The notes under the pieces: model-generated | Seen by the model: only the letters and a program-made list of their open reading frames with translations | The model's database searches: none | Told to the model about the DNA's origin: nothing | Program-made: the position numbers and the translations under genes | In this document: positions 1-28,707 of the stretch, in pieces | How the letters are laid out: each line of letters opens with the position of its first letter | Position numbering within the stretch: the first letter of the stretch is position 1 | IMG/VR virus record: IMGVR_UViG_2778261009_000004 | DNA from: a virus | Lineage: Duplodnaviria; Heunggongvirae; Uroviricota; Caudoviricetes | DNA: 28,707 nucleotides | Reading direction: 5' to 3' (one strand)

Positions 1-148
1 CGTTCAGATCATCACTGCCGGGGACGTTCGTCGAGGCATGAAGATACCCCGCGCTCAGCGTGGACTGATGTTCAGACGCCCATGCAGGCGCACCGGATAC
101 GGCCAGACAAATGGCTGCGGACAAAATGGCGGCATAAAGTTTACGCAT
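1..148 (-). CDS. lom: Outer membrane protein Lom, N-terminal part (gene runs off the left edge of the window)
   Basis: Own translation of the minus strand from ATG at 148..146 gives MRKLYAAILSAAICLAVSGAPAWASEHQSTLSAGYLHASTNVPGSDDLN, a signal peptide plus mature N-terminus matching lambda Lom as remembered. RBS GAGAGG lies just upstream. Position directly after J is as in lambda. Confidence 0.85.
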   Translation of the reverse strand, partial: MRKLYAAILSAAICLAVSGAPAWASEHQSTLSAGYLHASTNVPGSDDLN

Positions 149-172
149 AATTACCTCTCGCTTTTCTGCAAT

Positions 173-196
173 AAAAAAGGCGTCATTTCTGACGCC
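173..196 (-). terminator. Putative intrinsic terminator between J and lom
   Basis: Minus-strand hairpin GGCGTCA-GAAA-TGACGCC followed by TTTTTT, between the J stop (215-217) and the lom start (148). Confidence 0.4.
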
Positions 197-214
197 CGTT
201 CTGGGTTATAAAAT

Positions 215-3616
<3,402 letters not shown>

Positions 3617-3673
3617 TCACGCTCCATAAACGACAAAACCGCCCGCAGGCGGTTTCACATAAAACATTTTGCA

Positions 3674-4321
3674 TCAGCGGCCAATCACCACAACCTGACC
3701 ACCGTCCCCTTCATCTGCCGTGCTGATCTCCTGAGAAACCACACGAGACCCCACACGCATTTCACCGTACAGAACAGGCAGAACATTGCCCTGGGCAACC
3801 ATGTTATCCAGTGACGAGAAATACGTGTTCTGTTTGCCGTTATCTGTACTGGCTGCCGTGGGCGTCCTGGCTTTCGGTGCCAGCATCTGCGCCACACCAC
3901 CCAGGATCATACTGGCCCCTGCTGCATACAGACCCGATACAGCCGCGGCCCCCAGCCAGCCAACAGGGTTCCACCATGCCACCGCAATCAGCGCCGCACC
4001 CAGCACCGCCTGAAACACACCGCCACTTTTGGCACCCGCCAGACGCGGAACGACGTGGATCACGGCACCATTTGCCAGCGGTTCATTAAGACGGGCAGAT
4101 AATTCATTTTCGCCTGCATCACGCCCGGAAATGCGCACCTGATACCAGCCCTCATTCAGTTTCTGGCGAAACGACGGAAGCTGTGTGGCCAGCGCCCGGA
4201 TGGCTTCGGCCCCCGTTTTCACACGAAGGTCGATGCGGCGGCCAAATCGTTGTAAATCCCCGTAAAGGCAGATGCGTGCCATGCCCGGTGACGCCAGAGG
4301 GAGTGTGTGCGTCGCTGCCAT
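3674..4321 (-). CDS. I: Tail tip assembly protein I
   Basis: 215-aa ORF whose N-terminus (MAATHTLPLASPGMARICLYGDLQRFGRRIDLRVKTG) and C-terminus (SQEISTADEGDGGQVVVIGR) match lambda I as remembered. Its 5' end overlaps the 3' end of K by about 100 nt in another frame, as in lambda. Confidence 0.9.
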   Translation of the reverse strand: MAATHTLPLASPGMARICLYGDLQRFGRRIDLRVKTGAEAIRALATQLPSFRQKLNEGWYQVRISGRDAGENELSARLNEPLANGAVIHVVPRLAGAKSGGVFQAVLGAALIAVAWWNPVGWLGAAAVSGLYAAGASMILGGVAQMLAPKARTPTAASTDNGKQNTYFSSLDNMVAQGNVLPVLYGEMRVGSRVVSQEISTADEGDGGQVVVIGR

Positions 4322-4962
4322 TTGTCGGTATACCTCTCTCGTTTGCTCAGTTGTTCAGGAATATGGTGCAGCAGCTCGCCGTCACCACAGTAAATGGCGG
4401 CATGATTCGGCACCGATGAACCAAAACAGCACAGCAGCACATCGCCCGGCTGCGCCGCTGACAACGGCACCTGATACAGCCCTGTGGCCTCCAGATTATC
4501 CAGATAGAGATTCTGACCGTGACGCCACCAGTCATCCTCGCGATGAAAATCCGGCATCTCAATCCCCGCCAGATGGTAAGCATCCCGGAACAGCGTGTAA
4601 CAGTCCGTCACCCCGTGCTCAAAGCGCCGCCCGGTAAGATGTGGCACACAGCGGAACTTGTGAATCGCCCCCCGGCAGACCAGCCACCACGGCAAATCAC
4701 TCTGCACCTGCAGCCGCCGGTCGGCCTCACTCAGCCAGGGCAGACCACCGGGGTGGCTGTGGACCAGTGCCACAATCTCACCCTGCATCTCTGCCTGCAG
4801 CCAGTCCTCCGGAGCCATCCGGAAATAATCCTCCGGCTCACCGGAAATATTCACGCAGGGAAAATATCTTTCCCCCTCCGGCGCCCTCACCACGAAGCCG
4901 CACGACTCCGCTGGCGCACATCGCCGGGCGTGCGCCAGAATCGCTGATTCTGTCTCTGTCAT
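4219..4962 (-). CDS. K: Tail tip assembly protein K (JAB/MPN metallo-protease motif plus NlpC/P60-like domain)
   Basis: 247-aa ORF with HSHPGG...SEAD (JAMM-like) motif; located between L and I. Classical lambda K annotation is shorter (about 199 aa, from memory), which would correspond to a start near 4818. The longer ORF fills the gap back to L. Confidence 0.85.
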   Translation of the reverse strand: MTETESAILAHARRCAPAESCGFVVRAPEGERYFPCVNISGEPEDYFRMAPEDWLQAEMQGEIVALVHSHPGGLPWLSEADRRLQVQSDLPWWLVCRGAIHKFRCVPHLTGRRFEHGVTDCYTLFRDAYHLAGIEMPDFHREDDWWRHGQNLYLDNLEATGLYQVPLSAAQPGDVLLCCFGSSVPNHAAIYCGDGELLHHIPEQLSKRERYTDKWQRRTHSLWRHRAWHASAFTGIYNDLAAASTFV

Positions 4963-4967
4963 GGGAT

Positions 4968-5666
4968 TTACTGCGAAAGTTTGTTAATGGAAAGGAAGCC
5001 GCCAAAGTTGCCGACGTTATTGCGAAACTTACAGCCGCTCAGGCATTTGCTGCATTTATCCTTCGTGATATCGGACGTCGGCTGGTCATATTCATCCGCG
5101 ACCGCCGGACCGCTATAACCGCACTCATCGCCGCGATAGGTCCAGGTGCAGGTGTTGGCCAGCATGATACACCCCGGAAAAACAGAGCCATCCGTTTCAG
5201 TCGGTGTGGACAGTACAAAAGAGACACTGACCGCGCTCAGTTCGCTGCACTGCTCGATGCGCCAGCGGCTGATCACCTCCTGCTCCGGATCGGCTTCGCT
5301 GTTTCCGTTGACGAAGTTCACCGCATCCAGAAAACGGGCGTAAACCTTACGCCTGACCACCGTTCCGCCGACCAGACTCTGCAGGTCTTCCGCCATCCCG
5401 GTGACCATGCCGTGCAGGTTAGAGACCGTCAGTGTCGGACGGGCAGCACTGCCCTTACCGTTCAGTTCAAATCCCGTCCCCTGAATGGGATACGGCTGAT
5501 ACTGCCACCCCTGCCAGGTGACCGGCTCACCTTTTTCGTTCTGCTCATTACAGAAAAAATAACGTTCACCACCGACCTCTGTCAGATCGATTTCCCAGAG
5601 CACCACCTGGGCTGACTGAGTGAGGCGTGTCGTCTCATGATGTGTTTCCTGTGGAATATCCTGCAT
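4968..5666 (-). CDS. L: Tail tip assembly protein L
   Basis: 232-aa ORF, same length as lambda L; MQDI...VVLWEIDLTEVGGERYFFCNE...CxxC motifs. Confidence 0.9.
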   Translation of the reverse strand: MQDIPQETHHETTRLTQSAQVVLWEIDLTEVGGERYFFCNEQNEKGEPVTWQGWQYQPYPIQGTGFELNGKGSAARPTLTVSNLHGMVTGMAEDLQSLVGGTVVRRKVYARFLDAVNFVNGNSEADPEQEVISRWRIEQCSELSAVSVSFVLSTPTETDGSVFPGCIMLANTCTWTYRGDECGYSGPAVADEYDQPTSDITKDKCSKCLSGCKFRNNVGNFGGFLSINKLSQ

Positions 5667-5675
5667 CAGAGCCTC

Positions 5676-6005
5676 CTATGCCACGACCTGTTCAAAATCT
5701 GCCGTTATGGTTACCCACAGCGCCCCTACGCTTGCCGACCATTTACGACAAACCACCCTGATCGGCTTCCAGTCATAAGGTGGCGTCCACTGAAATGCGC
5801 GGACGCCACCGTGCCGTTCCAGAAAGGCTTTTAAAGATGGGTGTTCACATTTACGAACACGTATCGTCACGCTGTAAGTCGACAACTGGTTATTCAGTCC
5901 CGCCGCACGACGCTGTTCATAACCATCGCCCAGCTTCACTGTCACCACTTTCGGCTCTGATACCACATTCATATCCGGGCGCACTTTCCAGTGAAACGTC
6001 TCCAT
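5676..6005 (-). CDS. M: Tail tip protein M
   Basis: 109-aa ORF, same length as lambda M; FxWKV N-terminus and FEQVV C-terminus. Start overlaps the H stop by 1 nt. Confidence 0.9.
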   Translation of the reverse strand: METFHWKVRPDMNVVSEPKVVTVKLGDGYEQRRAAGLNNQLSTYSVTIRVRKCEHPSLKAFLERHGGVRAFQWTPPYDWKPIRVVCRKWSASVGALWVTITADFEQVVA

Positions 6006-9000
6006 TACCGATATGCTCCACTTAACCGACCACCATCACGGGCCTGCTGTTGCATAAAGTCCGCTGCCGCTTTTTTCCCAAGGTCATAAACCACCTTCAG
6101 GGCAGCCGGACCTATCTGCCCGTTCGTGCCATCGTTATTGATCTCGATGTTGTACTGCGGGGCAAACATCGCCATACCTGAACCACCAATATCCGCCACA
6201 ACCCCCAGCTTACCGTCAGCACCACGACGCAGAGGCAGAATGGCTTCAGGTCCCGCTTCACCCATCACACCCGCGCCTTTTGCAAAAGCAAAAAACGTCG
6301 GACGGTTAACCACCGTGCCACTGTAACGACTCAAATCAGCAGACTGATAAATCCCCCCATTGGCATTCAGGGAAAGGCTGCTGAGATCAAATCCCAGTAC
6401 ACTGCCAATCCCTTTTATCGATTTCATCATGGTTGCCTGCGCCAGGATTTTCGCCATATCTGACAGCACAGAAGAGGTGAAGGATTTGAAATTGAGTTTG
6501 CCGGTAGTGACAAAAGTTGCCAGGCCATTTCCCATGTTGCTGAAGGCTGACGAGAACACCTGTTCTGCTGTTCCTGCCGTATTATCTGCATCCACGGTAA
6601 AATCCTGAAATGCACGCAGGACTCCGTTTTTCCAGTTACCCTGCACAACTTCAAGCTGTTGCCAGTAACGGCGATTCTCATTCAGTTGTCGGTTCAGGCT
6701 CTCCGTCAGCGCCTGCTCGGCCTTTCTGTAGTCATCCGTGTTATATGTCCCTTTCTGCTCACTATCCCGCCTCAACTGCTCCAGCTGTTGCTGGTATTTC
6801 TGGCGAAGACTCAGTTGTACCTGATATCGCTGCCGCTGCTGATCACCCATACCCACCGTGGCGATATCCAGGTCATGTTGCTGACGCTGAGCGCGCTCTT
6901 CTTCAGCCAGTTGACTGGTCAGCTGAATTGTTTTTTTCTTCAGATCGTTGAGTGCCGTCTGTTTCTGAAGCTCCTGCTGTTTTACATCCAGCAGCGTCAG
7001 TGCCTGAATCAGTTCATCTTTACGGGCCAGCACACTCTTTTCATCTGCCGTCAGTTTTTTCCCGTCCAGATCGCTGATGCGCTGCTGCAGAGCCAGAAGC
7101 TGTTTATGCGCTTCTGTCATCTTTTCAGTGGCAATGCCTGCTGACTGTCTTGCAGCAGCAATCTGTCCTTCCACCTGTGCCTGTTGCTGACTGTACTGCA
7201 GCAATAACCGGGTGGCCTCATCATTACGGGTTTCGCGTGTTTTTTTCTTACCGGATGCCAGGGCTTTCTCGTAACGTTCATTTTCACGTTGTATCGCTGC
7301 ATCCCTGACAGCCTGATCGGCGTACTGCATGGAATTAATACGCGCAATTTCACGCTGATGTCGTGCTGCTTCCGTTTCATTCATCCGGTTCAGTGCAGCA
7401 TTTTCAGCATTACGTCGTTTCTGTTGCTCCTGATAATTCCGCTCTGCCTGCTCTTTTGCATCCTGCAAATCCTTCTTGCGTTTTTTCTCCTGAAGCTCGT
7501 TAAGACGCTGCTGATCGTACTCAACCTGAGAAGATGATGCCGTCCAGGGGAGTCTTTTCGCCCGCGACACTTTCTCCTGTAAAGCGGAAATCTGTTCATC
7601 CAGCGAGTCTTCACGACCAATATTCATGGCCGCATCCCAGAAACGACTCCATAAATCAGACAGATACTTCAGCGTACTGCCCAGCGCATTGAGGTTATTA
7701 TCAATATCCGCAGTACGCCGACCGGTTTCCTCTGCCAGTGCAGACATGGCTATCCGTGCCGCATCACTGGACCGCCCCTGTTCCCCAAGGACGCGTATCT
7801 GCTCAAGCTGAGTGGCAGTAAGAAAATGCAGCTCATTGTCCAGAGCCTTCGCGGCATTTACAGGATCATCCTTCAGCCGCTTAAACTGATTTATGGTATC
7901 GCTGACCGACTGGCCAACCGATCGCTCCATCTGTGCGGCAGCTCTCGCCACCATACCGATATCGTTTCCACGAAATGCACCACTCCCCACCACCTGAGCC
8001 AGCGCACCGGCTGCAGCATGTTGCGTAATACCATTCCCGGAAATAGCACGACTGAGCGTCCACAGCTGCCCGGCAGTGACTCCGGCATAATGCCCCGTCA
8101 GCGACAACTGGCGGTTAAATTCTTCCCCCTCCTTCTGACCATCATACCAGGCTTTACCCAGACCATAGACGGCCGCGGCAATACCGCCAATAACCCCGCC
8201 CAGCATCATGCCTTTCGGTGACATCAGTGTGTCTATCCATCCGGCACGGTTAGCCAGCGTTATCCCGGATCCCCTCAGCGCATCTAAATTGCCGCGAGCC
8301 AGTTCACCTATCAGAACGCCTATCTCCTGGCGGGCCGCTGCACTTTTCAGACCCAGCGAATGCGTGGCTTTTCCTGCCTGCTCCATTTTGCGGATATACA
8401 CTTCTGCAGCACTGCTTACCCCCAGCTGGGCAGGCTTAGCACGAAGCAACTCAGAAGAAGAAAGATTCTGGCGGGTTGCCTGCTCTTTAAGCTGACGGAT
8501 AAACGCCACTTTCTGTCGGGTAGCCTCTGCCTCAGCCTGCGTAAGAACACCGGTTTTCGCCGTAACCTCAGAAATCAGCGCCAGATAATCCTGCTGACCA
8601 ATCCCGCCACTGTTTCTGGCCTGTCGGATCTGCTGCTGAATACGCTGTAATTCCTGCAGTCCCGCACTGGCCTGTTTCACACTGTCAATCTGACGATAAA
8701 ACGCGGCAGCCGCTTTATCCTGAGCCTCCGCCAGAGCCATGGCCTGCGCCTGTTCCTCGCGCATTTTCTGGCTCAGTGCCTCCATACGCTGGCGGGTTTG
8801 CTCCACCTCGCGGGCCATGCGTTCATGAGCCTGTGCGCTCTTCTCCACCGTCTGCGCATGGACGGATGCGGCTGTTGCAGCCGAAGAAGCCGCCTGCATT
8901 GTCTGCCGGGCGGCCTGAGTCTGACGCTCCATAAAACGCTGCATACGGGCAGAAGACCGTTCTGCATCGCTGGCTGCACCATTCAGAAGGTTTTTGATAC

Positions 9001-9070
9001 GGGGAATTTCATTTTTAAACTCTGCCGCATCAATCCCCAAATCAATGACCAGGTTGGCTATCTGGTCCAT
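6005..9070 (-). CDS. H: Tail tape measure protein (H-like)
   Basis: C-terminus INNDGTNGQIGPAALKVVYDLGKK...DGGRLSGAYR matches the lambda H C-terminus as remembered. Long coiled-coil, Q/A/E-rich centre and a Gly-rich hydrophobic segment. The track ORF begins at a TTG (9100); the first ATG (9070, MDQIANLVIDL...) has SD GGAGGTG 7 nt upstream and is the likelier start. About 1021 aa, versus about 853 aa for lambda H. Confidence 0.9.
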   Translation of the reverse strand: MDQIANLVIDLGIDAAEFKNEIPRIKNLLNGAASDAERSSARMQRFMERQTQAARQTMQAASSAATAASVHAQTVEKSAQAHERMAREVEQTRQRMEALSQKMREEQAQAMALAEAQDKAAAAFYRQIDSVKQASAGLQELQRIQQQIRQARNSGGIGQQDYLALISEVTAKTGVLTQAEAEATRQKVAFIRQLKEQATRQNLSSSELLRAKPAQLGVSSAAEVYIRKMEQAGKATHSLGLKSAAARQEIGVLIGELARGNLDALRGSGITLANRAGWIDTLMSPKGMMLGGVIGGIAAAVYGLGKAWYDGQKEGEEFNRQLSLTGHYAGVTAGQLWTLSRAISGNGITQHAAAGALAQVVGSGAFRGNDIGMVARAAAQMERSVGQSVSDTINQFKRLKDDPVNAAKALDNELHFLTATQLEQIRVLGEQGRSSDAARIAMSALAEETGRRTADIDNNLNALGSTLKYLSDLWSRFWDAAMNIGREDSLDEQISALQEKVSRAKRLPWTASSSQVEYDQQRLNELQEKKRKKDLQDAKEQAERNYQEQQKRRNAENAALNRMNETEAARHQREIARINSMQYADQAVRDAAIQRENERYEKALASGKKKTRETRNDEATRLLLQYSQQQAQVEGQIAAARQSAGIATEKMTEAHKQLLALQQRISDLDGKKLTADEKSVLARKDELIQALTLLDVKQQELQKQTALNDLKKKTIQLTSQLAEEERAQRQQHDLDIATVGMGDQQRQRYQVQLSLRQKYQQQLEQLRRDSEQKGTYNTDDYRKAEQALTESLNRQLNENRRYWQQLEVVQGNWKNGVLRAFQDFTVDADNTAGTAEQVFSSAFSNMGNGLATFVTTGKLNFKSFTSSVLSDMAKILAQATMMKSIKGIGSVLGFDLSSLSLNANGGIYQSADLSRYSGTVVNRPTFFAFAKGAGVMGEAGPEAILPLRRGADGKLGVVADIGGSGMAMFAPQYNIEINNDGTNGQIGPAALKVVYDLGKKAAADFMQQQARDGGRLSGAYR

Positions 9071-9769
9071 AACGCACACCTCCGGAAATACCTTCCCCAA
9101 GATGCATCAGTTCTTCGTCCGTTCGCTCCGGTATCCCGTTCTCTTCCGGTAAAAGGCTGAAATCAGCCACCGCAGCATCACTGCTACCGGACACCATTCT
9201 CACGATCAATGCCTTCAGCGAGGCAAACTGCGCATCCATCCACACATCACTGAAGCTCTGCATCCGGAAATAATCGCCCCACTCACCAAGCTCAGTGGCC
9301 GACATTTCCGACAGCATCCGCCGCCAGTCTGCCCGCCGGAACTCCCGGGCAAGCCGCATGACAAACTGCATTTCCCGCGTCAGGACTTTTCCGGCGTCAG
9401 CACCTCATGCTCCAAATCCCCGGCATTCTCAATGACTCCCATACCGCTCAGCGACAGAACCATCTCCGCCCCCGCTCCCAGGGCATCATACGACCATGTT
9501 GTAATAACGGATGCGCAAAGCGTCTCAACATCCTGAGACTGTTCCGCATTCCACAGTGAGCGGGAAACCAGCCAGGCATTGATATCCATCCCCATCCGCA
9601 GAAAAGCAATCTGTCGTTCAGCCTCCGGCAGTTCTCCCTCTTCGGCATCAAACTTTGCCGTTCGCTGCTGAACAAACGCCAGATATTCAATTCTCTGCAG
9701 CCCGGACAGCTCACTGAGCACCACGGACTGCTTTTCATAATTAAACGTGCCCTGTTTCAGAAACATCAT
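9042..9769 (-). CDS. T: Tail assembly chaperone G-T fusion made by programmed -1 ribosomal frameshift (T segment is 9042..about 9404 in the -1 frame)
   Basis: The ORF at 9042..9371 is in the -1 frame relative to G and stays open upstream to 9404, overlapping the last 8 codons of G. The G-frame sequence just before its stop is CTG ACG CCG GAA AAG TCC TGA, with GGAAAAG at the position of the lambda G GGA AAG slip site. Confidence 0.6.
9380..9769 (-). CDS. G: Tail assembly chaperone G
   Basis: Lambda G-like N-terminus MMFLKQG...LSELSGLQRIEYL from ATG 9769 with SD GGTGGAG. The track ORF start at 9808 would encode the terminator hairpin and is probably an artefactual extension. Confidence 0.85.
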   Translation of the reverse strand: MMFLKQGTFNYEKQSVVLSELSGLQRIEYLAFVQQRTAKFDAEEGELPEAERQIAFLRMGMDINAWLVSRSLWNAEQSQDVETLCASVITTWSYDALGAGAEMVLSLSGMGVIENAGDLEHEVLTPEKS

Positions 9770-9782
9770 GTTCTCCACCTGC

Positions 9783-9806
9783 AAAAAAGCCCCGGATAAC
9801 CGGGGC
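9783..9806 (-). terminator. Intrinsic terminator / attenuator directly downstream of major tail gene V
   Basis: Minus strand: perfect 7-bp stem GCCCCGG-TTAT-CCGGGGC followed by TTTTTT, 20 nt after the V stop and just before the G SD. Confidence 0.55.
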
Positions 9807-9826
9807 AAATGATGAGTATCGTCCTG

Positions 9827-10576
9827 TTAACCTGCGGCGCTGACAGCCACCGCAGCCACTGCCACAAAATCGCCGTCAGAAGTCATGCCCACAATGCTGA
9901 CACTGCCCTGCTTCACGCCTTTCACCGTGGCCACAAGCCCGTTCAGGGTCACCGTGGCAGTCTGTGGATCTGTCGAATGCACACTGATCGCTTTGTCACT
10001 GGCTCCGTCAGGTTTTACTGTAAAGGTCAGCGTGGTGGTTGCTCCCACTTTTACACTGGCAGATGCCGGTGCCACCGTCAGCCCGGTAACGCTCACTGTT
10101 TCAGTGCCTTCCTCTGCCAGATACGGACGCCCCACACCGCTGATTTTCACTGTGCGGGTCATCACGTCTTTTGAGGCAATGGTTTTACCCAGTGAGCTCA
10201 GCCAGCCACGGAAAACATCAACAGTGCCGTTGGGATATTTGATACGAAACGCGCAGACTTCACCGGAGTCGAACAACTGAACCAGTTTTTTCTGCCCGCT
10301 GTCACCCGGACGCCAGGCCAGCGTCGCCGAAGTATCACCGACGGATTTCTGCCCCTGGGTTGTCGTTTTCCAGTCTGCATCTTCATCATCGAGATAAGTG
10401 TCATCTTCTGCATCAGCGGTCATTTCGCCAGGTTGCAGATCCTTCACCATCGCAAGACGCAGCCAGTCAGTGTCCGATAAAGGGTTCGCAAACGCATCGC
10501 CCTTGCCGGTGTACATCCAGAACGTCGTTCCCGCACCTTTCGTTTTTGCCAGTGGATTTGGTGTGGTCATTGCCAC
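9827..10576 (-). CDS. V: Major tail protein V with C-terminal Ig-like (Big_2-type) domain
   Basis: 249-aa ORF in the V position (lambda V is about 246 aa); C-terminal ...VTGLTVAPASASVKVGATTTLTFTVKP... Ig-like repeat. Confidence 0.9.
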   Translation of the reverse strand: MAMTTPNPLAKTKGAGTTFWMYTGKGDAFANPLSDTDWLRLAMVKDLQPGEMTADAEDDTYLDDEDADWKTTTQGQKSVGDTSATLAWRPGDSGQKKLVQLFDSGEVCAFRIKYPNGTVDVFRGWLSSLGKTIASKDVMTRTVKISGVGRPYLAEEGTETVSVTGLTVAPASASVKVGATTTLTFTVKPDGASDKAISVHSTDPQTATVTLNGLVATVKGVKQGSVSIVGMTSDGDFVAVAAVAVSAAG

Positions 10577-10581
10577 CTCCT

Positions 10582-10995
10582 TTAATTCGTGTACGTGATC
10601 TGGTACGTGATTTCCGCCATCGCCCAGGTGGCCATCTCATTATCACGTTGATAGTTAAAACCGAGAGGGAGCAGGGTGTCGATGAGTCCGGAAAGTGCCG
10701 GTATATCATTCAGGGCCGGGAAAATGGTGCTCTCCATCCACATATCCAGCTCTGAATCCGGTGCCTGTGCCCGGATGAAGACAGCAATATGCAGAACAGC
10801 CTGCCAGTCATCTTCATCCGTCATTTTTCCGGTGTACTGAGCATCACTCAGCCACACCGCCACGGCAGGCAGTTCCTGCGCATCAATAAATGCCGGAAGC
10901 CCGTCAAAAAACGTGGCGCTGTCTCCACACTGTTCCCGAAGGCGTGCCAGTACGGCCTGGCGGATTTGTGTATGTCGGTTCATCGGGTCAGCCAT
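10582..10995 (-). CDS. U: Tail terminator protein U
   Basis: 137-aa ORF with ATFFDG...PAVAVWL...DSELDMWMES motif similar to lambda U. An alternative ATG at 10983 overlaps the Z stop in an ATGA arrangement. Confidence 0.85.
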   Translation of the reverse strand: MADPMNRHTQIRQAVLARLREQCGDSATFFDGLPAFIDAQELPAVAVWLSDAQYTGKMTDEDDWQAVLHIAVFIRAQAPDSELDMWMESTIFPALNDIPALSGLIDTLLPLGFNYQRDNEMATWAMAEITYQITYTN

Positions 10996-11558
10996 AACCT
11001 CAGTTGTTGTTTCAGTGCATACCCCAGCTGTTTCGGCATTTCCGCAGCAATAATGCGGTCGCGGGCATCTTCAAATGCCTGTGTCAGCGGTCCGGACAGC
11101 GGGACTTTCACCACATCAATGGGGTAACGATTTTTGCCATCAATACGCCGCATCACATGCCAGCGACCATTCGCCAGTTGCTGAATAAACGCATCCCGGA
11201 AAAGATATTTACCCACCTTCAGCACACTGCCACGGTACTGCAGTTTTCCACCACGCCGGGCCAGTCTGACCCGGGCTGTCCCCAGCTTAATAGCGGGCAG
11301 ATTGCCCCGGTTAACGCGGATCCTGGCCGTCATTTTTCCTGACGGACTGGCTTTAAACACCCGGACACGCTGACGTACCAGTTTCAGGGGGATCCCTTTC
11401 ACCTGGTTATCTCCCGCAACGGTATTCCCGGCAACCTGCCGGGTGGCGACCGAGACCGCTTTCTGTGCCACACGGTTTATCGCCCATGCGCTGGCCTGTG
11501 GCACCATACGGGTATCAAGGCTGTTCAGATTACGGATGGCATTCTCAAGCCCCTTCAT
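10980..11558 (-). CDS. Z: Tail completion protein Z
   Basis: 192-aa ORF, same length as lambda Z; position between FII-like and U. Confidence 0.85.
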   Translation of the reverse strand: MKGLENAIRNLNSLDTRMVPQASAWAINRVAQKAVSVATRQVAGNTVAGDNQVKGIPLKLVRQRVRVFKASPSGKMTARIRVNRGNLPAIKLGTARVRLARRGGKLQYRGSVLKVGKYLFRDAFIQQLANGRWHVMRRIDGKNRYPIDVVKVPLSGPLTQAFEDARDRIIAAEMPKQLGYALKQQLRLWLTR

Positions 11559-11569
11559 CCCACACCTCT

Positions 11570-11845
11570 TTACTCAATAAAGATCATTGGCTTACCGTTA
11601 AAACGTTCATGCCGTGTAACCGTCCATTGTTGTCCGTCATAAACAACGCGATCCCCGCGCCGTGGGCGGTATCCCGAAGAAAACACCACCAGAGAGACCG
11701 CAGGTCCGGACAGAGCATTCAGCTCTGCCAGTGTTTCTCCCGGGATCACAGTCATATCGACATCATTAATCGAGGCTGTCTTTCCCATCTTTCTAACCGT
11801 GATAGCATCCATACGCGCTGCCAGCCGGGAAAAGGGATCAGACAT
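11570..11845 (-). CDS. Head-tail joining protein (FII-like)
   Basis: 91-aa ORF; N-terminal MSDPFSRLAARMDAI and ...RRGDRVVYDGQQWTV resemble lambda FII motifs (MADFDNLFDAAIARA ... RRGDTLTIGEENFWV, from memory). Position immediately upstream of Z. Confidence 0.6.
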   Translation of the reverse strand: MSDPFSRLAARMDAITVRKMGKTASINDVDMTVIPGETLAELNALSGPAVSLVVFSSGYRPRRGDRVVYDGQQWTVTRHERFNGKPMIFIE

Positions 11846-12161
11846 TGAGTTTTACCGGCACTTCTTCTGCACTGGTTCCGGCATCTGCCCAGACAACCCC
11901 GACCAGCGGATCAGAGCCGCTGTTAGTCAGCTGAACTTTTCCGGACTTCAGATAAACCTTCTTACCCGTTTTCATGTCATCCGTTTTCAGCTTAGGCAGC
12001 ATAAACACACCTTCGGTCATGCCGTCGCCTGTTTCACCCTGTGGAATATCGGTCAGCGCCACCGCAAAAACATCGCCCACCTGCACCAGATCTCCGCTGC
12101 TGATGGCTGCACTGGCAACAATCGCCACCGTTTTTCCTTCTTCTACAAAATTCTTTGCCAT
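11838..12161 (-). CDS. DUF2190-like small capsid-associated protein (possible decoration/cement protein)
   Basis: ATG at 12161 (MAKNFVEEGKTV...) with SD GGAGA; small beta-rich protein immediately downstream of the major capsid gene. The track ORF is extended to 12206. Confidence 0.5.
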   Translation of the reverse strand: MAKNFVEEGKTVAIVASAAISSGDLVQVGDVFAVALTDIPQGETGDGMTEGVFMLPKLKTDDMKTGKKVYLKSGKVQLTNSGSDPLVGVVWADAGTSAEEVPVKLNV

Positions 12162-12204
12162 AACTGTCTCCGCACAGCCCCGTTCAGGGGCTGATTTCAG
12201 GTAC

Positions 12205-12225
12205 AAAAAAAGCCCTTACGGGCCA
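12205..12225 (-). terminator. Putative intrinsic terminator / attenuator downstream of the major capsid gene
   Basis: Minus strand GCCC-GTAA-GGGC (GNRA loop) followed by TTTTTTT, between the capsid stop (12248) and the next start (12161). Confidence 0.4.
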
Positions 12226-12247
12226 TCAGAGTTGTTGTCTGCGACGT

Positions 12248-14206
12248 TTACGCCGTACATTTCACCAGACCGCGGTGATCAACTGGCGCGACACCGGCGT
12301 CAATACGCACTTTCGTTGTCACGCCATCCACACTGAAGCCCTCCATCTGATCAATATATGGCGTATCCACACCGTTGAGATAAGCCACTTCAATCGTATC
12401 GGAGCCTTTTGACGCAGCCAGGTAGAAGGTGGTCTGGCTGTTATCATCAAGACGAGGCTCTGCAATAACGGTCGCAAAATCTTTCACCGGGTTAATAATA
12501 CCGGCGTTAATGTCAGCCCCCTTGACACTTGAGGAGCGAATGACCTGGTTAGCAACAGACTCCATCGCCGTCGGTACCAGTACGAACGCAGGACGAATAT
12601 TCAGATGACGCTCCCCCTCTTTCTGAACGCGCATCAACTGGCGGGCTTTATCCAGCGATGCCACGTCCATTGCCGCGCTCTCCAGTACGTTTGCATGTTT
12701 CGCTTTATCGAACAGACTTACATTATCTGTGGAGATTTTCGGGTTAGACGTCAGAATGGCATAAACCAGATCGGCAATAGTGGATTTCGCCGCACGGCCC
12801 AGTTTCATCGGGACATCGGTCAGCATATTCAGATCATCATTGATAATGGCCTGACGGGTGATACTGAACAGCTCGCCATAGGTCGCCAGTGCAATAGTGG
12901 CCTGTTTATCTCCGGTGGTGACGTATTTATATTCCGCCCCTTCACGCACCTGACGTAGAGCACTGAAGCCCCCCATACCCACACGATGGGCAATTTTAAA
13001 ATCAGACAACTGACCTTTCCGCGTCCACTGTTCATAGGTTTCAGGGGCATCTTCCCAGCCCTGCAGAATGGCTTTGTTCGCAACATCCAGCAGAATATTA
13101 CCGAAGTCAGACGTACTGTGTGTGAACGCCGCACCGACCATCTGCATCGGGTTATAACCGGAAACCCCAATACCCCGTTCAGTTAGTGACATACGGGCAT
13201 ATTCACGCAGGGTCATCCCGTTGTAGACATTATCACGTTCGGTTTTTTCAAATCCGGCACGCGCCATCAGCGCCTGGCGAATCCCGTCCCCCACAAAATT
13301 ACCGTTACCGGCATAAATATGAGCCGGGGTATTTTTATTGGATGGCGTGGACTCGCGCCCCATCTCGTTCAACAGCTTTTCACGGGCCTGCTCCAGCGAA
13401 CATTCAGGATCGGCAAGACACTGGGCCTGCAGCGTCTGATAACGCCCGCCAAACATGGCAAACAGATCATTAATACCGTTTACACGCGCTTTTTGCTCTG
13501 CCAGTACCTGCGCACGGATACTGTTTTCATCCACCACGGGTGCTGCTGCCTGCACTGGCGTCCGGGAGGCTGCAGGTTCATCATCCTGTACGCGTGGAGC
13601 ACTGTTGCGTGGCGGAGTAATCATGTTTCGAATGGATTCCGGCATCTTTTTAAATTCCTCTGTACGTTTTGACTGAATACATGCCATTGCCTTAACGGCT
13701 GGTGTCACCTGATCAGCAAATCCCTGTGCCAGACATTCGGCACCGGACATCCAGGTCTCATCCGCCAGCATGGCAGCAATTTCATCGGTGGTTTTCCCGG
13801 TTTTCTGTGCATAAGCGGGTAACAGAACCGCCTCAACTTTATCGAGCAGGTCGGCATAGGTGCGCATGTCCTCCGCATCACCGCCCGTAAAGCCAAATGG
13901 TTTATGAATCATCATGAAGGAGTTTTCCGGCATAATGACCGGGTTTCCCACCATCGCAATGACCGACGCCATTGACGCCGCCACACCGTCGACATAAACG
14001 GTAATGGACGCACCATGTGTTTTCAGTGCATTAAAAATGGCGATGCCTTCAAAGACATCGCCACCCGGTGAATTAATATGGAGATTAATGTGGGTGATAT
14101 CGCCCAGTGCATTCAGATCACTGATAAACTGCTTCGCTGTAACACCCCAGAAACCAATCTCGTCATAAATATAAATATCCGCGTCACTCTGGTGACCTGC
14201 CTGCAT
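12248..14206 (-). CDS. Prohead serine protease (ClpP/S49-like) fused in frame to a scaffold-like linker and an HK97-fold major capsid protein
   Basis: One uninterrupted ORF. N-terminal part DIYIYDEIGFWGV...INSPGGDVFEG...MMIHKP is ClpP-like; middle is a charged helical linker; C-terminal about 330 aa has HK97-type capsid motifs (...GYNPMQ...ITRQAIINDDLNML...). First ATG after the portal stop is 14206; the track ORF start 14467 overlaps portal. Confidence 0.8.
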   Translation of the reverse strand: MQAGHQSDADIYIYDEIGFWGVTAKQFISDLNALGDITHINLHINSPGGDVFEGIAIFNALKTHGASITVYVDGVAASMASVIAMVGNPVIMPENSFMMIHKPFGFTGGDAEDMRTYADLLDKVEAVLLPAYAQKTGKTTDEIAAMLADETWMSGAECLAQGFADQVTPAVKAMACIQSKRTEEFKKMPESIRNMITPPRNSAPRVQDDEPAASRTPVQAAAPVVDENSIRAQVLAEQKARVNGINDLFAMFGGRYQTLQAQCLADPECSLEQAREKLLNEMGRESTPSNKNTPAHIYAGNGNFVGDGIRQALMARAGFEKTERDNVYNGMTLREYARMSLTERGIGVSGYNPMQMVGAAFTHSTSDFGNILLDVANKAILQGWEDAPETYEQWTRKGQLSDFKIAHRVGMGGFSALRQVREGAEYKYVTTGDKQATIALATYGELFSITRQAIINDDLNMLTDVPMKLGRAAKSTIADLVYAILTSNPKISTDNVSLFDKAKHANVLESAAMDVASLDKARQLMRVQKEGERHLNIRPAFVLVPTAMESVANQVIRSSSVKGADINAGIINPVKDFATVIAEPRLDDNSQTTFYLAASKGSDTIEVAYLNGVDTPYIDQMEGFSVDGVTTKVRIDAGVAPVDHRGLVKCTA

Positions 14207-14219
14207 CCTGAACCAGGAA

Positions 14220-15728
14220 TTATTCTTCGGACTGGTCGTCGGTGTGCTGCGGCTCCTGTCGTTTCGTTGCGGCACTGCTGCCTCCTTTATCACTGGCCGG
14301 ATCGGTATCAAATACCAGATCCAGCTTGCGGTTTTCATCAATTTCGGCCTTGCGCCGACGTTTGACATCATCCGGATTACGACCACCTGCACGTACCCAG
14401 TCTGATTCTGTCGCCGCTCCACCACGAATCTGAATTTTCCAGGCCTCAGCCTCCTTAACAGGGTCAATCCACGGCATCACCGGTCCGGAATACACCGCGG
14501 TATACAGTGAAGAACGATCAAGATCGCGGGGTAGCCTGATAACACCGGATGCCACAGCCTGTTTCAGCCAGGCACGATACATCGGGCGGGTGACGGCACC
14601 AATAAACCAGTCCTGCAGGATCAGGTAGCCATCAGTGGATTCAACCAGCTCCTGACGCTGGGCGCTGTAAGTGCCGTTATAGTTGCGTGCCGTACTGGAA
14701 AAACTCAGACGACTGCCCGCCGCCACGGCACGCAACTGACCATTACGAAAAGTTTCAAGGTTAGGATTGGGACGATCCGACTTCACCATTCCGATTTCTT
14801 CGCCGGGTTTCAGATCGTCGTAAATAATGCCTGGCTGAATGGTAAGCTCGCGTTCATTCTCCTTGCTGCCATTACCATCCGGTTCATAGCTCTGCCCGTC
14901 GCCTTTCCGGATGTACATCCCCAGAGCAGCGGCGATCCTTGCTGCAGTCAGCTCAGAATCTTCATACTCTTTCAGGGCACTGAGGCGGATCAGCACACCG
15001 GACAACAAAGACGTCCCGCGCATCTGGTGCAGACGGCGAACAAATTTAAGATGCAGCATTCGCTCTGCATCCACTTCTTTGGTTTCCATCTGCCGCCCGG
15101 ATACGGGACGGCTTTTATACACCAGATATTTTTCGGGACGCCCCCAGTCATCAACAAACACGCCCTGATTCAGCCTGTTGCTCTCATCACTGGTCATGGG
15201 AATAAAGTCCGGCTCGAGCGCCTCCAGCCAGAAATGAACACCGGCAGAAGGCGTCAGGCTGTTTATGCGCCCGGAAACCATCTGGGCAAACACCTCACCA
15301 TCGCGCAGCCAGGTACGCAGCATCAGACGTTCCAGCATCGGACGGGTAAACTGCCCGGTGACTTCCGGACTGACAGACCATTCACTCCATCGGGTGCGTA
15401 TCTCCGCTGCCAGATCACGGGCAATGGCCCCATTGCGTAATACCGGATGTGGCTCGACAATAATCCCGTTTTTCCCCACCACCCGTTCTTCCAGCTTGTC
15501 AAATACACCAATAACCAGATCGTGGTTGTTATCAAGGTAACGGGCCTGCTCACGTAACGACACGGCCCCGTACTGGCTTAACTGGTCGGCAGTTCGGTTT
15601 TCCCGCCGGGCTTTGTGTGTCCGTGTCGTTTTTACGGCCTCATAAGCCTGGATCACCGCACGGGAACGCAGCCTTGCCGCTTTCCATCCTGGTGAAAAAA
15701 CGCCAATCACATCATCAAGAATTGCCAT
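14220..15728 (-). CDS. Portal protein (lambda B-like family)
   Basis: About 500 aa, located between the W-like gene and the protease-capsid gene; acidic C-terminus. ATG 15728 overlaps the W stop (TGATG); the track start 15800 is a longer extension. Confidence 0.85.
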   Translation of the reverse strand: MAILDDVIGVFSPGWKAARLRSRAVIQAYEAVKTTRTHKARRENRTADQLSQYGAVSLREQARYLDNNHDLVIGVFDKLEERVVGKNGIIVEPHPVLRNGAIARDLAAEIRTRWSEWSVSPEVTGQFTRPMLERLMLRTWLRDGEVFAQMVSGRINSLTPSAGVHFWLEALEPDFIPMTSDESNRLNQGVFVDDWGRPEKYLVYKSRPVSGRQMETKEVDAERMLHLKFVRRLHQMRGTSLLSGVLIRLSALKEYEDSELTAARIAAALGMYIRKGDGQSYEPDGNGSKENERELTIQPGIIYDDLKPGEEIGMVKSDRPNPNLETFRNGQLRAVAAGSRLSFSSTARNYNGTYSAQRQELVESTDGYLILQDWFIGAVTRPMYRAWLKQAVASGVIRLPRDLDRSSLYTAVYSGPVMPWIDPVKEAEAWKIQIRGGAATESDWVRAGGRNPDDVKRRRKAEIDENRKLDLVFDTDPASDKGGSSAATKRQEPQHTDDQSEE

Positions 15729-15940
15729 CAGAACCTCGCCAGCCGGTACCCGGGATGCCCCCGTCGTCGTGTAATCAGAGCCGCAAGGCGGCGCTCCCAC
15801 TCCTGCCGTCCCTGCCGGATCTCAGATAAGTTTTCCATGGTCATCTGCTGACCATTAAAGGTGACGGATTTTCCGTCCAGCACCGCCATTTCAGCTTCCG
15901 TATAACGCTGAATCATGGCTTCGATATCATTCTGGTTCAT
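15728..15940 (-). CDS. Head-to-tail joining protein W-like
   Basis: About 70 aa; C-terminal ...LITRRRGHPGYRLARF resembles the lambda W C-terminus (...RRRGPAGFYV, from memory). ATG at 15940 overlaps the terminase stop (ATGA). Order terminase-W-portal as in lambda. Confidence 0.7.
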   Translation of the reverse strand: MNQNDIEAMIQRYTEAEMAVLDGKSVTFNGQQMTMENLSEIRQGRQEWERRLAALITRRRGHPGYRLARF

Positions 15941-18039
15941 AACCATCCTCCGGAAGTCAGCCAGGGGTTAACATCGTCAGTTACTGTTTTCTTCCGTTTT
16001 TGTTTTTTAACAGGCGTGGATACCGGTTCCGGTGTGGGTGACGGTTCGGTACTGTCCGGGACACACTCCAGCCAGGTTTCCCGGCTCGCCCACTCCGGTG
16101 CATCCGGCCAGCGGATCTTTTCGTATCCATGCAGAATGACCAGAGCCTCGGCATACACCATCAGGTCAAAAGCTTCGTTGGCACCGCGACCCGGCTTACT
16201 CCATTTCCCGTCACTGCTCCGCTCTTCATACGTCAGTTCGTCGTAAAACCAGCTCCCCAGCCAGTCAGGGAAATGCACATAGCCGGGACCTGGCGAGTCA
16301 CGCCATAACGCGTTATTCACCCGGTCTTTCAGGGCATCCGTCTGAAGAAGCCAGAGCGGCACATGACCTGCGGCCTGCGCCCGGCGGCCCGTTCGTCCGG
16401 TGTTATCAGGGAATGTACGGCTGATCAGTTTTGCGCGCCGGATGCTGTCACCCTTAAACAGGTAAATACGTTTACCAAGGCCATCACGACGGCAACGACG
16501 CCAGAATTTATAGGCATTATCAGTGACCCCGTCTTCACCGCCGGAGTCCACCGCCATTGCCATCAGTCGCATTTGTTGAGAAGGATCGGAGGCCAGCGGC
16601 CAGCTTTTATGAAAAACATCCGTCAGCAGGACATCCCAGTCTTCCGGATAGCTGGCCGGATCAATTCGCTGGCTCTCCCCGTCGCTGTCACCGCGCAATG
16701 ACTGCGTGATGTTGTAACGATCAATAATCCAGCGTTCGCCACGGCTGCCATAGCCCGTTACCTGAACCACAAAACGGCGATGACGTCCCGCCTGCACATC
16801 CACTGTCGCCACAAGGAAATTAACGCCATCCGGCACACTGCGGGAAGGAACTGGCTCTGCCCGCTGCTCAAGCAATTCACTTTTTCGTTGCTCCATGCTG
16901 GCGCGGGGAAGATAAGGTAATCCCCAGTCGGTATTGATAACCGTCTTGAGTGTCTCTTCACTTCCGGTTGTCTCGTATTCCTGTTCTGCAGTAAGCAGTT
17001 TGTAAACGAGTTGCGAGAGTGTCTGATAAGCAGCTGCCGGACCCTCCATCCAGAATGACGCAATACGTGAACGCCGGGGATCACCATAACGACTGCCATC
17101 TGCATTGATGGATTCACCATCCCGTAACCAGACCCCACGTCCGTTCAGCTCGCGTTTTTGTTCAGGCAAAATCCGTCCTGAACAGGAAGGACACTGAATA
17201 TAAGCCGCCTCACTTGCCAGCACAGGATCGGCAATATCACGGAAACCAGCAACCACATCGCCGCAGGGCTGAAAATACTCACCACAGTGTGGACAGGGCC
17301 AGTACCAGCGACGGCGATCGCCACGGTTATAGAGCGACAGGATCCCCGTGGTTGGTGGAGCCTCATGCGGTGAAGTCCGTCGCCATTTCACATCCTTCAC
17401 ATCCCTGCCGGGGGAACTCTCCACCAGCGTCATACCACTGGACATAAATGTGGTGGTACGTTTTGAGGCAAGAGAGAAGGCATCCCCCTCACCATCAATA
17501 TCTTCCGGAAAACGGTCATAATCCGTCAGCGCCACGCATTTATAATCTGATGAAGACATGATATTGACTGACGGCCAGCCGATTTTCAGGTAGTTGCCAG
17601 CAAGGACTGTTCTGTCATAAACGTTGTTGTCATTTTTGTTCGGACTCAGGCGACTGACCACTTCCGGGCTGACGCGAAACGTTCTGGCGAGTCGTTTTTT
17701 GGAGTGTTCGCGGGCTTTTTCCTCCGTCATCTGAATGATCAGCATATCAGCAGGATCGCAAATCACGTTGTAAATCACCCAGCCGTCAATCAGGCCGATA
17801 GTCTTGCCGGTTCGTGCCGGGCCAACAAATATCACTGCGTCGTATTCACGCGAGGCCAGGCAGTTCATAGGCTCAATAACATACGGTGCCACCAGCGGAT
17901 CCCACGGGACTGAGTTCCCTGCCCCCATAGGCACCCGCATATACTGAGCAACGGCATCAGCAACCCGCATTCGTCTCGGTGCGCGAAGGATATAACCTGA
18001 ATCGGTTCGTGCTGCCTTTGCGGTTTCCTGATTCAGCAT
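15937..18039 (-). CDS. Terminase large subunit (GpA-like)
   Basis: 700 aa; Walker A VIFVGPARTGKT; Cys cluster CPHCGEYFQPCGD...CPSCSG; start overlaps the small-subunit stop (TAATG). Confidence 0.9.
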   Translation of the reverse strand: MLNQETAKAARTDSGYILRAPRRMRVADAVAQYMRVPMGAGNSVPWDPLVAPYVIEPMNCLASREYDAVIFVGPARTGKTIGLIDGWVIYNVICDPADMLIIQMTEEKAREHSKKRLARTFRVSPEVVSRLSPNKNDNNVYDRTVLAGNYLKIGWPSVNIMSSSDYKCVALTDYDRFPEDIDGEGDAFSLASKRTTTFMSSGMTLVESSPGRDVKDVKWRRTSPHEAPPTTGILSLYNRGDRRRWYWPCPHCGEYFQPCGDVVAGFRDIADPVLASEAAYIQCPSCSGRILPEQKRELNGRGVWLRDGESINADGSRYGDPRRSRIASFWMEGPAAAYQTLSQLVYKLLTAEQEYETTGSEETLKTVINTDWGLPYLPRASMEQRKSELLEQRAEPVPSRSVPDGVNFLVATVDVQAGRHRRFVVQVTGYGSRGERWIIDRYNITQSLRGDSDGESQRIDPASYPEDWDVLLTDVFHKSWPLASDPSQQMRLMAMAVDSGGEDGVTDNAYKFWRRCRRDGLGKRIYLFKGDSIRRAKLISRTFPDNTGRTGRRAQAAGHVPLWLLQTDALKDRVNNALWRDSPGPGYVHFPDWLGSWFYDELTYEERSSDGKWSKPGRGANEAFDLMVYAEALVILHGYEKIRWPDAPEWASRETWLECVPDSTEPSPTPEPVSTPVKKQKRKKTVTDDVNPWLTSGGWL

Positions 18040-18533
18040 TACTCCTCCTGCTGTAATTCCTCCTCATCATCCGCACCTGCTTCAGTCACCCGCAGGGCTA
18101 TCTGATCGCGCAGATCATCAATAATGGACTGAACACGGCTCACAGCGGCAGGCTGCAGACCGCAGTCACGTTCAAGAATATCCGGTAATGTCTCCAGCAC
18201 CTGCACGACCGCTTTTGCCCAGATGGCAAACTCCCGTCTGACATCACTGGCCGGAATGAGTTGTGCCGTTTCCTGTTCGAACTTAAGACGCTCACGTTCA
18301 GACTGATACCAGGCTTTGCGCTCATGCGCGTCCATTTCGCCTTCTGCAACCGGCGGTGGTAATGCCAGAAATGCCGACACAATATCAACCACCCGATAAA
18401 GCTTGAGGTTGCTTTCATGCCCCCCTGCAACGGGTAGATTTTGCAGCCTTGCCGCAGCAGTCTGGCGATGTACACCTGACAATGCCGCCAGTTGACTGAT
18501 ATTCAGCGTCAGATTTTTTAACTCTCGATCCAT
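18039..18533 (-). CDS. Terminase small subunit (Nu1-like, N-terminal HTH)
   Basis: 164 aa; N-terminal LNISQLAALSGVHRQTAAARL helix-turn-helix and acidic C-terminus; immediately downstream of the cos-like site. Confidence 0.8.
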   Translation of the reverse strand: MDRELKNLTLNISQLAALSGVHRQTAAARLQNLPVAGGHESNLKLYRVVDIVSAFLALPPPVAEGEMDAHERKAWYQSERERLKFEQETAQLIPASDVRREFAIWAKAVVQVLETLPDILERDCGLQPAAVSRVQSIIDDLRDQIALRVTEAGADDEEELQQEE

Positions 18534-18702
18534 ACCCGCTCCAGAATGTTTTAAACATGCATCTTGCGAACAACTTTAGGCAAACGGTGTTAGTGATGAA
18601 CAAAAAACAATCAGAATCGACACCATAAAAATAAAACCACTGTAATATCAATCAATTACAGTAGTGGTGATGACGAATAAAATTTCAAAAACTAGCCTTT
18701 TT

Positions 18703-18722
18703 CCGCGACGCTCCCGCCCCGT
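18703..18722. other. Putative cos site (cosN core with predicted 12-nt cohesive end GGGCGGGAGCGT, minus-strand orientation, 18708..18719)
   Basis: Minus strand reads ACG GGGCGGGAGCGT CGCGG. Lambda reads ACG GGGCGGCGACCT CGCGGG (from memory): flanks identical, core differs in 5 positions. Located about 170 nt upstream of the Nu1-like gene, with AT-rich (cosB-like) DNA in between. Confidence 0.5.
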
Positions 18723-19085
18723 GGTAGGGACCCCCACTGGGAGGACCCGACAGCCTGACAACCGTTACGAGCATCTGAAACAGAGCTTTACATAATGGCA
18801 TGGGGATAATTCAGAAGGACATCACAGCATGCCCACACAAATTAGTGTGAGTGTCCTGTTTCTTACTACGCGCAGGACTGACGAGCATGAGGGGAAAATA
18901 CGCGAACCGAAATGCCTTATCTTCAGAAATGCAGCCGGCATCCGAACTGGACGATATTGTAAATTCACCTAAATACGAGGCATTACTGTAGTTGAATTGC
19001 AGTACTGTATTAGCCTTACAGTGACAGAATACGATATTGACTCTGTCACTTGTGAAATGGTCAGAATGGTTAGCAGTTATGGTGA

Positions 19086-19292
19086 TCAGTCAACCACCAG
19101 GGAATAATCCTTCGTATTCTTATCGTGCTTTACTAACGCGGCCTCAATTGCCCTGAATGCTTCCAGAGATACTTGATGTTCTATACATGCAATTACAACA
19201 TCCGGGTAACCCATCGAAATGGTGCTATTAAGCATAGTTTTTACACGAACCTGCTCCTGGGAGGGGGCATCAGTGTATTGATCTTTATGCAT
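19086..19292 (-). CDS. Hypothetical small protein (moron between cos and lysis genes)
   Basis: 68-aa ORF with no family I can recognise; soluble composition. Confidence 0.4.
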
Positions 19293-19587
19293 TTTGTCGC
19301 TCCATTCGTTTGCTCTTCACTTGCGGCTAAAAATATAACGTCAAATCACTCAGCATGAAAGAGTGAAAGTTTCAGCGCGTTTCCCTTACATAATCTGTCG
19401 TTTGTATTCTCTTCAGGCATACCGGAAAGACTAGGTATTGTCACACAACCAATACCATCGACAATCGAGATTTATATCTATTCGGTAATGTTTAAATATA
19501 ACAAAACCCCGTAAAAACGAGGTTTATGGGTAATTTGTATTGTTGAATAGCATCTGATGAGAAATTGATGCTAATACTATAAACATG

Positions 19588-19764
19588 CTAGATTAAATCA
19601 ATCTTGATATCATAGCTTTCAAGACCAGTCATTTTTTCCCGTGCAGTAAACTGGATACTGGTAACTTCTTTCCCGGTCTTTTTCTTAAGCTCAATGATTT
19701 TTTTTGTTATATATTCAGAAATATCTGCTTCTGTTTTTGTTTTTAACTCTTCAATGTTCATCAT
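19588..19764 (-). CDS. gnsB: GnsB-like small protein (Gns family)
   Basis: Own translation: MMNIEELKTKTEADISEYITKKIIELKKKTGKEVTSIQFTAREKMTGLESYDIKIDLI, 58 aa, SD AAGAGGAA. Resembles E. coli GnsA/GnsB (about 57 aa, ...FTAREKMTGLESYD...). Below the track's size cut-off. Confidence 0.7.
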   Translation of the reverse strand: MMNIEELKTKTEADISEYITKKIIELKKKTGKEVTSIQFTAREKMTGLESYDIKIDLI

Positions 19765-19933
19765 TTCCTCTTTTAGTCTGTTATGACTGTCCTAGTACAC
19801 AGTAGTGTCAATTATATGGAGCAAACGTATAAAAGATAAGATGAAACATCGCAATAATCAACATACGACGGTCTAAATTTCACACAAACAGATAAAGATG
19901 ATTATCATTTATTATCAATGCATTAGAATCAAA

Positions 19934-20203
19934 TCAATTCAAGAGTCTCATTGCTGCTTCCAGAATTTCTTCTGAAGTTACATGTCGATCCGCTGCTACA
20001 TAAATGACTTTATGATCTCCGGTCAGAGATGGAAACCCTGCAGCCATTACAGTGAGGTGTGTTGTTTCGCCATTTGGATATTCACGCATGATGGTGTTAA
20101 CTCCGGTCATCACTGGCACTACCATTGCTGGTTCAGAGTTAAAAAAAACTATTATTTTTTTCATAATGTTACCGTAATATGTGAGTATCCATCGACTAGA
20201 CAC
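19934..20203 (-). CDS. Hypothetical protein (possibly YnfN-like)
   Basis: 89-aa ORF; an internal start MKKIIVFFNSEP... near 20164 is possible. Lies between gnsB and cspI, where Qin carries ynfN (from memory). Confidence 0.4.
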   Translation of the reverse strand: MSSRWILTYYGNIMKKIIVFFNSEPAMVVPVMTGVNTIMREYPNGETTHLTVMAAGFPSLTGDHKVIYVAADRHVTSEEILEAAMRLLN

Positions 20204-20212
20204 TAAGCAAAA

Positions 20213-20232
20213 AAGCTCCCGAAGGAGCCTTC
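20213..20232 (-). terminator. Putative terminator downstream of cspI
   Basis: Minus strand GGCTCC-TTCG-GGAGC followed by TTTTTTGC. Confidence 0.35.
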
Positions 20233-20435
20233 ATTTTCACTTTCTTAAATCTAACGACAGATGGCTAACATTTAAGTATTGTGAAATATTATCAAATGTA
20301 ATCATCATTGATTTACAAAAGATACATTTTGCCCCGAAAGGATTTCTGTCAGAAACATCAAAAGATGATGTTCTATACTGAGAACCATGGCAACACGGGC
20401 ATCTAAAGTGAATATGGTTTGTAATATTTTCTACC

Positions 20436-20651
20436 TCAAAGTGCCACTACATGAACAGCTGCAGGGCCTTTAGGTCCGTTCTCAATACCAAATTCGACTT
20501 CCTGATTCTCAGTTAACGTTTTGAAATCGTTGCTCTGAATAGCTGAGAAATGCACAAACACATCTTTGCTACCATCTTTCGGCGTGATGAAACCAAAACC
20601 TTTTTCAGGGTTAAACCATTTCACTAAACCAGTCATTTTGTTAGACATCAT
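20436..20651 (-). CDS. cspI: Cold-shock protein CspI
   Basis: (M)[70 protein letters not shown], matching E. coli CspI as remembered. Confidence 0.9.
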
Positions 20652-21011
20652 TATTACCTTTTGAAGAAGTTAGCCCTTGGGCAGAATGGTCCGAAAAAAA
20701 ATATCAGAGAGAAAAACCAACAAGGAAATCTCAAGAGGTACAAATAATAAAATTATAACAATGACTGCTTCAGATAATTTTGTAACAAACCAGAACACCA
20801 TTAACGCATGATTAACCAACCATAGCAAGGATTACTTTTGTAAAGAAAAACACACGAATGAAACAATAGCTTTATTTATTAATAAAACGTGTCATTTTGT
20901 CTAATGACCTTTTATCTTACCCTTAAGATTTCAAGGATTTTGACTCATGGAAGAGTCCTTTTTATTTAAATTTCACATTCAGCGCTAAAAATAATCCGAT
21001 TTAATATTAAT

Positions 21012-22039
<1,028 letters not shown>

Positions 22040-22350
22040 AGATATTTATGATGAGGACGCTCGTGCTTATTGGCAGGATTTTCAATCTTAAAGGAGTACT
22101 GATGCTGCAGATAAGACTCAACTTTTCTGACAATTTTTCTGCTACTTCCAGGAAGACTTGCCGGACGCTCATTCTGGCTGCTGCCTCATAAAACTCCAGC
22201 GTAGCTCCTTCAACACGGTCCATGGCGACATCCAGGCCAAAAATTTCACCGTCAAAGCGTTCTTTGTCCTGTAAGGCTACAGTTACCGTAACTTTATTCT
22301 CAAAATTACGGACTCCTTTCACAACCAGTTCATAGTCTTGAGTCATTGGA

Positions 22351-22566
22351 TTATTCTCCTCTCGCAGCCTTACGCCTGTCTTCTTTAATCTTGAAATAAA
22401 GATTTGTCAGATACGTCAGCAGGCCAAAAACCAGGCTACCCAGCACACCGATTGCAGCCCACTGTGACGGAGTTACTTTATCGAGTAACTGCAATGCCCA
22501 GAAACCAGCATTACCCGCCGATGTGCCATAGGCAACACCTGTTGTTAACTTATCCATTGATTTCAT
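22351..22566 (-). CDS. Class II holin / pinholin (S21-like) with dual-start motif
   Basis: [28 protein letters not shown]...[35 protein letters not shown]: two transmembrane segments, MKSMDK dual start (antiholin/holin), SD GGTGAGGA. The track ORF extends to 22641. Confidence 0.85.
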
Positions 22567-22785
22567 ATCCTCACCCCGATGTACACGGATGGTGCAATAT
22601 GTTTGAAAAGATCGGAGTCTACGGGGTAGTTTTGACAGCACACGTTGTTCTCAACGGCGCTAAAAAAACATACACATTAAAAATGTGGGTAATTATTTTG
22701 AAAGAAAGTCATATATAAAATAATAATACGAGAAATGTTTTCATATTTAGTGTACTGTATACGGCCATTTATACAGGAAAAGCCT

Positions 22786-22956
22786 ATGTCAGAACGTAAA
22801 GACTCAAAATCACGCCGTAATTATCTCGTTAAATGTTCCTGCCCAAACTGCACCCAAGAGTCAGAACACAGTTTTTCAAGAGTACAAAAAGGTGCCCTTT
22901 TGATCTGCCCTCATTGCAACAAAGTATTCCAGACAAATCTTAAAGCTGTAGCCTGA
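22786..22956 (+). CDS. Small zinc-ribbon protein (moron; possibly YdfK/YnaE-like)
   Basis: MSERKDSKSRRNYLVKCSCPNCTQ...ICPHCNKVFQ: CxxC...CxxC. SD AGGAAA 6 nt upstream of ATG 22786. The track ORF starts at 22735. Confidence 0.5.
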   Translation: MSERKDSKSRRNYLVKCSCPNCTQESEHSFSRVQKGALLICPHCNKVFQTNLKAVA

Positions 22957-23019
22957 TTGATTTTATTAGTAACAAGTATTTTTTATATTTTAATAATATA
23001 TTTAAAGCAGATAATAAAA

Positions 23020-23037
23020 AACCCGCCTGAGCGGGTT
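23020..23037. terminator. Intrinsic terminator hairpin (mainly minus-strand orientation)
   Basis: AACCCGC-CTGA-GCGGGTT with an A/T run on the flanks; on the minus strand the hairpin is followed by TTTTTATTAT. Confidence 0.45.
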
Positions 23038-23319
23038 TGAGATTGTGGTGCTTTTTGTGGGAGTCATCCACTTACGCACTTTGTTTTGCGATGCCAGCAG
23101 TTAGCTTCTGCTGTGAAACTATTCATGCAGCAAACCTGCACTTCACCACAATGGTTAGCATACTTTTCCTGATTAAGATTTTGCCAAATATGCTGGCCAT
23201 TGTTTCATGTATTGGACCTCCTTACTTTTTATTAAAGAGATCCAATATTCAATACTCTGTCCGTATCTCTACTCAGGCATCAGCCTTCTTCGTTATCGTA
23301 TACAGACGAGCGATGAATT

Positions 23320-23535
23320 TTAATCAGTAATGATGACATTTGCTGCTGCAGGACCTTTAGCACCACTCTCTATAGAGAAGGTAACCTTTTGACCTTCAAA
23401 TAAGGTTCGATAATTATCATTCTGAATCGCAGAAAAATGCACAAACACATCTTTACTACCATCAACAGGAGAAATAAAGCCGAAACCTTTATCAGCGTTA
23501 AACCATTTTACTAAACCAGTCATTTTATTTGACAT
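23320..23535 (-). CDS. cspB: Cold-shock protein CspB
   Basis: [71 protein letters not shown], matching E. coli CspB as remembered. Confidence 0.9.
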
Positions 23536-23845
23536 TCTACATTCCTTAACTTGAGCCTTTCGGCATAAATGGTTTGCATAACAGAAACGACTTCGTACTT
23601 AATTGGAGAGACTCAAAGAAGGAATAAGTGAATAACACCTGAAATGAGAACTGCTTTAGTAAACTACTTCGTATATCGTCTGTTCTTCAAACCGACGCAG
23701 TCATTAACTCATAGTTGAACATATGAAGCAATGTTTATTTTAGACATCCAGCCACCTTCAACCCTATCAAAAAAGTAGTTTTCTCCAGGAACGTGTGTAT
23801 GGTGCACCAGGTTATCAGTATTAAGGAGTTTTTCTGTCCCCTAAA

Positions 23846-24050
23846 ATGACAGGAATTGTCAAAAACTTTGACTACAAAAGCAGCAAAGGTCTTATATTCC
23901 CATCCGATGGCGTATCGATGCCCAGCTTCACGTTTCAGCTCTCAATCTTCGAGATGCAGAAGAAATTACCACAGGATTACGCGTGGAATTTTGCCGGATA
24001 AATGGTTCGCGTGGACCTTCAACTGCCAATGTTTATCCCGGGATGAGATT
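23846..24050 (+). pseudogene. cspF: cspF/cspH-like cold-shock gene disrupted by a frameshift
   Basis: Frame 1 from ATG 23846 encodes the N-terminal cold-shock-domain motif [22 protein letters not shown] then junk until a stop at 23999. The rest of the domain ([42 protein letters not shown]) lies in another frame from about 23910. The frames switch at GATGGC|GTATCG, about 23909-23912. Confidence 0.55.
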
Positions 24051-24082
24051 CAATATCTCTATTGCCCCATTTAAAGCACAAA

Positions 24083-24102
24083 AACCCGCTTATAAGCGGG
24101 TT
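24083..24102. terminator. Bidirectional intrinsic terminator (candidate tR' for the late operon leader; also 3' of the cspF-like gene)
   Basis: AACCCGC-TTATAA-GCGGGTT followed by TTTTCTACTTTTTT on plus; on minus it is followed by a T-rich run. About 110 nt downstream of the Q stop. Confidence 0.5.
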
Positions 24103-24150
24103 TTCTACTTTTTTCTAAACGTCGGATACACAAAGCCCATCGTTGAGAAA

Positions 24151-24179
24151 ATCTTATCCATGTTTTTTGAAAAATGCAA
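24151..24179 (-). promoter_or_regulatory. Candidate late promoter (PR'-like) immediately downstream of Q
   Basis: Minus strand: -35 TTGCAT (24179..24174), 17-bp spacer, -10 TAAGAT (24156..24151), followed about 50 nt later by the terminator hairpin. Pattern match only. Confidence 0.3.
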
Positions 24180-24210
24180 ACATCATGTCGCCATCTTCAG
24201 CAAAAATCAT

Positions 24211-24963
24211 TTATCTCGTCACCTTCCTCAATTGCGCTTCCGCGTATGCTTCTTCCTGCCAGCACTTTGTTACCAGTTTACCAATGACGTCCGCATACCC
24301 CTTATACCACTGATAATCGGTCAGGTCTGGTACCAGCTTCTGGACATGACGTCGTGCCAGCGTGGTCGGTAAACGACTAAACCGGTTTCCATTACAACGC
24401 CCACAAATCTTATATACCGGTACGCCATGAAACCGGGTTCTTTTTTCATCCAGAACAATCCCTTTACCCTTACACCCTCTGCACGCTGTGCTGACTTCGC
24501 CCTTACCATGGCAATGCTGACATAGTTCCTTTACCCATTCTTCCTTGATTACAGATTCCCCGCGTCTGTAGTGTTTCACCACTTCGCGCAATACATTATA
24601 AAATCCCGTACCTGAACAATGCTCACAGCGAGCCTTACTTGCCGCAGACCTGGAGTAATCAGCAAAGGCAAAATTCACGAGGTAAGGAATAATCTGTAAC
24701 CGGATTTCTTCACTCAATTTGTTCAATGTCGGGTTATCCAGTGCCATCGCGTAATTTAGCAGGCCTTCAATCGCAAACTGAGGGTCCTGAACACCAACTT
24801 TTGCCAGAAATAAGGCCAACCCAAGTGGTGCTTTCGACTGCACCATCCCCTGCGCTGCCATTACATCCGTAATTGTTAAACAACCGGTGCCTGTCGCTGG
24901 AGCGTCATCGCTCAATTTTGGAGATTTTGGGGAGTAATATTTTGGTAAGGCTTCAAGGTTCAT
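24211..24963 (-). CDS. Late-gene antiterminator Q (Qin quuQ-type, four CxxC pairs)
   Basis: 250 aa; CEHCSGTG...CQHCHGKG...CRGCKGKG...CGRCNG zinc-binding motifs; located immediately upstream of the late region. Confidence 0.8.
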
Positions 24964-24976
24964 GCTCGTTCTCCAC

Positions 24977-26065
24977 TTACGCCAGTACGCCAGTTGCCAG
25001 CGCGCGATCGATAAAACGAAATATCAGCTCCAGTTGGGAGCCATACTTCTCTTCAAATGCCACTGTATCCGTATGCAGCTCGTTGTGATGCTTTCTGCAC
25101 AAAGGCAACACAAAGAGATCATGTGCTTTTGTTCCCATTCCGCCCTGCCCGTGACCAATCAGATGATGCGGATCGTCGGCTGGCATACCGCAGCAAGCAC
25201 ACGGCTGTGTCTTAACCCAACGAGTGTATTTCTCCTTAACCCAGCGGCGACGTTTAGGCAGCTTCATGAAAGATTCCGGAGACTCTGGATCAACGGTGAT
25301 GCTTACCACCGTCTTTTCCTGTGGTGGTTTTTGTTGCTGTTGGGCGTAAGGCAACGGTGCAAGATTTTTTGTGCGTTGTTTCAATATGCTGGTGGCGGTC
25401 TGCTCTCCCGGTACGATGTCGCTTTCGCGGTACACCGAGCAGATTTTTTCCGCTGGTAATCCCAGCGAACGACGCGATACAGCCTCAGGTAGTGCATCTA
25501 CCACCTGATTGCAGACCGCCCACCAGGATAATTCAGCCAAAGATAATTCCCGCTCCTGCGTACCGCTTATTGCGTGACGGATGACGTCAATCACCCATGC
25601 TGTCAGATTTTGTTGAGCAAGCAGCTCCAGTGATTCCGATGTCTGGTCACGCAGATGGTTGTCGCAGTGCCAGCACAACACCATTGCGCCGGTACCATAA
25701 CGGTGAATGACTGTTTCAGTGTGATGGTAATCGCCATTAGGCCACTGGCAGGATGTAACATGACGTAATAGCCAGTCAGACAATGCGCCAACGCCGCCAG
25801 CAGCACGAATCACCCGTTCGTTACTAAAAAACGGCAGCAATGTTTTGTCTTCCGCCAGCGGCTGGCGAACGGCAGGAACGACTCCGGATGGCAGATTACG
25901 CATGCTTTTTGGTTCCGGTTCCACCAGCACTCGAGGATTATGAAATATCTGTATGGATTCACGGCCCGGCTTAAGGACCACCAGCCCAAGCTCAGGCACC
26001 AGAACAGGTCTAAGTAATACCCGCACGTTACCTCCAGATCCGTTGCTGGAAAGTGCGGGACGCAC
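24977..26065 (-). CDS. DUF968 protein (YdfU-like) with C-terminal HNH-like Cys/His motif
   Basis: 362-aa ORF; C-terminal ...CACCGMPADDPHHLIGHGQGGMGTKAHDLFVLPLCRKHHNELH resembles an HNH/His-Me finger. True start may be an internal Met (for example about 25903). Confidence 0.6.
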   Translation of the reverse strand: MRPALSSNGSGGNVRVLLRPVLVPELGLVVLKPGRESIQIFHNPRVLVEPEPKSMRNLPSGVVPAVRQPLAEDKTLLPFFSNERVIRAAGGVGALSDWLLRHVTSCQWPNGDYHHTETVIHRYGTGAMVLCWHCDNHLRDQTSESLELLAQQNLTAWVIDVIRHAISGTQERELSLAELSWWAVCNQVVDALPEAVSRRSLGLPAEKICSVYRESDIVPGEQTATSILKQRTKNLAPLPYAQQQQKPPQEKTVVSITVDPESPESFMKLPKRRRWVKEKYTRWVKTQPCACCGMPADDPHHLIGHGQGGMGTKAHDLFVLPLCRKHHNELHTDTVAFEEKYGSQLELIFRFIDRALATGVLA

Positions 26066-26306
26066 GTGGTGGGCGTTCGGAATAAGGCAGCCTGACAGAG
26101 ATTATCCAGTGCCGATAGTCGAGACTGAGAGCTTTCTTAACCTCGAACCCGCGCCTGCGGTAAGAATGAATCAGCCATTCGGCCTGTTCTGCAGTGCATG
26201 GAGGGTGCTGGAACCATTCAGACTTGAATGCGTGAGAATACCGCCCGTGCGTGCAGGCAAGAACGGGCGAATTATCAGAATTGTAATATTTTACGTTGCG
26301 TGCCAT
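26028..26306 (-). CDS. Hypothetical protein
   Basis: 92-aa ORF upstream of, and overlapping, the DUF968 ORF; no family recognised. Confidence 0.35.
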   Translation of the reverse strand: MARNVKYYNSDNSPVLACTHGRYSHAFKSEWFQHPPCTAEQAEWLIHSYRRRGFEVKKALSLDYRHWIISVRLPYSERPPRASRTFQQRIWR

Positions 26307-26372
26307 CGGTTTTCTCCGGTGGCACGGTGTTACTCAGCGGGAGTTCAGCCCCGTGCAAGATTGTAGATGAGT

Positions 26373-26624
26373 TTATTCTTCTGCAAAAGCTGAAAAGCCT
26401 GCTTTTATTCCGATCTCTTTCAGTGCCTGTAATGAAGTGACAAACTCACCTTCGCGCAAGATAAATCCGTCCGTGACCCGAGCATCCACAAAATTAATTA
26501 ACGCAGCTCCATTCTTTCGCAAACACATAATGCGGTAATGACTAACAAGATTTCCATTTTCAACGCACACAGCATAGAGGCCATCTTCACAAAAAATTTT
26601 ACGCAGTTCTTCGATGTTCATCAT
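26373..26624 (-). CDS. rem: Rem-like protein (Qin prophage)
   Basis: 83-aa ORF MMNIEELRKIFCEDGLYAVCVENG... in the position (between hokD and DUF968) and of the length of E. coli rem, from memory. Confidence 0.6.
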   Translation of the reverse strand: MMNIEELRKIFCEDGLYAVCVENGNLVSHYRIMCLRKNGAALINFVDARVTDGFILREGEFVTSLQALKEIGIKAGFSAFAEE

Positions 26625-26754
26625 CAGAATCCTTCCGGATAATTAGCTCTCCCCTTTAAGGGACCATCCCTCTTCTCCCTGCGCGCTACTTAAGTATTTT
26701 TGATTCTATTCCGGCACCGTCCAGAACTTCAAACGCGTTGAAAATAAAAACAAA

Positions 26755-26772
26755 AACCCGCCGAAGCGGGTT
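26755..26772 (-). terminator. Intrinsic terminator of the relB-relE-hokD operon
   Basis: Minus strand AACCCGC-TTCG-GCGGGTT (UUCG loop) followed by TTTTGTTTTTATTTT, about 70 nt after the hokD stop. Confidence 0.6.
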
Positions 26773-26840
26773 AAGTGCGGGTGCGTTGAGGATGCCTGCC
26801 ACATCAGAGGTGGCGAGGGATTTCTCCCTCGCCGGGTCTC

Positions 26841-26996
26841 TTACTCCTCAGGTTCGTAAGCTGTGAAGACAGCGACCTCCGTCTGGCCGGTTCGGATTCG
26901 TACCTCGCAAAGGTCTTTCCTCGTTACCAGTGCCGTCACTATGACGGTTAAACAGATGACGATCAGGGCGATTAACATCGCCTTTTGCTGCTTCAT
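26841..26996 (-). CDS. hokD: Hok-family membrane toxin HokD (RelF)
   Basis: Own translation: MKQQKAMLIALIVICLTVIVTALVTRKDLCEVRIRTGQTEVAVFTAYEPEE (51 aa). Not in the ORF track because it is under 60 aa. Confidence 0.9.
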   Translation of the reverse strand: MKQQKAMLIALIVICLTVIVTALVTRKDLCEVRIRTGQTEVAVFTAYEPEE

Positions 26997-27066
26997 AGCC
27001 TGCTTCTCTGTCAACGCAAAGCAGAAGTGTCACCTTCGGTGCGAAACAGAGATGTCATGCTTTGGT

Positions 27067-27354
27067 TCAGAGAATGCGTTTGACCGCCTCGCTATATACT
27101 TCCGAGCGTTCTCTTTTCCCAACAGAAATCACGAAAACGACAACTTTCTCGTCTATAACCTGGTATACAAGGCGATAGCCTGAAGACCGGAGCTTAATCT
27201 TGTAACAATCAGGCATACCACGGAGCTTGTTTGCTTCAATCCGGGGTGACTCAAGTACTTCAACCAGCTTCTTTTTCAACTGTTCACGTACCGTCGAGCC
27301 CAGCTTTCGCCATTCCTTTAGTGCCCGCTCGTCAAAATCCAGAAAATACGCCAT
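27067..27354 (-). CDS. relE: mRNA interferase toxin RelE
   Basis: 95 aa, MAYFLDFDERALKEWRKLGSTVREQLKKKLVEVLESPRIEANKLRGMPDCYKIKLRSSGYRLVYQV..., matching E. coli RelE as remembered. Confidence 0.93.
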   Translation of the reverse strand: MAYFLDFDERALKEWRKLGSTVREQLKKKLVEVLESPRIEANKLRGMPDCYKIKLRSSGYRLVYQVIDEKVVVFVISVGKRERSEVYSEAVKRIL

Positions 27355-27593
27355 CAGAGTTCATCCAGCGTCACACGTACTGGCTTAGGATTACGAAGCC
27401 GTTCTTTCACTATCTCCACAAGTTCAGCATCTTCATCACTCAGGAGTGTCTGTTTGAACGGCAAGCGTTCATTGTCAGCGATATACTCGAGCATGAGACG
27501 AAGCGCTTCAGAAGGAGTTACACCCATTTTTTCAAGCGCGGCGTAAGAACGCGCTTTAAGTTCATCGTCAATACGCAGGTTAATGCTACCCAT
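27354..27593 (-). CDS. relB: Antitoxin RelB
   Basis: 79 aa, MGSINLRIDDELKARSYAALEKMGVTPSEALRLMLEYIADNERLPFKQTLL...; stop overlaps the relE start. Confidence 0.93.
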   Translation of the reverse strand: MGSINLRIDDELKARSYAALEKMGVTPSEALRLMLEYIADNERLPFKQTLLSDEDAELVEIVKERLRNPKPVRVTLDEL

Positions 27594-27604
27594 GTCTTAC
27601 ACCT

Positions 27605-27630
27605 CTTGTAATTACAAATGTCATTACAAG
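27605..27630 (-). promoter_or_regulatory. relBE operator (relO-like) overlapping the relB promoter/leader
   Basis: Perfect 12-bp palindrome TTGTAATTACAA (27606-27617) plus a second half-site ATTACAAG (27623-27630), 12-37 nt upstream of the relB ATG (SD AGAGGTG). Confidence 0.6.
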
Positions 27631-27923
27631 TATCGCACTACAACATGCTTAGGGCAAGTCACGAAGGAAGTCAGAAAGTAGTCGTAAGAACGGTGATCAC
27701 TGTCCGCTTTGTGCCAGGAGCAGCCATTGCTAAGTCCATCCTGTATTGTGCAGGTCAGCTCATTTTTAAAGAGTCCGGCCATCATCTTACTGGTACAGAC
27801 ACCATATACTTTGTGACGGTCAGGCTACATATGCACAACTCAACTTATTCATCTATTTTTTGCTTTAGCATGTCAGTGTTGCTTTCTCGTCGGCGGGTGA
27901 GCGGTGACCTGACCTGTCGATAA
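27618..27923 (+). CDS. Hypothetical protein (possibly YdfV-like)
   Basis: 101-aa ORF between relB and flxA; composition not convincingly protein-like. Kept only because Qin carries a gene of about this length here (from memory). Confidence 0.25.
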   Translation: MSLQVSHYNMLRASHEGSQKVVVRTVITVRFVPGAAIAKSILYCAGQLIFKESGHHLTGTDTIYFVTVRLHMHNSTYSSIFCFSMSVLLSRRRVSGDLTCR

Positions 27924-28075
27924 AGGAACGTAGCACGTTTTATGCAACACCCGCATGCGGCAGAAAATTATTGCCGAACGTTTACCCCTGTCAACAAGCT
28001 TTACTTTCTGAGGCGCGCCAGCCCGCTAGGAAAACAATCTGAACATCAAACAATTAATGACACAAGAAATACGAT

Positions 28076-28102
28076 TAAAGATTTTTTTGTGCATGCCGAT
28101 AG
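28076..28102 (+). promoter_or_regulatory. Sigma-28 (FliA) promoter of flxA
   Basis: TAAA (28076-28079), 15-nt spacer, GCCGATAG (28095-28102), against consensus TAAA-N15-GCCGATAA; about 25 nt upstream of the flxA SD AAGGAGA. Confidence 0.65.
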
Positions 28103-28125
28103 TGCTTTTTTAAAAGGAGAAATCT

Positions 28126-28458
28126 ATGTCTGTCACAATTCAGGGAAATACCTCAACCGTTATTTCAAACAACTCCGCCCCGGAAGGAACATCAGAAATA
28201 GCCAAAATCACAAGACAAATTCAGGTGCTGACTGAAAAGCTTGGGAAAATCTCATCGGAAGAGGGGATGACGACACAGCAGAAAAAAGAAATGGCTGCAT
28301 TGGTACAGAAGCAAATTGAAAGCCTCAGGGCTCAACTGGAGCAGTTGTTAAGGCAGCAGGCAGAGAAAAAGAATGAAGACGCGACAGTTCAGCCTGATAA
28401 AAAAGAAGAGAAAAAAGACGATACAAATACCGCTGGCACCATTGATATTTACGTCTAA
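28126..28458 (+). CDS. flxA: FlxA (FliA-regulated protein)
   Basis: 110 aa, MSVTIQGNTSTVISNNSAPEGTSEIAKITRQIQVLTEKLGK..., coiled-coil, Q/K/E-rich, matching E. coli FlxA as remembered. Confidence 0.85.
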   Translation: MSVTIQGNTSTVISNNSAPEGTSEIAKITRQIQVLTEKLGKISSEEGMTTQQKKEMAALVQKQIESLRAQLEQLLRQQAEKKNEDATVQPDKKEEKKDDTNTAGTIDIYV

Positions 28459-28472
28459 GTGACAGCCGTATT

Positions 28473-28495
28473 GTGGCCCTCATCGGGCCACTTTT
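28473..28495 (+). terminator. Intrinsic terminator of flxA
   Basis: GTGGCCC-TCATC-GGGCCAC followed by TTTT, 15 nt after the flxA stop. Confidence 0.55.
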
Positions 28496-28581
28496 CGCCA
28501 TCAGCCTTTTCTTTAAAGACATATTATCTTTGTATCATTTCTGATAGTTAACATTACAAGATATAAGTAATGGACGCACTC

Positions 28582-28707
28582 TGAACCGCCCCGGGAATCC
28601 TGGAGACTAAACTTCCTGAGAAAGAGGTAAACAGGATGACTAAAAATACTCGTTTTTCCCCCGAAGTCCGTCAACGGGCAGTCCGTATGGTTCTGGAAAG
28701 TCAGGAT
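28582..28707 (+). mobile_element. Left end of an IS3-family insertion sequence (IS629-like), running off the right edge
   Basis: Terminal sequence TGAACCGCCCCGGGAATCCTGGAG...; SD AAAGAGG then ATG 28636 encoding MTKNTRFSPEVRQRAVRMVLESQD, the N-terminus of the IS629/IS3-family OrfA transposase as remembered. Confidence 0.7.
28636..28707 (+). CDS. IS3-family transposase OrfA, N-terminal fragment (truncated by window end)
   Basis: Own translation MTKNTRFSPEVRQRAVRMVLESQD (HTH region). Confidence 0.7.
   Translation, partial: MTKNTRFSPEVRQRAVRMVLESQD

Follow-up and report, generated by a model that had tools for sequence, protein, structure and literature searches.

The window, a 28,707-nt stretch of DNA, carries a real slip sequence of the -1 frameshift type, the heptamer G GAA AAG, at the junction of the tail genes G and T. 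The original prediction of this site was right. The site is also already known, and the gene pair is an ordinary member of the G/GT family. Its sequence identifies the region as a tail-assembly-chaperone cassette (G/GT) from a lambda-like prophage, of the type of cdtI, mEp460 and Ayreon. The G-T fusion protein is very probably made by -1 ribosomal frameshifting on this heptamer. The two-frame geometry, the homology of the genes, and the position and conservation of the site are directly observed. Our understanding of the G/GT mechanism is unchanged by the site in the window.

The G/T cassette and its reading frames

Every gene in the G/T part of the window lies on the minus strand of the ORF map. 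The G/T pair is placed between the major tail gene (upstream) and the tape-measure gene (downstream), in the order V-G-T-H. The neighbouring genes were taken from the ORF map and from annotated DNA that is identical or nearly identical. The features of the cassette are as follows.

9380..9769, minus strand: G, tail assembly chaperone (translation; Pfam and NCBIfam matches; RefSeq label gpG on identical DNA)
9405..9407, minus strand: TGA closing the T frame upstream
9383..9404, minus strand: G/T overlap of 22 nt in which both frames are open
9386..9392, minus strand: slip heptamer G GAA AAG (position in the overlap, homology to the lambda site, conservation, annotation in N15 and LLS)
9042..9386, minus strand: T coding sequence after the shift; first codon GTC 9386-9384, stop 9044-9042
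9068..9083, minus strand: start of the tape-measure gene H, with ATG 9070-9068 and Shine-Dalgarno (SD) sequence GGAGGTG 9083-9077

G is recognized by the Pfam family of lambda gpG, PF06894 Phage_TAC_2 (E=7e-40, 136 bits, cut-off 27), and by the NCBIfam equivalog TIGR01674 phage_lambda_G (E=2e-55, 186.6 bits, cut-off 74.45). Two neighbouring ATGs, at 9769 and 9766, open the gene. The second is the RefSeq start, lines up with MFLK at the start of the lambda, N15 and Gifsy-2 proteins, and is better spaced than the first from the SD of G (GGAG 9776-9773). The final codons of the G frame are ...CAT GAG GTG CTG ACG CCG GAA AAG TCC TGA, so that the protein ends ...LEHEVLTPEKS at the TGA 9382-9380.

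The T frame is -1 relative to G, that is, one base 5' of it. It is open from 9404 (GGT GCT GAC GCC GGA AAA GTC CTG ACG CGG GAA ATG...) to the stop 9044-9042 and translates as GADAGKVLTREMQFVMRLAREF...GGVRYGPDSQPGH. Both frames are open only over 9404-9383, and therefore a G-T fusion can form only there. Re-reading of the frames on the minus strand thus upholds the earlier statement that T is -1 to G, is open only from 9404 and must be joined to G within the last 8 G codons. The T part comprises 114 residues and the whole fusion 241 or 242 aa; the junction reads ..TPEK/VLTREMQFVMRLAREF (the slash marks the point of the shift here and below). The conceptual fusion matches PF06223 Phage_tail_T with 54 bits and TIGR01715 phage_lam_T with E=2e-39 and 134 bits (cut-off 77.35). 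The start of H marks the downstream end of the cassette. Its SD and ATG fall within the codons for GGVRYGP, the conserved C terminus of T, so that T and H overlap by 29 nt; the H start of lambda is likewise embedded in the end of T.

The slip heptamer

The zero-frame codons of the heptamer are GAA (Glu) in the P site and AAG (Lys) in the A site, and they become GGA and AAA after a -1 move. All P/A codon pairs in the overlap 9404-9383 were enumerated for re-pairing after such a move. GAA AAG to GGA AAA is the only pair that permits it, and the enumeration yielded no other slip site in the overlap. G GAA AAG had been singled out as the only slippery-looking candidate, and with no second site among the codon pairs it stands alone. 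In the A site, the change from AAG to AAA is cognate for tRNA-Lys, bases 4-6 being identical as in the X XXY YYZ pattern. In the P site, the change from GAA to GGA leaves tRNA-Glu paired at the first and third positions and with a G.U at the second. Bases 1-3 of the heptamer are GGA and not the three identical bases of XXX, so the site is non-canonical, as had been noted from the sequence.

The tetramer A_AAG occurs in frame 13 times in the 5,615 codons (0.23%) of the 13 long minus-strand ORFs of the window; therefore 0.016 occurrences are expected per 7-codon window. The heptamer at 9392 is the sole in-frame copy of any of GGAAAAG, GGGAAAG, AAAAAAG, CCCAAAG and TTTAAAG in those ORFs.

Conservation of the site

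Diversity was sampled by tblastn of phage records, through contigs encoding homologues, and with a degenerate DNA pattern for the T motif. Contig scans with the fusion protein returned close relatives only, and viral scans keyed on the first sequence returned mostly near-identical loci. Among IMG/VR contigs matched through the flanks of the heptamer, with the heptamer itself unconstrained, GGAAAAG is kept in all 120 of 120. The heptamer shows no variation in the remaining loci of the same clade that have both G and T intact, nor among 29 haplotypes of a 181-nt segment in the window clade. Beyond the clade, G GAA AAG occupies the same position in N15, HK225, phi80, LLS, mEp213 and Gifsy-2, as in all sampled relatives of the prophage. 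It recurs in ten further lineages by one count, and by another in eight further E. coli/Salmonella lineages in which G is 55-75% identical to G of the window. An alignment of related G/T regions had been proposed as a check on the site; in it, GGAAAAG is retained across lineages that are only 35-55% identical to the window in protein sequence.

Three other heptamers occur at the homologous position in named phages: G GGA AAG in lambda, Turner, the Stx2a phages and PhiR12_5; A AAA AAG in VT1-Sakai and the Stx1 phages; and C CCA AAA in the distant Vibrio phage HY01, the only exception to A AAG among the named variants. To these can be added 90 usable new loci, obtained from an IMG/VR scan in which the conserved T motif was matched by a degenerate pattern that excluded the heptamer. 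Clustering of T at 85% identity sorts these loci into 15 groups. G GAA AAG is the heptamer in ten of the 15; G GGA AAG and A AAA AAG account for two each, and A GAA AAG for one. On these alignments the A-site A AAG is the constant element and the P-site codon the variable one. By the same counts, G GAA AAG is the commonest form in the G/GT chaperone family and not an oddity of one prophage.

Two IMG/VR contigs, 2648501177_000013 (L361) and 2703718809_000019 (L362), have a single A GAA AAG and a single A GGA AAG, respectively; base 1 of the heptamer is lost and A AAG kept. Sequencing error, prophage decay or a tolerated change could explain them. Three further IMG/VR copies (L112, L113 and L114) carry frame-breaking mutations that truncate G or T, and presumably are decaying prophages.

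Relation to known frameshift systems

The frameshift in G/G-T of phage lambda is reportedly the subject of work by Levin, Hendrix and Casjens in 1993 and by Xu, Hendrix and Duda in 2004, 2013 and 2014. The proteins of lambda and of the window are homologous (PF06894/PF06223, TIGR01674/TIGR01715), the order V-G-T-H is the same, and in both T is -1 to G. The shift sites lie at an identical aligned position and share the A-site move of Lys from AAG to AAA. In lambda, as in the family of the window, the T frame lacks a conserved start. Lambda reads ...TCT GCG GGA AAG TGT..., with the fusion ..SAGK/VFDGELSFALKLAREM, and the two junctions align as ..PEK/VLTRE.. in the window and ..AGK/VFDGE.. in lambda. 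The systems differ in four respects. (i) The experimentally defined heptamer of lambda is G GGA AAG and that of the window G GAA AAG, a single G to A change. The P site therefore holds tRNA-Glu with a second-position G.U, whereas the tRNA-Gly of lambda re-pairs cognately. (ii) The G stop lies one codon past the heptamer in the window and five codons past it in lambda. (iii) G and T overlap by 22 nt in the window and by 61 nt in lambda. (iv) The lambda/N15 branch conserves a downstream two-helix RNA fold that the branch of the window does not conserve.

The heptamer and its position are identical in N15 gp14/gp15 (AF064539), phi80, HK225, mEp213, LLS and Gifsy-2. Identity between fusion proteins is 37-39% for N15, phi80, HK225, mEp213 and LLS (36-40% by tblastn), and about 54% for Gifsy-2. 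The N15/phi80 group has five more G codons past the site and a conserved downstream helix after an 8-nt spacer. The window clade and Gifsy-2 have neither the extra G codons nor the helix, but carry GAGG 10 nt upstream. More distant parallels are E. coli dnaX and the insertion sequences IS911/IS3, which share the reliance on the shiftiness of tRNA-Lys (mnm5s2UUU) on A AAG. These systems shift with high efficiency and have proven stimulators, namely a pseudoknot or a stem-loop combined with an SD upstream, whereas the window has no supported stimulator. In IS3, the tetramer alone with a stimulator suffices (PMC4066793).

Proposed mechanism and expected efficiency

From the geometry, position and conservation of the site we infer the following course of events. 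(i) Most ribosomes would read G through to the TGA 9382-9380 and release the chaperone gpG. (ii) A small minority would step back one base on G GAA AAG 9392-9386 and read GTC CTG ACG... on to 9042. (iii) The step would be driven by tRNA-Lys, with the anticodon mnm5s2UUU, which leaves AAG for the fully cognate AAA; no other A-site move in E. coli is as prone to shifting. (iv) The P-site tRNA-Glu (mnm5s2UUC) would re-pair from GAA to GGA, the first and third codon positions forming Watson-Crick pairs and the second a G.U; both tRNAs may slip together, or Lys-tRNA alone. (v) The product would be the G-T fusion of 241-242 aa, with the junction ...LTPEK/VLTREMQF.... Homology with lambda suggests that tape-measure protein H is bound through the G part, that the major tail protein is brought in by the T part, and that G would have to be made in large excess over GT. 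In lambda the zero frame is kept about 96% of the time, and a G:GT ratio of roughly 30:1 matters for tail assembly (PMC3296357, PMC5009743).

The efficiency of comparable sites has been measured in E. coli and in vitro. Sharma 2014 placed G_GGA_AAG among the three best heptamers and found A_AAG to be the most efficient tetramer in E. coli, reaching 5.6% with the IS3 pseudoknot; the tetramer without a stimulator hardly exceeds background, at 0.147% against 0.112% (PMC4066793). G GAA AAG itself served Peng et al. 2019 as a 'less slippery' control for G GGA AAG, being judged unfavourable owing to its second-position mismatch. Translated in their reconstituted E. coli system, it yielded 'mainly the 0-frame product', while G GGA AAG shifted readily, and EF-G mutants that slow translocation increased shifting on it (PMC6924986). 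The earlier suggestion that P-site re-pairing is weaker here than in lambda agrees with these in vitro results, and the Peng and Sharma data together make the expectation sound. The shift efficiency at the window site is expected to be a few per cent or less.

Both tRNAs of the heptamer (Glu and Lys; 9386-9391, minus strand) carry mnm5s2U34, whereas in lambda the Lys tRNA alone does so. When the 2-thio group is lost, G-T shifting in lambda increases and the phage yield falls (PMC3296357); the MnmA/Tus thiolation pathway already tunes the lambda G:GT ratio. With mnm5s2U34 on both slipping tRNAs, phages of this clade may therefore respond more strongly to changes in thiolation by the host. In reconstituted and reporter systems G GAA AAG does poorly, yet most of the family uses it, and in the window clade no conserved stimulator accompanies it. 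A tentative extension, which we regard as possible but on balance doubtful, is that the GT:G ratio lies several-fold below the approximately 1:30 of lambda, or else that the native context makes the P-site G.U far more tolerable than the rules predict. In either case the ratio would be doubly tied to MnmA/Tus thiolation, because both tRNAs carry the modification.

Alternative routes to T and to efficient shifting

The following features bear on the alternatives.

9369..9371, minus strand: ATG in the T frame, the database start of T (annotations and alignments)
9401..9406, minus strand: SD-like GAGGTG, a possible weak stimulator; the core GAGG ends 10 nt and GAGGTG 8 nt before the heptamer

T might be a separate protein of 109 aa translated from ATG 9371, for example by re-initiation after the G stop, with no frameshift at all. 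This ATG begins 8 nt past the G stop, is present in every sampled member of the close clade, and is the start listed for T by RefSeq/PGAP and in the mEp460 record. Lambda, N15, phi80 and Gifsy-2 nevertheless have a Leu codon at this position, and the closer lineages L308, L310, L311 and L312 have Gln, Ile, Thr or Arg, so a separate T start is not conserved; the starts chosen by gene callers differ between lineages as well. The sole SD-like bases, GGGA, stand 1 nt from the ATG, which is too near, and there is no properly spaced SD. The T-frame residues between the heptamer and the ATG are kept as protein (GK-VL-x-x-E), unlike the tail of the G frame past the heptamer, which varies in sequence and in length from one to five codons. 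An alignment showing T independently translated from ATG 9371 had been named as evidence that would overturn the frameshift. The alignment gives no support to such a start: the codon is unconserved, the GK-VL-..-E upstream of it is conserved, and ATG 9371 was rejected as the conserved start of T. The lambda T domain is produced solely as a G-T fusion (Atkins 2016, PMC5009743). Re-initiation after the G stop is conceivable in the window clade but is not the conserved mechanism, and an independent T is very unlikely. Slippage of RNA polymerase on the A run, as a source of the fusion in place of ribosomal slippage, is less credible still and close to negligible. Nothing favours it beyond AAAA itself. 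Bacterial transcriptional slippage requires longer homopolymer runs (reviewed in PMC5009743), the run here is only four A, and what is conserved across lineages is the codon-phased A AAG and not the length of the run. Transcriptional slippage was rejected on the four-A run.

A different possibility accepts ribosomal frameshifting on G GAA AAG but supposes that the weak heptamer is offset by a dnaX-like stimulator. The internal SD-like GAGG(TG) would pair with 16S rRNA and raise shifting to lambda-like levels. SD-like motifs do occur 8-14 nt upstream of the heptamer in most lineages of the window branch. GAGG stands in the same register in the window clade, Gifsy-2, L310 and L311, and AGGTGA, GAGGTG and AGGAG lie 10-14 nt upstream in L304, L308 and L312. 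The 10-nt spacing is the same as that reportedly found in dnaX by Larsen et al. in 1994. It also falls within the 6-17 nt used by Sharma 2014 (PMC4066793). Anti-SD duplex energies were computed for 22 lineages and compared both with sliding windows and with protein-preserving synonymous shuffles. The energy in the window, -9.2 kcal/mol, is stronger than that of 93% of same-size windows in G, yet 16% of synonymous shuffles pair equally well or better. The signal is significant in no lineage, the fraction of shuffles at least as good being 0.16-0.91, and Glu, Val and Ala codons probably explain the upstream motifs. A T/C polymorphism weakens the motif: 77 of 120 contigs have GAGGTG and 43 have GAGGCG, which pairs over 4 bp instead of 6. 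The same heptamer stands in N15, HK225, phi80, LLS and mEp213 without an SD-like sequence (dG about 0). By its printed sequence, the G GAA AAG mRNA of Peng has an SD (AGGU) about 11 nt upstream, and yet gave mainly the 0-frame product (PMC6924986). A stimulator of this kind that raises shifting to lambda-like levels is improbable.

Downstream structure was assessed by MFE z-scores, synonymous-shuffle nulls with internal G/T control segments, RNAalifold and pair counts. No downstream stem-loop or pseudoknot stands out in the window clade, where the MFE z is an unremarkable -0.5 to -0.8 against mononucleotide shuffles. The fold of the lambda/N15 branch is not recovered in the window branch, in which only 57% of its pairs form and the alifold energy is -5.7 kcal/mol. 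An Rfam scan of 8900-9900 returned no family, its sole match being a chance lncRNA with E=0.22. No convincing stimulator was found in the window clade.

Distribution and existing annotation

The DNA of the region is 97-99.7% identical to Ayreon, phi458, cdtI, mEp460, Tritos and others. At an identity of at least 95%, the allele is found in 1,848 of 5,426 complete E. coli genomes, about a third, O157:H7 included. The exact allele is carried by the plaque-forming isolates mEp460, Ayreon, phi458 and Tritos.

The site has been labelled in related phages. The GenBank record of N15 (AF064539) has a misc_feature at 10027..10033, which is GGAAAAG, described as 'slippery sequence for -1 translational frameshift'. 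The LLS record (PQ299149) joins the CDS and names a 'minus-one programmed translational frameshift site GGAAAAG'. Gifsy-2 has the identical ACG CCG GAA AAG TCC TGA, with T labelled as part of a frameshift hybrid. The site is therefore familiar to phage annotators. No paper discussing the GGAAAAG site in phages was found in the searchable open full-text literature, and a search of the literature for protein or reporter data on any phage G GAA AAG site likewise returned none.

Within the clade, a joined G-T CDS is absent from all three records opened (mEp460 RefSeq, Ayreon GenBank and the RefSeq E. coli chromosome NZ_CP025856). T starts at ATG 9371 in mEp460 and NZ_CP025856 (RefSeq/PGAP) and at a later codon in Ayreon. 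The free-standing T of 109 aa (9042-9371, minus strand) in NZ_CP025856 and mEp460 has a start ATG that is lacking in other lineages. Given the sequence identity, and with one RefSeq chromosome record opened, the stand-alone T annotation is probably repeated in the 1,848 E. coli genomes that carry the allele. The clade records opened miss the G-T fusion, and a joined CDS at 9392-9386 would correct the annotation of T. A search that admits only X XXY YYZ overlooks the natural slip site that is most frequent in a textbook frameshift family. The occurrence of G GGA AAG, G GAA AAG and A AAA AAG at one homologous position offers a natural series for measuring the contribution of the P-site codon.

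RNA structures in related phages and at the cassette edge

In the lambda/N15/phi80/Stx branch, a 7-bp helix (helix A) begins 9 nt past the heptamer, after an 8-nt spacer; its partner strand is +71..+77, and a 15-bp hairpin over the LAREFGRPDWRAM codons lies inside it. The fold lies at the following positions.

L003 (lambda): 610-716
L016 (N15): 702-808
L013 (phi80): 708-814
Alignment A3: columns 19-25/81-87 and 44-59/64-79

The fold was assessed on 38 unique contexts. Six of the seven pairs of helix A form in all 38 sequences, and one pair is G-C in the lambda/Stx types and A-U in the N15/phi80 types. RNAalifold gives the structure an energy of -24.7 kcal/mol. In 21 of 21 lineages, synonymous shuffles of the first 99 nt of T fold less stably than the native sequence, whereas controls internal to G centre on zero. 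Reviews hold that lambda G-T requires no stimulator. The conserved fold, which concerns lambda and not the window site, is a hint drawn from related sequences with essentially one covarying split.

At the upstream edge of the cassette of the window lies a further element.

9783..9806, minus strand: terminator-like hairpin and T run at the boundary of the major tail gene and G

The hairpin is strong, with 7 G-C pairs and a T6 tail, and sits inside the late operon. Transcription of G/T/H would drop there relative to that of the major tail protein. The same terminator-like element is annotated in mEp460 and N15.

Follow-up and report, generated by a model that had tools for sequence, protein, structure and literature searches.

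In the late region of phage T7, the leaky terminator T-phi lies right after capsid gene 10 within a long co-directional transcription unit and skews expression to the capsid gene. In another class of elements, intercistronic hairpins stabilise mRNA, as described for REP sequences in malE-malF, for Rhodobacter puf and for E. coli papBA, where a stable hairpin just past the most expressed cistron allows the upstream segment to outlive the rest of the transcript. A third system, the lambda pR'-tR'/Q circuit, uses a terminator that stops unmodified RNA polymerase (RNAP) and is read through by Q-loaded RNAP. In addition, terminator hairpins with a U-tract in lambdoid late or structural regions can give rise to stable Hfq-bound RNAs such as StxS and PasB.

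Hairpins have also been marked within the structural operons of individual phages. For example, the record of mEp460 (JQ182728) lists a 'rho-independent terminator' at 6334..6353, after the protease/scaffold-capsid gene, and another at 8751..8774, after the major tail gene, and the mEp213 record marks a terminator after the capsid gene. The N15 record (NC_001901) describes as putative terminators the stem-loops that follow its decoration gene 7, capsid gene 8 and major tail gene 13, and the HK97 record (NC_002167) does so for sites immediately downstream of its major head gene 5 and of its major tail gene. In both phages, the site behind the major tail gene precedes the G/GT chaperone gene. 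As far as the records show, the terminators of mEp460, mEp213, HK97 and N15 are annotation only. A Cluster O mycobacteriophage likewise contains a stem-loop followed by TTTCT just past its major tail subunit gene (PMC4351075). Terminator-like hairpins after the V and capsid genes are an already known, ordinary lambdoid feature, and full-text literature searches returned general statements on leaky phage terminators and no test of internal late terminators in lambdoid phages. The value of comparing such sites is practical and conceptual rather than that of a discovery, and the pattern itself is a long-standing feature of annotation. Comparison turns a custom of annotators that goes back to HK97 and N15, both published in 2000, into a sharper and testable question, namely why head and tail modules that are unrelated to one another retain a hairpin behind their capsid, decoration and tail-tube genes, whether or not it carries a U-tract.

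The sequence analysed here, called the window, is the whole 28,707-nucleotide stretch of a Caudoviricetes virus (IMG/VR record IMGVR_UViG_2778261009_000004). It belongs to a lambda-like prophage and shares 99% identity with mEp460, cdtI and Ayreon; for the 5.5 kb surrounding the hairpins, identity to vB_EcoS-569R4, Ayreon, phi458, mEp460 and cdtI is 98-99.4%. The late genes all lie on the minus strand, in the order Q, a csp moron, holin, DUF1327, lysozyme, Rz, a second csp, small and large terminase, portal, a ClpP-scaffold-capsid fusion, cement, Z, U, V, G, T, tape measure, M, L, K, I and J (215-3613). The ClpP protease-scaffold-major capsid fusion gene (12248..14206, minus strand, ATG at 14206) matches CLP_protease and Phage_capsid_4 and has the length of mEp460 gene 005, and the cement/decoration protein gene that follows it (11838..12161, minus strand, ATG at 12161) matches PF09956 (Phage_cement_2, E 9e-21). 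The major tail tube gene V (9827..10576, minus strand) matches PF16461 (Phage_TTP_12, E 6.4e-67) and Big_2; its open reading frame begins with a GTG at 10576, the mEp460 start being an ATG two codons further in (10570), and its homologue is named 'major tail protein' in the mEp460 and cdtI records. V is followed by the tail assembly chaperone gene G (9380..9769, minus strand; PF06894, Phage_TAC_2). Within the late operon of ~18 kb between terminase and J, only four gaps are longer than about 15 nt, and all four hold hairpins.

The two cold-shock protein genes of the late region (23304-23696 and 20390-20806, both minus strand; CSD, E about 1e-31) have leaders of the cspA-thermoregulator type (Rfam RF01766, 158.8 and 110.1 bits), and each is followed by a terminator of its own (23038..23019 and 20228..20215). 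This layout presumably resembles that of the Qin prophage of E. coli K-12 (quuQ, cspB/cspF, essQ, rrrQ, rzpQ, cspI). The two cspA leaders were the only matches when the whole window was searched against Rfam at the gathering score, with none at the hairpins.

The gap between V and G reads, on the minus strand, GCAGGT TAA (V stop codon at 9829-9827), 20 nt, a hairpin, T6, GCAGGTGGAGAAC and the ATG at 9769. The hairpin had been described in the initial annotation as a perfect 7-bp GC stem plus T6 located 20 nt past V, and this description is exact: its sequence, its folding and the mEp460 annotation identify an intrinsic-terminator-type element, GCCCCGG-UUAU-CCGGGGC plus U6 (9783..9806, minus strand; stem-loop at 9806-9789, U6 at 9788-9783), which ends 13 nt before the ATG. 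All seven pairs of the perfect stem are G-C, and the free-energy calculation that had been suggested as a check gave -16.2 kcal/mol (z -3.9); the site ranks first among the terminator-like sites in positions 1-19000. An initial scan of viral contigs for V returned loci that were 98-100% identical only, and is informative on microvariation rather than on diversity. Across 80 near-identical loci, the lower 5 bp of the stem and the T-tract (T6 or T7) are nearly fixed, and changes are confined to the two loop-proximal base pairs, where some of them still pair, as G.U.

The start of G can be placed with the help of the same region. The naive open reading frame of G starts at a TTG at 9808, inside the V-G hairpin, and the earlier proposal of a start at 9769 is borne out by several observations. 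A Shine-Dalgarno (SD) sequence, GGAG, occupies 9776-9773, 4 nt before the ATG at 9769; the PF06894 (TAC_2) profile alignment starts at residue 2 of G; and the start given for mEp460 is the ATG equivalent to 9769. In addition, the frame of the TTG-9808 extension is not conserved, because the length of the T-run varies among relatives (T5, T6 or T7, the T5 variants occurring in a wider set of loci than the near-identical one). The ATG at 9769 is thus supported as the true start of G by sequence comparison, and the annotation track that places it at 9808 should be corrected.

The capsid-cement gap, which measures 86 nt in the window, contains two hairpins. The first, hp1 (GGCCC-GUAA-GGGCU plus U7; 12205..12224, minus strand; stem-loop at 12224-12211, T7 at 12211-12205), begins 23 nt past the capsid stop codon (12250-12248) and is recognised from its sequence, from scans and from the mEp460 and mEp213 annotations. 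The sequence given earlier for this site, a GNRA-loop hairpin plus T7 directly after the capsid gene, is correct, GUAA being of the GNRA type, but its portrayal as a strong hairpin does not hold: the stem of four G-C pairs and one G.U is weak (-8.8 kcal/mol), and in a 56-nt context its folding (z only -0.4) is not distinguishable from that of shuffles. Moreover, a second and stronger hairpin in the gap had been overlooked. This element, hp2 (CAGCCCC-UGAAC-GGGGCUG; 12175..12193, minus strand), emerges from folding and from its conservation in relatives, has a 7-bp stem (-14.9 kcal/mol, z -3.9) without a U-tract, and ends 3 nt before the cement SD (GGAG, 12171-12168). The V-G hairpin and hp1 both have the features of intrinsic terminators, with a GC stem-loop on the transcribed strand, a U run directly 3' to it and a position outside coding sequence, and mEp460 contains the same two hairpins at homologous positions in DNA that is 96-99% identical.

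A strict terminator pattern (a perfect stem of at least 6 bp with at least 5 GC, and at least 5 T in the next 6 positions) was compared with 100 dinucleotide shuffles and found 4 sites in the window (26772, 23038, 9806 and 196), with 0.04 expected per shuffle; a looser pattern (at least 4 GC pairs, at least 6 T in 7) adds 12223 and 20228, with 0.2 expected. All of the pattern-matched sites are intergenic and on the coding (minus) strand, and the placement of both the V-G hairpin and hp1 on the coding strand of a long co-directional operon is confirmed. It is hardly credible that the hairpins are chance or neutral leftovers without function, since 4-5 strict sites were observed where 0.04-0.2 were expected and since conservation and covariation extend across genera; the absence of a V-G hairpin from lambda and many relatives is what would speak for such a view.

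The hairpins are not specific to the two most abundant structural genes, because the I-J and J-lom gaps hold similar ones. The I-J gap of the window (60 nt) contains AAACCGCC-UGCG-GGCGGUUU followed by a U-rich tail (DNA: AAACCGCC-TGCG-GGCGGTTT; 3628..3655, minus strand; -21 kcal/mol in context, z -2.8). The hairpin after J, GGGCGUCA-GAAA-UGACGCCU plus U5 (173..197, minus strand), is of the terminator type according to scans and folding and is annotated in mEp460 at 18380..18406. The consensus scan missed the I-J hairpin, probably since its Ts are absorbed into the stem. A comparable coding-strand hairpin precedes J in prophage PP6 of E. coli E2348/69, whose I-J gap of 240 nt (locus L169, 6262-6344 and 6430-6460) also encodes the Hfq-bound PasB on the opposite strand.

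The effect of any such hairpin depends on the polymerase that reaches it. The late-gene antiterminator Q (24211..24963, minus strand) matches PF03589 (E 2.9e-54) and lies directly upstream of, and co-directional with, the lysis and structural genes. About 110 nt past its stop codon, a palindromic hairpin, AAAACCCGC-UUAU-AAGCGGGUUUUU followed by a U-run (DNA: AAAACCCGC-TTAT-AAGCGGGTTTTT; -20 kcal/mol, z -4.6), forms a candidate tR'. The candidate pR'/tR' region as a whole spans 24073..24180 on the minus strand, with the hairpin at 24104-24081, a -35 hexamer TTTGCA at 24180 and a -10 hexamer TAAGAT near 24156; the hexamers were picked by eye and are not listed by the promoter scan. From its sequence, this region looks as if it would give a short RNA resembling 6S or StxS. 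The window is like the lambda pR'-tR'/Q system in having Q and a candidate pR'/tR', but tR' is a promoter-proximal switch; located 11-14 kb downstream, the V and capsid hairpins cannot play such an on/off role. The window also resembles T7 in having a terminator directly past the major capsid gene in a late unit, yet T-phi is experimentally established and is read by T7 RNA polymerase with no antitermination factor, whereas the window would be transcribed by host RNAP with Q, which should suppress termination.

PF03589 is the Q-lambda family, and Q-loaded RNAP has a nozzle that keeps terminator hairpins from forming, an effect that persists for tens of thousands of nucleotides (PMC9388147). 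In such phages, late transcription depends on read-through of terminators (PMC7547250), and expression of J in the window requires passage of the transcript through the candidate tR', the terminators of both csp genes, hp1, the V hairpin and the hairpin of the I-J gap. Because a Q-lambda-family antiterminator heads the operon and Q-loaded RNAP precludes hairpins, substantial attenuation during lytic growth is not the default expectation. The proposal in the initial annotation that both hairpins are partial terminators or attenuators thus stands as to terminator anatomy and position, but its dose-lowering effect in lytic growth does not follow, given Q upstream. Terminator-like hairpins inside a lambdoid late operon should be read in the light of Q antitermination and not as simple stops.

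That the hairpins are true lytic attenuators, such that a substantial fraction of transcripts ends at each one and mRNA falls stepwise for G/GT, the tape measure, the tip genes and cement, is in our judgement unlikely. Speaking for it, the stoichiometry of the virion proteins decreases in the order capsid, V, J, in which their genes follow one another in the operon; the anatomy of the hairpins is canonical and the V hairpin looks efficient. Leaky terminators that balance phage gene expression are on record for T7, and ONT-cappable-seq has revealed them in LUZ7 (PMC9163698). Against it, Q-lambda-family antitermination processively suppresses hairpin formation in the exit channel, and a transcript that reaches J must in addition have cleared the candidate tR' and the terminators behind two csp genes. 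Further evidence on both sides comes from the comparison of relatives.

For the V-G gap, six annotated phages were drawn on, together with a scan of one genome per species that was queried with an alignment of eight V proteins and yielded 80 loci. Where V and G were both present, the region between them was compared, in all 46 distinct sequences. The gap is at least 35 nt long in 25 of the 46, and 23 of these 25 contain a stable GC hairpin, with stems that differ widely (GCCCCGG, GCCACA, AAAGCCCC, GGCTCC, CGGGGC, GGGGGC, GCCCCAC and others). A real T-run follows the hairpin in only eight of the 23, namely four variants of the window hairpin plus those of Providencia, Ewingella, Kluyvera and Klebsiella; the other 15, N15 included, have none. 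The remaining 21 distinct gaps, of 0-23 nt, are without a stable hairpin and include those of lambda, where V and G are separated by only 15 nt, phi80, mEp213 and Stx phages. Since termination needs a U-tract, which 15 of the 23 hairpins do not have, and since 21 of the 46 gaps are too short, termination cannot be the general function of the V-G slot, which also counts against lytic attenuation. The hairpin is moreover dispensable for a lambda-type tail, because lambda, phi80, mEp213 and Stx phages do without it.

The exact V-G gap of lambda is common to 14 loci. About twelve loci (L118-L129, L132 and others) are attributed to implausible hosts, Neobacillus, Kitasatospora, Shewanella and Leeuwenhoekiella among them, and match the query at 55%, the same value as lambda V; most of them lie on short, low-coverage contigs, and they are probably lambda DNA contamination of assemblies.

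The capsid-cement gap is far more uniform. It was compared in 43 loci of this head type (38 distinct sequences, with capsid C-terminal identity down to 67%) from Escherichia, Salmonella, Citrobacter, Enterobacter, Rahnella, Proteus, Providencia, Morganella, Xenorhabdus and Sodalis. In all 43, the gap of 75-92 nt has a common layout consisting of GCCC-N4-GGGC, T7-8, a linker, hp2 and GGAG. The GCCC-N4-GGGC plus T7-8 of hp1 is kept in all 38 distinct gaps; its stem and T-run are essentially invariant while its loop varies (GTAA, TGAC, GAAA, ATCA, TGAT and others), so the GNRA loop of the window is incidental, and the invariant stem gives no covariation information. The 3' untranslated region between the capsid gene and hp1 shows no conservation among these relatives.

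By contrast with the fixed stem of hp1, hp2 is present in all 38 distinct sequences as 25 different stems of 6-10 bp (-9.7 to -19.4 kcal/mol) with compensatory changes; it starts 8-13 nt past the T-run and ends 0-4 nt before a GGAG-type SD wherever an SD was found (35 of 38). These figures come from hairpins extracted from each sequence and compared with its shuffles, of which 49 in 7600 fold as well (mean z -3.5), and several Watson-Crick pair types occur at four of six loop-anchored positions. Alignment with MAFFT and RNAalifold recovered hp1 but just 3 pairs of hp2, owing to register shifts, and a covariance model had hp1 100% paired and hp2 70% paired after partial realignment, with partners slid by +1 scoring about as well.

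The linker between the hairpins (12194-12204 in the window, minus strand; alignment columns 54-64, consensus ATACCTGAAA) is conserved across genera nearly as well as the hairpins themselves. An RNase E site, binding of S1 or Hfq, or pairing with the SD are possibilities for its role. A promoter, with TATACC as its -10, was considered and rejected, as the window itself has TGTACC there. It is possible, though doubtful, that the gap as a whole is an undescribed and widely conserved cis-regulatory RNA module of ClpP-capsid-fusion heads in Enterobacterales prophages, in which hp1, U7, the linker UAUACCUGAAA, hp2 and the SD would steer the processing of the RNA or its binding by Hfq and give capsid and cement mRNA stabilities and translation rates of their own, and which would not be a plain terminator. 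The conserved hp1-linker-hp2 module is the only part of this locus that may deserve follow-up, and the bipartite capsid-cement element offers a clean, conserved target for experiment.

Heads of the lambda type, whose strongest hairpin of this kind is found between D and E, genes for equimolar proteins, were compared as well. A terminator-like D-E hairpin with a T-run of at least 6 occurs in 15 of 18 distinct sequences; that of lambda is canonical and followed by T7 (lambda 6077-6137; L001 1078-1138). A hairpin after E is found in 17 of 17, mostly without a T-run, as in lambda itself, where ATGGCCC-TTCG-GGGCCAT has a UUCG loop and no T-run (lambda 7158-7204; L001 2159-2205). HK97 and N15 have hairpins at the same two slots as the window, with unrelated sequences, and their post-tail hairpins are without a U-tract. 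In these comparisons, the slots go with genes for virion proteins of high abundance, and they do so in modules unrelated to each other.

These data return to lytic attenuation with mixed results. In its favour, the U-tracts of hp1 and the D-E hairpins are invariant, and a minimal 4-bp hp1 stem in all 38 lineages looks as if tuned to be leaky. On the other hand, such hairpins separate near-equimolar pairs, capsid and cement or lambda D and E. Cement proteins are presumably needed in about capsid-equimolar amounts, so the earlier rationale that the hairpin lowers the dose of the downstream product is a poor one at the capsid-cement gap.

The V-G hairpin and hp1 are real and under selection. The reading that we favour, at about even confidence, treats them as true RNA hairpins of the intrinsic-terminator type, maintained where the V and capsid cistrons end within a late operon under Q antitermination, with a mixed role: they would stop Q-free transcription, be mostly read through in lytic growth and provide a protected 3' end for the upstream cistron. 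Anatomy, conservation, non-chance placement and the presence of Q are observed. In the proposed sequence of events, RNAP without Q would halt at the hairpins, keeping stray transcription of the lysogen out of the structural genes, and Q-loaded RNAP would mostly read through during lytic growth. The hairpin would then fold in the finished RNA and, together with a small residual termination and endonucleolytic processing, protect the V or capsid mRNA segment at its 3' end; this segment could outlast the downstream message and so skew expression to the abundant upstream protein. At the capsid gap, the weak hp1 with U7 and the strong hp2 set against the cement ribosome-binding site might form a processing and translation-insulation module, in which capsid mRNA would be capped at its 3' end and cement mRNA would carry a hairpin at its 5' end, with the SD left free.

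Two lines of evidence bear on the parts of this mixed role. The same slots hold hairpins without a U-tract (N15, HK97, lambda E-FI), which suggests a role of the folded RNA itself, and U7 is invariant in hp1 and the D-E hairpins, which shows that the U-tract is itself selected. Selection on the U-tract points to termination or Hfq binding rather than to simple blocking of exonucleases; the invariant tract fits a stop of unmodified RNAP, residual termination or Hfq binding. The class of mRNA-stabilising hairpins is best matched by hp2 and the U-tract-free hairpins of N15, HK97 and lambda E-FI, whereas the V-G hairpin and hp1 of the window carry full U-tracts. Retention of structure while sequence changes, which characterises that class, is found for hp2, and V-G stems are also many. 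Also counting against the mixed role, the 4-5 bp stem of hp1 would be a poor exonuclease barrier, and the absence of a V-G hairpin from lambda, phi80, mEp213 and Stx phages weighs in the same direction.

The first step of this sequence could also be the whole story, if the hairpins were fail-safe insulators only, stopping unmodified RNAP that starts at moron or spurious promoters in the lysogen or before Q is made, with no quantitative role in lytic growth. The late region does contain morons with expression signals of their own (the two csp genes with cspA-type leaders, and lom after J), and the strict terminators all lie on the coding strand, where Q would neutralise them in lytic growth. 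We nonetheless regard insulation alone as quite unlikely, since it leaves unexplained why the slots fall specifically after capsid, D, E and V in unrelated modules, why many of their occupants lack a U-tract and why hp2 is conserved.

Beside the mixed role, a post-transcriptional effect on the downstream gene or in trans has to be weighed, in which the hairpins uncouple or set translation of G or cement, or a 3'-UTR-derived Hfq-binding sRNA is released. The position of hp2, 0-4 nt before GGAG, would suit such a function, and relatives without a V-G hairpin have V-G gaps of 8-15 nt, as is typical when translation is coupled; prophage terminators also yield Hfq sRNAs, such as StxS from tR' (PMC7547250), and Pas sRNAs adjoin structural genes (PMC8550237). 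However, neither StxS, which derives from tR', nor PasB lies at the V-G or capsid-cement position, no sRNA has been reported at either, and an Rfam covariance-model search of 9700-12300 gave zero matches even at E<=10. Among sRNAs of structural operons, PasB alone was checked; it maps to the antisense strand of the I-J gap in E2348/69 PP6, and the idea that the window hairpins are 'Pas' prophage sRNAs was rejected for that reason. As for pairing of the CU of the linker with the SD, those columns are invariant in the alignment. Taken together, we consider a mainly post-transcriptional role very improbable.

Two minor observations concern the neighbourhood of the V-G hairpin. The mEp460 record marks a further 'rho-independent terminator' within gene T (9389..9406); the corresponding site in the window (9151-9168, minus strand), GGCTG-ATTT-CAGCC followed by TTTTACC, is weak, lies inside coding sequence and was missed by the scans. 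In addition, the sequence of the IMG/VR prophage L032 (2248-3510) diverges at a point exactly within the V-G hairpin loop, past GCCCCGGTT, and what comes next is, as its translation suggests, the C-terminal part of J; L032 would then have lost everything from G to most of J, one deletion endpoint lying in the hairpin.

Follow-up and report, generated by a model that had tools for sequence, protein, structure and literature searches.

The gene described here is very probably the head-shell gene of an E. coli lambdoid prophage of the Gifsy-2/cdtI/mEp460 type. Its product is a fusion precursor of the NF045540 family, presumably self-processed, in which a single polypeptide comprises, in this order, a prohead protease of the ClpP type, a spacer and the domain of the major capsid protein. 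The core reading, namely that one polypeptide holds these three parts, had been put forward in a preliminary description of the window (the whole stretch of 28,707 nucleotides that was analysed, IMG/VR record IMGVR_UViG_2778261009_000004), and it was confirmed by Pfam, by NCBIfam and by a Gifsy-2 protein that is 69% identical. The novelty which that description implied could not be upheld, as the fusion has a family model of its own (NF045540), a precedent in Gifsy-2 and a match in 2125 of 5426 complete E. coli genomes (~39%). The prophage type is very common in E. coli, the gene is its ordinary head gene, and the architecture is already known.

From 14206 to 12248 the minus strand is open for 652 codons in the translation of the window, with the terminal stop alone and none internally; read on the plus strand, this interval contains many stops. 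According to the mechanical list of open reading frames, the minus-strand frame is open upstream as far as 14467, and the coding sequence probably begins within this extension:

12248..14275, minus strand: probable complete coding sequence of the protease/scaffold-like/capsid fusion (675 aa plus stop, GTG start, 73.5 kDa; stop codon 12248-12250)
14281..14286, minus strand: perfect Shine-Dalgarno sequence AGGAGG, 5 nt upstream of the GTG at 14275

We regard the GTG at 14275 as the probable true start because it is preceded by AGGAGG, is used by PGAP in the 99.9%-identical gene of the E. coli 118UI prophage (a 2028-nt CDS), and adds about 23 N-terminal residues that are present in most database homologues; in addition, the alignment with Gifsy-2 shows that the motif NSW[FY] upstream is conserved while the position of ATG 14206 is occupied by Ile. 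The start-codon scan found no Shine-Dalgarno match of at least 4 nt for ATG 14206. The interval 12248-14206 of the preliminary description begins 23 codons after the GTG in the identical frame, so that the frame stands, the strand (which had not been given) is minus, and the start has to be moved, probably to 14275. Phage records of the fusion gene also differ in the annotated start (ATG or GTG) and in product names.

The claim that one uninterrupted frame, with no stop or restart, spans the domains agrees with the 652 codons free of internal stops. Such a long frame might be an artefact or a pseudogene, with a sequencing or assembly error or a recent frameshift joining separate protease and capsid genes, and singleton chimeric open reading frames do exist at this locus in the databases (portal+protease+capsid products of 1080-1135 aa, and fusions involving the terminase or tail protein L). 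The preliminary description had suggested that other assemblies be checked for a stop codon between the domains; the full-length gene was found in 2017 complete E. coli genomes, at a coverage of at least 80%, and in 28 phage records. Protein clusters with as many as 8230 members are just as uniform, with lengths of 648-690 aa and both domains throughout, and the same architecture is carried by the plaque-forming isolates Ayreon, mEp460, cdtI and Tritos. It extends to Gifsy-2 (69% identity) and to a Pseudomonas phage whose homologue is 56% identical, and a curated full-length HMM exists for it. As the full-length gene recurs in this many genomes, phage records and large clusters, a sequencing accident is next to inconceivable, and on these comparisons the artefact is effectively refuted.

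The curated model just mentioned is NCBIfam NF045540 (scaf_prot_MCP1, [quoted passage not shown]), which the protein matches with 986 bits (cut-off 475), residues 9-651 corresponding to profile positions 2-651 of 652; with protease and capsid domains in one open reading frame without internal stop, it is a member of this family. PHROG 133 also matches over the full protein length, and the score against NF045541 (scaf_prot_MCP2) was 402 bits, below its cut-off of 525. Over the whole gene, DNA identity is 98.7-99.9% to cdtI, mEp460, Ayreon, Tritos, phi458 and Qin-like prophages (98.7-99.3% for the five phages), and ~77% to several Stx2 phages and CP-1639. The window itself is collinear, at 95-99% identity, with the Qin-like prophage of E. 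coli 118UI, which carries hokD, rem, ydfU, an antiterminator, cspB/F/I, lysis genes, head and tail genes, and lom. As a discovery the fusion has little weight, having been published in 2010 and possessing its own NCBI family model, besides being present in so large a share of complete E. coli genomes.

In annotation the picture is uneven. PGAP names the product as a fusion protein in all 15 E. coli records among the matches listed. Phage records often label the gene only “protease”, “Nu3”, “head-tail preconnector protease C” or “Clp protease”, and a capsid-prediction study missed the HK97-fold major capsid protein for Gifsy-2. Recognition of the fusion and of its probable GTG start therefore improves annotation.

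The N-terminal part of the protein contains the following features (residues here and below in the numbering of the 652-aa frame):

13706..14182, minus strand: ClpP-related head-maturation protease domain, residues 9-167 (Pfam PF00574, NCBIfam NF045542)
13973-13975, minus strand: Ser78, in AASMAS, aligned with the ClpP catalytic Ser
13904-13906, minus strand: His101, in MIHKP, aligned with the ClpP catalytic His
13757-13759, minus strand: Glu150, at the position of the ClpP catalytic Asp, adjoined by Asp149

The motifs DIYIYDEIG and INSPGG, from which a “ClpP/S49-like” protease had been proposed, are present in the minus-strand translation. Only the ClpP (S14) half of that proposal held. Residues 23-168 match Pfam CLP_protease (PF00574) with E 4.6e-36 and 124.8 bits (gathering score 20.2), and solved ClpP structures (e.g. 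1y7o) align to residues 31-173, whereas the S49 SppA model TIGR00706 gave 21.8 bits against a cut-off of 155. Residues 9-167 pass the NCBIfam model NF045542 (Clp_rel_HeadMat, “head maturation protease, ClpP-related”) with 217 bits (cut-off 120). The cellular ClpP equivalog models were all missed (TIGR00493, 60 bits vs 308.6; NF011091, 60 vs 361), and the domain is therefore a phage head protease rather than a housekeeping ClpP.

The catalytic positions were mapped on what we take to be the E. coli ClpP sequence. Ser78 and His101 are invariant in an alignment of 16 homologues with identities down to 71%, and so is Glu150. Of the Ser-His-Asp triad the Asp was not found at the aligned position, which holds Glu150 instead; this may be a functional substitution. 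Such a replacement, together with scores below every cellular equivalog cut-off, might also be expected of a catalytically irrelevant remnant or of a host-directed ClpP-like moron, the precursor then being cut by another protease. We consider this very improbable, given that the catalytic Ser and His do not vary, that the head-maturation model is clearly passed, that stand-alone homologues of the domain occupy the protease position in hundreds of phages, and that the characterised genes of the head and tail shaft, from terminase to tape measure, include no other candidate for a prohead protease. We favour a head-maturation protease that acts on the precursor to which it is attached.

Between protease and capsid domain lies a region to which the preliminary description referred as a charged helical linker:

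13139..13702, minus strand: scaffold-like spacer, residues 169-356 (~190 residues), with no Pfam family
13532-13612, minus strand: Pro/Ala/Thr/Gln-rich stretch of variable length among homologues, about residues 199-225
13358-13531, minus strand: helical block DENSIRAQVLAEQKARVNGINDLF...SLEQAREKLLNEMG, about residues 226-283, from AlphaFold2 secondary structure

The helices were recovered, the helical block being the only region with pLDDT values of 63-83 in a model that was built on a shallow alignment and has a mean of 36. The charge is only modest (25% D/E/K/R in the spacer, 22% in the whole protein), and the Pro/Ala/Thr/Gln stretch is part of the region as well. The spacer also includes a stretch, MACIQSKRTEEFKKMPESIRNMITPPRN, that is conserved in the homologue alignment. 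A Pfam search of the spacer for a scaffold family returned nothing below E 0.04.

A second family of fusions (NF045541, PHROG 4523; Ralstonia phage YO122_2 and a Silvanigrella phage) shares homology over spacer and capsid domain, beginning at about residue 197-201, while its N-terminal protease is a different one, weakly Peptidase_S78-like. As spacer and capsid domain are homologous across fusions with different proteases, the spacer appears to belong functionally with the capsid domain. This argues that the two form one functional unit to which different proteases have become attached, much like the delta domain and capsid protein of HK97.

Kinship of the spacer with the lambda scaffold protein Nu3 was considered as evidence and rejected: hhalign gave a non-significant match (E 0.075, probability <1%), BLASTP found no match, and a post hoc shuffle test gave a signal for the window (p ~0.03) that was not repeated in Gifsy-2 (0.10) or the Ralstonia phage (0.53).

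Nested lambda C/Nu3 is also the precedent for a different reading of the gene, in which internal initiation at Met188 (window 13645) produces a protease-less scaffold-capsid chain and only a minority of subunits carry the protease. The Met188-Pro189 pair is invariant in 16 enterobacterial homologues, and in the window as in Gifsy-2 it is preceded by GAGGA at a distance of 10-11 nt. This Shine-Dalgarno match is weak (4-5 nt), however, and GAGGA is there because of conserved Glu-Glu codons; the motif is also missing in the 56%-identical Pseudomonas homologue. Internal initiation is for these reasons improbable in our view. An extended version, in which a start at Met188 tunes the protease dose per procapsid and the helical block is truly homologous to the Nu3 scaffold core, is a conjecture from the sequence to which we likewise give little credence; if true, the homology of helical block and Nu3 would mean that the head types of lambda and Gifsy-2 are related by descent. 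Our preferred reading remains the full-length chain, with one protease and one spacer per capsid subunit.

The remainder of the protein was predicted to be an HK97-fold capsid domain, and the profile searches bear this out:

12251..13138, minus strand: major capsid protein domain, residues 357-652 (Phage_capsid_4 / Mu gpT-like)

Residues 357-649 match Pfam Phage_capsid_4 (PF25209) with E 1.4e-54, and a second match in the C-terminal domain is to the Mu-like gpT family (PF10124, E 3.7e-8). Both the Phage_capsid_4 and the Mu gpT families have the HK97 fold. A profile of five capsid-domain sequences matches the solved chains 8rkx/8rkc, annotated “Bacteriophage Mu GpT domain-containing protein”, with E 8e-10, and 9jod (“major capsid protein”) with E 2.8e-4; with the single sequence, a PDB search matched the N-terminus to ClpP alone and the C-terminus weakly to Mu gpT. 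AlphaFold2, run on a shallow alignment of 15 sequences that are all at least 75% identical, produced an unusable model (mean pLDDT 36, pTM 0.22, ~25 in the capsid region), and the assignment of the fold and of the helical scaffold is therefore based on the profile matches, which place the domain in the HK97-fold capsid families. An indel-prone loop (~residues 290-297) is situated between the helical block and the conserved segment AGNGNF...RQALMARAGF.

Two neighbouring genes complete the head region around the fusion:

14220..15728, minus strand: portal gene, lambda family (PF05136; PGAP coordinates), its 3' end overlapping the GTG start of the fusion gene by 56 nt
11838..12161, minus strand: gene for a head decoration/cement protein (DUF2190 / Phage_cement_2; PF09956, E 1.4e-20; a 324-nt CDS in PGAP), directly downstream of the fusion gene and at the same position in Gifsy-2

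The relationship to lambda proved more intricate than a non-lambda head joined to an almost pure lambda tail, as had been suggested. The terminase belongs to the gpA family and the portal to the lambda family according to Pfam, albeit at low identity: in a tblastn comparison of every lambda head and tail protein with the window, A is 25% and B 21% identical. Nu1, W, C, Nu3, D, E, FI and FII had no match in the window at E<1e-3. The fusion protein itself gave no significant hhalign result against gpC (E 0.075) or gpE (E 0.21), and homology to a lambda-type head module (S49 gpC/Nu3 plus gpE) was not detected by tblastn, TIGR00706 or hhalign. In the tail, identity to the lambda counterparts is no more than 25-56% for Z, U, V, G, T, H and M (G and T 33-38%, H 25%, M 56%), and it is only L (92%), K (97%), I (78%) and J (89%) that reach 78-97%. 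The slippery heptamer GGGAAAG of lambda G/T is absent at the G-T junction of the window.

Lambdoid phages are mosaic, and the window is no exception. Lambda DNA 12965-18461 aligns to window 6143-657 at 89.5%; near-lambda DNA starts at ~6143, within the 3' end of the tape-measure gene, from where it extends over the tail tip. Outside this block, the remaining tail genes, the terminase and the portal are distantly related members of the lambda family and closer to Gifsy-2 (64-74% DNA identity). As the near-lambda DNA begins inside the tape-measure gene, the mosaic joint is located within the tail module and not at the head/tail border, so that of the proposed head/tail mosaic the mosaicism stands and the position of the joint does not.

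Combining these data with the Gifsy-2 literature and with general knowledge of HK97 and lambda, we infer the following course of head assembly. The 73-kDa precursor would assemble on the lambda-family portal through its C-terminal HK97-type capsid domain to form a T=7 procapsid, with the spacer and the attached protease facing the interior of the shell. There the spacer would act as the HK97 delta domain or the lambda Nu3 scaffold does, until the enclosed Ser78/His101 ClpP-type protease domains digest both the spacer and themselves. The mature capsid protein left behind would have a mass of about 32-39 kDa, because the capsid model begins at residue 357 and the indel-prone loop lies further upstream, which would also bracket the cleavage site. 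The shell would then expand as the gpA-family terminase packages DNA, and the expanded shell would be stabilised by the DUF2190 cement protein from the adjoining gene. The earlier suggestion that each subunit brings its own protease and scaffold, and matures by proteolysis, agrees with the Gifsy-2 literature and would fit this scheme. A capsid subunit carrying its own scaffold and protease makes the family an attractive and under-studied model.

The gene has its described precedent in the “tripartite capsid gene” of the Salmonella phage Gifsy-2, which is cited as Effantin et al. (2010, Virology 402:355, PMID 20427067). The protein of the window and Gifsy-2 STM1034.3n align over their full length (residues 18-674) with 69% identity and 83% similarity, and by sequence the former is found to be an ortholog of the tripartite gene product. 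In both, a ClpP-like protease, a central region of ~200 residues and a capsid domain follow in that order, and both share the gene order terminase, small ORF, portal, fusion gene, cement protein, PF13856 protein and Z-U-V-G-T-H. Gifsy-2 differs in its host, in being a sequence variant and in the length of the Pro/Ala/Thr/Gln stretch; it also has 8 additional residues inserted ahead of the capsid domain, and in the tail-tip genes the window is much closer to lambda than Gifsy-2 is. Effantin and co-workers reportedly divided the product into a ClpP-like protease at the N-terminus, a middle domain of ~200 residues that might serve in scaffolding, and the capsid protein at the C-terminus; the HK97 capsid protein and lambda gpD are said to have been fitted into their cryo-EM maps. 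The genes of cdtI, mEp460, Ayreon, Tritos, phi458 and the Qin-like prophages show essentially no difference beyond annotated start and product names. In later literature the Gifsy-2 capsid is listed as T=7 and is credited with a trimeric decoration protein, and a paper citing Effantin et al. (2010) describes mEp213/LLS-type phages in which such heads are combined with lambda-like tails.

More remote fusions are organised along similar lines. Those of the NF045541 family (Ralstonia phage YO122_2, Silvanigrella phage) have the same Phage_capsid_4 domain and a homologous spacer, but differ in the protease, which is not ClpP-like. In actinobacteriophages, “capsid and protease fusion” is a routine label in several clusters (Arthrobacter and Microbacterium phages).

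The C/Nu3/D/E region of lambda has the same order and roles as the window, namely portal, protease, scaffold, decoration and capsid. Lambda also joins protease and scaffold, Nu3 being nested in C, and both phages use a decoration protein. The lambda protease, however, is of the S49 family, and the capsid protein E is encoded on its own and comes from another capsid family, while the window has a single ClpP-type fusion; the statement that lambda encodes C/Nu3 and E separately, and the window in one polypeptide, is correct by gene comparison and by the Pfam and NCBIfam domains. The arrangement is also reminiscent of HK97 gp4/gp5, where, as proposed here, the scaffold function is contained in the capsid precursor and removed by the prohead protease. 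The HK97 capsid family belongs to the HK97-fold group, as does the capsid family of the window. The HK97 protease, in contrast, is of the S78 family and encoded by a separate gene, whereas that of the window is ClpP-type and covalently attached; and where the HK97 shell is cross-linked, the phage of the window encodes a cement protein instead.

The window is a lambdoid prophage of the Qin family whose morphogenesis module is intact, since the collinear prophage of E. coli strain 118UI carries Qin-prophage-like cargo beyond the terminase genes (window ~19450-27010). The cargo genes in 118UI comprise hokD, rem, ydfU, an antiterminator, cspB/cspF/cspI, essD, a lysozyme gene, rzpQ and gnsB, and identity between the two sequences falls to ~95% across window positions 19451-24035.

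Within the tail module there is a sharp mosaic joint (window ~657-6143). A stretch with 89.5% DNA identity to lambda begins inside the tape-measure gene, at its 3' end, and extends across M, L, K, I and J, while the tail genes upstream of the joint encode proteins with 25-56% identity to those of lambda. The tail tube protein, which like lambda gpV bears a C-terminal Big_2 Ig-like domain, is encoded as follows:

Window 9827-10576, minus strand: major tail tube protein, lambda gpV homologue (55% identity)

The gpG homologue ends in ...CCG GAA AAG TCC TGA (window 9365-9410, minus strand), and this end lacks the lambda slippery heptamer GGGAAAG; a gpT homologue nevertheless comes after it.

One small reading frame carries names that do not fit its surroundings:

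Window 11570-11845, minus strand: 91-aa ORF matching Pfam PF13856

The family is called 'Gifsy-2' and described by Pfam as 'ATP-binding sugar transporter from pro-phage', while PGAP names the product 'DNA breaking-rejoining protein'. Both look like misannotations. As the ORF is flanked by the genes for the cement protein and for the gpZ homologue, a head-tail joining protein is the more likely role, judged by position.

The start of the protease-capsid fusion gene differs between annotations (window 14206-14286, minus strand). An ATG at 14206, the start used by the examined phage records of cdtI and mEp460 and by the preliminary description, gives 652 aa, and the GTG at 14275 chosen by PGAP gives 675 aa. 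A perfect AGGAGG is found 5 nt upstream of this GTG, and the CDS starting there overlaps the final 56 nt of the portal gene in another frame.

The helical block of the spacer between protease and capsid domains (window 13358-13531, minus strand) was aligned by hhalign to the segment ITAAVAAENSRIMGILNCEEAHGREEQARVLAETPGMTVKTARRIL of lambda Nu3 (gpC/Nu3, L003:5132-5737). The alignment of this block to Nu3 was not significant (E 0.075), BLASTP of the spacer against Nu3 gave no match, and a shuffle test, chosen post hoc, gave p ~0.03.

In six database singletons (P0033, P0034, P0067, P0006, P0064 and P0061; 751-1135 aa) the fusion protein is further extended by portal, terminase or tail-L domains. 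These are probably due to indels at overlapping gene junctions or to assembly artefacts rather than being real bigger fusions.

Fusions of 660-697 aa occur in two other phages:

L005:2329-4422: fusion gene of a Ralstonia phage
L006:1428-3410: fusion gene of a Silvanigrella phage

In both, the capsid domain is Phage_capsid_4, as in the window protein, and the spacer is homologous to that of the window protein, but their N-terminal protease is unlike that of the window and weakly Peptidase_S78-like (NCBIfam scaf_prot_MCP2 type), so that one scaffold-capsid unit has been combined with proteases of two unrelated folds.

Follow-up and report, generated by a model that had tools for sequence, protein, structure and literature searches.

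Results

Packaging, head and tail genes

The window analysed here is the entire 28.7-kb draft contig NMAY01000041.1 (28,707 nt), which runs out within lom on one side and, beyond flxA, within an inserted IS629-like element on the other. No int, xis, immunity or replication genes were found in these 28,707 nt, and since the contig ends at these two points, the integrase, immunity and replication genes lie off it. The DNA comprises a packaging, head and tail block of the type found in the plaque-forming phage mEp460 (1-18533) and a Qin-type part (19451-28581) consisting of a nin-like region, Q, a lysis cassette and morons.

All genes of the mEp460-type part lie on the minus strand, in the order DUF1441-type terS, GpA-type terL, portal, ClpP-capsid fusion and lambda-like tail genes Z through J, and window 1-18558 shares 97.7% DNA identity with mEp460. 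The small terminase subunit (18039-18533, 164 aa) belongs to the DUF1441 family (PF07278, E 2.7e-41) and not to the Nu1 family. It is followed by the large subunit (15937-18039, 700 aa; 99.6% to mEp460 TerL; GpA_ATPase and GpA_nuclease in L009), the portal protein with a small W-like head-tail adaptor (14220-15940; full length at 99.4% and 100% to mEp460; Phage_portal_2 in the near-identical L009) and a 675-aa fusion of a ClpP-like prohead protease with the major capsid protein (12248-14275; 99.2% to the mEp460 homologue; PF00574 and PF25209; KE58 annotation). The tail shaft and head-tail connector genes T, G, V, U and Z, together with those for a Gifsy-2-family protein and a DUF2190/cement protein (9042-12161; Pfam; full length at 94.6-100% to mEp460), the tape measure gene H (6005-9070, 1021 aa; full length at 98.2%; TMP Pfam domains) and the tail tip genes I, K, L and M (3674-6005; full length at 97-100%; Lambda_tail_I, NLPC_P60, Phage_tail_L and Phage_min_tail) lead to the host specificity gene J (215-3613, 1132 aa). 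The J protein has a diverged C-terminal part, aligns over its full length with mEp460 J at 90.2% without stops and carries GpJ Pfam domains; window 253-657, within J, has no DNA match to KE58 in the alignment. Thus 18 of 18 mEp460 proteins from TerS to J were aligned full length by tblastn, free of stop codons and at 90-100% identity. A sequence-only reading of this DNA had described terminase through J and lom as present and in frame, which is correct for the 18 genes from terS to J, whereas of lom only the first 49 codons are there (2-148, minus strand; 93.9% to residues 1-49 of mEp460 Lom; the 49-aa call in L024 carries PF06316 Ail_Lom), because the contig stops at this point. Side tail fibre and tail fibre assembly genes were not seen in the window.

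Module joint and Qin-type late region

Between the two parts lies a segment (18534-19450) that is absent from K-12 Qin and stands in place of its ydfO-ynfO-nohA; it holds a 68-aa ORF (19086-19292, minus strand) and is also present in KE58, L009, L019 and HannyBb. The alignment with the cryptic prophage Qin of MG1655 (NC_000913.3 1632277-1652745), our K-12 reference, begins at 19451 and is colinear from gnsB to flxA, with DNA identities of 94.9% over 19451-24035 and 99.1% over 24036-28581; judged from the sequences, this match is homology and not chance. The sequence-only reading had proposed synteny with K-12 Qin over 18534-28500, which therefore applies from 19451 on and not to 18534-19450, while membership of the Qin family was borne out by the colinear 95-99% DNA match over 19451-28581. 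Likewise, the genes it had named, from relB-relE-hokD through gnsB with flxA adjoining, were all recovered in the order given, using tblastn with K-12 proteins and Pfam.

The order is flxA, ydfV, relBE, hokD, rem, ydfU, Q, cspF', cspB, essQ, ydfR, rrrQ, rzpQ/rzoQ, cspI and gnsB, as in K-12, with RelB, RelE, HokD, CspB, CspI, EssQ and RrrQ identical to the K-12 proteins (100% aa). On the plus strand, ydfV and flxA occupy 27618-28458 (99% to the K-12 proteins), flxA itself lying at 28126-28458 (PF14282 FlxA). On the minus strand, relB (27354-27593; Pfam RelB) and relE (27067-27354; Pfam ParE_toxin) form the relBE toxin-antitoxin pair that neighbours hokD (26841-26996; Pfam HOK_GEF), followed by rem (26373-26624; 97.6% to K-12 Rem), a homologue of the antirepressor that acts on the DicA repressor (function from PMC10448788). 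Q, ydfU and a 92-aa ORF extend over 24211-26306 on the same strand (Pfam; tblastn to K-12), with the DUF968/HNH-like gene ydfU at 24977-26026 (98.3% aa to K-12; DUF968 E 1.8e-76) and the antiterminator gene Q (ydfT) at 24211-24963 (99.2% aa; Antiterm E 2.9e-54). About 100-130 nt downstream of Q, a terminator scan detected a GC-rich hairpin with A/T runs on both sides (24081-24114), which is conserved in K-12, KE58 and HannyBb; as a consensus hairpin whose role is taken from the lambdoid gene layout, it may be the tR'-type terminator of the late promoter region.

Further along the minus strand, cspB (23320-23535) is accompanied by a cspA-type thermoregulator 5'UTR (cspB and 5'UTR together 23304-23696; Rfam RF01766, 158.8 bits), and ynfU, encoding a zinc-binding small protein, is found on the plus strand (22786-22956; 98.2% to K-12 YnfU; PF23499). 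The lysis cassette (21012-22566, minus strand; tblastn; Pfam P21-type holin and DUF2514) contains the holin gene essQ (22351-22566), ydfR/DUF1327 (21957-22346; tblastn to K-12), the endolysin gene rrrQ (21506-22039) and rzpQ (21012-21509; 89.7% aa to K-12 RzpQ) with rzoQ embedded in it (21062-21316; 95.2% aa to K-12 RzoQ). The part closes with a moron block of gnsB, ynfN, ynfR, ynfQ and cspI (19588-20806, minus strand; tblastn to K-12 proteins), in which gnsB lies at 19588-19764 (93% aa to K-12), cspI at 20436-20648 with a cspA-type 5'UTR (RF01766 at 20390-20806, 110 bits), and the K-12 match of ynfR includes a stop codon (tblastn).

Small lesions, right end and prevalence

The cspF gene, which had been counted in the gene set, is indeed located at 23834-24035 (plus strand), but as a pseudogene: alignment with K-12, KE58 and HannyBb revealed a 1-nt deletion and a lost 3' end, and the tblastn match is split. 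A 258-bp deletion at 24035/24036 took out this 3' end together with ynfS. In ydfR a 1-nt deletion in an A-run results in a 129-aa product overlapping rrrQ. Both alleles are widespread, the ydfR frameshift being listed in 971 index blocks.

The right edge of the region had been placed at 28581, and it is precisely here that an IS629-like element of the IS3 family joins on and that all relatives stop matching. The left end of the element, with its inverted repeat and first orfA codons, fills 28582-28707 (plus strand; aligned from the annotated IS629 left inverted repeat of VT1-Sakai). The exact 28581/28582 junction was not found in 5426 complete genomes, GTDB representatives or JGI metagenomes; a simple insertion or a rearrangement could have produced it.

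At least 80% of window 3708-28707 is held by 608 of the 5426 complete E. coli genomes. Relatives 99.93-99.97% identical to the window occur at ydfJ in full form and with ~21-kb deletions that run from terminase to stf, two of them independent among the 99.97% relatives. Since such 99.97% identical relatives at ydfJ are devoid of the morphogenesis block, the window shows what its own lineage looks like without the deletion. Among the matches listed for the identical YdfU allele, deleted forms account for about 6 of 8 places. Size variation of Qin-locus prophages and frequent intQ mutations in them have been published (PMC6379469).

Discussion

Our analysis makes it very probable that contig NMAY01000041.1 holds the late and virion genes, one half of a lambdoid E. 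coli prophage of the Qin family, and that this prophage is a two-part recombinational mosaic and a relative, not an ancestor, of K-12 Qin. As regards integration site, integrase, immunity and replication, its membership of the family would follow from the near-identical relatives. Based on lambdoid phage biology and cited K-12 Qin work, with the roles of DicA and Rem taken from PMC10448788, the DicA repressor, encoded off the contig, would hold the prophage silent until repression is lifted by the Rem antirepressor encoded in the window or by a DicA/DicC bistable switch. Q would then antiterminate late transcription past the hairpin just downstream of its gene, allowing expression of the holin, endolysin and spanin genes and subsequently of the morphogenesis operon, while csp, gns, relBE and hokD would be morons expressed from the prophage.

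Whether this copy still works has to be weighed from both sides. That it is a fully functional, inducible temperate phage appears doubtful, even though all 18 morphogenesis genes as well as Q, holin, endolysin, spanins and rem are intact, the same modules occur in sequenced phages, and the 99.97% identical relative L019 carries DicA, Cro, YdaT, an O-like protein and DUF977 upstream. Against this stand the off-contig position of int, xis, immunity and replication genes, the prevalence of deleted forms among carriers of the same YdfU allele, the unseen side tail fibre and assembly genes, and the private IS629-like insertion between flxA and the early region, which could be the mark of a deletion or keep read-through from reaching Q. 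In addition, mitomycin C fails to derepress the K-12 Qin promoter dicBp (PMC10448788), for which reason a mitomycin C assay may give a false negative. We lean slightly towards a defective copy with virion genes still intact, en route to a K-12-like remnant through the IS629-like element or off-contig lesions. The junction unique to this assembly, the damaged cspF and ydfR, the readiness with which the lineage decays and the frequency of intQ mutations at the Qin locus are consistent with such a state; however, the essential late and structural genes are all undamaged, the ydfR and 258-bp-deletion alleles are common elsewhere, and the sequenced phage PhiR42_1 (GenBank PV340562) likewise has a transposase gene between flxA and the replication genes, so additional DNA at this place need not conflict with a complete phage genome. 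An assembly chimera of two prophages joined via a shared repeat is scarcely credible: the contig is of a short-read draft style with repeats at both ends, and the source genome probably contains several lambdoid prophages, but the arrangement across 18039-19451 is continuous in closed genomes (KE58 among the 608 holding at least 80% of the 25 kb) as well as in L009 and L019 (99.93-99.97%).

That the window preserves K-12 Qin itself in its ancestral form, before any deletion, is highly unlikely. This had been suggested by the sequence-only reading, and the up to 99.1% identical late and moron region in K-12 gene order, the occupation of the ydfJ locus by Qin and by relatives of the window alike, and the structural block missing from K-12 point in this direction. 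The large-scale loss of structural genes that it had assumed for K-12 is confirmed, as K-12 Qin is without head, tail and replication genes (PMC10448788, in agreement with the annotated locus) and lacks terL through most of stf, a block complete in the window. However, similarity to K-12 ends at window 19451, and K-12 retains ydfO, ynfO and nohA, none of which had a tblastn match in the window; nohA is a terminase remnant of the Nu1 family (Phage_Nu1 PF07471, E 2.7e-101), in contrast to the DUF1441 small terminase here, which refutes such ancestry for the packaging and head module. Unlike K-12, the window also has the 258-bp deletion (cspF', ynfS), the ydfR frameshift allele and the IS629-like element after flxA. 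Moreover, PhiR42_1 matches every retained K-12 Qin segment, including nohA and stfQ, at 99.86-99.89%, and the two ends of K-12 Qin are adjacent in it. By these alignments PhiR42_1, and not the window, is the near-exact intact counterpart of K-12 Qin. K-12 Qin belongs to the same family as the window but has decayed, and the sibling from which it derives had a lambda-type head module (Nu1/A); the window is therefore a relative of K-12 Qin's ancestor and not that ancestor. What stands of the proposed ancestral state is the undeleted condition of the window's own lineage.

PhiR42_1 has in common with the window its early, nin, Q, lysis and moron genes of Qin type (95-99% DNA identity over 19451-28581) and the tail tip genes L through J (92% over 1116-5669). 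It differs in its lambda-type Nu1-A-W-B-C/Nu3-D-E-FI-FII head and its own tail shaft genes, and window 5670-19450 showed no comparable DNA similarity to it, the sole aligned stretch being 10110-11231 at 66%. The virion origin of PhiR42_1 and HannyBb rests on GenBank records (phage names, indicator host, attP-joined ends), and our literature search found no paper describing either. The Qin-locus prophage of KE58 (NZ_CP141075.1), which like 607 other complete genomes has the same mosaic structure (98.3% over 3708-28581), occupies ydfJ and possesses int, xis, exo, dicB and dicA; in contrast to the window its cspF and ynfS are intact, its YdfR has 103 aa, its J C-terminus is different, and a truncated ISNCY transposase instead of IS629 lies beyond flxA. 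mEp460 (NC_019716 / JQ182728) and phage cdtI resemble the window in the packaging, head and tail module, whereas mEp460 has another integrase, an S24-type cI repressor, other replication genes and another late region, and matches only 25% of window 18534-28581, at 88.8%. Both modules are found together in mEp460_ev081 (LR597641), which PMC10448788 names as a functional phage carrying dicB, dicF, dicAC and rem, in Tritos (OV696610; 95-96% over both parts) and in HannyBb (PP925841; 99.2% over window 18686-24035, 94.7% over 597-17940). Unlike the window, these three are without relBE, ydfV and flxA, their matches ending at about window 27008, retain the 258 bp and have no IS629-like element. The combination of modules is thus already known from sequenced functional phages, has been treated in the literature (PMC10448788) and occurs commonly in E. 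coli, which makes the contig a real but ordinary example of a common, already sequenced E. coli prophage type.

Results

Nearly all genes of the window lie on the minus strand, the named exceptions being ynfU, cspF, ydfV and flxA. Read from right to left, they begin with flxA and ydfV, relB, relE, hokD, rem, a 92-aa ORF, ydfU (DUF968) and Q (ydfT), continue with cspF, cspB, ynfU, the holin gene essQ, ydfR (DUF1327), the endolysin gene rrrQ and rzpQ with the embedded rzoQ, and end with cspI, ynfQ/ynfR/ynfN, gnsB and a 68-aa ORF, after which the genes for packaging, head and tail follow as a complete block, from the small terminase gene (terS, 18039-18533) to J (215-3613). A sequence-only reading of this DNA had listed the late genes in the order of the cryptic prophage Qin of Escherichia coli K-12, and this was confirmed both by Pfam families (RelB, ParE/RelE, DUF968, Antiterm, CSD, YnfU, P21-type holin, GnsAB, HOK_GEF, FlxA, DUF2514 and DUF1327) and by tblastn, in which the K-12 proteins matched the window in the same order with identities of 90-100%. 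At the DNA level, the alignment that had been proposed as a check showed the MG1655 Qin locus to be colinear with the window, with 94.9% identity over 19451-24035 and 99.1% over 24036-28581, and the similarity ended at 19451. From flxA to gnsB, the region thus has both the gene order and the high DNA identity to K-12 of a Qin-family late region. The antirepressor gene rem (26373-26624) is 97.6% identical to that of K-12; dicA, dicC and dicB lie off the contig and were found in relatives of 99.97% identity (loci L017, L019 and L020). Similarly, the att site and int are absent from the window's contig, and the relatives KE58 (an E. coli strain), L014, L016 and L020 (98-99.97% identity) have ydfJ as their site.

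The Q protein of the window belongs to PF03589 (E 2.9e-54), a conserved hairpin downstream of its gene is a candidate terminator of the lambdoid late leader, and the lysis genes encode a P21-type holin, a lysozyme and a DUF2514 protein with the embedded rzoQ. An Rfam scan of the window returned only two cspA-type leaders, both on the minus strand (23304-23696, 158.8 bits; 20390-20806, 110.1 bits), with hok/sok and all other families below threshold. Since these matches span cspB and cspI together with their long 5' leaders, the prophage cold-shock genes have kept a cspA-type RNA thermosensor.

When the terS-to-J proteins of the plaque-forming phage mEp460 were compared with the window by tblastn, 18 of 18 were full length and free of stop codons, with identities of 94.6-100% (J 90.2%), and the DNA identity to mEp460 over 1-18558 was 97.7%. 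Pfam searches of the same contig and a near-identical relative identified, for packaging and head, DUF1441, GpA ATPase/nuclease, portal, a ClpP-capsid fusion, a cement protein and a Gifsy-2-family protein, and, for the tail, Z, U, a tail tube protein, the G and T chaperones, the tape measure protein, M, L, K (NlpC/P60), I and J. This intact set, from a DUF1441 terS and GpA-type large terminase (terL) through Z-U-V-G-T-H-M-L-K-I-J, characterizes the mEp460/cdtI-type module. The earlier statement that terminase through J and lom are all present therefore holds from terS to J; of lom only the first 49 codons (2-148) are found, and the contig end falls within this gene. For the 3' end of J (253-657, minus strand), KE58, mEp460 and phage PhiR42_1 offer no closely matching DNA, while the remainder of J does match, and this difference at the C-terminal, receptor-binding end points to a possible swap of the host-range determinant. 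As for terS, the RefSeq annotation of the mEp460 gene begins at base 1 of the record (L005 1-60, aligned with window 18499-18558). Owing to a 1-nt difference in an A-run, the upstream ATG is in frame in mEp460 and out of frame in the window, where terS starts at 18533, matching the 164-aa terS annotated in KE58. Position 1 of the mEp460 record was considered as a cos site and rejected, since the record merely begins at the annotated terS ATG.

Past window position 19451, K-12 continues with ydfO, ynfO and nohA, and NohA, YnfO and YdfO had no tblastn match anywhere in the window. The small terminases also differ, NohA being a Phage_Nu1 protein (E 2.7e-101) and the window terS a DUF1441 protein (E 2.7e-41). 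A packaging region like the K-12 remnants ydfO-ynfO-nohA is instead present in PhiR42_1, which is 99.86-99.89% identical to each retained K-12 Qin segment, including nohA, stfQ, the dicA-dicB region and intQ, and in whose record the two ends of K-12 Qin adjoin, fitting an excised attP form. Its gene order is Nu1-A-W-B-C/Nu3-D-E-FI-FII-Z-U-V-G-T-H-M-L-K-I-J-lom-stf-tfa. On this map K-12 Qin has lost about 21 kb between the Nu1/A boundary and a point within stf, about 4.8 kb of the replication region and, in an IS2-associated event, part of the exo/xis/int region. The earlier statement that the structural genes of K-12 Qin are largely deleted was borne out by the annotated MG1655 locus, where nothing is left between nohA and the truncated stfQ. 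The window and PhiR42_1 share tail tip genes (92% over 1116-5669), but over 5670-19450 their alignment is confined to a weak 66% stretch at 10110-11231. A literature search did not find a paper describing the PhiR phages.

A look-up of the J allele showed the window to be the entire draft contig NMAY01000041.1 (28,707 bp) of assembly GCA_002536795.1, and both its ends are typical repeat-induced assembly breaks: the left one lies within lom, and the right one consists of 126 nt (28582-28707) of an IS629-like IS3-family element, 123 nt past the flxA stop codon. These 126 nt, the only part of the element on the contig, align with IS629 of VT1-Sakai from the first base of the annotated left inverted repeat with 6 mismatches, and comprise a terminal inverted repeat beginning TGAACCGCCCCGG followed by the first codons of orfA (MTKNTRFSPEVRQRAV...). 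The exact flxA/IS junction was absent from 5426 complete E. coli genomes, GTDB species representatives and JGI metagenomes, and none of the near-identical relatives reached by the YdfU allele had it; 12 genomes carry an IS3-family element nearby at other positions. The insertion after flxA thus appears to be private. Beyond this point the near-identical relative L019 continues with ydfW, DUF977, an O-like gene, YdaT, Cro and DicA.

In most Qin-type elements a gene for an ISNCY-like transposase (446 aa where intact) lies between flxA/ydfW and the replication genes (L004 11567-12880; L008-L010 2111-3451; L016-L023 5791-7131). The sequenced phage PhiR42_1 has transposase genes in the same interval in split form, and a complete phage genome can therefore accommodate extra mobile DNA there.

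Two small lesions were found in the late region. cspF (23834-24036) is a pseudogene with a 1-nt deletion, and a 258-bp deletion at 24035/24036 removes both the end of its coding sequence and the small gene ynfS; the hairpin downstream of Q survives. Unlike the window, K-12, KE58, PhiR42_1 and phage HannyBb retain these 258 bp, and the Q-to-cspB spacing of 676 nt suggests that the deletion allele may be common to many relatives (L008-L023). In ydfR (21957-22346) a 1-nt deletion in an A-run yields a 129-aa product running 83 nt into rrrQ. A private defect was ruled out by exact-protein look-up, as this YdfR appears in 971 index blocks and accompanies lambda-type and mEp460-type heads alike; it is thus a common allele and not a sequencing error.

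Exact-sequence look-ups revealed assemblies whose sequence, as far as 28581, is 99.93-99.97% identical to that of the window. Among the relatives, L009 and L019 retain the head genes. In L014, L016, L018 and L023 a deletion begins within terS (window 18186) and reaches the 3' part of stf, and in L017 and L021 another begins within terL (window 17931) and runs up to the end of stf; in all six the genes after the deletion are tfa, pinQ, ydfK, ynfT and ydfJ. A third case (L002 9840 compared with L004 24216/45353) brings the independent deletions of this kind to three. All remove about 21 kb, starting within the first few hundred bp of the terminase genes and stopping in the last ~1 kb of the side tail fibre gene, and what remains is the lysis and moron genes at one end and tfa-pinQ-ydfK at the other.

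Discussion

Taken together, the alignments indicate that the window is probably a mosaic sibling of K-12 Qin, in which a Qin-type late region is joined to an mEp460-type morphogenesis module. The interpretation that it shows the ancestral state of K-12 Qin was correct in recognizing a Qin-family element with a complete terS-J block, but the ancestry itself has to be abandoned, because the window has a DUF1441 instead of a Nu1 small terminase and is devoid of ydfO-ynfO-nohA, and PhiR42_1 fits K-12 instead. PhiR42_1-type phages, which have a lambda-type head, represent the intact form of K-12 Qin; the mEp460-type mosaic does not. The window represents the undeleted form of its own lineage, in which decay of the K-12 Qin kind has occurred at least twice. 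As a cause of these terminase-to-stf deletions the Pin invertase was ruled out: a search of the window, KE58, K-12 Qin, PhiR42_1 and the deleted loci that allowed as many as 3 mismatches gave no match to its published crossover sequence TTGGTTTGGGAGAAGG, and the deletion junctions show microhomology of 2-11 bp only. Their recurrence could result from selection that kept the lysis, moron and pin/tfa ends while the virion genes were lost, or from a deletion hotspot.

The contig as it stands has no bearing on the inducibility of this prophage copy. Rem is an antirepressor of DicA, and heat or urea also derepress, but mitomycin C leaves the K-12 Qin promoter dicBp repressed (PMC10448788). The mitomycin C assay proposed earlier is therefore not the right one, this agent probably being the wrong inducer for a DicA/Rem-controlled element. 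It is conceivable, though rather unlikely, that the source strain's copy is a Qin-family phage that can be induced naturally, with lysogeny governed by the SOS-insensitive repressor DicA and the antirepressor Rem. If so, the private insertion of the IS629-like element, which separates the early region from the Q operon, would provide a natural test of whether late genes depend on early-promoter read-through or on an independent route, and the strain would offer a handle on the signal that triggers Rem.

The element is a known and common kind of mosaic lambdoid prophage and nothing new, and beyond correct annotation its importance is small, although the Qin family conveniently illustrates how modules are exchanged and how one prophage lineage has decayed repeatedly and independently at the same locus. 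At least 80% of 18534-28581 is held in one place in 1345 of 5426 complete E. coli genomes, and at least 80% of 3708-28707 in 608 of them. In a published survey, Qin-locus prophages of 189 strains ranged from 11 to 97 kb, with genes for capsid, tape measure and host specificity in the larger ones (PMC6379469). The KE58 element, 98.3% identical to the window, sits in ydfJ, the Qin site, and includes lom, stf, tfaQ, pinQ and ydfK towards one end and ydfW, replication genes, Cro/cI (dicC/dicA), ydfABC, dicB, ydfD, exo, xis and int towards the other. Both modules also occur together in the sequenced phages HannyBb, Tritos and mEp460_ev081, of which HannyBb is 99.2% identical to the window over 18686-24035 and 94.7% over 597-17940, and mEp460_ev081 is cited as a functional temperate phage with dicB, dicF, dicAC and rem (PMC10448788).

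Follow-up and report, generated by a model that had tools for sequence, protein, structure and literature searches.

Organization of the locus

The window, that is, the whole 28,707-nucleotide stretch analysed here (Caudoviricetes, IMG/VR record IMGVR_UViG_2778261009_000004), reads ccgcgacgctcccgccccgt at positions 18703–18722 of the plus strand, the reverse complement of which is ACG GGGCGGGAGCGT CGCGG. On the minus strand, this sequence is followed by AT-rich intergenic DNA and then by the genes for the small (TerS) and large (TerL) terminase subunits, and it is accompanied by the elements collected in Table 1. Beyond terL, the minus strand continues with a small W-sized ORF, a lambda-family portal gene and a ClpP-protease/capsid fusion; no packaging, head or tail ORF in the window is interrupted. 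The RefSeq annotation of a 99.5%-identical Escherichia coli region describes a Qin-like lambdoid prophage with a full set of head and tail genes downstream of the cos position and gives no feature at that position.

Upstream of the site, the window (18750–28707, compared via L138) carries a Qin-like early and lysis region with dicB, ydfD, hokD, rem, ydfU, ydfT and cspB as well as cspF, essD, rrrQ, rzpQ, cspI, ynfN and gnsB, which include cold-shock and toxin morons.

Table 1. Features of the cos region and terminase genes in the window. Offsets are counted from the predicted top-strand nick; a dot marks a feature without strand.
Feature	Position	Strand	Offset	Details
cosQ-like heptamer	18742..18748	-	-29..-23	GGGTCCT
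cosN	18706..18721	-		12-bp core GGGCGGGAGCGT (18719..18708) with a conserved CG on each side
Spacer	18687..18707	-	+13..+33	CGCGGAAAAAGGCTAGTTTTT; common to all cosB types of the phage group
R3-like candidate TerS site	18665..18673	-	+47..+55	TCATCACCA; predicted
Exact IHF consensus	18646..18658	+	+62..+74	WATCAANNNNTTR (TATCAATCAATTA); between the R3-like and R2-like sites
Inverted repeat	18636..18665	.		ACCACTGTAAT / ATTACAGTAGT; 11-nt arms, 8-nt gap, 91% complementary; encloses the IHF consensus
R2-like candidate site	18617..18625	+	+95..+103	TCGACACCA; opposite in orientation to the R3-like and R1-like sites; predicted
R1-like candidate site	18591..18599	-	+121..+129	TCATCACTA; predicted
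Small terminase (TerS)	18039..18533	-		164 aa; Pfam DUF1441, 2.7e-41
Large terminase (TerL)	15937..18039	-		700 aa; GpA_ATPase 1.9e-70 and GpA_nuclease 2.5e-85, full-length

Similarity to the lambda cosN junction

In the original prediction, alignment with the lambda cosN junction placed a lambda-type cos on the minus strand immediately upstream of the terminase genes. The lambda sequence used there was exact: the lambda record (NC_001416) ends in ...GGTTACG (...CCGACAGGTTACG) and starts with GGGCGGCGACCTCGCGGG (GGGCGGCGACCTCGCGGGTTTTCGC). Both flanks (ACG and CGCGG) and core positions 1–6, 10 and 12 are identical between lambda and the window, and the cores differ at positions 7, 8, 9 and 11, so that the five differences in 12 counted originally have to be corrected to four. 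Conserved features of lambda-like phages are the CG pairs on either side of the nicks, the cohesive end's left half and a 7-bp cosQ, and differences in cohesive-end bp 7–12 are common (Feiss et al. 2015, PMC4669245). The core in the window agrees with this description, being bounded by CG pairs (CG-GGGCGGGAGCGT-CG, 18721..18706), with bp 1–6 reading GGGCGG as in lambda and all changes confined to bp 7–12. Rotational symmetry within the 16-bp cosN covers 8 bp in the window site and 10 bp in lambda.

The 16 bases shared with the lambda junction, written as the pattern ACGGGGCGGNNNCNTCGCGG, occur once in the window and in none of 100 dinucleotide-preserving shuffles of it. A scan of the window for a second, more lambda-like cosN found none, the other best matches to the lambda 12-mer having 2–3 mismatches (n=17, against 22 expected). 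The 16-base identity and the surroundings of the site thus bear out its placement as a lambda-type cos.

cosQ and the extent of the cos block

Upstream of the junction lies the heptamer GGGTCCT, which in lambda is cosQ, the packaging-termination signal. Lambda carries it at -30..-24, 1 nt farther from the nick than in the window, and Gifsy-1 also has it at -30. Among the IMG/VR matches listed, all 12 contigs with core GGGCGGGAGCGT have GGGTCCT exactly at -29. The same core is present in at least 120 metagenome contigs; 114 of the 120 listed have cosQ no more than 40 nt upstream, and six of the 120 have at most 30 nt of upstream sequence. The site is thus conserved, at a constant spacing, in more than 100 independent contigs, and its heptamer lies about 30 bp upstream of the nick, as expected of a lambda-type cos. 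A 7-bp cosQ is highly conserved in lambda-like phages (PMC4669245).

An alignment of 13 window-type cos regions delimits the conserved segment on both sides. Likeness between otherwise unrelated upstream contexts starts precisely at GGGTCCT, and in two terS-less contigs the similarity stops near +125, from which we conclude that a block of ~155 bp behaves as a unit.

A chance resemblance to lambda cosN in GC-rich intergenic DNA has to be weighed against this conservation. The bare 20-mer does turn up in a Treponema MAG, in Sphingomonas and in Streptomyces, and these matches, which come without cosQ and cosB, were rejected as chance. The copy in the window, by contrast, lies directly upstream of terminase genes with cosQ at a fixed distance, is absent from all shuffles, recurs in more than 100 contigs and coincides with the ends of deposited phage genomes described below, and the chance reading is effectively refuted.

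Predicted anatomy of the spacer and cosB

Between cosN and terS, the segment 18600–18689 has a G+C content of 27%, against about 50–68% on either side. The suggestion that this AT-rich DNA is a candidate cosB/IHF region is consistent with its base composition, with the exact IHF consensus and with three R-like repeats, the IHF and R sites being predicted. We infer a function for the spacer adjoining cosN, which occupies the place of the cosN-proximal I2 region of lambda; it is identical in the window, phages cdtI and Tritos and records L097 and L102, and near-identical in the mEp213-type phages.

The position of the R3-like site agrees with those of lambda R3 (bp 50–65) and N15 R3 (bp 48–60), and related cosB types carry CATCATCAT-like runs there. 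At the R2-like position, related cosB types have TGTCGA...TCGACA inverted repeats. The pattern TCRWCACYA has four matches in the whole window, three of them within the 83 bp of 18591–18673 in a direct-inverted-direct arrangement; because the pattern was derived after the sites had been seen, this clustering is no independent test and is suggestive only. With the motif likewise defined after the fact, the candidate elements follow lambda in orientation and in the order R3-I1-R2-R1.

The IHF consensus has two matches in the 28.7 kb, where about one is expected, and 11 of the 13 window-type cos regions in the alignment retain it. The cosB of phage cdtI, otherwise unrelated, has an exact IHF consensus at +64 in the same orientation. 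The inverted repeat that encloses the consensus, whose core CTGTAAT-N8-ATTACAG is conserved in relatives, may be regarded as an alternative candidate for a TerS-dimer site.

The mEp460_ev081 record (L137, LR597641) has, at about 441–640, a tandem duplication of ~90 bp of a cosB segment running from GGCTAGTTTTT to TTGTTTTTTGT and holding the R3-like, IHF and R2-like elements. The duplication could be real or an assembly artefact near the physical ends.

Terminase genes and packaging type

The gene downstream of cosB had been called Nu1-like, which holds only as functional analogy and at the level of remote profile homology. Against PHROG profiles, the small terminase gives 7e-74 with family 141 (‘terminase small subunit’) and 8e-10 with phrog_57, to which lambda Nu1 belongs, and lambda Nu1 gives the reciprocal cross-matches (phrog_57 at 1e-76, phrog_141 at 6e-8). 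The protein itself is of the DUF1441 family: the Phage_Nu1 profile (PF07471) does not match it even at E<=10, and BLASTP finds no similarity between it and lambda Nu1. A sequence search against PDB chains likewise returned no match, and weak N-terminal helix-turn-helix (HTH) matches cover residues 3–33. Its ATG lies at +187, compared with +191 in lambda, and the protein is 42% identical to the small terminase of cdtI.

A large terminase of the gpA family is encoded just downstream of cos and is predicted, by analogy with lambda, to be the enzyme that nicks cosN. It is 25% identical to lambda gpA (BLASTP, E 2e-18) and 87% identical overall to the TerL of Tritos. The latter identity is unevenly distributed by our own count from the alignment, at ~98–99% over the ~340 C-terminal residues (nuclease and portal-binding) and ~76% over the ~340 aligned N-terminal residues; the comparison with Tritos thus reveals a mosaic joint inside the window terL. 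Tritos has a cosN identical to that of the window, but its TerS and its cosB differ, the latter being of the cdtI type. A co-swap of TerS, the TerL N-terminus and cosB of the same kind is known from lambda versus phage 21.

The locus resembles lambda in its AT-rich candidate cosB, in a predicted IHF site set between inverted R-like candidate sites, in the placing of terS at about +190 and in the gpA-family TerL. It differs from lambda in a cosB of unrelated sequence, in a TerS of DUF1441 rather than Phage_Nu1 type and in a head module with a ClpP-capsid fusion. Packaging by a headful (pac) mechanism was rejected, since the TerL belongs to the gpA (5′-cos) family and the cosQ-cosN block is conserved.

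Predicted nick positions and cohesive ends

We place the nicks between 18720 and 18719 on the minus strand and between 18707 and 18708 on the plus strand, where they would yield 12-nt 5′ overhangs; these positions are taken from the analogy with lambda and from the boundaries of two phage records. Phage cdtI (AB285204 / NC_009514) starts with GGGCGGGAGCGTCGCGGAAAAAGGCTAGTTTTT and ends in ...GGCCTGCCACG (...CCACG). Phage Tritos (OV696610), the plaque-forming prophage of E. coli LF82 (LF82 prophage 3), has the same first 33 bases and ends in ...CCCCTGCCACG (...CCACG). Both genomes have been opened exactly at the predicted nicks, so that the nick positions given in the original prediction coincide with the starts and ends of two deposited phage genomes, which is strong, if circumstantial, support from the records.

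Lambda may itself have served as the model when the record boundaries were chosen. How the genome ends were set is not stated in the Tritos paper, and in the genome announcement of phage Ayreon cos packaging is only predicted and the genome is opened at terS. Searching the literature for the 12-mer, for its reverse complement and for variants close to it gave, as the sole phage-relevant match, the mEp213/LLS variant GGGCGGCGCGCT. None of the 120 metagenome and 120 IMG/VR contigs listed ends exactly at the nick, an absence that is uninformative because most of these contigs come from prophages or from bulk assembly.

At the junction, the virion-derived assemblies of two close relatives are irregular. 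In the mEp460_4F5 record (L003, LR595868, 1–20), the break lies 5 nt upstream of the nick and 3 nt of the 12-nt core are missing (GGGCGGGAGCG-CGG), which makes this record unusable as evidence on the ends. Flotzy (L013, PP925827, about 925–945) likewise lacks 3 nt of the 12-nt core (GGGCGGCGC-CGCGGG). These 3-nt gaps reflect either mis-joining at cohesive ends that were not ligated or true 9-nt variants.

Several relatives depart from the 12-nt spacing. The Shiga-toxin phages VT1-Sakai (L008, about 928–950) and Stx2_KH16-043 (L009) have the same flanks and cosQ as the window, and the records of VT1-Sakai and Stx2a phages show GGGCGGGCGGG(C)GCGG, with 10–11 nt (GGGCGGGCGG(G)) between ACG and CGCGG. 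Gifsy-2 (L015, 18007–18032) has 14 nt (GGTGGCTTCGGGCT) between CCACG and CGCGGG and no GGGTCCT. These phages may have overhangs other than 12 nt, or their records may contain errors in the G/C run.

Such spacings leave some room for a genuine cos that is nicked away from the lambda-equivalent positions, with an overhang of 10, 11 or 14 nt or shifted by a base or two, as do record starts possibly set by analogy and a TerL that is only 25% identical to lambda gpA. On the other hand, the 12-nt spacing of the CG steps is kept in core GGGCGGGAGCGT and in at least nine other right-half variants with cosQ at -28 to -30, CG pairs flanking the nicks are under selection (PMC4669245), and two independent depositions have the same ends. 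We consider displaced nicks very unlikely and retain the lambda-equivalent positions.

Cohesive ends of this sequence had been expected to be incompatible with those of lambda. By a nearest-neighbour DNA duplex estimate, a rough model rather than a measurement, the ends of either lambda or the window pair among themselves at -19.0 kcal/mol and lambda/window cross pairs reach -9.9 to -11.2 kcal/mol. Cross-annealing would accordingly be much weaker in this model, yet not zero. The weaker pairing supports the expectation in part (-10 to -11 versus -19 kcal/mol) and full incompatibility does not follow, given that a 2/12 end mismatch in lambda/N15 hybrids lowered the yield only about 4-fold (PMC4669245).

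Core variants and packaging specificity

The cohesive-end core has close counterparts among named phages. That of Salmonella phage Gifsy-1, GGGCGGCAGCGT (TTACG GGGCGGCAGCGT CGCAGG in its record), is one base, bp 7, from the window core, and the record agrees with the published differences from lambda at bp 8, 9 and 11 (PMC4669245). Gifsy-1 differs from the window in its right flank (CGCAGG), its lambda/21-type Nu1, its lambda-type head genes and its lambda-like cosB. N15, whose cohesive end differs from that of lambda at bp 9 and 12, is a natural right-half variant too, with a simple cosB that has a single R3 site (PMC4669245). The mEp213-type phages share with the window the CCACG flank, cosQ at -29, the GGCTAGTTTTT spacer and the position of a DUF1441-type terS; a 2025 paper, citing Vahanian et al., lists for mEp213 and LLS the putative cos GGGCGGCGCGCT, which differs from the window's in its right half and belongs with another cosB type. 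Phages cdtI and Tritos agree with the window in the cosQ heptamer, in the 12-nt core and over the initial 33 nt of the left end and have the same ...CCACG right-end flank, and their cosB diverges wholly from that of the window from +34 on. From this divergence, together with a TerS only 42% identical to that of cdtI, it follows that the window probably has a different packaging-initiation specificity.

Scanning IMG/VR for ACGGGGCGG-N6-CGCGG returned at least 120 contigs. Among the matches listed, the lambda core GGGCGGCGACCT was the most frequent (51 contigs), followed by the window core GGGCGGGAGCGT (12), GGGCGGCGCGCT (8), GGGCGGCAGCGG (6) and GGGCGGGAGCGG (4), with other cores in fewer contigs each. 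Core GGGCGGGAGCGT is joined to at least 3–4 unrelated cosB types (among them the window, cdtI and L097 types), and the window-type cosB is joined to four cores, with the endings GAGCGT, GAGCGG, CAGCGG and GAGCAT.

This reassortment of core and cosB and the TerL mosaic relative to Tritos argue against the core setting packaging specificity, which had been the stated interest of a divergent core. Lambda TerL tolerates changes in bp 7–12 of cosN, using cosN-lambda and cosN-N15 equally well, and packaging specificity resides in the binding of TerS to cosB (PMC4669245). The claim that the divergent core matters for specificity is thus not supported, and the core is unlikely to be a specificity determinant; cosB and TerS should be what determines specificity, as they do in lambda versus 21.

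Another role for the right-half variants (GAGCGT, GAGCGG, CAGCGG, CGCGCT, CGACCT and others) might be that they are cohesive-end compatibility groups rather than neutral drift and limit productive hybrid chromosomes. We regard this as unlikely. If it were true, the groups would act when lambdoid prophages and cos-bearing satellites share a cell and cross-acting terminases; the change at bp 7, which adjoins the cosN dyad centre, would define a distinct group, and that group would span phages with at least 3–4 cosB/TerS specificities as well as terS-less islands such as L126.

Distribution and state of the prophage

In a set of 5426 complete E. coli genomes, 2157 contain matches to the 601-nt cos region, with coverage of at least 80% in 750. 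With one genome per species, the exact 20-mer together with cosQ and cosB was found in four records, namely E. coli, E. ruysiae, a Veillonella parvula MAG (L143) and a Bacillota MAG (L145). In the two MAG contigs, which are probably mis-binned, the Escherichia-phage cos block is complete and identical to those of the cdtI and window types. The one-genome-per-species scan showed genuine copies of the exact site essentially only in Escherichia.

Two IMG/VR contigs, L126 with its cos core at 11171 (+) and L078 with its own at 4098, carry a window-type cosQ-cosN-cosB block that extends from -29 to about +125, contains the R3-like, IHF and R2-like elements and has no terminase genes after it. In L126 (ORFs 9409–13550), a D5-type primase fragment and an SSB gene lie upstream of cos, and on the downstream side are genes for a lambda gpE-like capsid protein (Phage_cap_E, 9e-50) and a gpD-like decoration protein (HDPD, 3e-17). 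Such an arrangement looks like a satellite or PICI-type island with the complete cos of its helper. PICIs described for lambda helpers keep cosQ and cosN and have no phage cosB (PMC9026076).

The site in the window could in principle be a fossil, left in a prophage that is no longer inducible or packaged and never cut in this genome. Qin of K-12 is cryptic. The element in the window has a Qin-like immunity and early region, only 28.7 kb of it are visible, and a near-identical copy, that of STEC1590, has gnsB, cspF and ydfB in a form annotated as partial or frameshifted, with the early or accessory genes ydfB and gnsB given as pseudogenes or frameshifted. Speaking against loss of function, terS, terL, the portal, the protease-capsid fusion and the tail genes are intact ORFs with full-length family matches, and the cos block is identical or nearly so to that of plaque-forming phages (Tritos and mEp460 relatives). 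A fossil site is in our view scarcely probable, and the question concerns the activity of one copy rather than the identity of the site.

Proposed function and biological meaning

Taken together, the site is very probably the cos of a Qin-like lambdoid E. coli prophage with a head and packaging module of the cdtI / Tritos / mEp460 / Gifsy-2 type. By analogy with lambda, the small terminase (DUF1441, with its N-terminal HTH) would bind the AT-rich cosB (+47..+129) during lytic growth, probably together with IHF, and would position the gpA-family TerL on cosN. TerL would then nick the strands 12 bp apart, at the conserved CG/G...T/CG steps, leaving virion DNA with the 5′ overhangs GGGCGGGAGCGT at the left end and ACGCTCCCGCCC at the right end. 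Packaging would proceed leftward in window coordinates, taking in terS and terL and then the genes for head and tail, and stop at the next cos, for which the upstream GGGTCCT (cosQ) would be needed. Free drift is known for the half of the core formed by bp 7–12, because a TerL anchored through cosB tolerates changes there.

This exact cos variant is already known as a deposited phage genome end (2007 and 2022), and right-half variation of cosN is already in the literature, with which the window site fits in every respect. The site would mark the genome ends and the packaging direction of a very common type of E. coli prophage and stands unannotated by RefSeq here. It can be used for the consistent opening of prophage and phage assemblies, for reading PhageTerm-type data and in the design of cosmids or transducing particles of this specificity. 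For the lambda-like phages, it adds a further example to the established picture without changing it: specificity belongs to cosB and TerS, constraint acts on cosQ, on the CG pairs at the nicks and on the left half of cosN, and the right half drifts.

Follow-up and report, generated by a model that had tools for sequence, protein, structure and literature searches.

A one-base deletion in ydfR within the lysis cassette of a Qin-like prophage

The ydfR gene of a Qin-like prophage leaves its native reading frame at a short run of As and continues, out of frame, into the neighbouring endolysin gene. This raises the question of whether the gene is truly mutated and, if it is, whether its altered product could still have a role. 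We analysed the whole stretch of DNA in which the gene lies (28,707 nucleotides, IMG/VR virus record IMGVR_UViG_2778261009_000004; hereafter the window). We hold with high confidence that ydfR here carries a real, heritable one-base deletion (from A5 to A4) in a Qin-like lambdoid prophage, a minority variant found in 46 of 1798 records, and that the affected gene is most likely a dispensable one in a silent, decaying prophage.

The ydfR reading frame and its surroundings

The prophage in the window is Qin-like and occupies the site that Qin has in K-12. It carries the Qin-type genes relBE, hokD, ydfU, ydfT, cspB, cspI and gnsB, and terminase, portal, capsid and tail genes are still in place. 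On its minus strand lies a phage-21-type lysis cassette with the order holin, ydfR, rrrQ, rzpQ. Directly upstream of ydfR is an essD/essQ-type holin of the phage 21 S family (71 aa, 22351..22566; Pfam Phage_holin_2_1, 116.7 bits, and RefSeq annotation). Downstream are two intact genes: the endolysin gene rrrQ (177 aa, 21506..22039; Pfam Phage_lysozyme, and 'rrrQ: lysozyme' in matching RefSeq genomes) and rzpQ (165 aa, 21012..21509; Pfam DUF2514, 131.6 bits), which encodes a spanin-type lysis protein and whose GTG start overlaps the rrrQ stop. Within this lambdoid lysis cassette ydfR thus has the S21-type holin on one side and the endolysin on the other, an order also found in K-12 and in phages.

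As it stands, ydfR is an open reading frame (ORF) of 129 aa (22346..21957, minus strand). Its codons 1-75 (22122..22346) are in frame, end in ...AEKLSEK and encode the conserved DUF1327 N-terminal domain. At the end of this part lies a run of four As (22123..22126; T4 on the plus strand), the site of the deletion, where intact alleles have five as judged from exact-mer counts. The ORF then runs through an out-of-frame tail of 54 codons and a stop (21957..22121), a tail for which no Pfam match was found. Translation of 22122..22036 in the -1 frame relative to the start gives codons 76-103, that is, the native 28-residue tail, followed by a TGA at 22038-22036 that overlaps the endolysin ATG at 22039-22037 (ATGA). 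The initial annotation had proposed this very arrangement, with a base lost from the A run and the native tail and its ATGA overlap in the -1 frame, and on translation both its coordinates and its reading proved exact. Restoring one A gives, again as it had proposed, a protein of 103 aa, the length of K-12 YdfR, to which it is 97% identical. As for the '54-codon overlap' with the endolysin, however, the 54 codons measure the out-of-frame tail (22121..21960), and the two reading frames share only 83 nt (22039..21957, about 27 codons).

The ORF as it stands matches DUF1327 (PF07041) with 140.7 bits, against a cut-off of 25 bits, over model positions 1-80 of 93, and restoring one A raises the match to 173.8 bits over positions 1-93 of 93. 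The whole model therefore does not fit into one reading frame of the window, positions 81-93 being found in the -1 frame. A search of NCBIfam returned no match for either the 129-aa or the restored 103-aa form. The Pfam gain upon restoring the A, together with the match to K-12 YdfR, points to a frame break that is more than chance. The orthologues are one base longer in the run, and the native tail lies in the shifted frame, as in a frameshifted pseudogene. YdfR of E. coli K-12 (P76160, a DUF1327 protein of the Qin prophage) comes from the corresponding gene at the corresponding site, and in K-12, as in the restored window gene, the ydfR stop overlaps the rrrQ start as ATGA. In contrast to K-12, the window has A4 rather than A5 after codon 74, so that 54 out-of-frame residues stand where K-12 has residues 76-103, and its allele further differs at G37D, T49A and M59R.

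The loss of one A from five is of the kind that replication slippage produces in short homopolymers, and slippage is the probable cause here. Translation from the normal start would yield 75 native residues, which make up the whole conserved N-domain, then 54 unrelated ones, and would end 83 nt into the endolysin gene. The ATGA stop/start overlap would be lost, and so would the 28 native residues of the C-terminal tail, with whatever this tail does.

The domain boundary and the 129-aa product

As far as alignment can place it, the break falls where the conserved N-domain of the family gives way to its variable tail. When the window gene product, K-12 YdfR and the homologues of HannyBb, PhiR63_1 and Stx2_EH2201 are aligned, the N-domain is common to all up to about residue 74 and is followed by unrelated tails. 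By PHROGs and tblastn, residues 1 to about 77 are common to five PHROG families and to many phage proteins, which diverge thereafter. The YdfR homologues of isolated phages and of Stx phages (HannyBb, 103 aa; Stx2_EH2201, 114 aa; PhiR63_1, 183 aa) share with the window gene the N-terminal domain and the position between holin and endolysin, but their tails are genuine in-frame alternative C-termini, whereas the window tail is a by-product of the deletion. Two isolated phages, HannyBb and Tritos, carry the intact 103-aa form.

In a study from 2026, a two-hybrid screen that used RNase G as bait yielded YdfR residues 1-72, and these residues sufficed for two-hybrid interaction with Rne-NTD (the N-terminal half of RNase E) and with Rng; co-purification was also shown, and according to the study AlphaFold predicts residues 73-103 to form a helix that projects outward from the domain (PMC13232886). 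Judged from its sequence, the A4 product would retain the only part of YdfR with reported activity (residues 1-72), and the 129-aa product may retain the activity of the N-domain. It is conceivable, though we consider it rather unlikely, that the allele is not null, the 129-aa product combining a working N-domain, able to bind RNase E and RNase G, with a new tail in a tolerated or even selected exchange of tails. Such an exchange would fit a break after residue 75 in a family that is conserved only to about residue 74 and carries unrelated tails in proteins of 103, 114 and 183 aa. It would also fit the sufficiency of residues 1-72 for binding, the outward-pointing helix predicted for residues 73-103, and the persistence of the allele on several mosaic prophage backgrounds. 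The new tail, however, is out-of-frame sequence of the endolysin region for which no homologues were found (no Pfam match); ydfR reads are almost absent in K-12 under standard growth (PMC13232886); and a sub-lineage has later lost the neighbouring lysis genes, which fits neutral decay.

This loss was seen in all four inspected A4 genomes that lack a full match, where IS1 has taken the place of the whole of rrrQ and rzpQ together with the 3' end of ydfR; it is a further decay of the cassette in a sub-lineage. The four genomes are L003-L006 (strains ECONIH5, ABWA45, CX21 and C 236-04A; locus 2602-3333). The ydfR lesion is thus accompanied by signs of decay, namely the IS1 loss of rrrQ and rzpQ in these genomes and, in the window, a cspF gene that is out of frame. 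We favour dispensability of ydfR in a silent, decaying prophage as the most likely reason for the persistence of the A4 allele, which would then be close to neutral. The initial annotation had considered a real inactivating mutation; the deletion is real, but it leaves the conserved N-domain (aa 1-75) untouched and need not be inactivating. Tests of the recently proposed YdfR-RNase E interaction could make good use of the A4 allele, a natural variant in which nothing but the C-terminal tail is gone.

A more elaborate proposal would make A4 a working variant in three respects: an N-domain that still binds RNase E and RNase G and has gained a hydrophobic tail, a little wild-type YdfR regenerated by slippage at an A_AAG motif, and ribosomes that run 83 nt into rrrQ and alter endolysin output, the three jointly explaining persistence on several backgrounds. 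We regard this combination as improbable.

Recoding and the start of the endolysin

The deletion leaves behind a slippery tetramer, A_AAG, that is precisely in register (GA A_AAG UUG), such that a -1 slip of tRNA-Lys would give ...SEK-VESYLQ... (K, then GUU GAG...), which is the wild-type protein. Correction of the frameshift during translation can therefore point to a motif and a register that are both visible in the sequence, and to the fact that no tetramer shifts more readily in E. coli than A_AA.G, for which -1 frameshifting reaches 5.6% with a strong pseudoknot (PMC4066793). Tetramers without a stimulator, however, sit at background (~0.15% vs 0.11%; PMC4066793), and neither kind of stimulatory element, a downstream structure or an upstream Shine-Dalgarno (SD)-like sequence, was found here: the 83 nt downstream fold with -12.5 kcal/mol, which is no better than shuffled sequences (z = -0.86), and no SD-like element is seen just upstream of A_AAG. 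Nor is the arrangement in two frames conserved among homologues. The phage homologues are encoded in a single frame, about 95% of the 1798 records have the exact in-frame A5, and, with 97% of alleles in frame without any recoding, the site shows no conservation as a signal. The window motif thus resembles the A_AAG -1 sites of IS elements and dnaX in having the tetramer in a register that restores the native frame, but differs from them in that it is not conserved and comes without a stimulatory structure or an upstream SD-like element (PMC4066793). We therefore rejected a programmed -1 frameshift, the motif being present without stimulator and without conservation, and consider correction by slippage to be very unlikely in general; a background trickle of -1 slippage at A_AAG is possible, to go by the motif.

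The start of rrrQ has no SD sequence (scan of the window) and is preceded by a conserved A/T-rich leader, ATAAATATC(C/T)ATG. The same SD-less leader is found in front of homologous endolysins that lie 50-322 nt from the upstream ydfR-like gene, which means that coupling is not required and that a strong polar effect of the deletion cannot be claimed. A dependence of rrrQ on translational coupling, by termination and reinitiation at the ATGA, was rejected on this ground. The leader lies at 22040-22064 in the window, at 2349-2373 in L018 and at 1871-1895 in L019.

In five of the loci that we compared (L009, L012, L013, L015 and L016; locus 10425-10841), the endolysin was called with 138 aa, starting from the internal Met40. 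These calls lose the N-terminal hydrophobic segment and are found where the 129-aa ORF was called; they are an annotation artefact caused by overlap with this spurious ORF. The meaning of the present analysis is mostly one of annotation hygiene: ydfR should here be annotated as a frameshifted pseudogene and not as a gene for a 129-aa protein, and the endolysin annotation should stay at the full 177 aa, which several automatic annotations shorten to 138 aa.

Frequency and inheritance of the A4 allele

We searched 5,426 complete E. coli genomes, in which 1798 records hold this type of ydfR. An exact 62-mer with A5 (the intact, 103-aa form) was found in 1714 records (~95-97% of alleles) and an exact 61-mer with A4 in 46; an A6 version occurred in none of the 1798.

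Two SNPs travel with the deletion on the minus strand. At 22354, A replaces the G of intact alleles in a synonymous change of the last holin codon (61-mer search), and at 22202, A replaces G with the change Ala49Thr (variable-site tables). Both SNPs occur together with A4 in the window, in L001, in L003-L006 and in all of L009-L016, the eight loci that were recovered through the exact 129-aa product. Full-length exact matches to the 61-mer with 22354A were listed for 42 records, all of them A4 carriers. Over the 521 bp around the lesion the window is 100% identical to nine complete E. coli genomes.

Two other assemblies contain prophages that are near-identical to the window and have the same A4, L010 (99.93% identity over 16.6 kb) and L015 (99.97% over 10.4 kb), and a large assembly collection lists the exact 129-aa product in 971 of its blocks. 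The NCBI pipeline PGAP labels ydfR as 'frameshifted' in all nine A4 genomes that were inspected. One of these pseudogenes, C7A04_RS26305 (strain 2012EL-2448, NZ_CP027586.1), has the identical 521 bp with the same A4 and linked SNPs; the window differs from the flagged cases in that it pairs this ydfR haplotype with the other class of rrrQ 3' half and with a prophage that keeps its head and tail genes. The frameshift of A4 ydfR is therefore already known, being flagged in the inspected RefSeq records, and is ordinary. Linked SNPs, near-identical prophages in independent genomes and PGAP flags together establish that the lesion is inherited.

One-base under-calls in homopolymers are a common assembly artefact, and 97% of related alleles have A5, so one might suppose that the gene in the window really has five As and that the fourth-to-fifth difference arose in sequencing or assembly. 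This is hardly credible. The window has both of the SNPs that travel with A4 (22354A and 22202A), no A5 allele is among the listed full-length exact matches to the 22354A 61-mer, and the combination of 22202A with A5 was exact in only one listed record, on a different holin background (two records in the band of at least 99% identity). A4 is also present in the near-identical prophages of two other assemblies, and the identical 129-aa product in hundreds of assemblies. Given the common A4 haplotype and its recurrence in near-identical independent prophages, an error specific to the window is very unlikely, and of the two alternatives that the initial annotation had left side by side, a real mutation and a homopolymer error, it is the former that is favoured.

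The one listed record with a full-length exact match to the 97-mer carrying 22202A and A5 is that of strain L65. It has 22354G and a different holin allele, for which reason it was rejected as an intact ancestor of the A4 haplotype; its 22202A is probably an independent SNP.

A further suggestion of the initial annotation, that the run is a phase-variable switch turning ydfR or its coupling to the endolysin reversibly on and off, could appeal to the position of the change in a homopolymer and to the presence of A4 on more than one background, which could reflect recurrence, but it is extremely doubtful, because the tract is just 4-5 nt (known homopolymer contingency loci usually have 7 nt or more), no A6 occurs in 1798 records, a single SNP haplotype accounts for about 40-42 of the 46 A4 records, and no return to A5 is seen among the 42 listed 22354A records. 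The locus has neither the long tract nor the length variants in both directions among relatives that mark a contingency locus, and the shared haplotype without A5 reversion among the listed 22354A records speaks for inheritance and not for switching.

The A4 records do not, however, all share one haplotype. Written in the order 22354, 22202 and run length, haplotype A-A-4 accounts for about 40 records; one record with A-A-4 and a further change at 22356 was confirmed (PEC395), and QL57EC, also A4, likewise has no exact match to the 22354A 61-mer according to the search lists. Two records are A-G-4 (LCP30S3_I3, confirmed directly, and LR536431, inferred from search lists), and two are G-G-4 (Z0117EC0040, L021, and VCSW8, L022), the latter carrying a divergent holin allele like that of L002. 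In L021 and L022, ydfR (locus 1362-1579) has the same A4 on the common G-G SNP background. A strictly single origin of A4 was rejected, since four A4 records have 22202G and two of these are on an L002-like background. On the G-G background, A4 has either originated a second time or come in with a short gene-conversion tract. The allele thus arose once on a rare haplotype and was then reshuffled by recombination, with recurrence or a short conversion tract in addition, and the pattern is what one would expect where a short run prone to slippage lies in a prophage region that recombines.

Recombination can be seen next to ydfR itself. The 3' half of rrrQ (21536-21761 in the window) occurs in two allele classes that differ at 19 sites, all of them synonymous; L001 and L002 encode the identical rrrQ protein, WP_001092971. 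Most A4 genomes have the K-12 class, and the other class is found in the window, L010 and L015. The window therefore joins the A4 haplotype of ydfR to an rrrQ class that otherwise occurs with intact ydfR, which places a recombination junction between 22127 and 21761. A4 has been both inherited vertically and shuffled among prophages by recombination at this locus.

The window holds a second broken gene, cspF (23846-24074, plus strand), whose ORF leaves its frame, with a junction at 24035/24036. The C-terminal motif of CspF (18 residues) sits in another frame, and the window is also missing 258 bp that are present in strain KE58 (L007, 23332-23589).

Follow-up and report, generated by a model that had tools for sequence, protein, structure and literature searches.

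Genes and features of the lysis cassette

The stretch of DNA analysed here (28,707 nt, referred to below as the window) carries five lysis genes on the minus strand at 21012–22566, downstream of a Q antiterminator gene (24211-24963). Gene order is that of the Qin prophage of E. coli K-12, with cspB upstream and cspI downstream of the cassette. The following features were assigned; the basis of each is given in brackets.

22351..22566, minus strand: essQ, class II (S21-family) holin gene (PF04971, PHROG holin family, identity to K-12 EssQ)
21957..22346, minus strand: ydfR (DUF1327), frameshifted (PF07041, comparison with K-12 YdfR)
21506..22039, minus strand: rrrQ, GH24 muramidase of 177 aa (PF00959, identity to K-12 RrrQ)
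21012..21509, minus strand: rzpQ, i-spanin (Rz-like) of 165 aa (PF10721, PHROG 312)
21062..21316, minus strand: rzoQ, o-spanin (Rz1-like) lipoprotein of 84 aa (identity to K-12 RzoQ, PHROG 11621)
22564..22601, minus strand: predicted RNA hairpin in the holin leader (folding, -12.2 kcal/mol, 83% of the ensemble)

E. coli K-12 already has annotations for all five genes, namely essQ (b1556), ydfR (b1555), rrrQ (b1554), rzpQ (b1553), and rzoQ (b4689), with the same order and overlaps. Judged by sequence identity and gene order, the cassette is the known Qin-prophage lysis gene set of E. coli (essQ–ydfR–rrrQ–rzpQ/rzoQ). The five gene identifications of the initial annotation were all upheld; however, it had not recognised the annotated Qin cassette, and it had placed the complete cassette at 22351-22566, where the holin alone lies.

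Of 5,426 complete genomes of E. coli, about 2,080 (~38%) carry the cassette. It is also present in the deposited phage genomes HannyBb, PhiR42_1, Tritos, 2H10, and PhiR63_1 at 94.8-99.7% nucleotide identity, and 91% of it is covered in a sixth, mEp460_ev081. PHROG matches among the cassette proteins were to holin, endolysin, and Rz-like spanin families, and an NCBIfam scan returned nothing beyond a sub-threshold match to a GTA endolysin. The only hits of an Rfam scan of the whole window were two cspA thermoregulators on the flanks of the cassette, and no RNA family was found inside it. Sigma-70-like sites were fewer than expected by chance (6 observed, 10.4 expected), and therefore none is put forward as a promoter of the cassette. 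The literature yielded no experimental work on precisely this gene set.

The holin open reading frame encodes 71 aa from Met1 (an antiholin-like long form) and 68 aa from Met4, which starts at 22557. It matches the Pfam family 'Bacteriophage P21 holin S' (PF04971; E=4.4e-34; 116.7 bits, cut-off 26) over profile positions 1-63 of 64, and is 100% identical to K-12 EssQ and 94% to DLP12 EssD. Family membership and these two identities support the assignment of the protein as a pinholin. The sequence MKSMDK (22549-22566) had been said to hold two in-frame starts three codons apart, and Met1 and Met4 can indeed be read from the 71-aa frame; the longer product would carry an extra basic residue (Met1-Lys2-Ser3-Met4). 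A single GGUGAGGA Shine-Dalgarno sequence (-7.5 kcal/mol) is available for both AUGs. The two pinholin-like transmembrane segments (TMDs) described at the outset are consistent with the PF04971 match and were recovered by hydropathy: TMD1 (residues 8-28) is weakly hydrophobic (mean KD 0.57), SAR-like, and made up to 57% of G/A/S/T, and TMD2 (residues 36-58) is strongly hydrophobic (mean KD 1.5). TMD2 carries G40-x3-S44-x3-G48, which we take to be the GxxxSxxxG face of this helix in the S21 literature. A canonical large-hole holin was ruled out by family, length, and the two-TMD anatomy.

In the holin leader, which is identical to that of K-12, the 3' arm of the predicted hairpin takes in the Met1 AUG together with the Shine-Dalgarno sequence, and the Met4 AUG is predicted to be unpaired. 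Compared with shuffled sequence the fold was not significant (z = -0.2 over 106 nt and -1.4 over 52 nt). It was kept as a feature because it is consistent with a family-wide hairpin sequestering the Shine-Dalgarno sequence: of 16 distinct S21-family start regions, 15 are predicted to form one, with 5' arms that differ, and the sixteenth (L090) gave weak, fragmented pairing only. The hairpin may have a regulatory role.

The endolysin matches the lysozyme family PF00959 (E=1e-23) and aligns with R21 (PDB 3hde; E=2e-16) over residues 9-174, the N-terminal segment included; RrrD and R21 give near-identical alignments to it. Identity is 100% to K-12 RrrQ, 89% to R of phage 933W, 83% to N15 gp54, and 38% to RrrD. 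The catalytic motif E35-X8-D44-X5-T50 is present, and 8 Cys are found in the exported domain. At the N-terminus, K4 and R6 are followed by a weakly hydrophobic stretch of uncharged residues (7-27, nt 21959-22021) with 52-65% G/A/S/T. SAR domains have been described as one to three basic residues followed by a charge-free, weakly hydrophobic TMD of ~20 residues (PMC9239132). The endolysin conforms to this description, at its short and weak end in comparison with RrrD; the summed insertion energy of the hydrophobic stretch (2.7-6.1, vs 0.15-3.8 in RrrD) likewise indicates a shorter and less hydrophobic segment. The N-terminal anatomy and the 89% identity to 933W R, which extends through the N-terminus, support the earlier suggestion of an N-terminal SAR segment and thus of a SAR endolysin of the GH24 muramidase type, to which R21, 933W R, and P1 Lyz belong. 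The 933W protein has been used experimentally as a SAR endolysin by the Young laboratory; on its own it turned a small proportion of the cells into spheres, and a releasin raised that proportion (PMC9239132).

The GTG start of rzpQ overlaps the endolysin stop (GTGA). Its product matches PF10721 (DUF2514; E=3.6e-38, profile 4-160 of 161) and PHROG 312 'Rz-like spanin' (E=4e-58), and is 90% identical to K-12 RzpQ and 59% to N15 gp55. An N-terminal TMD is predicted by hydropathy at residues 4-22 (mean KD 2.34); topology is not confidently predicted, because only three residues, none of them basic, precede it.

The initial annotation was also correct in describing a Pro-rich Rz1 with lipobox LTSC that is contained entirely in Rz, in the +1 frame (21062-21331). 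Translation may start at an ATG at 21316 (MHNRK..., with a better-placed GAGG and annotated as the start in K-12) or at an upstream ATG at 21331; the mature lipoprotein is identical from both. The signal peptide is 22 residues long, the lipobox reads LTS|C with Val at +2, a residue that sorts to the outer membrane, and the mature part (62 aa) has 9 Pro and a CSPTC motif. Rz1 is 96% identical to K-12 RzoQ and matches PHROG 11621 (E=2.6e-8); no Pfam family was matched. It spans 0.39-0.90 of the Rz length, in agreement with the report that ~70% of embedded spanins extend from 0.4-0.5 to 0.9-1.0 (PMC6139136). A scan of IMG/VR with Rz recovered only 99-100% identical copies and was therefore useless for covariation. 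Diverged homologues were obtained by tblastn against phage genomes, and the embedded +1 lipobox frame, including ECSPTCSE, is kept in seven of them, down to 32% Rz identity (among them N15, Fraca, a Klebsiella phage, Skarpretter, Lumpael, and KLER1-1). Automatic annotation missed rzoQ in the RefSeq records examined, and the gene therefore needs to be added by hand.

Mosaic relationships to known phages

The phage 21 cassette was compared via DLP12 essD-rrrD-rzpD-rzoD and PDB 3hde/4zpu. The holin is presumably 83% identical to S21 itself; the comparison rests on EssD, RrrD, and PDB 3hde. The phage 21-type holin, as found in DLP12, is of equal length, belongs to the same Pfam family, and has the same MKSMDK dual start. 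The logic is also shared: a two-TMD holin with a weak TMD1 is combined with a GH24 endolysin possessing a signal-anchor-like segment and E35/D44/T50. Unlike the phage 21-type arrangement, the cassette has an extra gene, ydfR, separating holin from endolysin, and rrrQ lacks a Shine-Dalgarno sequence of its own. The endolysin, with its 8 Cys, is also remote from DLP12 RrrD, as the low identity given above indicates.

The spanins differ as well. DLP12 RzpD and RzoD match PF03245 and PF06085, whereas Rz of the cassette matches PF10721 only, and no similarity of Rz or Rz1 to the lambda/21/DLP12 families was detectable (BLASTP of Rz against RzpD, E=8.5). Membership in the lambda/21 Rz (PF03245) and Rz1 (PF06085) families was rejected on the Pfam and BLASTP results. 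By profile match Rz is of the N15 gp55-type DUF2514 family, and N15 gp55 itself matches PF10721 at 1.3e-55.

In phage 933W (Stx2), R is similar over all 177 aa, and holin S is 80% identical with Met1/Met4. However, 933W R directly follows S with its own Shine-Dalgarno sequence and without ydfR, and an ant gene lies between R and lambda-type Rz/Rz1. Phage N15 resembles the cassette in gp54 and gp55, and its embedded lipoprotein shares the CSPTCSE...LQQKL motifs and the 62-aa mature length. It differs in its holin (gp53, 101 aa, no PF04971 match), in the absence of ydfR, and in gp55, whose N-terminus before the TMD is basic and 16 residues longer than that of Rz. The lambda S/R/Rz/Rz1 genes are alike in their late-operon site downstream of Q and in the dual-start holin principle; in lambda, too, Rz1 lies within Rz in the +1 frame (PMC6139136). 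The lambda spanin families differ from those of the window, and lambda S, with three TMDs, is a holin of the large-hole kind and lambda R a cytoplasmic transglycosylase, both unlike the proteins found here (PMC9636201).

From these comparisons the cassette is a mosaic, with an S21-family holin, an endolysin of 933W/N15 type, and spanins of N15 gp55 type, and with ydfR inserted between holin and endolysin. The term 'phage 21-type' applied in the initial annotation thus fits the holin and the pinholin/SAR logic, but neither the endolysin (38% to RrrD) nor the spanins (DUF2514).

The ydfR frameshift

In K-12 Qin ydfR is intact and encodes 103 aa, whereas the copy in the window is frameshifted after codon 75. 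The cause is a 1-nt deletion in a T5/A5 run after window position 22122 (T4 vs T5 on the plus strand), which bears out the earlier observation that the DUF1327 gene between holin and endolysin is broken. Residues 1-75 are authentic; the out-of-frame tail extends to 21957, which is 83 nt inside the endolysin gene. The match to PF07041 (E=1.8e-41) covers profile positions 1-80 of 93 only, short of the whole domain that an intact open reading frame of ~103 aa would contain. Programmed slippage at this site was rejected, the A4 run being too short.

In the intact allele (103 aa) the ydfR stop overlaps the endolysin start as ATGA. Every one of the 26 IMG/VR loci whose ydfR encodes 103 aa shows this overlap; the gene is also intact in phage HannyBb. 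No Shine-Dalgarno sequence was found for rrrQ (duplex energy +1.1 kcal/mol), compared with -8.5 kcal/mol for 933W R, -8.2 for N15 gp54, and -7.1 for rrrD, each of which lies directly 3' of a holin gene. Some independent initiation at rrrQ could nevertheless be permitted by the A/U-rich sequence that precedes its ATG.

Because rrrQ lacks a Shine-Dalgarno sequence and its start normally lies on the ydfR stop, the frameshift would remove the translational coupling of the two genes and therefore probably lowers endolysin translation. With less endolysin translated, lysis may be delayed or weakened. The initial annotation had judged that the cassette looks functional. This is not established, since uncoupling of rrrQ by the frameshift may reduce endolysin output.

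Proposed route of lysis and alternative explanations

We consider it very probable that the locus is the late lysis cassette of a Qin-type lambdoid prophage of E. coli, most likely operating by the pinholin/SAR-endolysin/two-component-spanin route, with endolysin output probably lowered by the frameshift. The sequence shows the gene identities, their anatomy and families, the frameshift, and the missing Shine-Dalgarno sequence; the membrane behaviour, the timing, the polar effect, and lysis itself we infer as follows. Initiation at Met1 and Met4 would give the 71-aa antiholin-like form and the 68-aa holin, both of which would build up in the inner membrane. TMD1 would then exit the bilayer at a set time, TMD2 would form small pinholes (in this holin class ~2 nm wide and retaining cytoplasmic endolysin), and the membrane would depolarise. 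By then RrrQ would have passed through the Sec pathway and been kept inactive, anchored in the membrane by its weakly hydrophobic N-terminus; upon depolarisation it would be released, refold, and degrade the murein. The i-spanin in the inner membrane and the lipoprotein o-spanin in the outer membrane would then disrupt the outer membrane.

A possible but unlikely alternative is that the cassette is a silent, decaying remnant, in which either the frameshift uncouples the endolysin or Q-dependent late transcription is stopped by the cspF/cspB insertions and terminators. The frameshifted ydfR and the lack of a Shine-Dalgarno sequence before rrrQ would fit such decay, as would a frameshift in the adjoining cspF and terminator-like hairpins between Q and holin (24081-24104 and 23019-23038). 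However, antitermination by Q normally overrides terminators in lambdoid late transcription. Also in favour of decay, K-12 Qin is annotated as cryptic, and deletion of rrrQ or essQ in K-12 left peptidoglycan and vesicle phenotypes unchanged (PMC12287860); ydfR reads are almost absent under standard growth (PMC13232886). The same study of K-12 found rrrQ and essQ transcripts raised 9- to 18-fold under enrofloxacin (PMC12287860). Against decay, the holin and endolysin are preserved at 100% identity to K-12, Rz and Rz1 are intact and full length, and the same cassette occurs in deposited phage genomes. The rest of the prophage, moreover, keeps full-length head, tail, and terminase open reading frames collinear with relatives, whereas K-12 Qin has lost these modules.

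It is doubtful that ydfR is a working accessory of the cassette rather than a passive passenger, and the frameshift a natural attenuated-lysis allele that retains the RNase E-binding part. In that case ydfR would have taken over the holin-proximal ribosome-binding site, so that endolysin synthesis came to depend on ydfR translation through the ATGA overlap. YdfR would bind the catalytic half of RNase E via residues 1-72, which the frameshift allele retains; from this allele the pinholin would be made while endolysin output would be cut.

We regard it as improbable that the frameshift is a homopolymer error of sequencing or assembly and that the cassette is fully intact. One base has been lost from a 5-base homopolymer, and an indel at 22605 relative to the closest genome likewise lies in an A/T run. 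The latter indel is common to K-12, however, and few indels separate the window from a 98-99%-identical relative, which argues against an error-ridden assembly. Exactly the same ydfR allele occurs in 46 of 1,798 matching complete-genome records (~2.5%) from unrelated sources, and NCBI annotates the frameshift (the PGAP label in strain G3/10 is 'frameshifted').

It is very improbable that the endolysin N-terminus is a cleavable Sec signal peptide leaving the enzyme free in the periplasm and controlled otherwise. Such a peptide is possible from the sequence alone, because the hydrophobic stretch ends in AGA-S-A-P: the n-region is MNTKIR, the h-region has 12-16 residues, small residues occupy -3/-1 (AGA|S, ASA|P), and the stretch is shorter and less hydrophobic than the SAR domain of RrrD. 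Yet Pro, which at +1 blocks signal peptidase I, directly follows the best motif (ASA), and is also found there in N15 gp54 and 933W R; an AIA|S motif occurs in RrrD as well, whose alignment matches that of R21, a SAR endolysin of solved structure; the accompanying holin is of the pinholin family; and a constitutively secreted active muramidase would kill the cell before assembly is complete. A precedent exists in T4 RI, whose SAR domain was reclassified as a cleavable signal (PMC8385771), but 933W R, with a near-identical N-terminus, showed SAR behaviour in the Young laboratory assays cited above.

Beyond correct annotation the significance of the cassette is small, and apart from the ydfR frameshift it is otherwise ordinary. 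'Phage 21-type' is best read as a mechanistic class, and an endolysin and spanins of the 933W/N15 lineages behind an S21-family holin illustrate lambdoid mosaicism. The dependence of the endolysin on ydfR translation would offer a simple account of how lysis could be disabled or delayed by a frameshift in a functionally uncharacterised gene.

Organization and origin of the lysis cassette

Five tightly packed ORFs were read on the minus strand of the window at 21012-22566:

ATG at 22566, minus strand: holin, 71 aa, begins MKSMDK
21957-22346, minus strand: DUF1327 ORF (ydfR), 129 aa
21506-22039, minus strand: endolysin, 177 aa
21012-21509, minus strand: Rz, 165 aa, GTG-initiated
21062-21358, minus strand: Rz1, +1 frame inside the Rz ORF, ATGs at 21331 and 21316

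Pfam matches were to PF04971 'Bacteriophage P21 holin S' (holin, E=4.4e-34), DUF1327 (129-aa ORF, E=1.8e-41, profile positions 1-80 of 93 only), Phage_lysozyme (177-aa ORF, E=1e-23), and DUF2514 (165-aa ORF, E=3.6e-38). The corresponding PHROGs labels were holin, unknown, endolysin, and Rz-like spanin; the embedded ORF was also labeled Rz-like spanin (E=2.6e-8). The cassette is real, far beyond chance, and the initial annotation had its anatomy and mechanism class right.

The window represents a lambdoid E. coli prophage of the Qin type. Among 5,426 complete genomes of E. coli, 4,605 match the 1.85-kb cassette (best hits 99.8%), and 2,083 carry it at a coverage of at least 80%. The K-12 record places essQ, ydfR, rrrQ, rzpQ, and rzoQ between cspB and cspI, assigns them to 'cryptic prophage Qin', and shows the order and overlaps seen in the window. 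Identity is 100% to EssQ (holin) and RrrQ (endolysin), 90% to RzpQ (Rz), and 96% to RzoQ (Rz1). In contrast to K-12 Qin, the window copy retains its tail, head, portal, and terminase ORFs at full length, and these are collinear with relatives that are 98-99% identical. The cassette is also present in the deposited phage genomes HannyBb, PhiR42_1, Tritos, 2H10, and PhiR63_1 (94.8-99.7% nucleotide identity), and 91% of it is covered in a sixth, mEp460_ev081. It is thus an already annotated Qin-type module and not new. PGAP naming of the identical holin varies by genome ('EssD' or 'EssQ'), and at four RefSeq E. coli loci (L001, L002, L005, L006) PGAP lists rzpQ and omits the embedded rzoQ, which is annotated in K-12.

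Holin, endolysin, and spanins

The cassette is mosaic in make-up, combining a predicted pinholin of the S21 family with a probable SAR endolysin of the 933W/N15 type, embedded spanins of the N15 type, and ydfR. The designation 'phage 21-type' holds for the holin (PF04971; 94% identical to EssD of DLP12) and the pinholin/SAR logic and fails for the spanins; close relatives of the endolysin are 933W R and N15 gp54.

The holin was expected to be a dual-start pinholin with two transmembrane segments. Met1 and Met4 do lie three codons apart, with Lys2 in the long form only. Hydropathy analysis detected a clearly hydrophobic segment (residues 36-58) and a weakly hydrophobic one (residues 8-28, 57% Gly/Ala/Ser/Thr), matching as TMD2 and TMD1 the S21 layout of a SAR-like TMD1 and a pore-forming TMD2 (PMC7312051, PMC9636201). 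A single Shine-Dalgarno, GGUGAGGA (-7.5 kcal/mol), precedes both starts. In a leader hairpin predicted at 22564-22601, the Shine-Dalgarno and the AUG of Met1 are paired and Met4 stays free; this hairpin was not significant in a shuffling test. Of the 16 distinct S21-family start regions compared, 15 were predicted to form a Shine-Dalgarno-sequestering hairpin, with differing 5' arms, the sixteenth giving weak and fragmented pairing only. The predicted hairpin would fit the dual-start regulation described by Barenboim et al. (1999, as cited in PMC9636201).

The endolysin has a GH24 fold (E35-X8-D44-X5-T50), and its residues 9-174 align with R21 (structure 3hde, E=2e-16). Identity is no more than 38% to DLP12 RrrD, whose alignment is near-identical to that of R21, but reaches 83% to N15 gp54 and 89% to 933W R, which has a near-identical N-terminal segment. 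Its N-terminus carries K4 and R6 followed by 21 uncharged residues, a segment shorter and weaker than that of RrrD and ending AGA-S-A-P, so that the sequence leaves a small probability of a cleavable signal. Pro directly after ASA disfavours cleavage by signal peptidase I, and the conserved Pro argues against cleavage there. The SAR assignment is favoured by the charged residues and uncharged segment, the 3hde alignment, and the identity to 933W R. The eight Cys of the exported domain would suit a periplasmic enzyme. It has been shown that 933W R, used as a SAR endolysin by the Young laboratory, turns a small proportion of cells spherical when expressed alone, a proportion raised by the Mu releasin (PMC9239132). 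A survey of Stx phages assigned their endolysins to the predicted SAR class, paired with pinholins (PMC8136144).

The GTG start of Rz overlaps the endolysin stop (GTGA), with a GGGGA Shine-Dalgarno upstream and a TMD at residues 4-22. No similarity to DLP12 RzpD was detected (E=8.5); RzpD matches PF03245 and RzoD matches PF06085, whereas N15 gp55 belongs to the same DUF2514 family as Rz (59% identical). By sequence, the spanins are not of the phage 21/lambda type. Rz1 has a lipoprotein signal before its Cys, followed by Val at +2; the mature part is 62 aa long and contains 9 Pro and a CSPTC motif. Rz1 spans 0.39 to 0.90 of Rz, which falls in the interval published for some 70% of embedded spanins (PMC6139136). 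The ATG at 21316, with a properly spaced GAGG and used in K-12, is better supported than the start first proposed at 21331; the mature protein is identical either way. The +1 frame encodes a lipobox protein in all seven DUF2514 genes compared (identity down to 32%), with shared LPLPS...Q..P...C.PTC motifs, so the embedded gene is real. In the doubly coding stretch (Rz1 at 21062-21316, within Rz at 21012-21509, minus strand), six Rz residues differ from K-12 over the part encoding mature Rz1, as against one of the 62 mature Rz1 residues; recent substitutions thus fall mostly at Rz1 third-codon positions, which suggests that the Rz1 frame is the more constrained.

Neighborhood of the cassette

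The genes cspB and cspI flank the cassette on the same strand, at the site occupied by stx in Stx phages. Rfam cspA thermoregulator matches (gathering score 78) span their 5' leaders and coding regions:

23304-23696, minus strand: full-length match, 158.8 bits
20390-20806, minus strand: full-length match, 110.1 bits

Cold-stress up-regulation of the ydfR cluster is recorded in expression databases, as cited in PMC13232886, making read-through from cspB into the cassette conceivable. A consensus promoter scan revealed no convincing late promoter. Between the holin and Q, the antiterminator gene at 24211-24963, there are two strong hairpins resembling terminators: one, at 24081-24104, is the perfect palindrome AAAACCCGCTTATAAGCGGGTTTT immediately downstream of Q and cspF, and the other follows cspB (23019-23038). 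cspF (23846-24060, plus strand) appears frameshifted, its C-terminal motif resuming in another frame (ORF 23983-24372); it is likewise annotated as frameshifted in 23CRST009, the closest complete genome. The small zinc-ribbon-like ORF ynfU (CPNC...CPHC; 22786-22956, plus strand) lies upstream of the holin gene and is divergent from it. By collinearity with L005, the right end (26800-28500) carries hokD, relE, relB, ydfV, and flxA; compared with L005, one base is deleted at 27007, immediately downstream of the hokD region:

27067-27354: relB, 95-aa ORF
27618-27923: ydfV
28126-28458: flxA

Among 80 viral contigs (IMG/VR, Rz 99-100% identical), 26 have a ydfR of 103 aa and 34 a DUF1327 variant of 183 aa, and in 20 the ydfR start pattern was not found. 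The holin is identical to that of the window in only six, so the part of the cassette preceding the spanins is highly mosaic.

The ydfR frameshift

The DUF1327 gene is broken, as initially noted: compared with close relatives, the window is one base short in a run of five identical bases that follows 22122. The protein is authentic up to residue 75, beyond which the frame continues 83 nt into rrrQ. There is a small chance of a sequence error in this particular copy; the same allele, however, recurs in 46 of 1,798 matching complete-genome records and is flagged as frameshifted by NCBI (e.g., strain G3/10), so it is a real circulating allele. The product retains residues 1-72, through which YdfR was recently reported to bind the catalytic half of RNase E; co-purification of YdfR with RNA was also reported (PMC13232886).

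The effect on the cassette may not be neutral. rrrQ is without a Shine-Dalgarno (+1.1 kcal/mol, background median -3.1), in contrast to endolysin genes directly following the holin gene (933W R, -8.5; N15 gp54, -8.2; rrrD, -7.1 kcal/mol). Wherever ydfR is 103 aa long in the IMG/VR loci (26 of 26), its stop overlaps the start of rrrQ (ATGA); the frameshift moves the stop 83 nt downstream. From the missing Shine-Dalgarno and the lost overlap we infer that endolysin translation would be reduced. In K-12, essQ and rrrQ transcripts increase under enrofloxacin, and essQ/rrrQ deletion gives no peptidoglycan or vesicle phenotype, unlike deletion of the DLP12 genes (PMC12287860). Only two points are mildly interesting: the translational dependence of the endolysin on ydfR that we infer, and the recurrent frameshift allele.

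Follow-up and report, generated by a model that had tools for sequence, protein, structure and literature searches.

Why should three hairpins in one prophage region, each next to a different group of genes, be built on the same 7-bp stem? Chance, independent selection of a good terminator design, import together with accessory genes, and recombination at module boundaries can all be considered. The window (the whole stretch of DNA analysed, 28,707 nucleotides) is 96-99% identical to the Qin prophage of K-12 and to phage Tritos. Judging from this identity, it is a Qin/Tritos-type lambdoid prophage, in which the minus strand is the rightward, or late, direction of transcription.

Anatomy of the Three Hairpins

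A pattern search of the whole window for AACCCGC-N{3,8}-GCGGGTT returns exactly three matches, all assigned to the minus strand: T1 (23020-23037, loop CTGA), T2 (24083-24102, loop TTATAA), and T3 (26755-26772, loop CGAA), each with the stem AACCCGC/GCGGGTT. These are precisely the positions and loops given in an earlier, sequence-only reading of this DNA, and no match occurs in any of 100 dinucleotide-preserving shuffles of the window. The neighbours named in that reading (a zinc-ribbon gene and cspB, cspF and Q, and the hokD operon) are also right when mapped onto K-12 Qin, except that cspF is a frameshifted, 3'-truncated pseudogene. The K-12 counterparts of the hairpins lie at 1641039-56, 1642362-81, and 1645033-50. 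The window and K-12 Qin have three copies each, and Tritos has four.

T1, T2, and T3 are the three best matches of the region in a terminator scan. The core of the shared stem is a 5-bp GC helix (CCCGC/GCGGG), which is lengthened by A:T pairs from the flanking A-tract and T-tract; one additional T:A pair in T2 reduces its loop to TATA, and each hairpin comprises five GC pairs, two to five A:U pairs, and a 4-nt loop, which reads UUCG on the minus strand of T3. On this strand, the hairpin energies are -12.8 (T1), -17.5 (T2), and -12.8 kcal/mol (T3), and the T-tracts are TTTTTTAT, TTTTTGTG, and TTTTTGTT, respectively. Long T-runs are found on the minus strand only for T1 and T3, and on both strands for T2. 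All three hairpins lie in non-coding DNA, each where a transcription unit ends. Strand and hairpin plus U-tract anatomy are directly observed; from these features, T1, T2, and T3 can be classed as canonical intrinsic (Rho-independent) terminators of the minus strand, an ordinary and known kind of element, and transcription would be expected to end at each of them. Compared with one another, they share the stem of 7 bp and the T-tract, and nothing else. With unlike loops and flanks, common descent of these three particular copies is a possibility.

T2 and the Late Promoter

T2 follows the gene of a Q antiterminator (24211..24963, minus strand; ydfT/quuQ type, 250 aa). This protein belongs to the lambda-Q family, with matches to PDB 7UBM (Q-lambda, E = 5.8e-36) and Pfam Antiterm (PF03589, E = 2.9e-54). 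A PR'-like late promoter is present 3' of Q (24136..24180, minus strand), with a -35 box TTTGCA (24180-24175), an 18-nt spacer, and a -10 box TAAGAT (24156-24151), in the string TTTGCA-18-TAAGAT-TTTCTC-AACGATGGG. Its predicted +1 is at 24144, and the stem of T2 occupies +43 to +62 of the predicted transcript, with a U-tract extending up to about +67. The corresponding lambda sequence is TAAATT-TGACTC-AACGATGGG, and a 12-mer of the window, CTCAACGATGGG, is identical to positions 44584-44595 of lambda PR', at the same spacing to the -10 box. The initial transcribed sequence AACGATGGG is the same as the pause-inducing element of lambda, and presumably acts here, too, as a sigma70-dependent, -10-like pause element. 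Gene order and promoter homology are, like the hairpins, plain observations.

The promoter is co-conserved with Q down to about +15 in all relatives. Of the 80 IMG/VR loci carrying this Q, 76 have T2 at a constant distance from AACGATGGG, with nearly always the same stem and with variable loops; over 13 variants of the structure, 91.5% of the cells are paired, and four pairs show double changes. A terminator is annotated at the T2 position in SfV, and T2-type terminators at an equal distance from the promoter occur in SfV, SKA5-type, and other phages without csp genes. This contradicts an arrival of T2 with the cspF/cspB moron. On sequence and position, T2 is instead the tR' of a Q-PR'-tR' module, and its read-through would depend on Q. 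Its anatomy is bidirectional, and on the plus strand it comes after the cspF pseudogene (23846..24074), in which a 1-nt deletion causes the frameshift; a 258-bp deletion relative to K-12 took the 3' end of cspF together with ynfS.

The arrangement recalls the Q/PR'/tR' system of lambda, in which a Q gene is followed by a sigma70 promoter and then by an intrinsic terminator located before the lysis genes. Nevertheless, the two differ in several respects. The terminated transcript is predicted to measure about 65 nt, versus 194 nt in lambda, and tR' is a minimal 5-bp GC stem here, versus the longer CCCGAAAC...GTTTCGGG stem of lambda. The region from -35 to -10 is unrelated to that of lambda, where it constitutes the Q-binding element. 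In addition, the cspF, cspB, and ynfU morons and a second terminator, T1, are found here between tR' and the holin gene. Re-assigning the hairpin between cspF and Q as tR' in a late switch of the lambda type would provide a concrete PR'-tR' map for Qin/Tritos/SfV-type phages, including a predicted 65-nt leader RNA.

T1 and the cspB Moron

From the stop codon of cspB to T1 (AACCCGC-UCAG-GCGGGUU, then UUUUUUAUUAU) the distance is 282 nt, and about 450 nt further downstream comes essQ (22351..22566, minus strand), the holin gene with which the lysis cassette opens according to the K-12 annotation mapped onto the window. The predicted cspB moron transcript (23039..23696, minus strand) consists of a cspA-type 5'UTR thermoregulator (Rfam RF01766, 158.8 bits), the cspB ORF (23320-23535), and a 282-nt structured 3' region reaching T1; the fold z-score of region 23240-23010 is -3.9. 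On the other side of T1, and convergent with cspB, lies ynfU (22786..22956, plus strand; K-12 annotation), encoding a small zinc-ribbon protein (Pfam YnfU PF23499, E = 4.7e-31). The ynfU-T1-cspB block is inherited whole in every case, and a diverged relative (L117) keeps both arms of T1 around a loop changed to AGCCA.

The csp block is missing from SfV, SKA5, mEp460, and Stx2c phages, which do have the same Q, and its GC content is 0.34-0.41, versus 0.46-0.54 for the flanking phage genes. Such absence from related phages and deviating composition would qualify it as a moron. The promoters of cspB and relBE-hokD, whose terminators would be T1 and T3, respectively, are consensus matches only.

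T3 and the relBE-hokD Unit

T3, with its UUCG tetraloop, is found 68 nt past the stop codon of hokD. It would form the transcript end of the relB-relE-hokD unit (26841..27593, minus strand; K-12 annotation mapped onto the window), which it separates from rem-orf92-ydfU-Q. The terminator is found exactly 3' of hokD in 65 of the 77 informative phage loci, both with and without relBE upstream, and the DNA located 3' of it belongs to at least nine different contexts. In the window, the slot directly downstream is occupied by rem (26373..26624, minus strand), one of several alternative cassettes; the rem cassette has no terminator of its own.

The Stem Beyond the Window

Among the K-12 prophages, the shared stem occurs three times in Qin and once in DLP12. 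It has no copy in 517 kb of K-12 non-prophage DNA, where about 60 perfect-stem terminator-like hairpins display many stems. The sequence-only reading depended on this stem not being ubiquitous at E. coli terminators, and in this respect it holds. The stem does exist, with a UUCG loop, at native chromosomal terminators, for example, downstream of rnpB. The 18 nt of T3 are identical to the hairpin AAACCCGC-TTCG-GCGGGTTT of three native K-12 terminators, ECK120010818, ECK120010869, and ECK120015170 (from the set of Chen et al. 2013, listed as native E. coli terminators in PMC7843447), which serve as strong parts. These form the same RNA hairpin as T3 (AAACCCGC-UUCG-GCGGGUUU), but are chromosomal, occurring in 5425 of 5426 genomes, and not placed at phage module junctions. 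The Rfam consensus of rsmX from Pseudomonas has the same terminal hairpin, and the motif is widespread in phages, in contigs with a GC content of 0.27 to 0.65 and with unrelated flanks. As the stem is found both at native chromosomal terminators and in phage contigs of very different composition, it is a generally favoured design.

These occurrences, like the unrelated loops and flanks of T1, T2, and T3, are what pure convergence would produce. Three unrelated terminators would then each have reached the same short optimum independently, namely five GC pairs (C-rich in the 5' arm, G-rich in the 3' arm) that are extended by A/U pairs and closed by a stable tetraloop. The reason would be that, wherever leakage is lethal, a compact phage genome requires terminators that are small, highly efficient, and to some extent bidirectional. 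This explanation is, however, rather unlikely. All-GC cores of 5 bp number 32, and CCCGC (-12.2 kcal/mol) falls short of the highest stability among them (-13.0 kcal/mol); nine others equal it in energy, yet are hardly used in phage loci, where CCCGC is far commoner than the other 31. The various chromosomal hairpins of the 517 kb never converged on the shared stem either, and the repeats described below extend beyond it.

Junctions and Terminator-Flanked Cassettes

Mosaic junctions in relatives fall inside or directly after these hairpins. For T2, at least seven unrelated contexts, starting right after the T-tract, are found among the IMG/VR loci carrying this Q; one junction away from the terminators lies inside cspF, at 24035/24036. 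Because the stem recurs at module junctions in Qin/Tritos-type lambda-like phages, its reuse is more than chance. The earlier proposal was that the terminators arrived with the morons or mark their junctions. The second part is supported by the variety of contexts after T2 and T3, while the first does not suit T2, which is part of the Q-PR' module.

Three independent accessory cassettes in relatives have the resident terminator on both sides, as a direct repeat of 19-29 nt, which fits the marking of junctions. In L076-type loci, a 29-nt repeat surrounds a 648-bp lipoprotein moron, L074 having a single copy. In Tritos, a 19-nt repeat surrounds a 1.85-kb cassette with an ImmA/IrrE gene, the single copy being found in L220. 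In L226, an identical 23-nt repeat surrounds a 1.33-kb cassette coding for an HTH protein and a HEXXH protease. The cassette-flanking repeats span the loop plus 5 nt past the T-tract, and, thus, represent homology rather than convergence. Moreover, the downstream repeat of each cassette adjoins the ancestral flank, and, therefore, corresponds to the terminator already resident there instead of a foreign one. A cassette-less T2/T1 hybrid was not found.

Morons of lambdoid phages, a concept derived from HK97/HK022, are accessory genes that by definition bring their own promoter and terminator (PMC3594210). It could, thus, be imagined that each terminator was imported inside its own promoter-gene-terminator cassette, the common stem reflecting a common moron source. 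T3 does accompany hokD, a terminator of the shared-stem type closes the cassettes of Tritos and L226, and the csp block is poor in GC. The csp block and the cassettes following hokD-T3 also resemble morons in that they are accessory, deviate in GC content, and are missing from related phages. Such an origin of the shared stem is, nonetheless, improbable. At its Q-proximal edge, the csp moron is bordered by the tR' that belongs to the phage itself and is retained where csp genes are lacking; cspI, the paralogous csp moron of the same window, uses a different terminator stem (GCTCC-TTCG-GGAGC); and the rem cassette lacks a terminator. In the three relatives, the far-edge terminator of the cassette nearly duplicates the resident one, which the moron concept does not predict, and the ancestral flank lies beyond it.

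The position of the hairpins at cassette boundaries, the direct repeats around cassettes, the junctions inside a hairpin, and a 32-nt insertion within the T3 loop of L284 could also suggest repeated palindromes used in recombination or processing (like attC, REP, or the sites of site-specific recombinases) that are not primarily terminators. This is very hard to credit, given the textbook terminator anatomy (18-20 nt, perfect stem, A-tract and T-tract) and the placement at transcription-unit 3' ends and where the tR' of a lambda-type late promoter belongs. In addition, an integron-type integrase is absent nearby, and an Rfam scan yielded, besides the cspB 5'UTR family, only weak matches driven by the terminators.

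Proposed Role and Related Systems

The probable explanation is that canonical minus-strand terminators partition the path to lysis, and that their common stem results from recombination at junctions combined with selection. T3 would halt relBE-hokD transcripts ahead of rem-orf92-ydfU-Q. T2 would end a short transcript (about 65 nt) of a constitutive PR', unless the lambda-family Q modifies RNA polymerase, and T1 would halt cspB moron transcripts ahead of the holin and endolysin genes. During lytic growth, the Q-modified polymerase would have to pass T1 as well as T2. The three terminators may, thus, constitute a fail-safe chain, keeping toxin-antitoxin and cold-shock moron promoters from firing Q and the lysis genes. 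Compact terminators would be copied or retained when recombination at or beside them adds or removes cassettes, and selection for a short, strong, and leak-proof terminator would act in addition. Since the stem is recurrent in the lineage, is located at module boundaries, and is repeated around cassettes, reuse through cassette gain and loss is the most likely route.

The terminators themselves are textbook elements; a modest comparative twist would be their resemblance to the promoter-early stem-loop (PeSL) elements, the mobile regulatory cassettes of T4-type phages (PMC2839356, PMC4122927). In both cases, short conserved terminator stem-loops are repeated at intergenic sites in plastic regions of the phage genome, and indels between close relatives are bounded by repeats (L076 versus L074, Tritos versus L220, and L226). 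Recombination between the repeats and mini-circles are features of PeSLs, and the hosts of the element are here temperate lambdoid siphoviruses, versus T4-like myoviruses. Copies number three to four per genome, versus dozens, and the repeat (19-29 nt) has no fixed promoter partner. A compact terminator at junctions and around cassettes would, nevertheless, offer a testable mechanism for the movement of moron and defence-like cassettes among lambdoid prophages, and extend to them the idea of terminator-bounded cassettes, so far documented for T4-type phages.

More tentatively, lambdoid phages of the Qin/Tritos/SfV group might carry a portable, PeSL-like junction element. It would consist of a compact terminator, some 20-30 nt long (A-tract, CCCGC stem, loop, GCGGG, and T-tract), sometimes with a TCTGGTTGACA promoter. 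Such an element would insulate Q and the lysis genes, while serving as a homology patch where moron or defence-like cassettes insert, swap, and delete, possibly via circular intermediates. In three contexts, a T3-type terminator is followed at 13-20 nt by a putative promoter-like element, CTGGTT[GT]ACA, which is not present at T1 or T2; in its longer form, TCTGGTT(G/T)ACAA, it would make these sites composite terminator-promoters similar to PeSLs.

Three terminators with a common stem

The pattern AACCCGC-N{3,8}-GCGGGTT matches the window exactly three times, at 23020-23037 (T1, minus strand, loop CTGA), 24083-24102 (T2, loop TTATAA) and 26755-26772 (T3, minus strand, loop CGAA, which becomes UUCG when read on the minus strand). 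As no match appeared in any of 100 dinucleotide-preserving shuffles of the window, the three identical-stem hairpins noticed in the sequence-only reading are real and statistically sound. They also take the region's top three ranks in a consensus terminator scan. What was described as a 7-bp stem consists of a 5-bp GC core, CCCGC/GCGGG, which the upstream A-tract and the downstream T-tract lengthen with A:T pairs. A long T-run follows the stem on the minus strand only for T1 and T3, and on both strands for T2, which is, therefore, able to terminate plus-strand transcription from the cspF side as well. The minus-strand hairpin energies are -12.8 (T1), -17.5 (T2) and -12.8 kcal/mol (T3). Having every testable defining feature, the three hairpins are intrinsic terminators, and efficient termination would be expected at each of them.

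Between 19583 and 28581, the window shares 96-99% identity with the cryptic prophage Qin of E. coli K-12, where the same three hairpins are found at 1641039-56, 1642362-81 and 1645033-50 (the T2 loop in K-12 being TCATCA, unlike that of the window). T1, T2 and T3 are ordinary terminators that K-12 Qin possesses too. Most of the window also resembles the intact temperate phage Tritos (94-97% identity). Read along the minus strand, genes and terminators come in the order relB-relE-hokD, T3, rem, orf92, ydfU, the antiterminator gene Q (ydfT), T2, [cspF, on the other strand], cspB, T1, [ynfU, on the other strand], the essQ holin gene and the lysis genes; the neighbouring genes had been correctly named from the sequence alone. 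The 92-codon ORF between ydfU and rem (26028-26306, minus) is annotated as a hypothetical protein in Tritos and lacks an equivalent in the K-12 RefSeq table.

The cspF gene (23846-24074, plus) is a pseudogene, frameshifted by a 1-nt deletion near 23919; compared with K-12, it has also lost its last codons (3' end), together with the small gene ynfS, to a 258-bp deletion. Since identity to K-12 rises from 95.9% to 99.1% at 24035/24036, the site of this deletion, the position inside cspF is a mosaic junction too, with no terminator there. Phage HannyBb was considered as an example of the csp block with a different Q and was rejected, as its break at 24035 is merely the 258-bp ynfS indel and the phage is K-12-like.

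A stem favoured by phages

The 7-bp stem does not occur in 517 kb of sampled K-12 non-prophage DNA (twelve stretches), and the A-flanked CCCGC core is found in none of the approximately 60 perfect-stem terminator-like hairpins of that sample, a few of which have longer GCCCGC or CCCGCC stems. The stem is, thus, not ubiquitous at E. coli terminators; ubiquity would have counted against the initial proposal. Taking 3 per 517 kb as the upper 95% bound gives no more than 0.02 expected copies per 3.75 kb, which puts the three copies observed over that length far beyond chance. Sampled K-12 prophage DNA (65 kb, from Qin, DLP12 and Rac) contains three copies in Qin and a single one in DLP12, four in all. 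The DLP12 copy (L004, the K-12 DLP12 sequence, 37254-37273) is a plus-strand terminator, AAACCCGC-CGTCGA-GCGGGTTTTTCC, with the holin gene essD 125 nt downstream; no terminator detail was found in the literature on the DLP12 essD regulatory region. The same terminator sequence recurs in IMG/VR loci L100, L105 and L156.

The native terminators ECK120010818, ECK120010869 and ECK120015170 have the sequence AAACCCGC-TTCG-GCGGGTTT (PMC7843447), a hairpin whose 18 nt are the same as those of T3. ECK120010818, found downstream of rnpB, is shared by 5425 of 5426 E. coli genomes, and ECK120015170 was not located by megablast. Contrary to expectation, the shared stem is not trivial: it is rare in the host core genome, though present there.

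In IMG/VR, the stem is widespread (at least 120 occurrences) in phage contigs ranging in GC content from 0.27 to 0.65, with unrelated flanks. In the 1.1 Mb around the 120 matches listed, 28 loci contain two or more CCCGC...GCGGG hairpins. Additional AA-flanked copies in these flanks number 10 for CCCGC, against 23 for the 31 other all-GC 5-bp cores together, a comparison that rests on the flanks of the matches listed and the K-12 samples. Thermodynamic stability alone is rejected as an explanation of the stem, as CCCGC is not the most stable core (-12.2 versus -13.0 kcal/mol, with nine ties). These data mark the stem as a design favoured by phages, and its reuse within one phage genome is common.

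T2 as the terminator of a Q module

The window Q protein is a member of the lambda-Q family (PDB 7UBM, E = 5.8e-36; Pfam Antiterm, E = 2.9e-54). On the minus strand, 30 nt past its stop codon, the sequence reads TTTGCA-18 nt-TAAGAT-TTTCTC-AACGATGGG, and the lambda late promoter PR' has TTGACT-17 nt-TAAATT-TGACTC-AACGATGGG; both share the 12-mer CTCAACGATGGG, at an identical distance from the -10 element. In lambda, AACGAT is the sigma70-dependent pause element located where the 6S transcript begins, and the lambda coordinates fit a 194-nt RNA ending at the T-tract of tR', the terminator that follows PR'. By analogy, PR' transcription would start at window 24144, placing the T2 stem at +43 to +62 and giving a terminated RNA of about 65 nt.

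Among 80 IMG/VR loci encoding this Q at 95% identity or more, AACGATGGG is present in 76, with a terminator at the same distance, and almost all of these 76 have the stem (A)ACCCGC/GCGGGT(T). The loops at this position include TGATGA, TTATAA, TGATAA, CGCTGA, CACTGA and TGTTGA, and at least seven unrelated sequences directly follow the T-tract. Over 13 variants of the T2 stem, 91.5% of stem cells are paired, and both sides have changed in four pairs, for example from C:G to A:U in L091, for which L075 represents a single-change intermediate. Phages SfV and SKA5 have no csp genes, yet carry a T2-type terminator, called a terminator in the SfV annotation. The Q family membership, the PR' homology and the co-inheritance of the terminator with Q, even without csp genes, together place T2 in a Q-PR'-tR' module, as its tR' and not as a moron terminator. 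The suggestion that T2 had arrived with its moron is refuted by its presence in csp-less SfV and SKA5 and its inheritance with Q. T2 fits the lambda Q/PR'/tR' architecture, although its leader is much shorter and its hairpin minimal. Q would be expected to override both T2 and T1.

T1 and the csp block

The cspB 5'UTR is of the cspA type (Rfam RF01766, 158.8 bits). No terminator is found at the cspB stop codon, T1 lying 282 nt further on, so that the cspB transcript would run through these 282 nt of structured region (23240-23039, minus; unusually strong fold, z = -3.9) and end at T1. Located between the cold-inducible promoter and the holin gene, T1 probably blocks read-through from this promoter into the lysis cassette. 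The csp/ynfU block is moron-like in its GC content (0.34-0.41, versus 0.46-0.54 in the adjoining phage genes) and, like the cassettes after T3, fits the moron definition (PMC3594210).

Among 5426 E. coli genomes, the ynfU-T1-cspB block is whole in 1621 and otherwise absent, with no partial inheritance found; as it is always whole or absent, its distribution assigns T1 to no one module. A hybrid terminator joining the T2 5' flank to the T1 3' flank, the expected footprint of a csp-less ancestor or of a deletion, had no match in IMG/VR. In the diverged locus L117 (about 78% identical), both T1 stem arms are intact, the loop is AGCCA versus TCAG, and the 5' flank has diverged.

The cspB 3' region contains an 11-codon ORF (MKQWPAYLAKS, ATG at 23207) that is preceded by a perfect TAAGGAGGT Shine-Dalgarno sequence. 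An attenuator was considered and rejected, since neither ORF nor Shine-Dalgarno is kept in L117; a weak Trp_leader match (23.8 bits) is driven by the terminator. The central stretch of the region (AGCATATTT...GAAAGTATGCT.ACCATTGTG) is kept in L117.

A second csp moron, cspI (20390-20806, minus), has a cspA thermoregulator match of 110 bits. Because it ends in another stem, GCTCC-TTCG-GGAGC (20215-20228, minus), the csp paralogues have no common terminator.

T3, hokD and the downstream slot

T3 lies 68 nt past the hokD stop codon. Identical HokD proteins are encoded by 80 phage loci, 77 of them informative, and the exact T3 hairpin with its TTCG loop is found in 65 of the 77, the remainder having it point-mutated, truncated or absent. 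T3 is present whether the upstream DNA is relBE or other, and is followed by at least nine different sequences; comparison of these loci assigns it to hokD. Functionally, T3 parts the relBE-hokD unit from rem-orf92-ydfU-Q, and would prevent Q from being expressed by transcription of the toxin-antitoxin genes.

The slot directly following hokD-T3 is a hot spot (window 26754-26324; L008 36257-38179; L226 1741-3074; also L215, L218, L229, L258 and others). It holds at least nine alternative inserts, or nothing; these inserts include rem and two different HTH/ImmA-IrrE-type cassettes. This slot, which precedes the Q operon, has the look of a hot spot for accessory or defence genes.

A good sigma70-like site, TTTGCA-16-TACAAT (26387-26360, minus), is located at the end of rem, ahead of orf92-ydfU-Q, and its TACAAT part is kept in rem-less relatives. 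Q may, therefore, be driven from a promoter beyond T3 and not by read-through.

The hokD 3'UTR and T3 (26832-26751, minus) give a full-length, sub-threshold match to the Salmonella Gifsy-1 sRNA IsrK (RF01394; 25.7 bits versus a gathering score of 50), with three hairpins as in IsrK and AAAUC in the first loop. As IsrK also lies upstream of a prophage Q gene, this segment may be a distant IsrK homologue.

Cassettes bracketed by terminator repeats

Junctions cluster at these terminators. Some fall inside the T3 hairpin itself (L246/L288, L275, L251), and L284 (about 1720-1790) has a 32-nt insertion in the T3 loop, edged by a short duplication (GCTTC...GCGCTTC). In three independent comparisons, an accessory cassette lies between direct repeats of the resident terminator. 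The 29-nt tR' segment AACCCGCCGCTGAGCGGGTTTTTTGTGCC, single in L074, occurs twice in L076, with three differences, around a 648-bp insert encoding a lipoprotein-signal protein, the second repeat being followed by the ancestral flank. Tritos carries two copies of a 19-nt T3 stretch that is single in L220; between them lies a 1.85-kb cassette, opening with a TTGACA promoter-like site, whose products are a hypothetical protein and a protein of the ImmA/IrrE type. In L226, two identical 23-nt copies, AACCCGCTTCGGCGGGTTTTGTT, surround a 1.33-kb cassette encoding an HTH protein, a HEXXH protease and a small Cys-rich protein.

Convergence of T1, T2 and T3 on a compact, leak-proof terminator is a serious rival explanation: the three have the stem and T-tract in common, and nothing more, which leaves their common descent unproven. 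The repeats in L076 and L226 take in the loop and bases past the T-tract, so their copies are homologous, not convergent. The hairpins would be substrates of cassette-moving recombination rather than bystanders. Beyond the tR' assignment and the insulation logic, the comparisons provide evidence that this terminator type sits at, and gets duplicated by, cassette junctions in lambdoid phages.

The initial proposal was that the terminators came with the morons or mark their junctions. It is right in part: the terminators do mark junctions, yet arrival with a moron does not hold for T2, and one junction, inside cspF, lies away from any hairpin. Nor does each moron have a shared-stem terminator, as cspI uses its own stem and the rem cassette has no terminator at all.

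In T4-type phages, recombination between repeated promoter/stem-loop (PeSL) units shuffles genes and makes mini-circles (PMC2839356, PMC4122927). The repeat-flanked cassettes and the terminator-promoter composite described here resemble PeSL cassettes; however, copies are few, no promoter is consistently paired with them, and any recombination between them is hypothetical. The CCCGC-type terminator may, at most, work like a PeSL, and is not classed as one. The promoter-like sequence CTGGTT[GT]ACA is found 13-20 nt past T3-type terminators in three unrelated contexts (L220, about 1760-1770; L008, 36271-36280 and 38134-38143; L215). There are 42 copies in 780 kb of related loci, and the sequence may serve as a shared -35 region or as the site of a regulator.

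Follow-up and report, generated by a model that had tools for sequence, protein, structure and literature searches.

A cspF Pseudogene with Two Deletions in Qin/Tritos-Type Lambdoid Prophages of Escherichia coli

The prophage-borne cold-shock gene cspF is interrupted by a 1-bp deletion and truncated by a 258-bp deletion in the DNA described here, the 28,707-nucleotide IMG/VR record IMGVR_UViG_2778261009_000004 (hereafter the window). It is very likely a genuine, heritable cspF pseudogene of Qin/Tritos-type lambdoid prophages of Escherichia coli, and a case of plain loss of function. Both lesions are present in 216 of 5,426 complete E. coli genomes (~4%), including those of ATCC 25922, LF82, and E24377A, and an intact progenitor of the allele exists in a metagenome contig. 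The pseudogene is already known as a RefSeq annotation and is real but ordinary; in literature searches for a cspF pseudogene, no paper on this allele turned up.

Among the Csp proteins, CspF and CspH make up the most divergent clade, with few aromatic residues and no known function (PMC6719143). When over-expressed, CspF does not act on CspA or CspD reporter mRNAs (PMC11648934). Cells in long-term stationary phase up-regulate cspB, cspF, and cspI alike; their competitive survival is reduced by the loss of cspB or cspI, and the loss of cspF has no effect (PMC7406224). The genes that matter in the available assays, cspB and cspI, are the ones that have been kept intact in the window. A dead cspF agrees with the report that knocking out this gene has no phenotype, unlike knocking out cspB or cspI. 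ATCC 25922, LF82, E24377A, and the other carriers have a dead cspF and lack the validated small protein YnfS. The presence of intact genes should therefore not be assumed in studies of CspF or YnfS function, or when E. coli is said to have nine Csp paralogues.

The cspF Locus and Its Reading Frames

The window contains a lambdoid prophage in which the moron segment between the Q gene and the holin gene occupies 22.7-25 kb. The gene order is essD (holin, - strand), ynfU (+), cspB (-), cspF (+), ydfT/quuQ (Q antiterminator, -), and ydfU, the same as in the Qin prophage of E. coli K-12. A divergent cspB/cspF pair had been proposed from the letters of the window alone, and this arrangement is borne out: cspF diverges from cspB and has the Q antiterminator of a Qin-type prophage on one side and its holin on the other, in an order that matches K-12 and other annotated genomes. 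The coordinates of the features discussed here are collected in Table 1.

Table 1. Features of the cspF region and of neighbouring prophage genes in the window
Feature	Position	Strand	Evidence
cspF pseudogene, from CTG 23834 to deletion junction	23834..24036	+	PGAP annotation; alignments to intact cspF
Cold-shock domain, N-terminal 22 codons, original frame	23846..23911	+	Translation; NF012007 matches residues 1-23 only
Frameshift site, one T missing (GATGG-T-CGT)	23910..23911	+	Alignment; no homopolymer, no slippery heptamer
Remaining 42 cold-shock domain codons (RIDAQLHV...STANVY), now in the -1 frame	23911..24036	+	Translation; repaired version matches PF00313 over residues 1-65
Premature TAA, original frame; product 51 aa from ATG 23846	23999..24001	+	Translation
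258-bp deletion junction; lost are cspF codons 69-70 with the stop (CTT TCA TGA), the 29-codon ynfS, and spacer	24035..24036		Alignment to K-12
Divergent allele patch, about 50 differences (~10%) from K-12	23700..24162		Alignment to K-12
AAGGAG motif resembling a Shine-Dalgarno sequence, 5 nt upstream of the CTG/TTG start position	23823..23828	+	Read from sequence; function inferred
Palindromic G+C-rich hairpin with T-runs, between cspF (+) and the Q gene (-)	24081..24114		10-bp stem, 5 G-C pairs
Q-type antitermination gene (ydfT/quuQ), intact, convergent with cspF	24211..24963	-	ORF and annotation of homologous loci
cspB, intact	23320..23535	-	Protein identical to K-12 CspB
cspB mRNA with cspA-type thermoregulator leader	23304..23696	-	Rfam RF01766, 158.8 bits, gathering score 78
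ynfU, 56-aa zinc-ribbon protein, open reading frame	22786..22956	+	ORF and annotation of homologous loci
cspI, intact	20436..20648	-	Protein identical to K-12
cspA-type leader of cspI	20390..20806	-	Rfam

The closest well-annotated relative is cspF of the K-12 Qin prophage (b1558), which occupies the same locus with the same neighbours and is ~90% identical in DNA sequence across the gene. In K-12 the gene is an uninterrupted 70-codon ORF followed by ynfS, whereas the copy in the window has lost a T at codon 27 and, further on, a stretch of 258 bp. In the alignment to K-12 cspF, the one T that is absent falls between G23910 and C23911 (GATGGTCGT turned into GATGGCGT), and codon 27, counted from the start at 23834, is the point at which the frame changes. 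The preliminary description had put the frame switch within 23909-23912 and ascribed it to a 1-bp deletion, and both the site and the cause proved right. It had also suggested alignment to K-12 cspF as a check, and the reference cspF genes turn out to be one continuous 70-codon ORF and do not share the two-frame structure.

As a result, no single uninterrupted ORF of ~70 codons encodes the whole five-stranded domain in the window. The first frame, read from the ATG at 23846, specifies 22 cold-shock residues and then unrelated residues until the TAA at 23999-24001. The rest of the domain is found from 23911 onwards in the frame that starts at 23848, one base behind; this frame has no stop until 24372 and passes straight through the hairpin at 24081-24104.

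Which member of the family was this gene? With the T restored and the Leu-Ser end added, the translation scores 62.8 bits against Pfam PF00313 (cutoff 27) and 132.8 bits against the NCBIfam model of CspF, NF012007 (cutoff 111). The chromosomal paralogue cspH (b0989) belongs to the same CspF/CspH clade; the repaired protein reaches 104.6 bits on the CspH model, below its cutoff of 141, and the part of Qin matching the window has no cspH annotation. The scores of the repaired protein establish the ancestry of the DNA and, judged by them, the gene is cspF itself. It had earlier been called cspF-like, which was correct as to a cold-shock gene and too cautious as to its identity. The ORF that is actually present, 51 aa long, has no Pfam match and scores 35.1 bits on NF012007, below the cutoff of 111, with residues 1-23 matching. 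Since only the first 23 residues of this ORF match, the locus is a pseudogene of the CspF family and not a functional member of it.

At 23834-23836, the start position homologous to the N-terminal MS(R/P)K of Csp proteins, the window has CTG and K-12 has TTG, and the first ATG (23846) lies four codons downstream of this CTG. The change from TTG to CTG was considered as a third lesion and rejected as diagnostic, because CTG is also found in intact alleles. PGAP takes CTG as the start of the intact cspF genes of ISHS7 and ET979, and two intact metagenome loci (L051 and L052) also have CTG at this position.

Loss of the 3′ End and of ynfS

The 258-bp deletion stops 45 nt short of the terminator hairpin at 24081-24104. 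CspF proteins end in ...NVYLS, and the lost codons CTT TCA TGA encode Leu-Ser-stop. The gene thus has no stop at its expected end because the deletion took the last two codons together with the stop. The absence of a stop, and the reading of the second frame through the terminator hairpin, had been noticed beforehand; the frame is open to 24372, and the 258-bp deletion supplies the cause.

The deletion also removed a complete neighbouring gene. The deleted 29-codon ORF matches Pfam PF23697 (YnfS) and has exactly the sequence given for YnfS in PMC6001520, where it is listed between cspF and ydfT and is among the K-12 small proteins identified by epitope tagging. It follows that every genome with this cspF pseudogene is without ynfS at this locus. 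The deleted block corresponds to 3501-3758 of the K-12 locus (L002). In the alignment to K-12, no microhomology was found at the endpoints of the deletion; there is a CATGAG repeat nearby, and it is off the junction. The deletion begins and ends at the edges of a block with a recombination history of its own.

A Divergent Allele Within a K-12-Like Backbone

Apart from the patch of roughly 460 bp at 23700-24162 that contains cspF, the window hardly differs from K-12 between 21.8 kb and 28.6 kb. The flanks of this patch, 23253-23699 and 24163-24493, show 0 differences from K-12. On its left, the patch begins where the cspB mRNA leader (Rfam RF01766, 23304-23696) has its 5′ end. Within the mature part of the protein, the window differs from K-12 CspF at seven positions (T11N, G14Y, G17S, T22F, V30A, L59S, and A64T), to which R3P and the exchange of TTG for CTG are added at the start. 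A patch with ~10% divergence between near-identical flanks means that the amino-acid differences from K-12 CspF are not the product of decay in place. The alignments instead support the patch as an old allele that would have been recombined in, with only the two deletions being specific to the dead copy. The preliminary description had spoken of the decay of one member of a cold-shock pair; the two deletions do inactivate cspF, as it supposed, but the about 50 differences belong to an old recombined allele and are not decay in place.

The intact form of the whole window-type allele is known from a single metagenome contig (SKEK01000857.1, locus L051). Compared with the window, this locus shares every window-type substitution across 23700-24162 and has 0 substitutions over 23253-24386, and it keeps both the T and the 258-bp block, so that it encodes a 70-codon CspF ending in YLS. 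Small indels at three places (TA at 23775, A at 24080, and T at 24109) also separate the two sequences, and these vary among other haplotypes with intact cspF as well (L005, L006, and L052; L056). Could the T in this contig be an assembly chimera of K-12-type and pseudogene-type reads? Window-type SNPs lie on both sides of it, at 12-14 nt in the upstream and 11 nt in the downstream direction, which argues that it cannot be.

Other loci show that alleles of this region recombine. ISHS7 and ET979 carry intact recombinant alleles in which a window-type 5′ part is joined to a K-12-type remainder. In metagenome contigs, cspF, the 258-bp block, and the 127 bp downstream each occur as at least two allele types, and these assort independently. 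The 258-bp block of L051 is 100% identical to that of K-12 (L002), and both of its flanks differ by ~10%, a pattern with P of about 1e-13 under uniform divergence.

Was the allele a functional gene before the deletions arose? Counted in the ancestral frame by the Nei-Gojobori method, the window-type and K-12-type alleles differ by 9.5 synonymous and 10.5 nonsynonymous changes. The dN/dS ratio is 0.37 overall and 0.19 downstream of the frameshift in the same frame, with an excess of synonymous changes per site (Fisher p about 0.01). These values indicate that the allele diverged while coding, and they suggest that it was probably protein-coding until the lesions arose. Among 40 copies of the dead allele, all five coding polymorphisms are nonsynonymous in the old frame. 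The corresponding McDonald-Kreitman-type comparison gives p = 0.057, which is not significant; five changes against none is weakly in the direction expected for relaxed constraint after inactivation. The density of polymorphic sites is similar inside and outside the remnant: 5 in 202 nt, compared with 7 in 134 nt of the non-coding upstream flank and 6 in 175 nt of the downstream flank.

Distribution of the Dead Allele

The spread of the allele was followed with queries for each lesion. A 95-nt query with the T restored matched 216 of the 5,426 complete E. coli genomes, all at 98.9% identity with one gap and none at 99% or above. A 96-nt query spanning the deletion junction also matched 216 of them. 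The equal counts point to complete linkage of the two deletions, the comparison being of the numbers (216 and 216) and not of the lists of genomes. Dead copies make up ~13% of the E. coli genomes that match the cspF region (216 of about 1,630-1,750). With the repaired queries of 337 nt and 95 nt, no intact copy of this haplotype was found in the complete E. coli genomes.

A pattern allowing 0 or 1 base at the frameshift site was run against IMG/VR and the GTDB species representatives, and each of the 39 matches was the gapped 46-nt form. The matches comprise 37 IMG/VR contigs, Escherichia ruysiae, and one contig binned as Veillonella. All 39 loci align without gaps to 23700-24210 and so have both deletions, although two of them end at a contig edge, one (L039) just past the junction and the other (L012) just short of the 3′ end. 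No haplotype with only one of the two deletions was found. The 1-bp and 258-bp deletions are therefore lesions relative to K-12, ISHS7, ET979, and L051 that are reproduced in independent assemblies. Resequencing that restored a single continuous ORF had been named as a refutation; the independent assemblies, which number in the hundreds, show the same frameshift instead.

Individual carriers are similar to the window to different extents. AMSCJX02 (DUT84_RS24560) has the same two lesions and is 100% identical to the window over 23540-24210, and EC11 (KDN44_RS11325) has the same allele with the same two lesions. In both, PGAP/RefSeq describes cspF as 'frameshifted; incomplete; missing C-terminus'. 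In Tritos (LF82 prophage 3), the cspF remnant is unannotated, carries both lesions, and has three SNPs relative to the window in 510 nt. The surrounding prophage of the window differs from those of AMSCJX02 and Tritos by 2-4%. In a tblastn search of a phage collection, Tritos alone had this allele, in frameshifted form, and phages 2H10, HannyBb, PhiR42_1, and PhiR63_1 had intact K-12-type cspF.

At the protein level, the repaired 66-aa and 70-aa sequences were looked up exactly among 15 billion proteins and neither was present; the exact protein of the intact progenitor is missing from that collection. The 51-aa ORF has been predicted on more than 115 contigs. The 90%-identity cluster that contains its product also includes a 681-aa threonine-tRNA ligase of Bifidobacterium, which looks like a clustering artefact of the protein collection. 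The contig binned as Veillonella (L013, JAGZPX010000007.1) is 22.9 kb long, belongs to a Veillonella parvula MAG, and carries this segment of the E. coli prophage at 99.6% identity; its placement in this public MAG almost certainly results from wrong binning.

Alternative Explanations

Single-base indels are the commonest assembly error, and a missing T might therefore reflect a sequencing artefact, with the gene intact in the organism. The frameshift site is not a homopolymer, however, and the same gap recurs in 216 complete genomes from many laboratories, in 37 IMG/VR contigs, in E. ruysiae, and in Tritos, always linked to the 258-bp deletion, which is beyond any read error; the chance that the gap is an artefact is close to nil. 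Hardly any more credible is the idea that the full cold-shock protein is restored by programmed -1 ribosomal frameshifting or by transcriptional slippage. It would suit this idea that the two halves of the domain lie in the 0 and -1 frames, and that the -1 frame is open from 23872, so that a shift anywhere within 23872-23911 would join them. Nevertheless, 23846-24001 contains no in-frame X XXY YYZ heptamer, there is no homopolymer at the site, and the intact homologues are encoded in a single frame, the progenitor of this allele and all other cspF alleles examined included. The joined frame would also lack a stop of its own and would run on past the terminator hairpin as far as 24372, appending 112 unrelated residues. 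A different reversal of the argument concerns the larger lesion: the short form of the locus might be ancestral, and K-12-type loci might have gained the 258-bp ynfS block by insertion. The block does behave as a separate module, as its K-12 identity in L051 between flanks that are ~10% different illustrates (P about 1e-13), and its allele types assort independently of those of cspF. This direction of change is nonetheless highly improbable, because the Leu-Ser-stop end that the block provides aligns to positions 69-70 of the CspF and CspH models and is thus ancestral, because cspF without the block has no stop for 112 codons, and because the short form occurs only together with the frameshift.

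It is very unlikely, though somewhat less so than the foregoing, that the allele is kept common by a new function of the remnant, either as a 51-aa small protein or as an RNA antisense to the prophage genes on the - strand. The allele is frequent (216 of 5,426) and has no further truncation, the 51-aa ORF is present on >115 contigs, and the commonest coding polymorphism (23995 C>T, in 15 of 40 copies) leaves the amino acid of the shifted frame unchanged. Set against this, the polymorphism density in the remnant is like that of the non-coding flanks, the 29 new residues match no family, the start position of the family is here a weak CTG, and linkage to a viable, transmissible prophage accounts for the frequency. 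The broader notion that the remnant is not inert is given a similarly slim chance, whether because the 51-aa ORF is translated as a new small protein or because the joint loss of cspF and ynfS has been selected in Tritos-type phages. Joint loss could be favoured since cspF and ynfS are transcribed against the prophage genes on the - strand downstream of Q.

Loss of function by deletion remains the preferred reading, and it can be put in the form of a history. A divergent, functional cspF allele would have recombined into this prophage backbone, and the allele would have acquired the 1-bp and the 258-bp deletions. The loss of the T would leave a peptide of at most 51-55 aa, made up of the first 22-26 cold-shock residues and 29 unrelated ones, and the 258-bp deletion would remove the natural C-terminus, the stop, and the neighbouring ynfS. 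The dead allele would have spread with the prophage, viable phages included, and would persist by linkage, cspF being dispensable. On this account the loss of cspF would cost little and be effectively neutral, the cold-inducible neighbours cspB and cspI having been kept.

The Prophage and Its Other Cold-Shock Genes

The neighbours of cspF had been described as intact, and they are: the CspB and CspI proteins are identical to those of K-12, and the 56-aa zinc-ribbon frame of ynfU is open. An Rfam search found full-length cspA-type leaders on cspB and cspI and nothing comparable at cspF, which fits cspF as a non-cold-inducible member of the family. A promoter scan found no consensus sigma-70 site for cspF.

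Tritos makes virions, and a plaque-forming isolate has been obtained (PMC9928086). The LF82 lysogen expresses cspI and cspB, as morons, at levels well over the prophage background, and likewise ynfN and hokD; cspF does not appear in the list given (PMC9928086). Since Tritos is viable and carries both lesions, the dead allele travels on a viable phage. Tritos is 97% identical to the window over 22001-26323.

The prophage of the window likewise looks, from its ORFs, like a seemingly complete phage genome resembling the viable LF82 phage. The window combines a right arm like that of K-12 Qin with a complete structural left arm that is missing from K-12. Unlike in K-12 Qin, positions 1-19400 contain long ORFs for a full lambdoid structural module, among them a 1132-aa J-like (tail tip) protein, a 1031-aa tape measure protein, a 739-aa capsid/protease fusion, a 526-aa portal protein, and a 700-aa terminase.

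At 24081-24104, between cspF and the Q gene, the hairpin forms a perfect palindrome (AAAACCCGCTTATAAGCGGGTTTT) that has a T-rich tail on either strand, and from its sequence it could terminate transcription both ways. Read on the - strand, it follows shortly after Q, presumably in the position of the late terminator tR' of lambdoid phages. In the stretch of the - strand from the end of the Q gene (24211) to the hairpin, where the late promoter would be expected, the promoter scan found no consensus sigma-70 site. To the right of the Q-to-holin segment, the window runs on into hokD and relBE, as in K-12, and the proteins encoded by hokD, relE, and relB (26841-27593) are identical to those of K-12.

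Follow-up and report, generated by a model that had tools for sequence, protein, structure and literature searches.

The window analyzed here, a stretch of 28,707 nucleotides assigned to Caudoviricetes, carries on its minus strand the gene quuQ/ydfT (24211-24963), which encodes a 250-amino-acid Q antiterminator of the Q-lambda family whose zinc module is enlarged. The protein matches Pfam PF03589 (E 2.9e-54) as well as a DnaJ_CXXCXGXG region, and it aligns end to end with the Q-lambda of PDB entries 7UBM/7UBN (E 5.8e-36). In RefSeq the open reading frame is the Qin prophage gene ydfT (quuQ), and E. coli records call it "antitermination protein". The gene ends with a TAA stop codon (24213-24211, minus strand), and within the 133 nt that lie 3' of this stop on the same strand, promoter hexamers, a pause element and a hairpin can be read directly. 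The zinc module itself deserves a comment: residues ~113-193 of QuuQ (window 24385-24627, minus strand) hold four CxxCxGxG motifs and include ~40 residues more than the protein in 7UBM, where the DNA-contacting 'arm' of Q-lambda is, by our reading, a single zinc ribbon with two CxxCxGxG motifs. This insertion may go with the different spacer sequence described below. A Q 100% identical to that of the window is also encoded on a contig that had been assigned to a Veillonella parvula metagenome-assembled genome (L005), in all likelihood an E. coli contig that was binned wrongly.

The original prediction had placed TTGCAT and TAAGAT, 17 bp apart, after the Q stop, and both the coordinates and the hexamers are right as read directly. 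The -35 hexamer TTGCAT (24174-24179, minus strand) lies 32 nt past the Q stop and has CATGAT (24182-24187) just 5' of it. It is followed by the 17-nt spacer TTTTCAAAAAACATGGA (24157-24173), the -10 hexamer TAAGAT (24151-24156) and a 6-nt gap, TTTCTC, on the minus strand. Directly after the gap comes AACGATGGG (24136-24144, minus strand), which comprises the AACGAT pause element and a GGG and is the same 9-mer as that at +1 to +9 of lambda pR'. The presence of AACGATGGG exactly 6 nt past the -10 is the most telling feature of the region and the one that the original prediction had overlooked. By homology with lambda, transcription is predicted to start at the A at 24144 (minus strand), so numbered +1, and the initial transcribed block from +1 to +27 (24118-24144, minus strand) is conserved and contains a weak 5' stem that is predicted to pair AACG with CGUU. 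An 18-codon open reading frame beginning at the Q stop (ATGATTTTTGCT...) was also considered and is no gene; its start codon or its frame is lost in close as well as distant relatives.

The hexamers taken on their own carry little information. TTGCAT/TAAGAT agrees with the sigma70 consensus at 7/12 positions (3/6 and 4/6), hexamer pairs of this grade turn up every 71 nt or so in the window and are at chance level by themselves, and the pair is missing from the output of a consensus promoter scan of the window, so that hexamer strength is unusable as evidence. These same facts favor a rival explanation, according to which the hairpin does no more than end transcripts of the ydfU-quuQ operon, and of cspF on the opposite strand, and the hexamers match by chance. 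Such an explanation, however, leaves AACGATGGG at the exact lambda distance from the -10 without a cause. This 9-mer is present in a single copy in the 28.7-kb window, and the composite TTG-N20-TAnnnT-N6-AACGATGG also has a single occurrence when one mismatch is tolerated, where 0.01 would be expected.

Downstream of the hexamers, the strong hairpin and T run that had been claimed are indeed present as read directly. The hairpin AAAACCCGCT-TATA-AGCGGGTTTT occupies 24104-24081 on the minus strand, with a G+C core at 24100-24085, and TTTTTGTGCTTT follows on its 3' side, with the U-run at 24084-24080. Together they form the intrinsic terminator tR' (24076-24104, minus strand), for which the RNA 3' end is predicted near 24076. 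The span first assigned to the pair, 24083-24179, holds the elements but starts too late at 24083, cutting off the last stem bases and the whole U-run. On the 5' side of the hairpin, the A-rich tract AGAAAAAAGTAGAAAA (24101-24116, minus strand) reads on the plus strand as the T-run of a reverse terminator. A terminator scan scored the hairpin on the plus strand only, with the tail CTACTTTTTT, and this terminator-like character of the other strand is a further point in favor of a plain operon terminator. As we read the minus-strand miss, the tail that the scan requires is consumed by pairing of the U-run with the A-run on the 5' side of the hairpin.

The predicted 69-nt RNA (24144-24076) folds at -19.3 kcal/mol (z = -2.3). 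A leader of about 60 nt had been anticipated; a short terminated leader is what we predict as well, with a length of ~67-69 nt rather than 60. In a consensus fold built from 21 leaders, the terminator helix has 9 pairs, with compensatory changes in 6/9, and pairing holds in 94% of cells, as against 31-54% when the helix is slid; 0/500 shuffles match the covariation score. Rfam matches at the site were confined to leader and small-RNA families of a generic sort (rnk_pseudo at 28 bits, Trp_leader at 20 bits and RsmY at 19 bits) and were rejected, all being far under their gathering scores.

The 5' end of the leader can be considered separately. Its stem is energetically weak, with one-sided changes only in the helix, and the fold energies of leader 5' stem-loops are no better than those of shuffles (mean z = -0.28). 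Across Q-lambda-family leaders, the first bases, transcribed from the pause element, show a tendency to be complementary to a segment 13-36 nt downstream (e.g. AACG/CGUU in the window and lambda, UCGUG/CACGA, and UGAUUAU/AUAAUUA). The set used for this 5' complementarity included window 24118-24144 (minus strand), L003, L104-L108 and L111-L190; in 29 diverse leaders, the longest stem averaged 5.45, as against 4.82 +/- 0.18 with shuffled tails, and 0/2000 shuffles reached 5.45. Since only the complementarity test was positive, we treat the 5' stem-loop as a side observation and not as a finding.

The structural conservation of the region was assessed at 97 loci with relatives of the window Q, taken from genomes and viral contigs, by comparing the DNA past each stop codon. 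The cassette is found in register 3' of Q homologs of 63-100% identity in eight genera (those named are Escherichia, Kosakonia, Mangrovibacter, Buttiauxella, Phytobacter, Atlantibacter and Scandinavium), and the gap-free layout is absent from one locus in this identity range, that of Mangrovibacter plantisponsor (L013). Among Qs of 63-100% identity, the -35 of the QuuQ-type loci is TTGCAw, TTGTCA or TTGCTA, in register with lambda TTGACT; the 17-nt spacer keeps TTCAAAAw...TGG; the -10 is TAAGAT, TAGGAT, TAAAAT, TAGTAT or TAGCAT, followed by 6 nt; and the pause 9-mer is AACGATGGG, with one locus having AATGATAGG. Past the 9-mer, positions +10 to +27 are conserved and are followed by a variable stretch and then a G+C hairpin, with the terminator T-run beginning at +48 to about +68. 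The DNA 3' of the terminator is unrelated from locus to locus. At positions +15 to +22, both the window and E. coli K-12 depart from the consensus that the phage-borne copies share, and pause strength may therefore differ. When the -35 to +27 block of the window was compared with seven non-Escherichia loci, identity was 77-82% in five and 63-65% in the other two, and in the same loci the Q gene DNA was 65-70% identical and the flanks 39-66%. A plain operon terminator would leave this conservation of -35, spacer, -10 and +1 to +27 across genera, above that of the Q coding DNA, unexplained.

The comparison also extends to more distant relatives. Qs of 33-42% identity (L018-L020, HK225, SF6, P22, lambda and a Proteus phage) keep the pause element, the register and the early terminator, and each subgroup has its own conserved spacer. 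A spacer that is conserved within Q subfamilies and different between them resembles a Q-specific binding site, and we propose, from this pattern of sequence, that the spacer at 24157-24173 is a candidate Q-binding element. The motif before the -35, as CAyGAT at a distance of 1-2 bases, is kept at most Q-type loci compared and in lambda and P22, and is absent at L018, L019, L020 and HK225. The cassette layout follows every Q-lambda-family gene examined except that of Erwinia Eho49, a regularity that is again hard to account for if the hairpin serves only to end the ydfU-quuQ operon.

Within lambda, the Q-binding element sits between the -35 and the -10, and the sequence reads TTGACT-17 nt-TAAATT-TGACTC-AACGATGGG, with a hairpin and T-run visible downstream. 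In the published definition of a Q cassette, the Q gene is followed by pR', then by a sigma-dependent pause element and a terminator, and finally by the late genes; the lambda Q-binding element belongs to the same cassette, next to the pause element (PMC9388147). The AACGAT of lambda is a -10-like element that is re-bound by sigma70, giving rise to the promoter-proximal pause at +16/+17, and the GGG at +7-9 is a discriminator (PMC5001585). The window resembles lambda in its Q family, in the location just 3' of Q, in the 17-nt spacer, the 6-nt gap and the identical AACGATGGG, in CATGAT before the -35 and in an intrinsic terminator ahead of the late genes. It differs from lambda in several respects. 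The leader is ~69 nt long in the window, whereas the lambda pR'-tR' leader is 194 nt; the spacer is TTTTCAAAAAACATGGA where lambda has TATTGAATAAAATTGGG, as expected for different Q specificity; the window Q has an insertion of ~40 amino acids and four CxxCxGxG motifs where lambda Q has two; the promoter hexamers are weaker; and cold-shock genes that are reversed or self-promoted lie between tR' and the holin gene.

Other known systems are related to the window to differing degrees. The promoters of P22 gene 23 and of the HK225 type have AACGATGG(G/A) in register and a predicted leader of ~60-70 nt, and the HK225 GenBank record annotates a terminator; the spacers and terminator stems are different, however, and the Qs are only 33-39% identical to the window protein. 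The Q cassettes of phage 21 and phage 82 share the logic of promoter, sigma-dependent pause, Q loading and terminator, but their Qs are of unrelated families (PF06530 and PF06323) and their pause sites are placed differently (e.g. +25 in phage 82). By the features compared, the element in the window belongs to the Q-lambda type of late cassette.

E. coli K-12 carries the same cassette, with TAAAAT as its -10 and GATG as its hairpin loop, which allows published transcript ends to be brought to bear. With the K-12 locus (L002) placed on U00096.3 via ynfS (1642122-1642211; PMC6001520), the predicted start maps to 1642422 on the minus strand. The Term-seq data of Adams et al. 2021 (supplementary file 1; PMC7815308) contain an "orphan" 3' end at 1642356(-), with mean reads of 103,591 (LB, OD 0.4) and of 55,368 on a second sheet, and this end is present in all three growth conditions. 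Its sequence context is ...AAAACCCGCTGATGAGCGGGTTTTGTG[C], the 3' end being base 51 of the printed context, as verified on the sgrS row. The end sits 8 nt past the orthologous stem, as expected for intrinsic termination, and it predicts an RNA of 67 nt in K-12 and of 69 nt in the window, both lengths being counted from the start inferred by homology. Term-seq had been suggested as a check on the original prediction, and the published K-12 data do place a 3' end at the orthologous hairpin.

As for the 5' side of the K-12 leader, the Cappable-seq supplement gave no match for the leader 5' end, the K-12 start-site table of Kim 2012 is made up of gene-assigned starts only, and the locus goes unmentioned in the sigma70-pause NET-seq paper. 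Kim 2012 does report a start site upstream of ydfU in K-12, and the 3'-end signal could therefore be, partly or wholly, read-through from ydfU-quuQ. Both this start site and the fact that Term-seq is blind to the origin of an RNA speak for a hairpin that simply ends the ydfU-quuQ operon. The two roles are nevertheless compatible, since in lambda, too, tR' also stops unmodified polymerase arriving from upstream. Overall, we consider it highly improbable that a plain terminator accompanied by a chance promoter match is all that the region contains.

The reading of the region as a PR'/tR'-like pair is instead supported by the Q family, by a promoter and pause element that match lambda, by conservation across genera with diverging flanks, by covariation in the stem and by the K-12 Term-seq end. 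Thus, we think it very likely that the region is homologous to lambda pR'-tR' and serves a Qin-type lambdoid prophage as its late-gene regulatory cassette.

The relationship of the hairpin to cspF is less straightforward. The original prediction had the hairpin acting in both directions, as late terminator and as terminator of a cspF-like gene. In favor of such sharing, a terminator can indeed be read on the plus strand and the hairpin is flanked by an A-run and a T-run, but a functional convergent gene ending there is lacking. The cspF of the window (23834-24036, plus strand), convergent with the late promoter, is annotated as a frameshifted pseudogene with its C-terminus missing; it has a 1-nt deletion after ~23910, and its last codons and stop are lost at ~24036. 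The Term-seq listing also has no plus-strand 3' end at the K-12 hairpin. Compared with K-12, a deletion of ~255 bp has taken the last codons and stop of cspF together with the 29-codon ynfS. In K-12, the hairpin is ~255 bp away from cspF and lies ~150 nt beyond ynfS, so that the two adjoin in the window because the deletion joined them. No fewer than 213 E. coli records share the window arrangement at an identity of 99% or above, and ~1,440 have the K-12-like arrangement. The A-rich tract is found only in the cspF-carrying lineage (the window, K-12 and L008) and is absent from the other QuuQ-type loci, and for this reason a bidirectional role is plausible in the intact arrangement. A second orphan 3' end of K-12, at 1642188(-) (L002 ~3366), lies 168 nt past tR' and antisense to ynfS, in the 255-bp stretch that is missing from the window; it hints at some tR' read-through or at another start site.

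Beyond tR', the first intact gene that any read-through late transcript would cross is cspB (23304-23696, minus strand), which has its own cspA-type 5' UTR (Rfam RF01766, 158.8 bits with a gathering score of 78) and a CSD domain. It is followed by a second intrinsic terminator, between cspB and ynfU (23019-23038, minus strand), which is strong in the terminator scan and at whose K-12 ortholog a plus-strand Term-seq 3' end was found. The gene ynfU lies on the opposite strand, between the cspB terminator and the holin gene. We also observed in the K-12 Term-seq data a minus-strand end 113 nt 3' of cspB with 604,404 and 1,233,565 reads. It corresponds to about 23207 in the window (region ~23207-23245, minus strand), just past a 12-pair hairpin, UUGGAUCUCUUU...AAGGAGGUCCAA, that has no U-run, and it may be a processed or exonuclease-protected end of the cspB 3' UTR.

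The late genes, annotated from the window itself, come next. The lysis cassette (21012-22566, minus strand) consists of holin (22351-22566), ydfR, lysozyme (21506-22039) and Rz (21012-21509), with Pfam matches to Phage_holin_2_1, DUF1327 and Phage_lysozyme. A cspI-like gene lies after Rz and before the DUF1441 gene, and the structural late genes (215-18533, minus strand) include DUF1441, large terminase, portal, protease/capsid, tail tube, tape measure and J. The lysis genes and the genes from terminase to J constitute a complete late operon, downstream of the promoter and on the same strand. It had been proposed that late transcripts must read through the cold-shock genes in order to reach these genes; the gene order agrees with this, and we infer the read-through itself. 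Such a crossing also fits phage PhiR42_1, in which the Q is 99.2% identical and is separated from the holin gene by cspF and cspB, matching the window. As for E. coli FDAARGOS_144 (L110), it is collinear with the window only within about 19.6-27 kb; outside the Q region, identity is 94-98% only, and an IS4-family insertion precedes its terminase genes where the window (~17940-18716) is without IS4.

The completeness of the late operon bears on the question of whether the cassette is still in use. Conceivably, it is a genuine pR'-tR' by descent that no longer drives the late genes and is only a constitutive source of small RNA, the late genes being silent or run from other promoters (e.g. in the AT-rich stretch ahead of the holin gene). 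Qin is cryptic in K-12, cspF has decayed, positions +15 to +22 are off the phage consensus, and promoter-like sites with 9/12 matches do exist upstream of the holin gene (22719-22692, minus strand). These sites, however, occur at chance frequency (7 found vs 7.6 expected), and the pause element is absent from the promoter-like sites near the holin gene. A loss of late control is also difficult to reconcile with an intact Q, with the many viral-contig Qs that are 100% identical to it, with a cassette in which every element is intact ahead of the full set of same-strand late genes, and with the existence of PhiR42_1, whose Q and cspF/cspB order are so close to those of the window. We therefore regard a cassette that no longer drives the late genes as very unlikely.

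If the region is, as we favor, a late-gene cassette of the Q-lambda type, its operation can be pictured by homology. RNA polymerase with sigma70 would start at about 24144 on the minus strand, and sigma70 would re-bind AACGAT in the first transcribed bases, so that polymerase would pause, probably at +13 to +17, as the lambda-identical sequence suggests. In the absence of Q, transcription would terminate at the hairpin and U-run to give an RNA of ~69 nt (67 nt in K-12, where the 3' end is documented). QuuQ, once made, would bind the spacer, load onto the paused polymerase and confer terminator resistance. The modified polymerase would be expected to pass tR', the antisense cspF remnant, cspB with its terminator and the antisense ynfU, and then to enter the lysis and structural genes, in the order in which these lie on the DNA.

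The terminated leader may have a life of its own. StxS is a constitutive RNA from the late promoter of a Stx phage that is stopped at tR' in lysogeny and was detected by Term-seq; its 258-nt primary transcript is cut by RNase E to 74 nt, binds Hfq and targets rpoS and stx1B, and its authors propose that such RNAs are widespread (PMC7547250). By analogy, we take the terminated leader to be the counterpart of the lambda 6S RNA and of StxS, a likeness drawn by description; unlike StxS, the window RNA is predicted to be ~67-69 nt as made. An abundant RNA of ~67-69 nt is probably made in many E. coli. Some features would fit a function as small RNA, namely an A-rich (ARN-like) tract before the terminator, a U-tail (possible Hfq binding) and a conserved 5' stem-loop. 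That the Qin leader is a constitutive small RNA of ~67-69 nt, present in about one third of E. coli including K-12 and acting in trans on host mRNAs as StxS does, is a speculative idea that we consider unlikely.

In the literature searched, we came across no account of the Qin late promoter, no printed sequence of its promoter, leader or terminator, and no published report of QuuQ binding to the spacer or of QuuQ-dependent read-through, and the RefSeq records examined have no regulatory feature at the locus. The cassette is therefore a new, unannotated example of a well-known kind. To the mechanism of the Q-lambda paradigm it adds nothing. What it does provide is a precise annotation for an unannotated element (a start at about 24144, a pause element, a candidate Q-binding spacer and a terminator) and an account of an abundant "orphan" 3' end in the K-12 Term-seq data.

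The cassette is widely distributed, and its range includes a Shiga-toxin phage. A 501-bp region is matched in 1,839/5,426 complete E. coli genomes. In mEp460 and PhiR42_1, the same cassette precedes late-region genes leading to the lysis module. The window Q type, at 94-95% identity, is present in Stx2k and Stx2c phages, and in phiSTEC1575-Stx2k (L102, 4250-7560) stx2A is preceded, at a distance of ~2.3 kb, by a near-identical set of promoter, pause element and terminator, the interval between cassette and toxin gene being occupied in part by tRNA genes. Since the same type of Q and of cassette is found upstream of stx2 in this Stx2k phage, and the same Q type in Stx2c phages, the conserved spacer and pause block are likely to be control points for toxin expression in those Stx phages.
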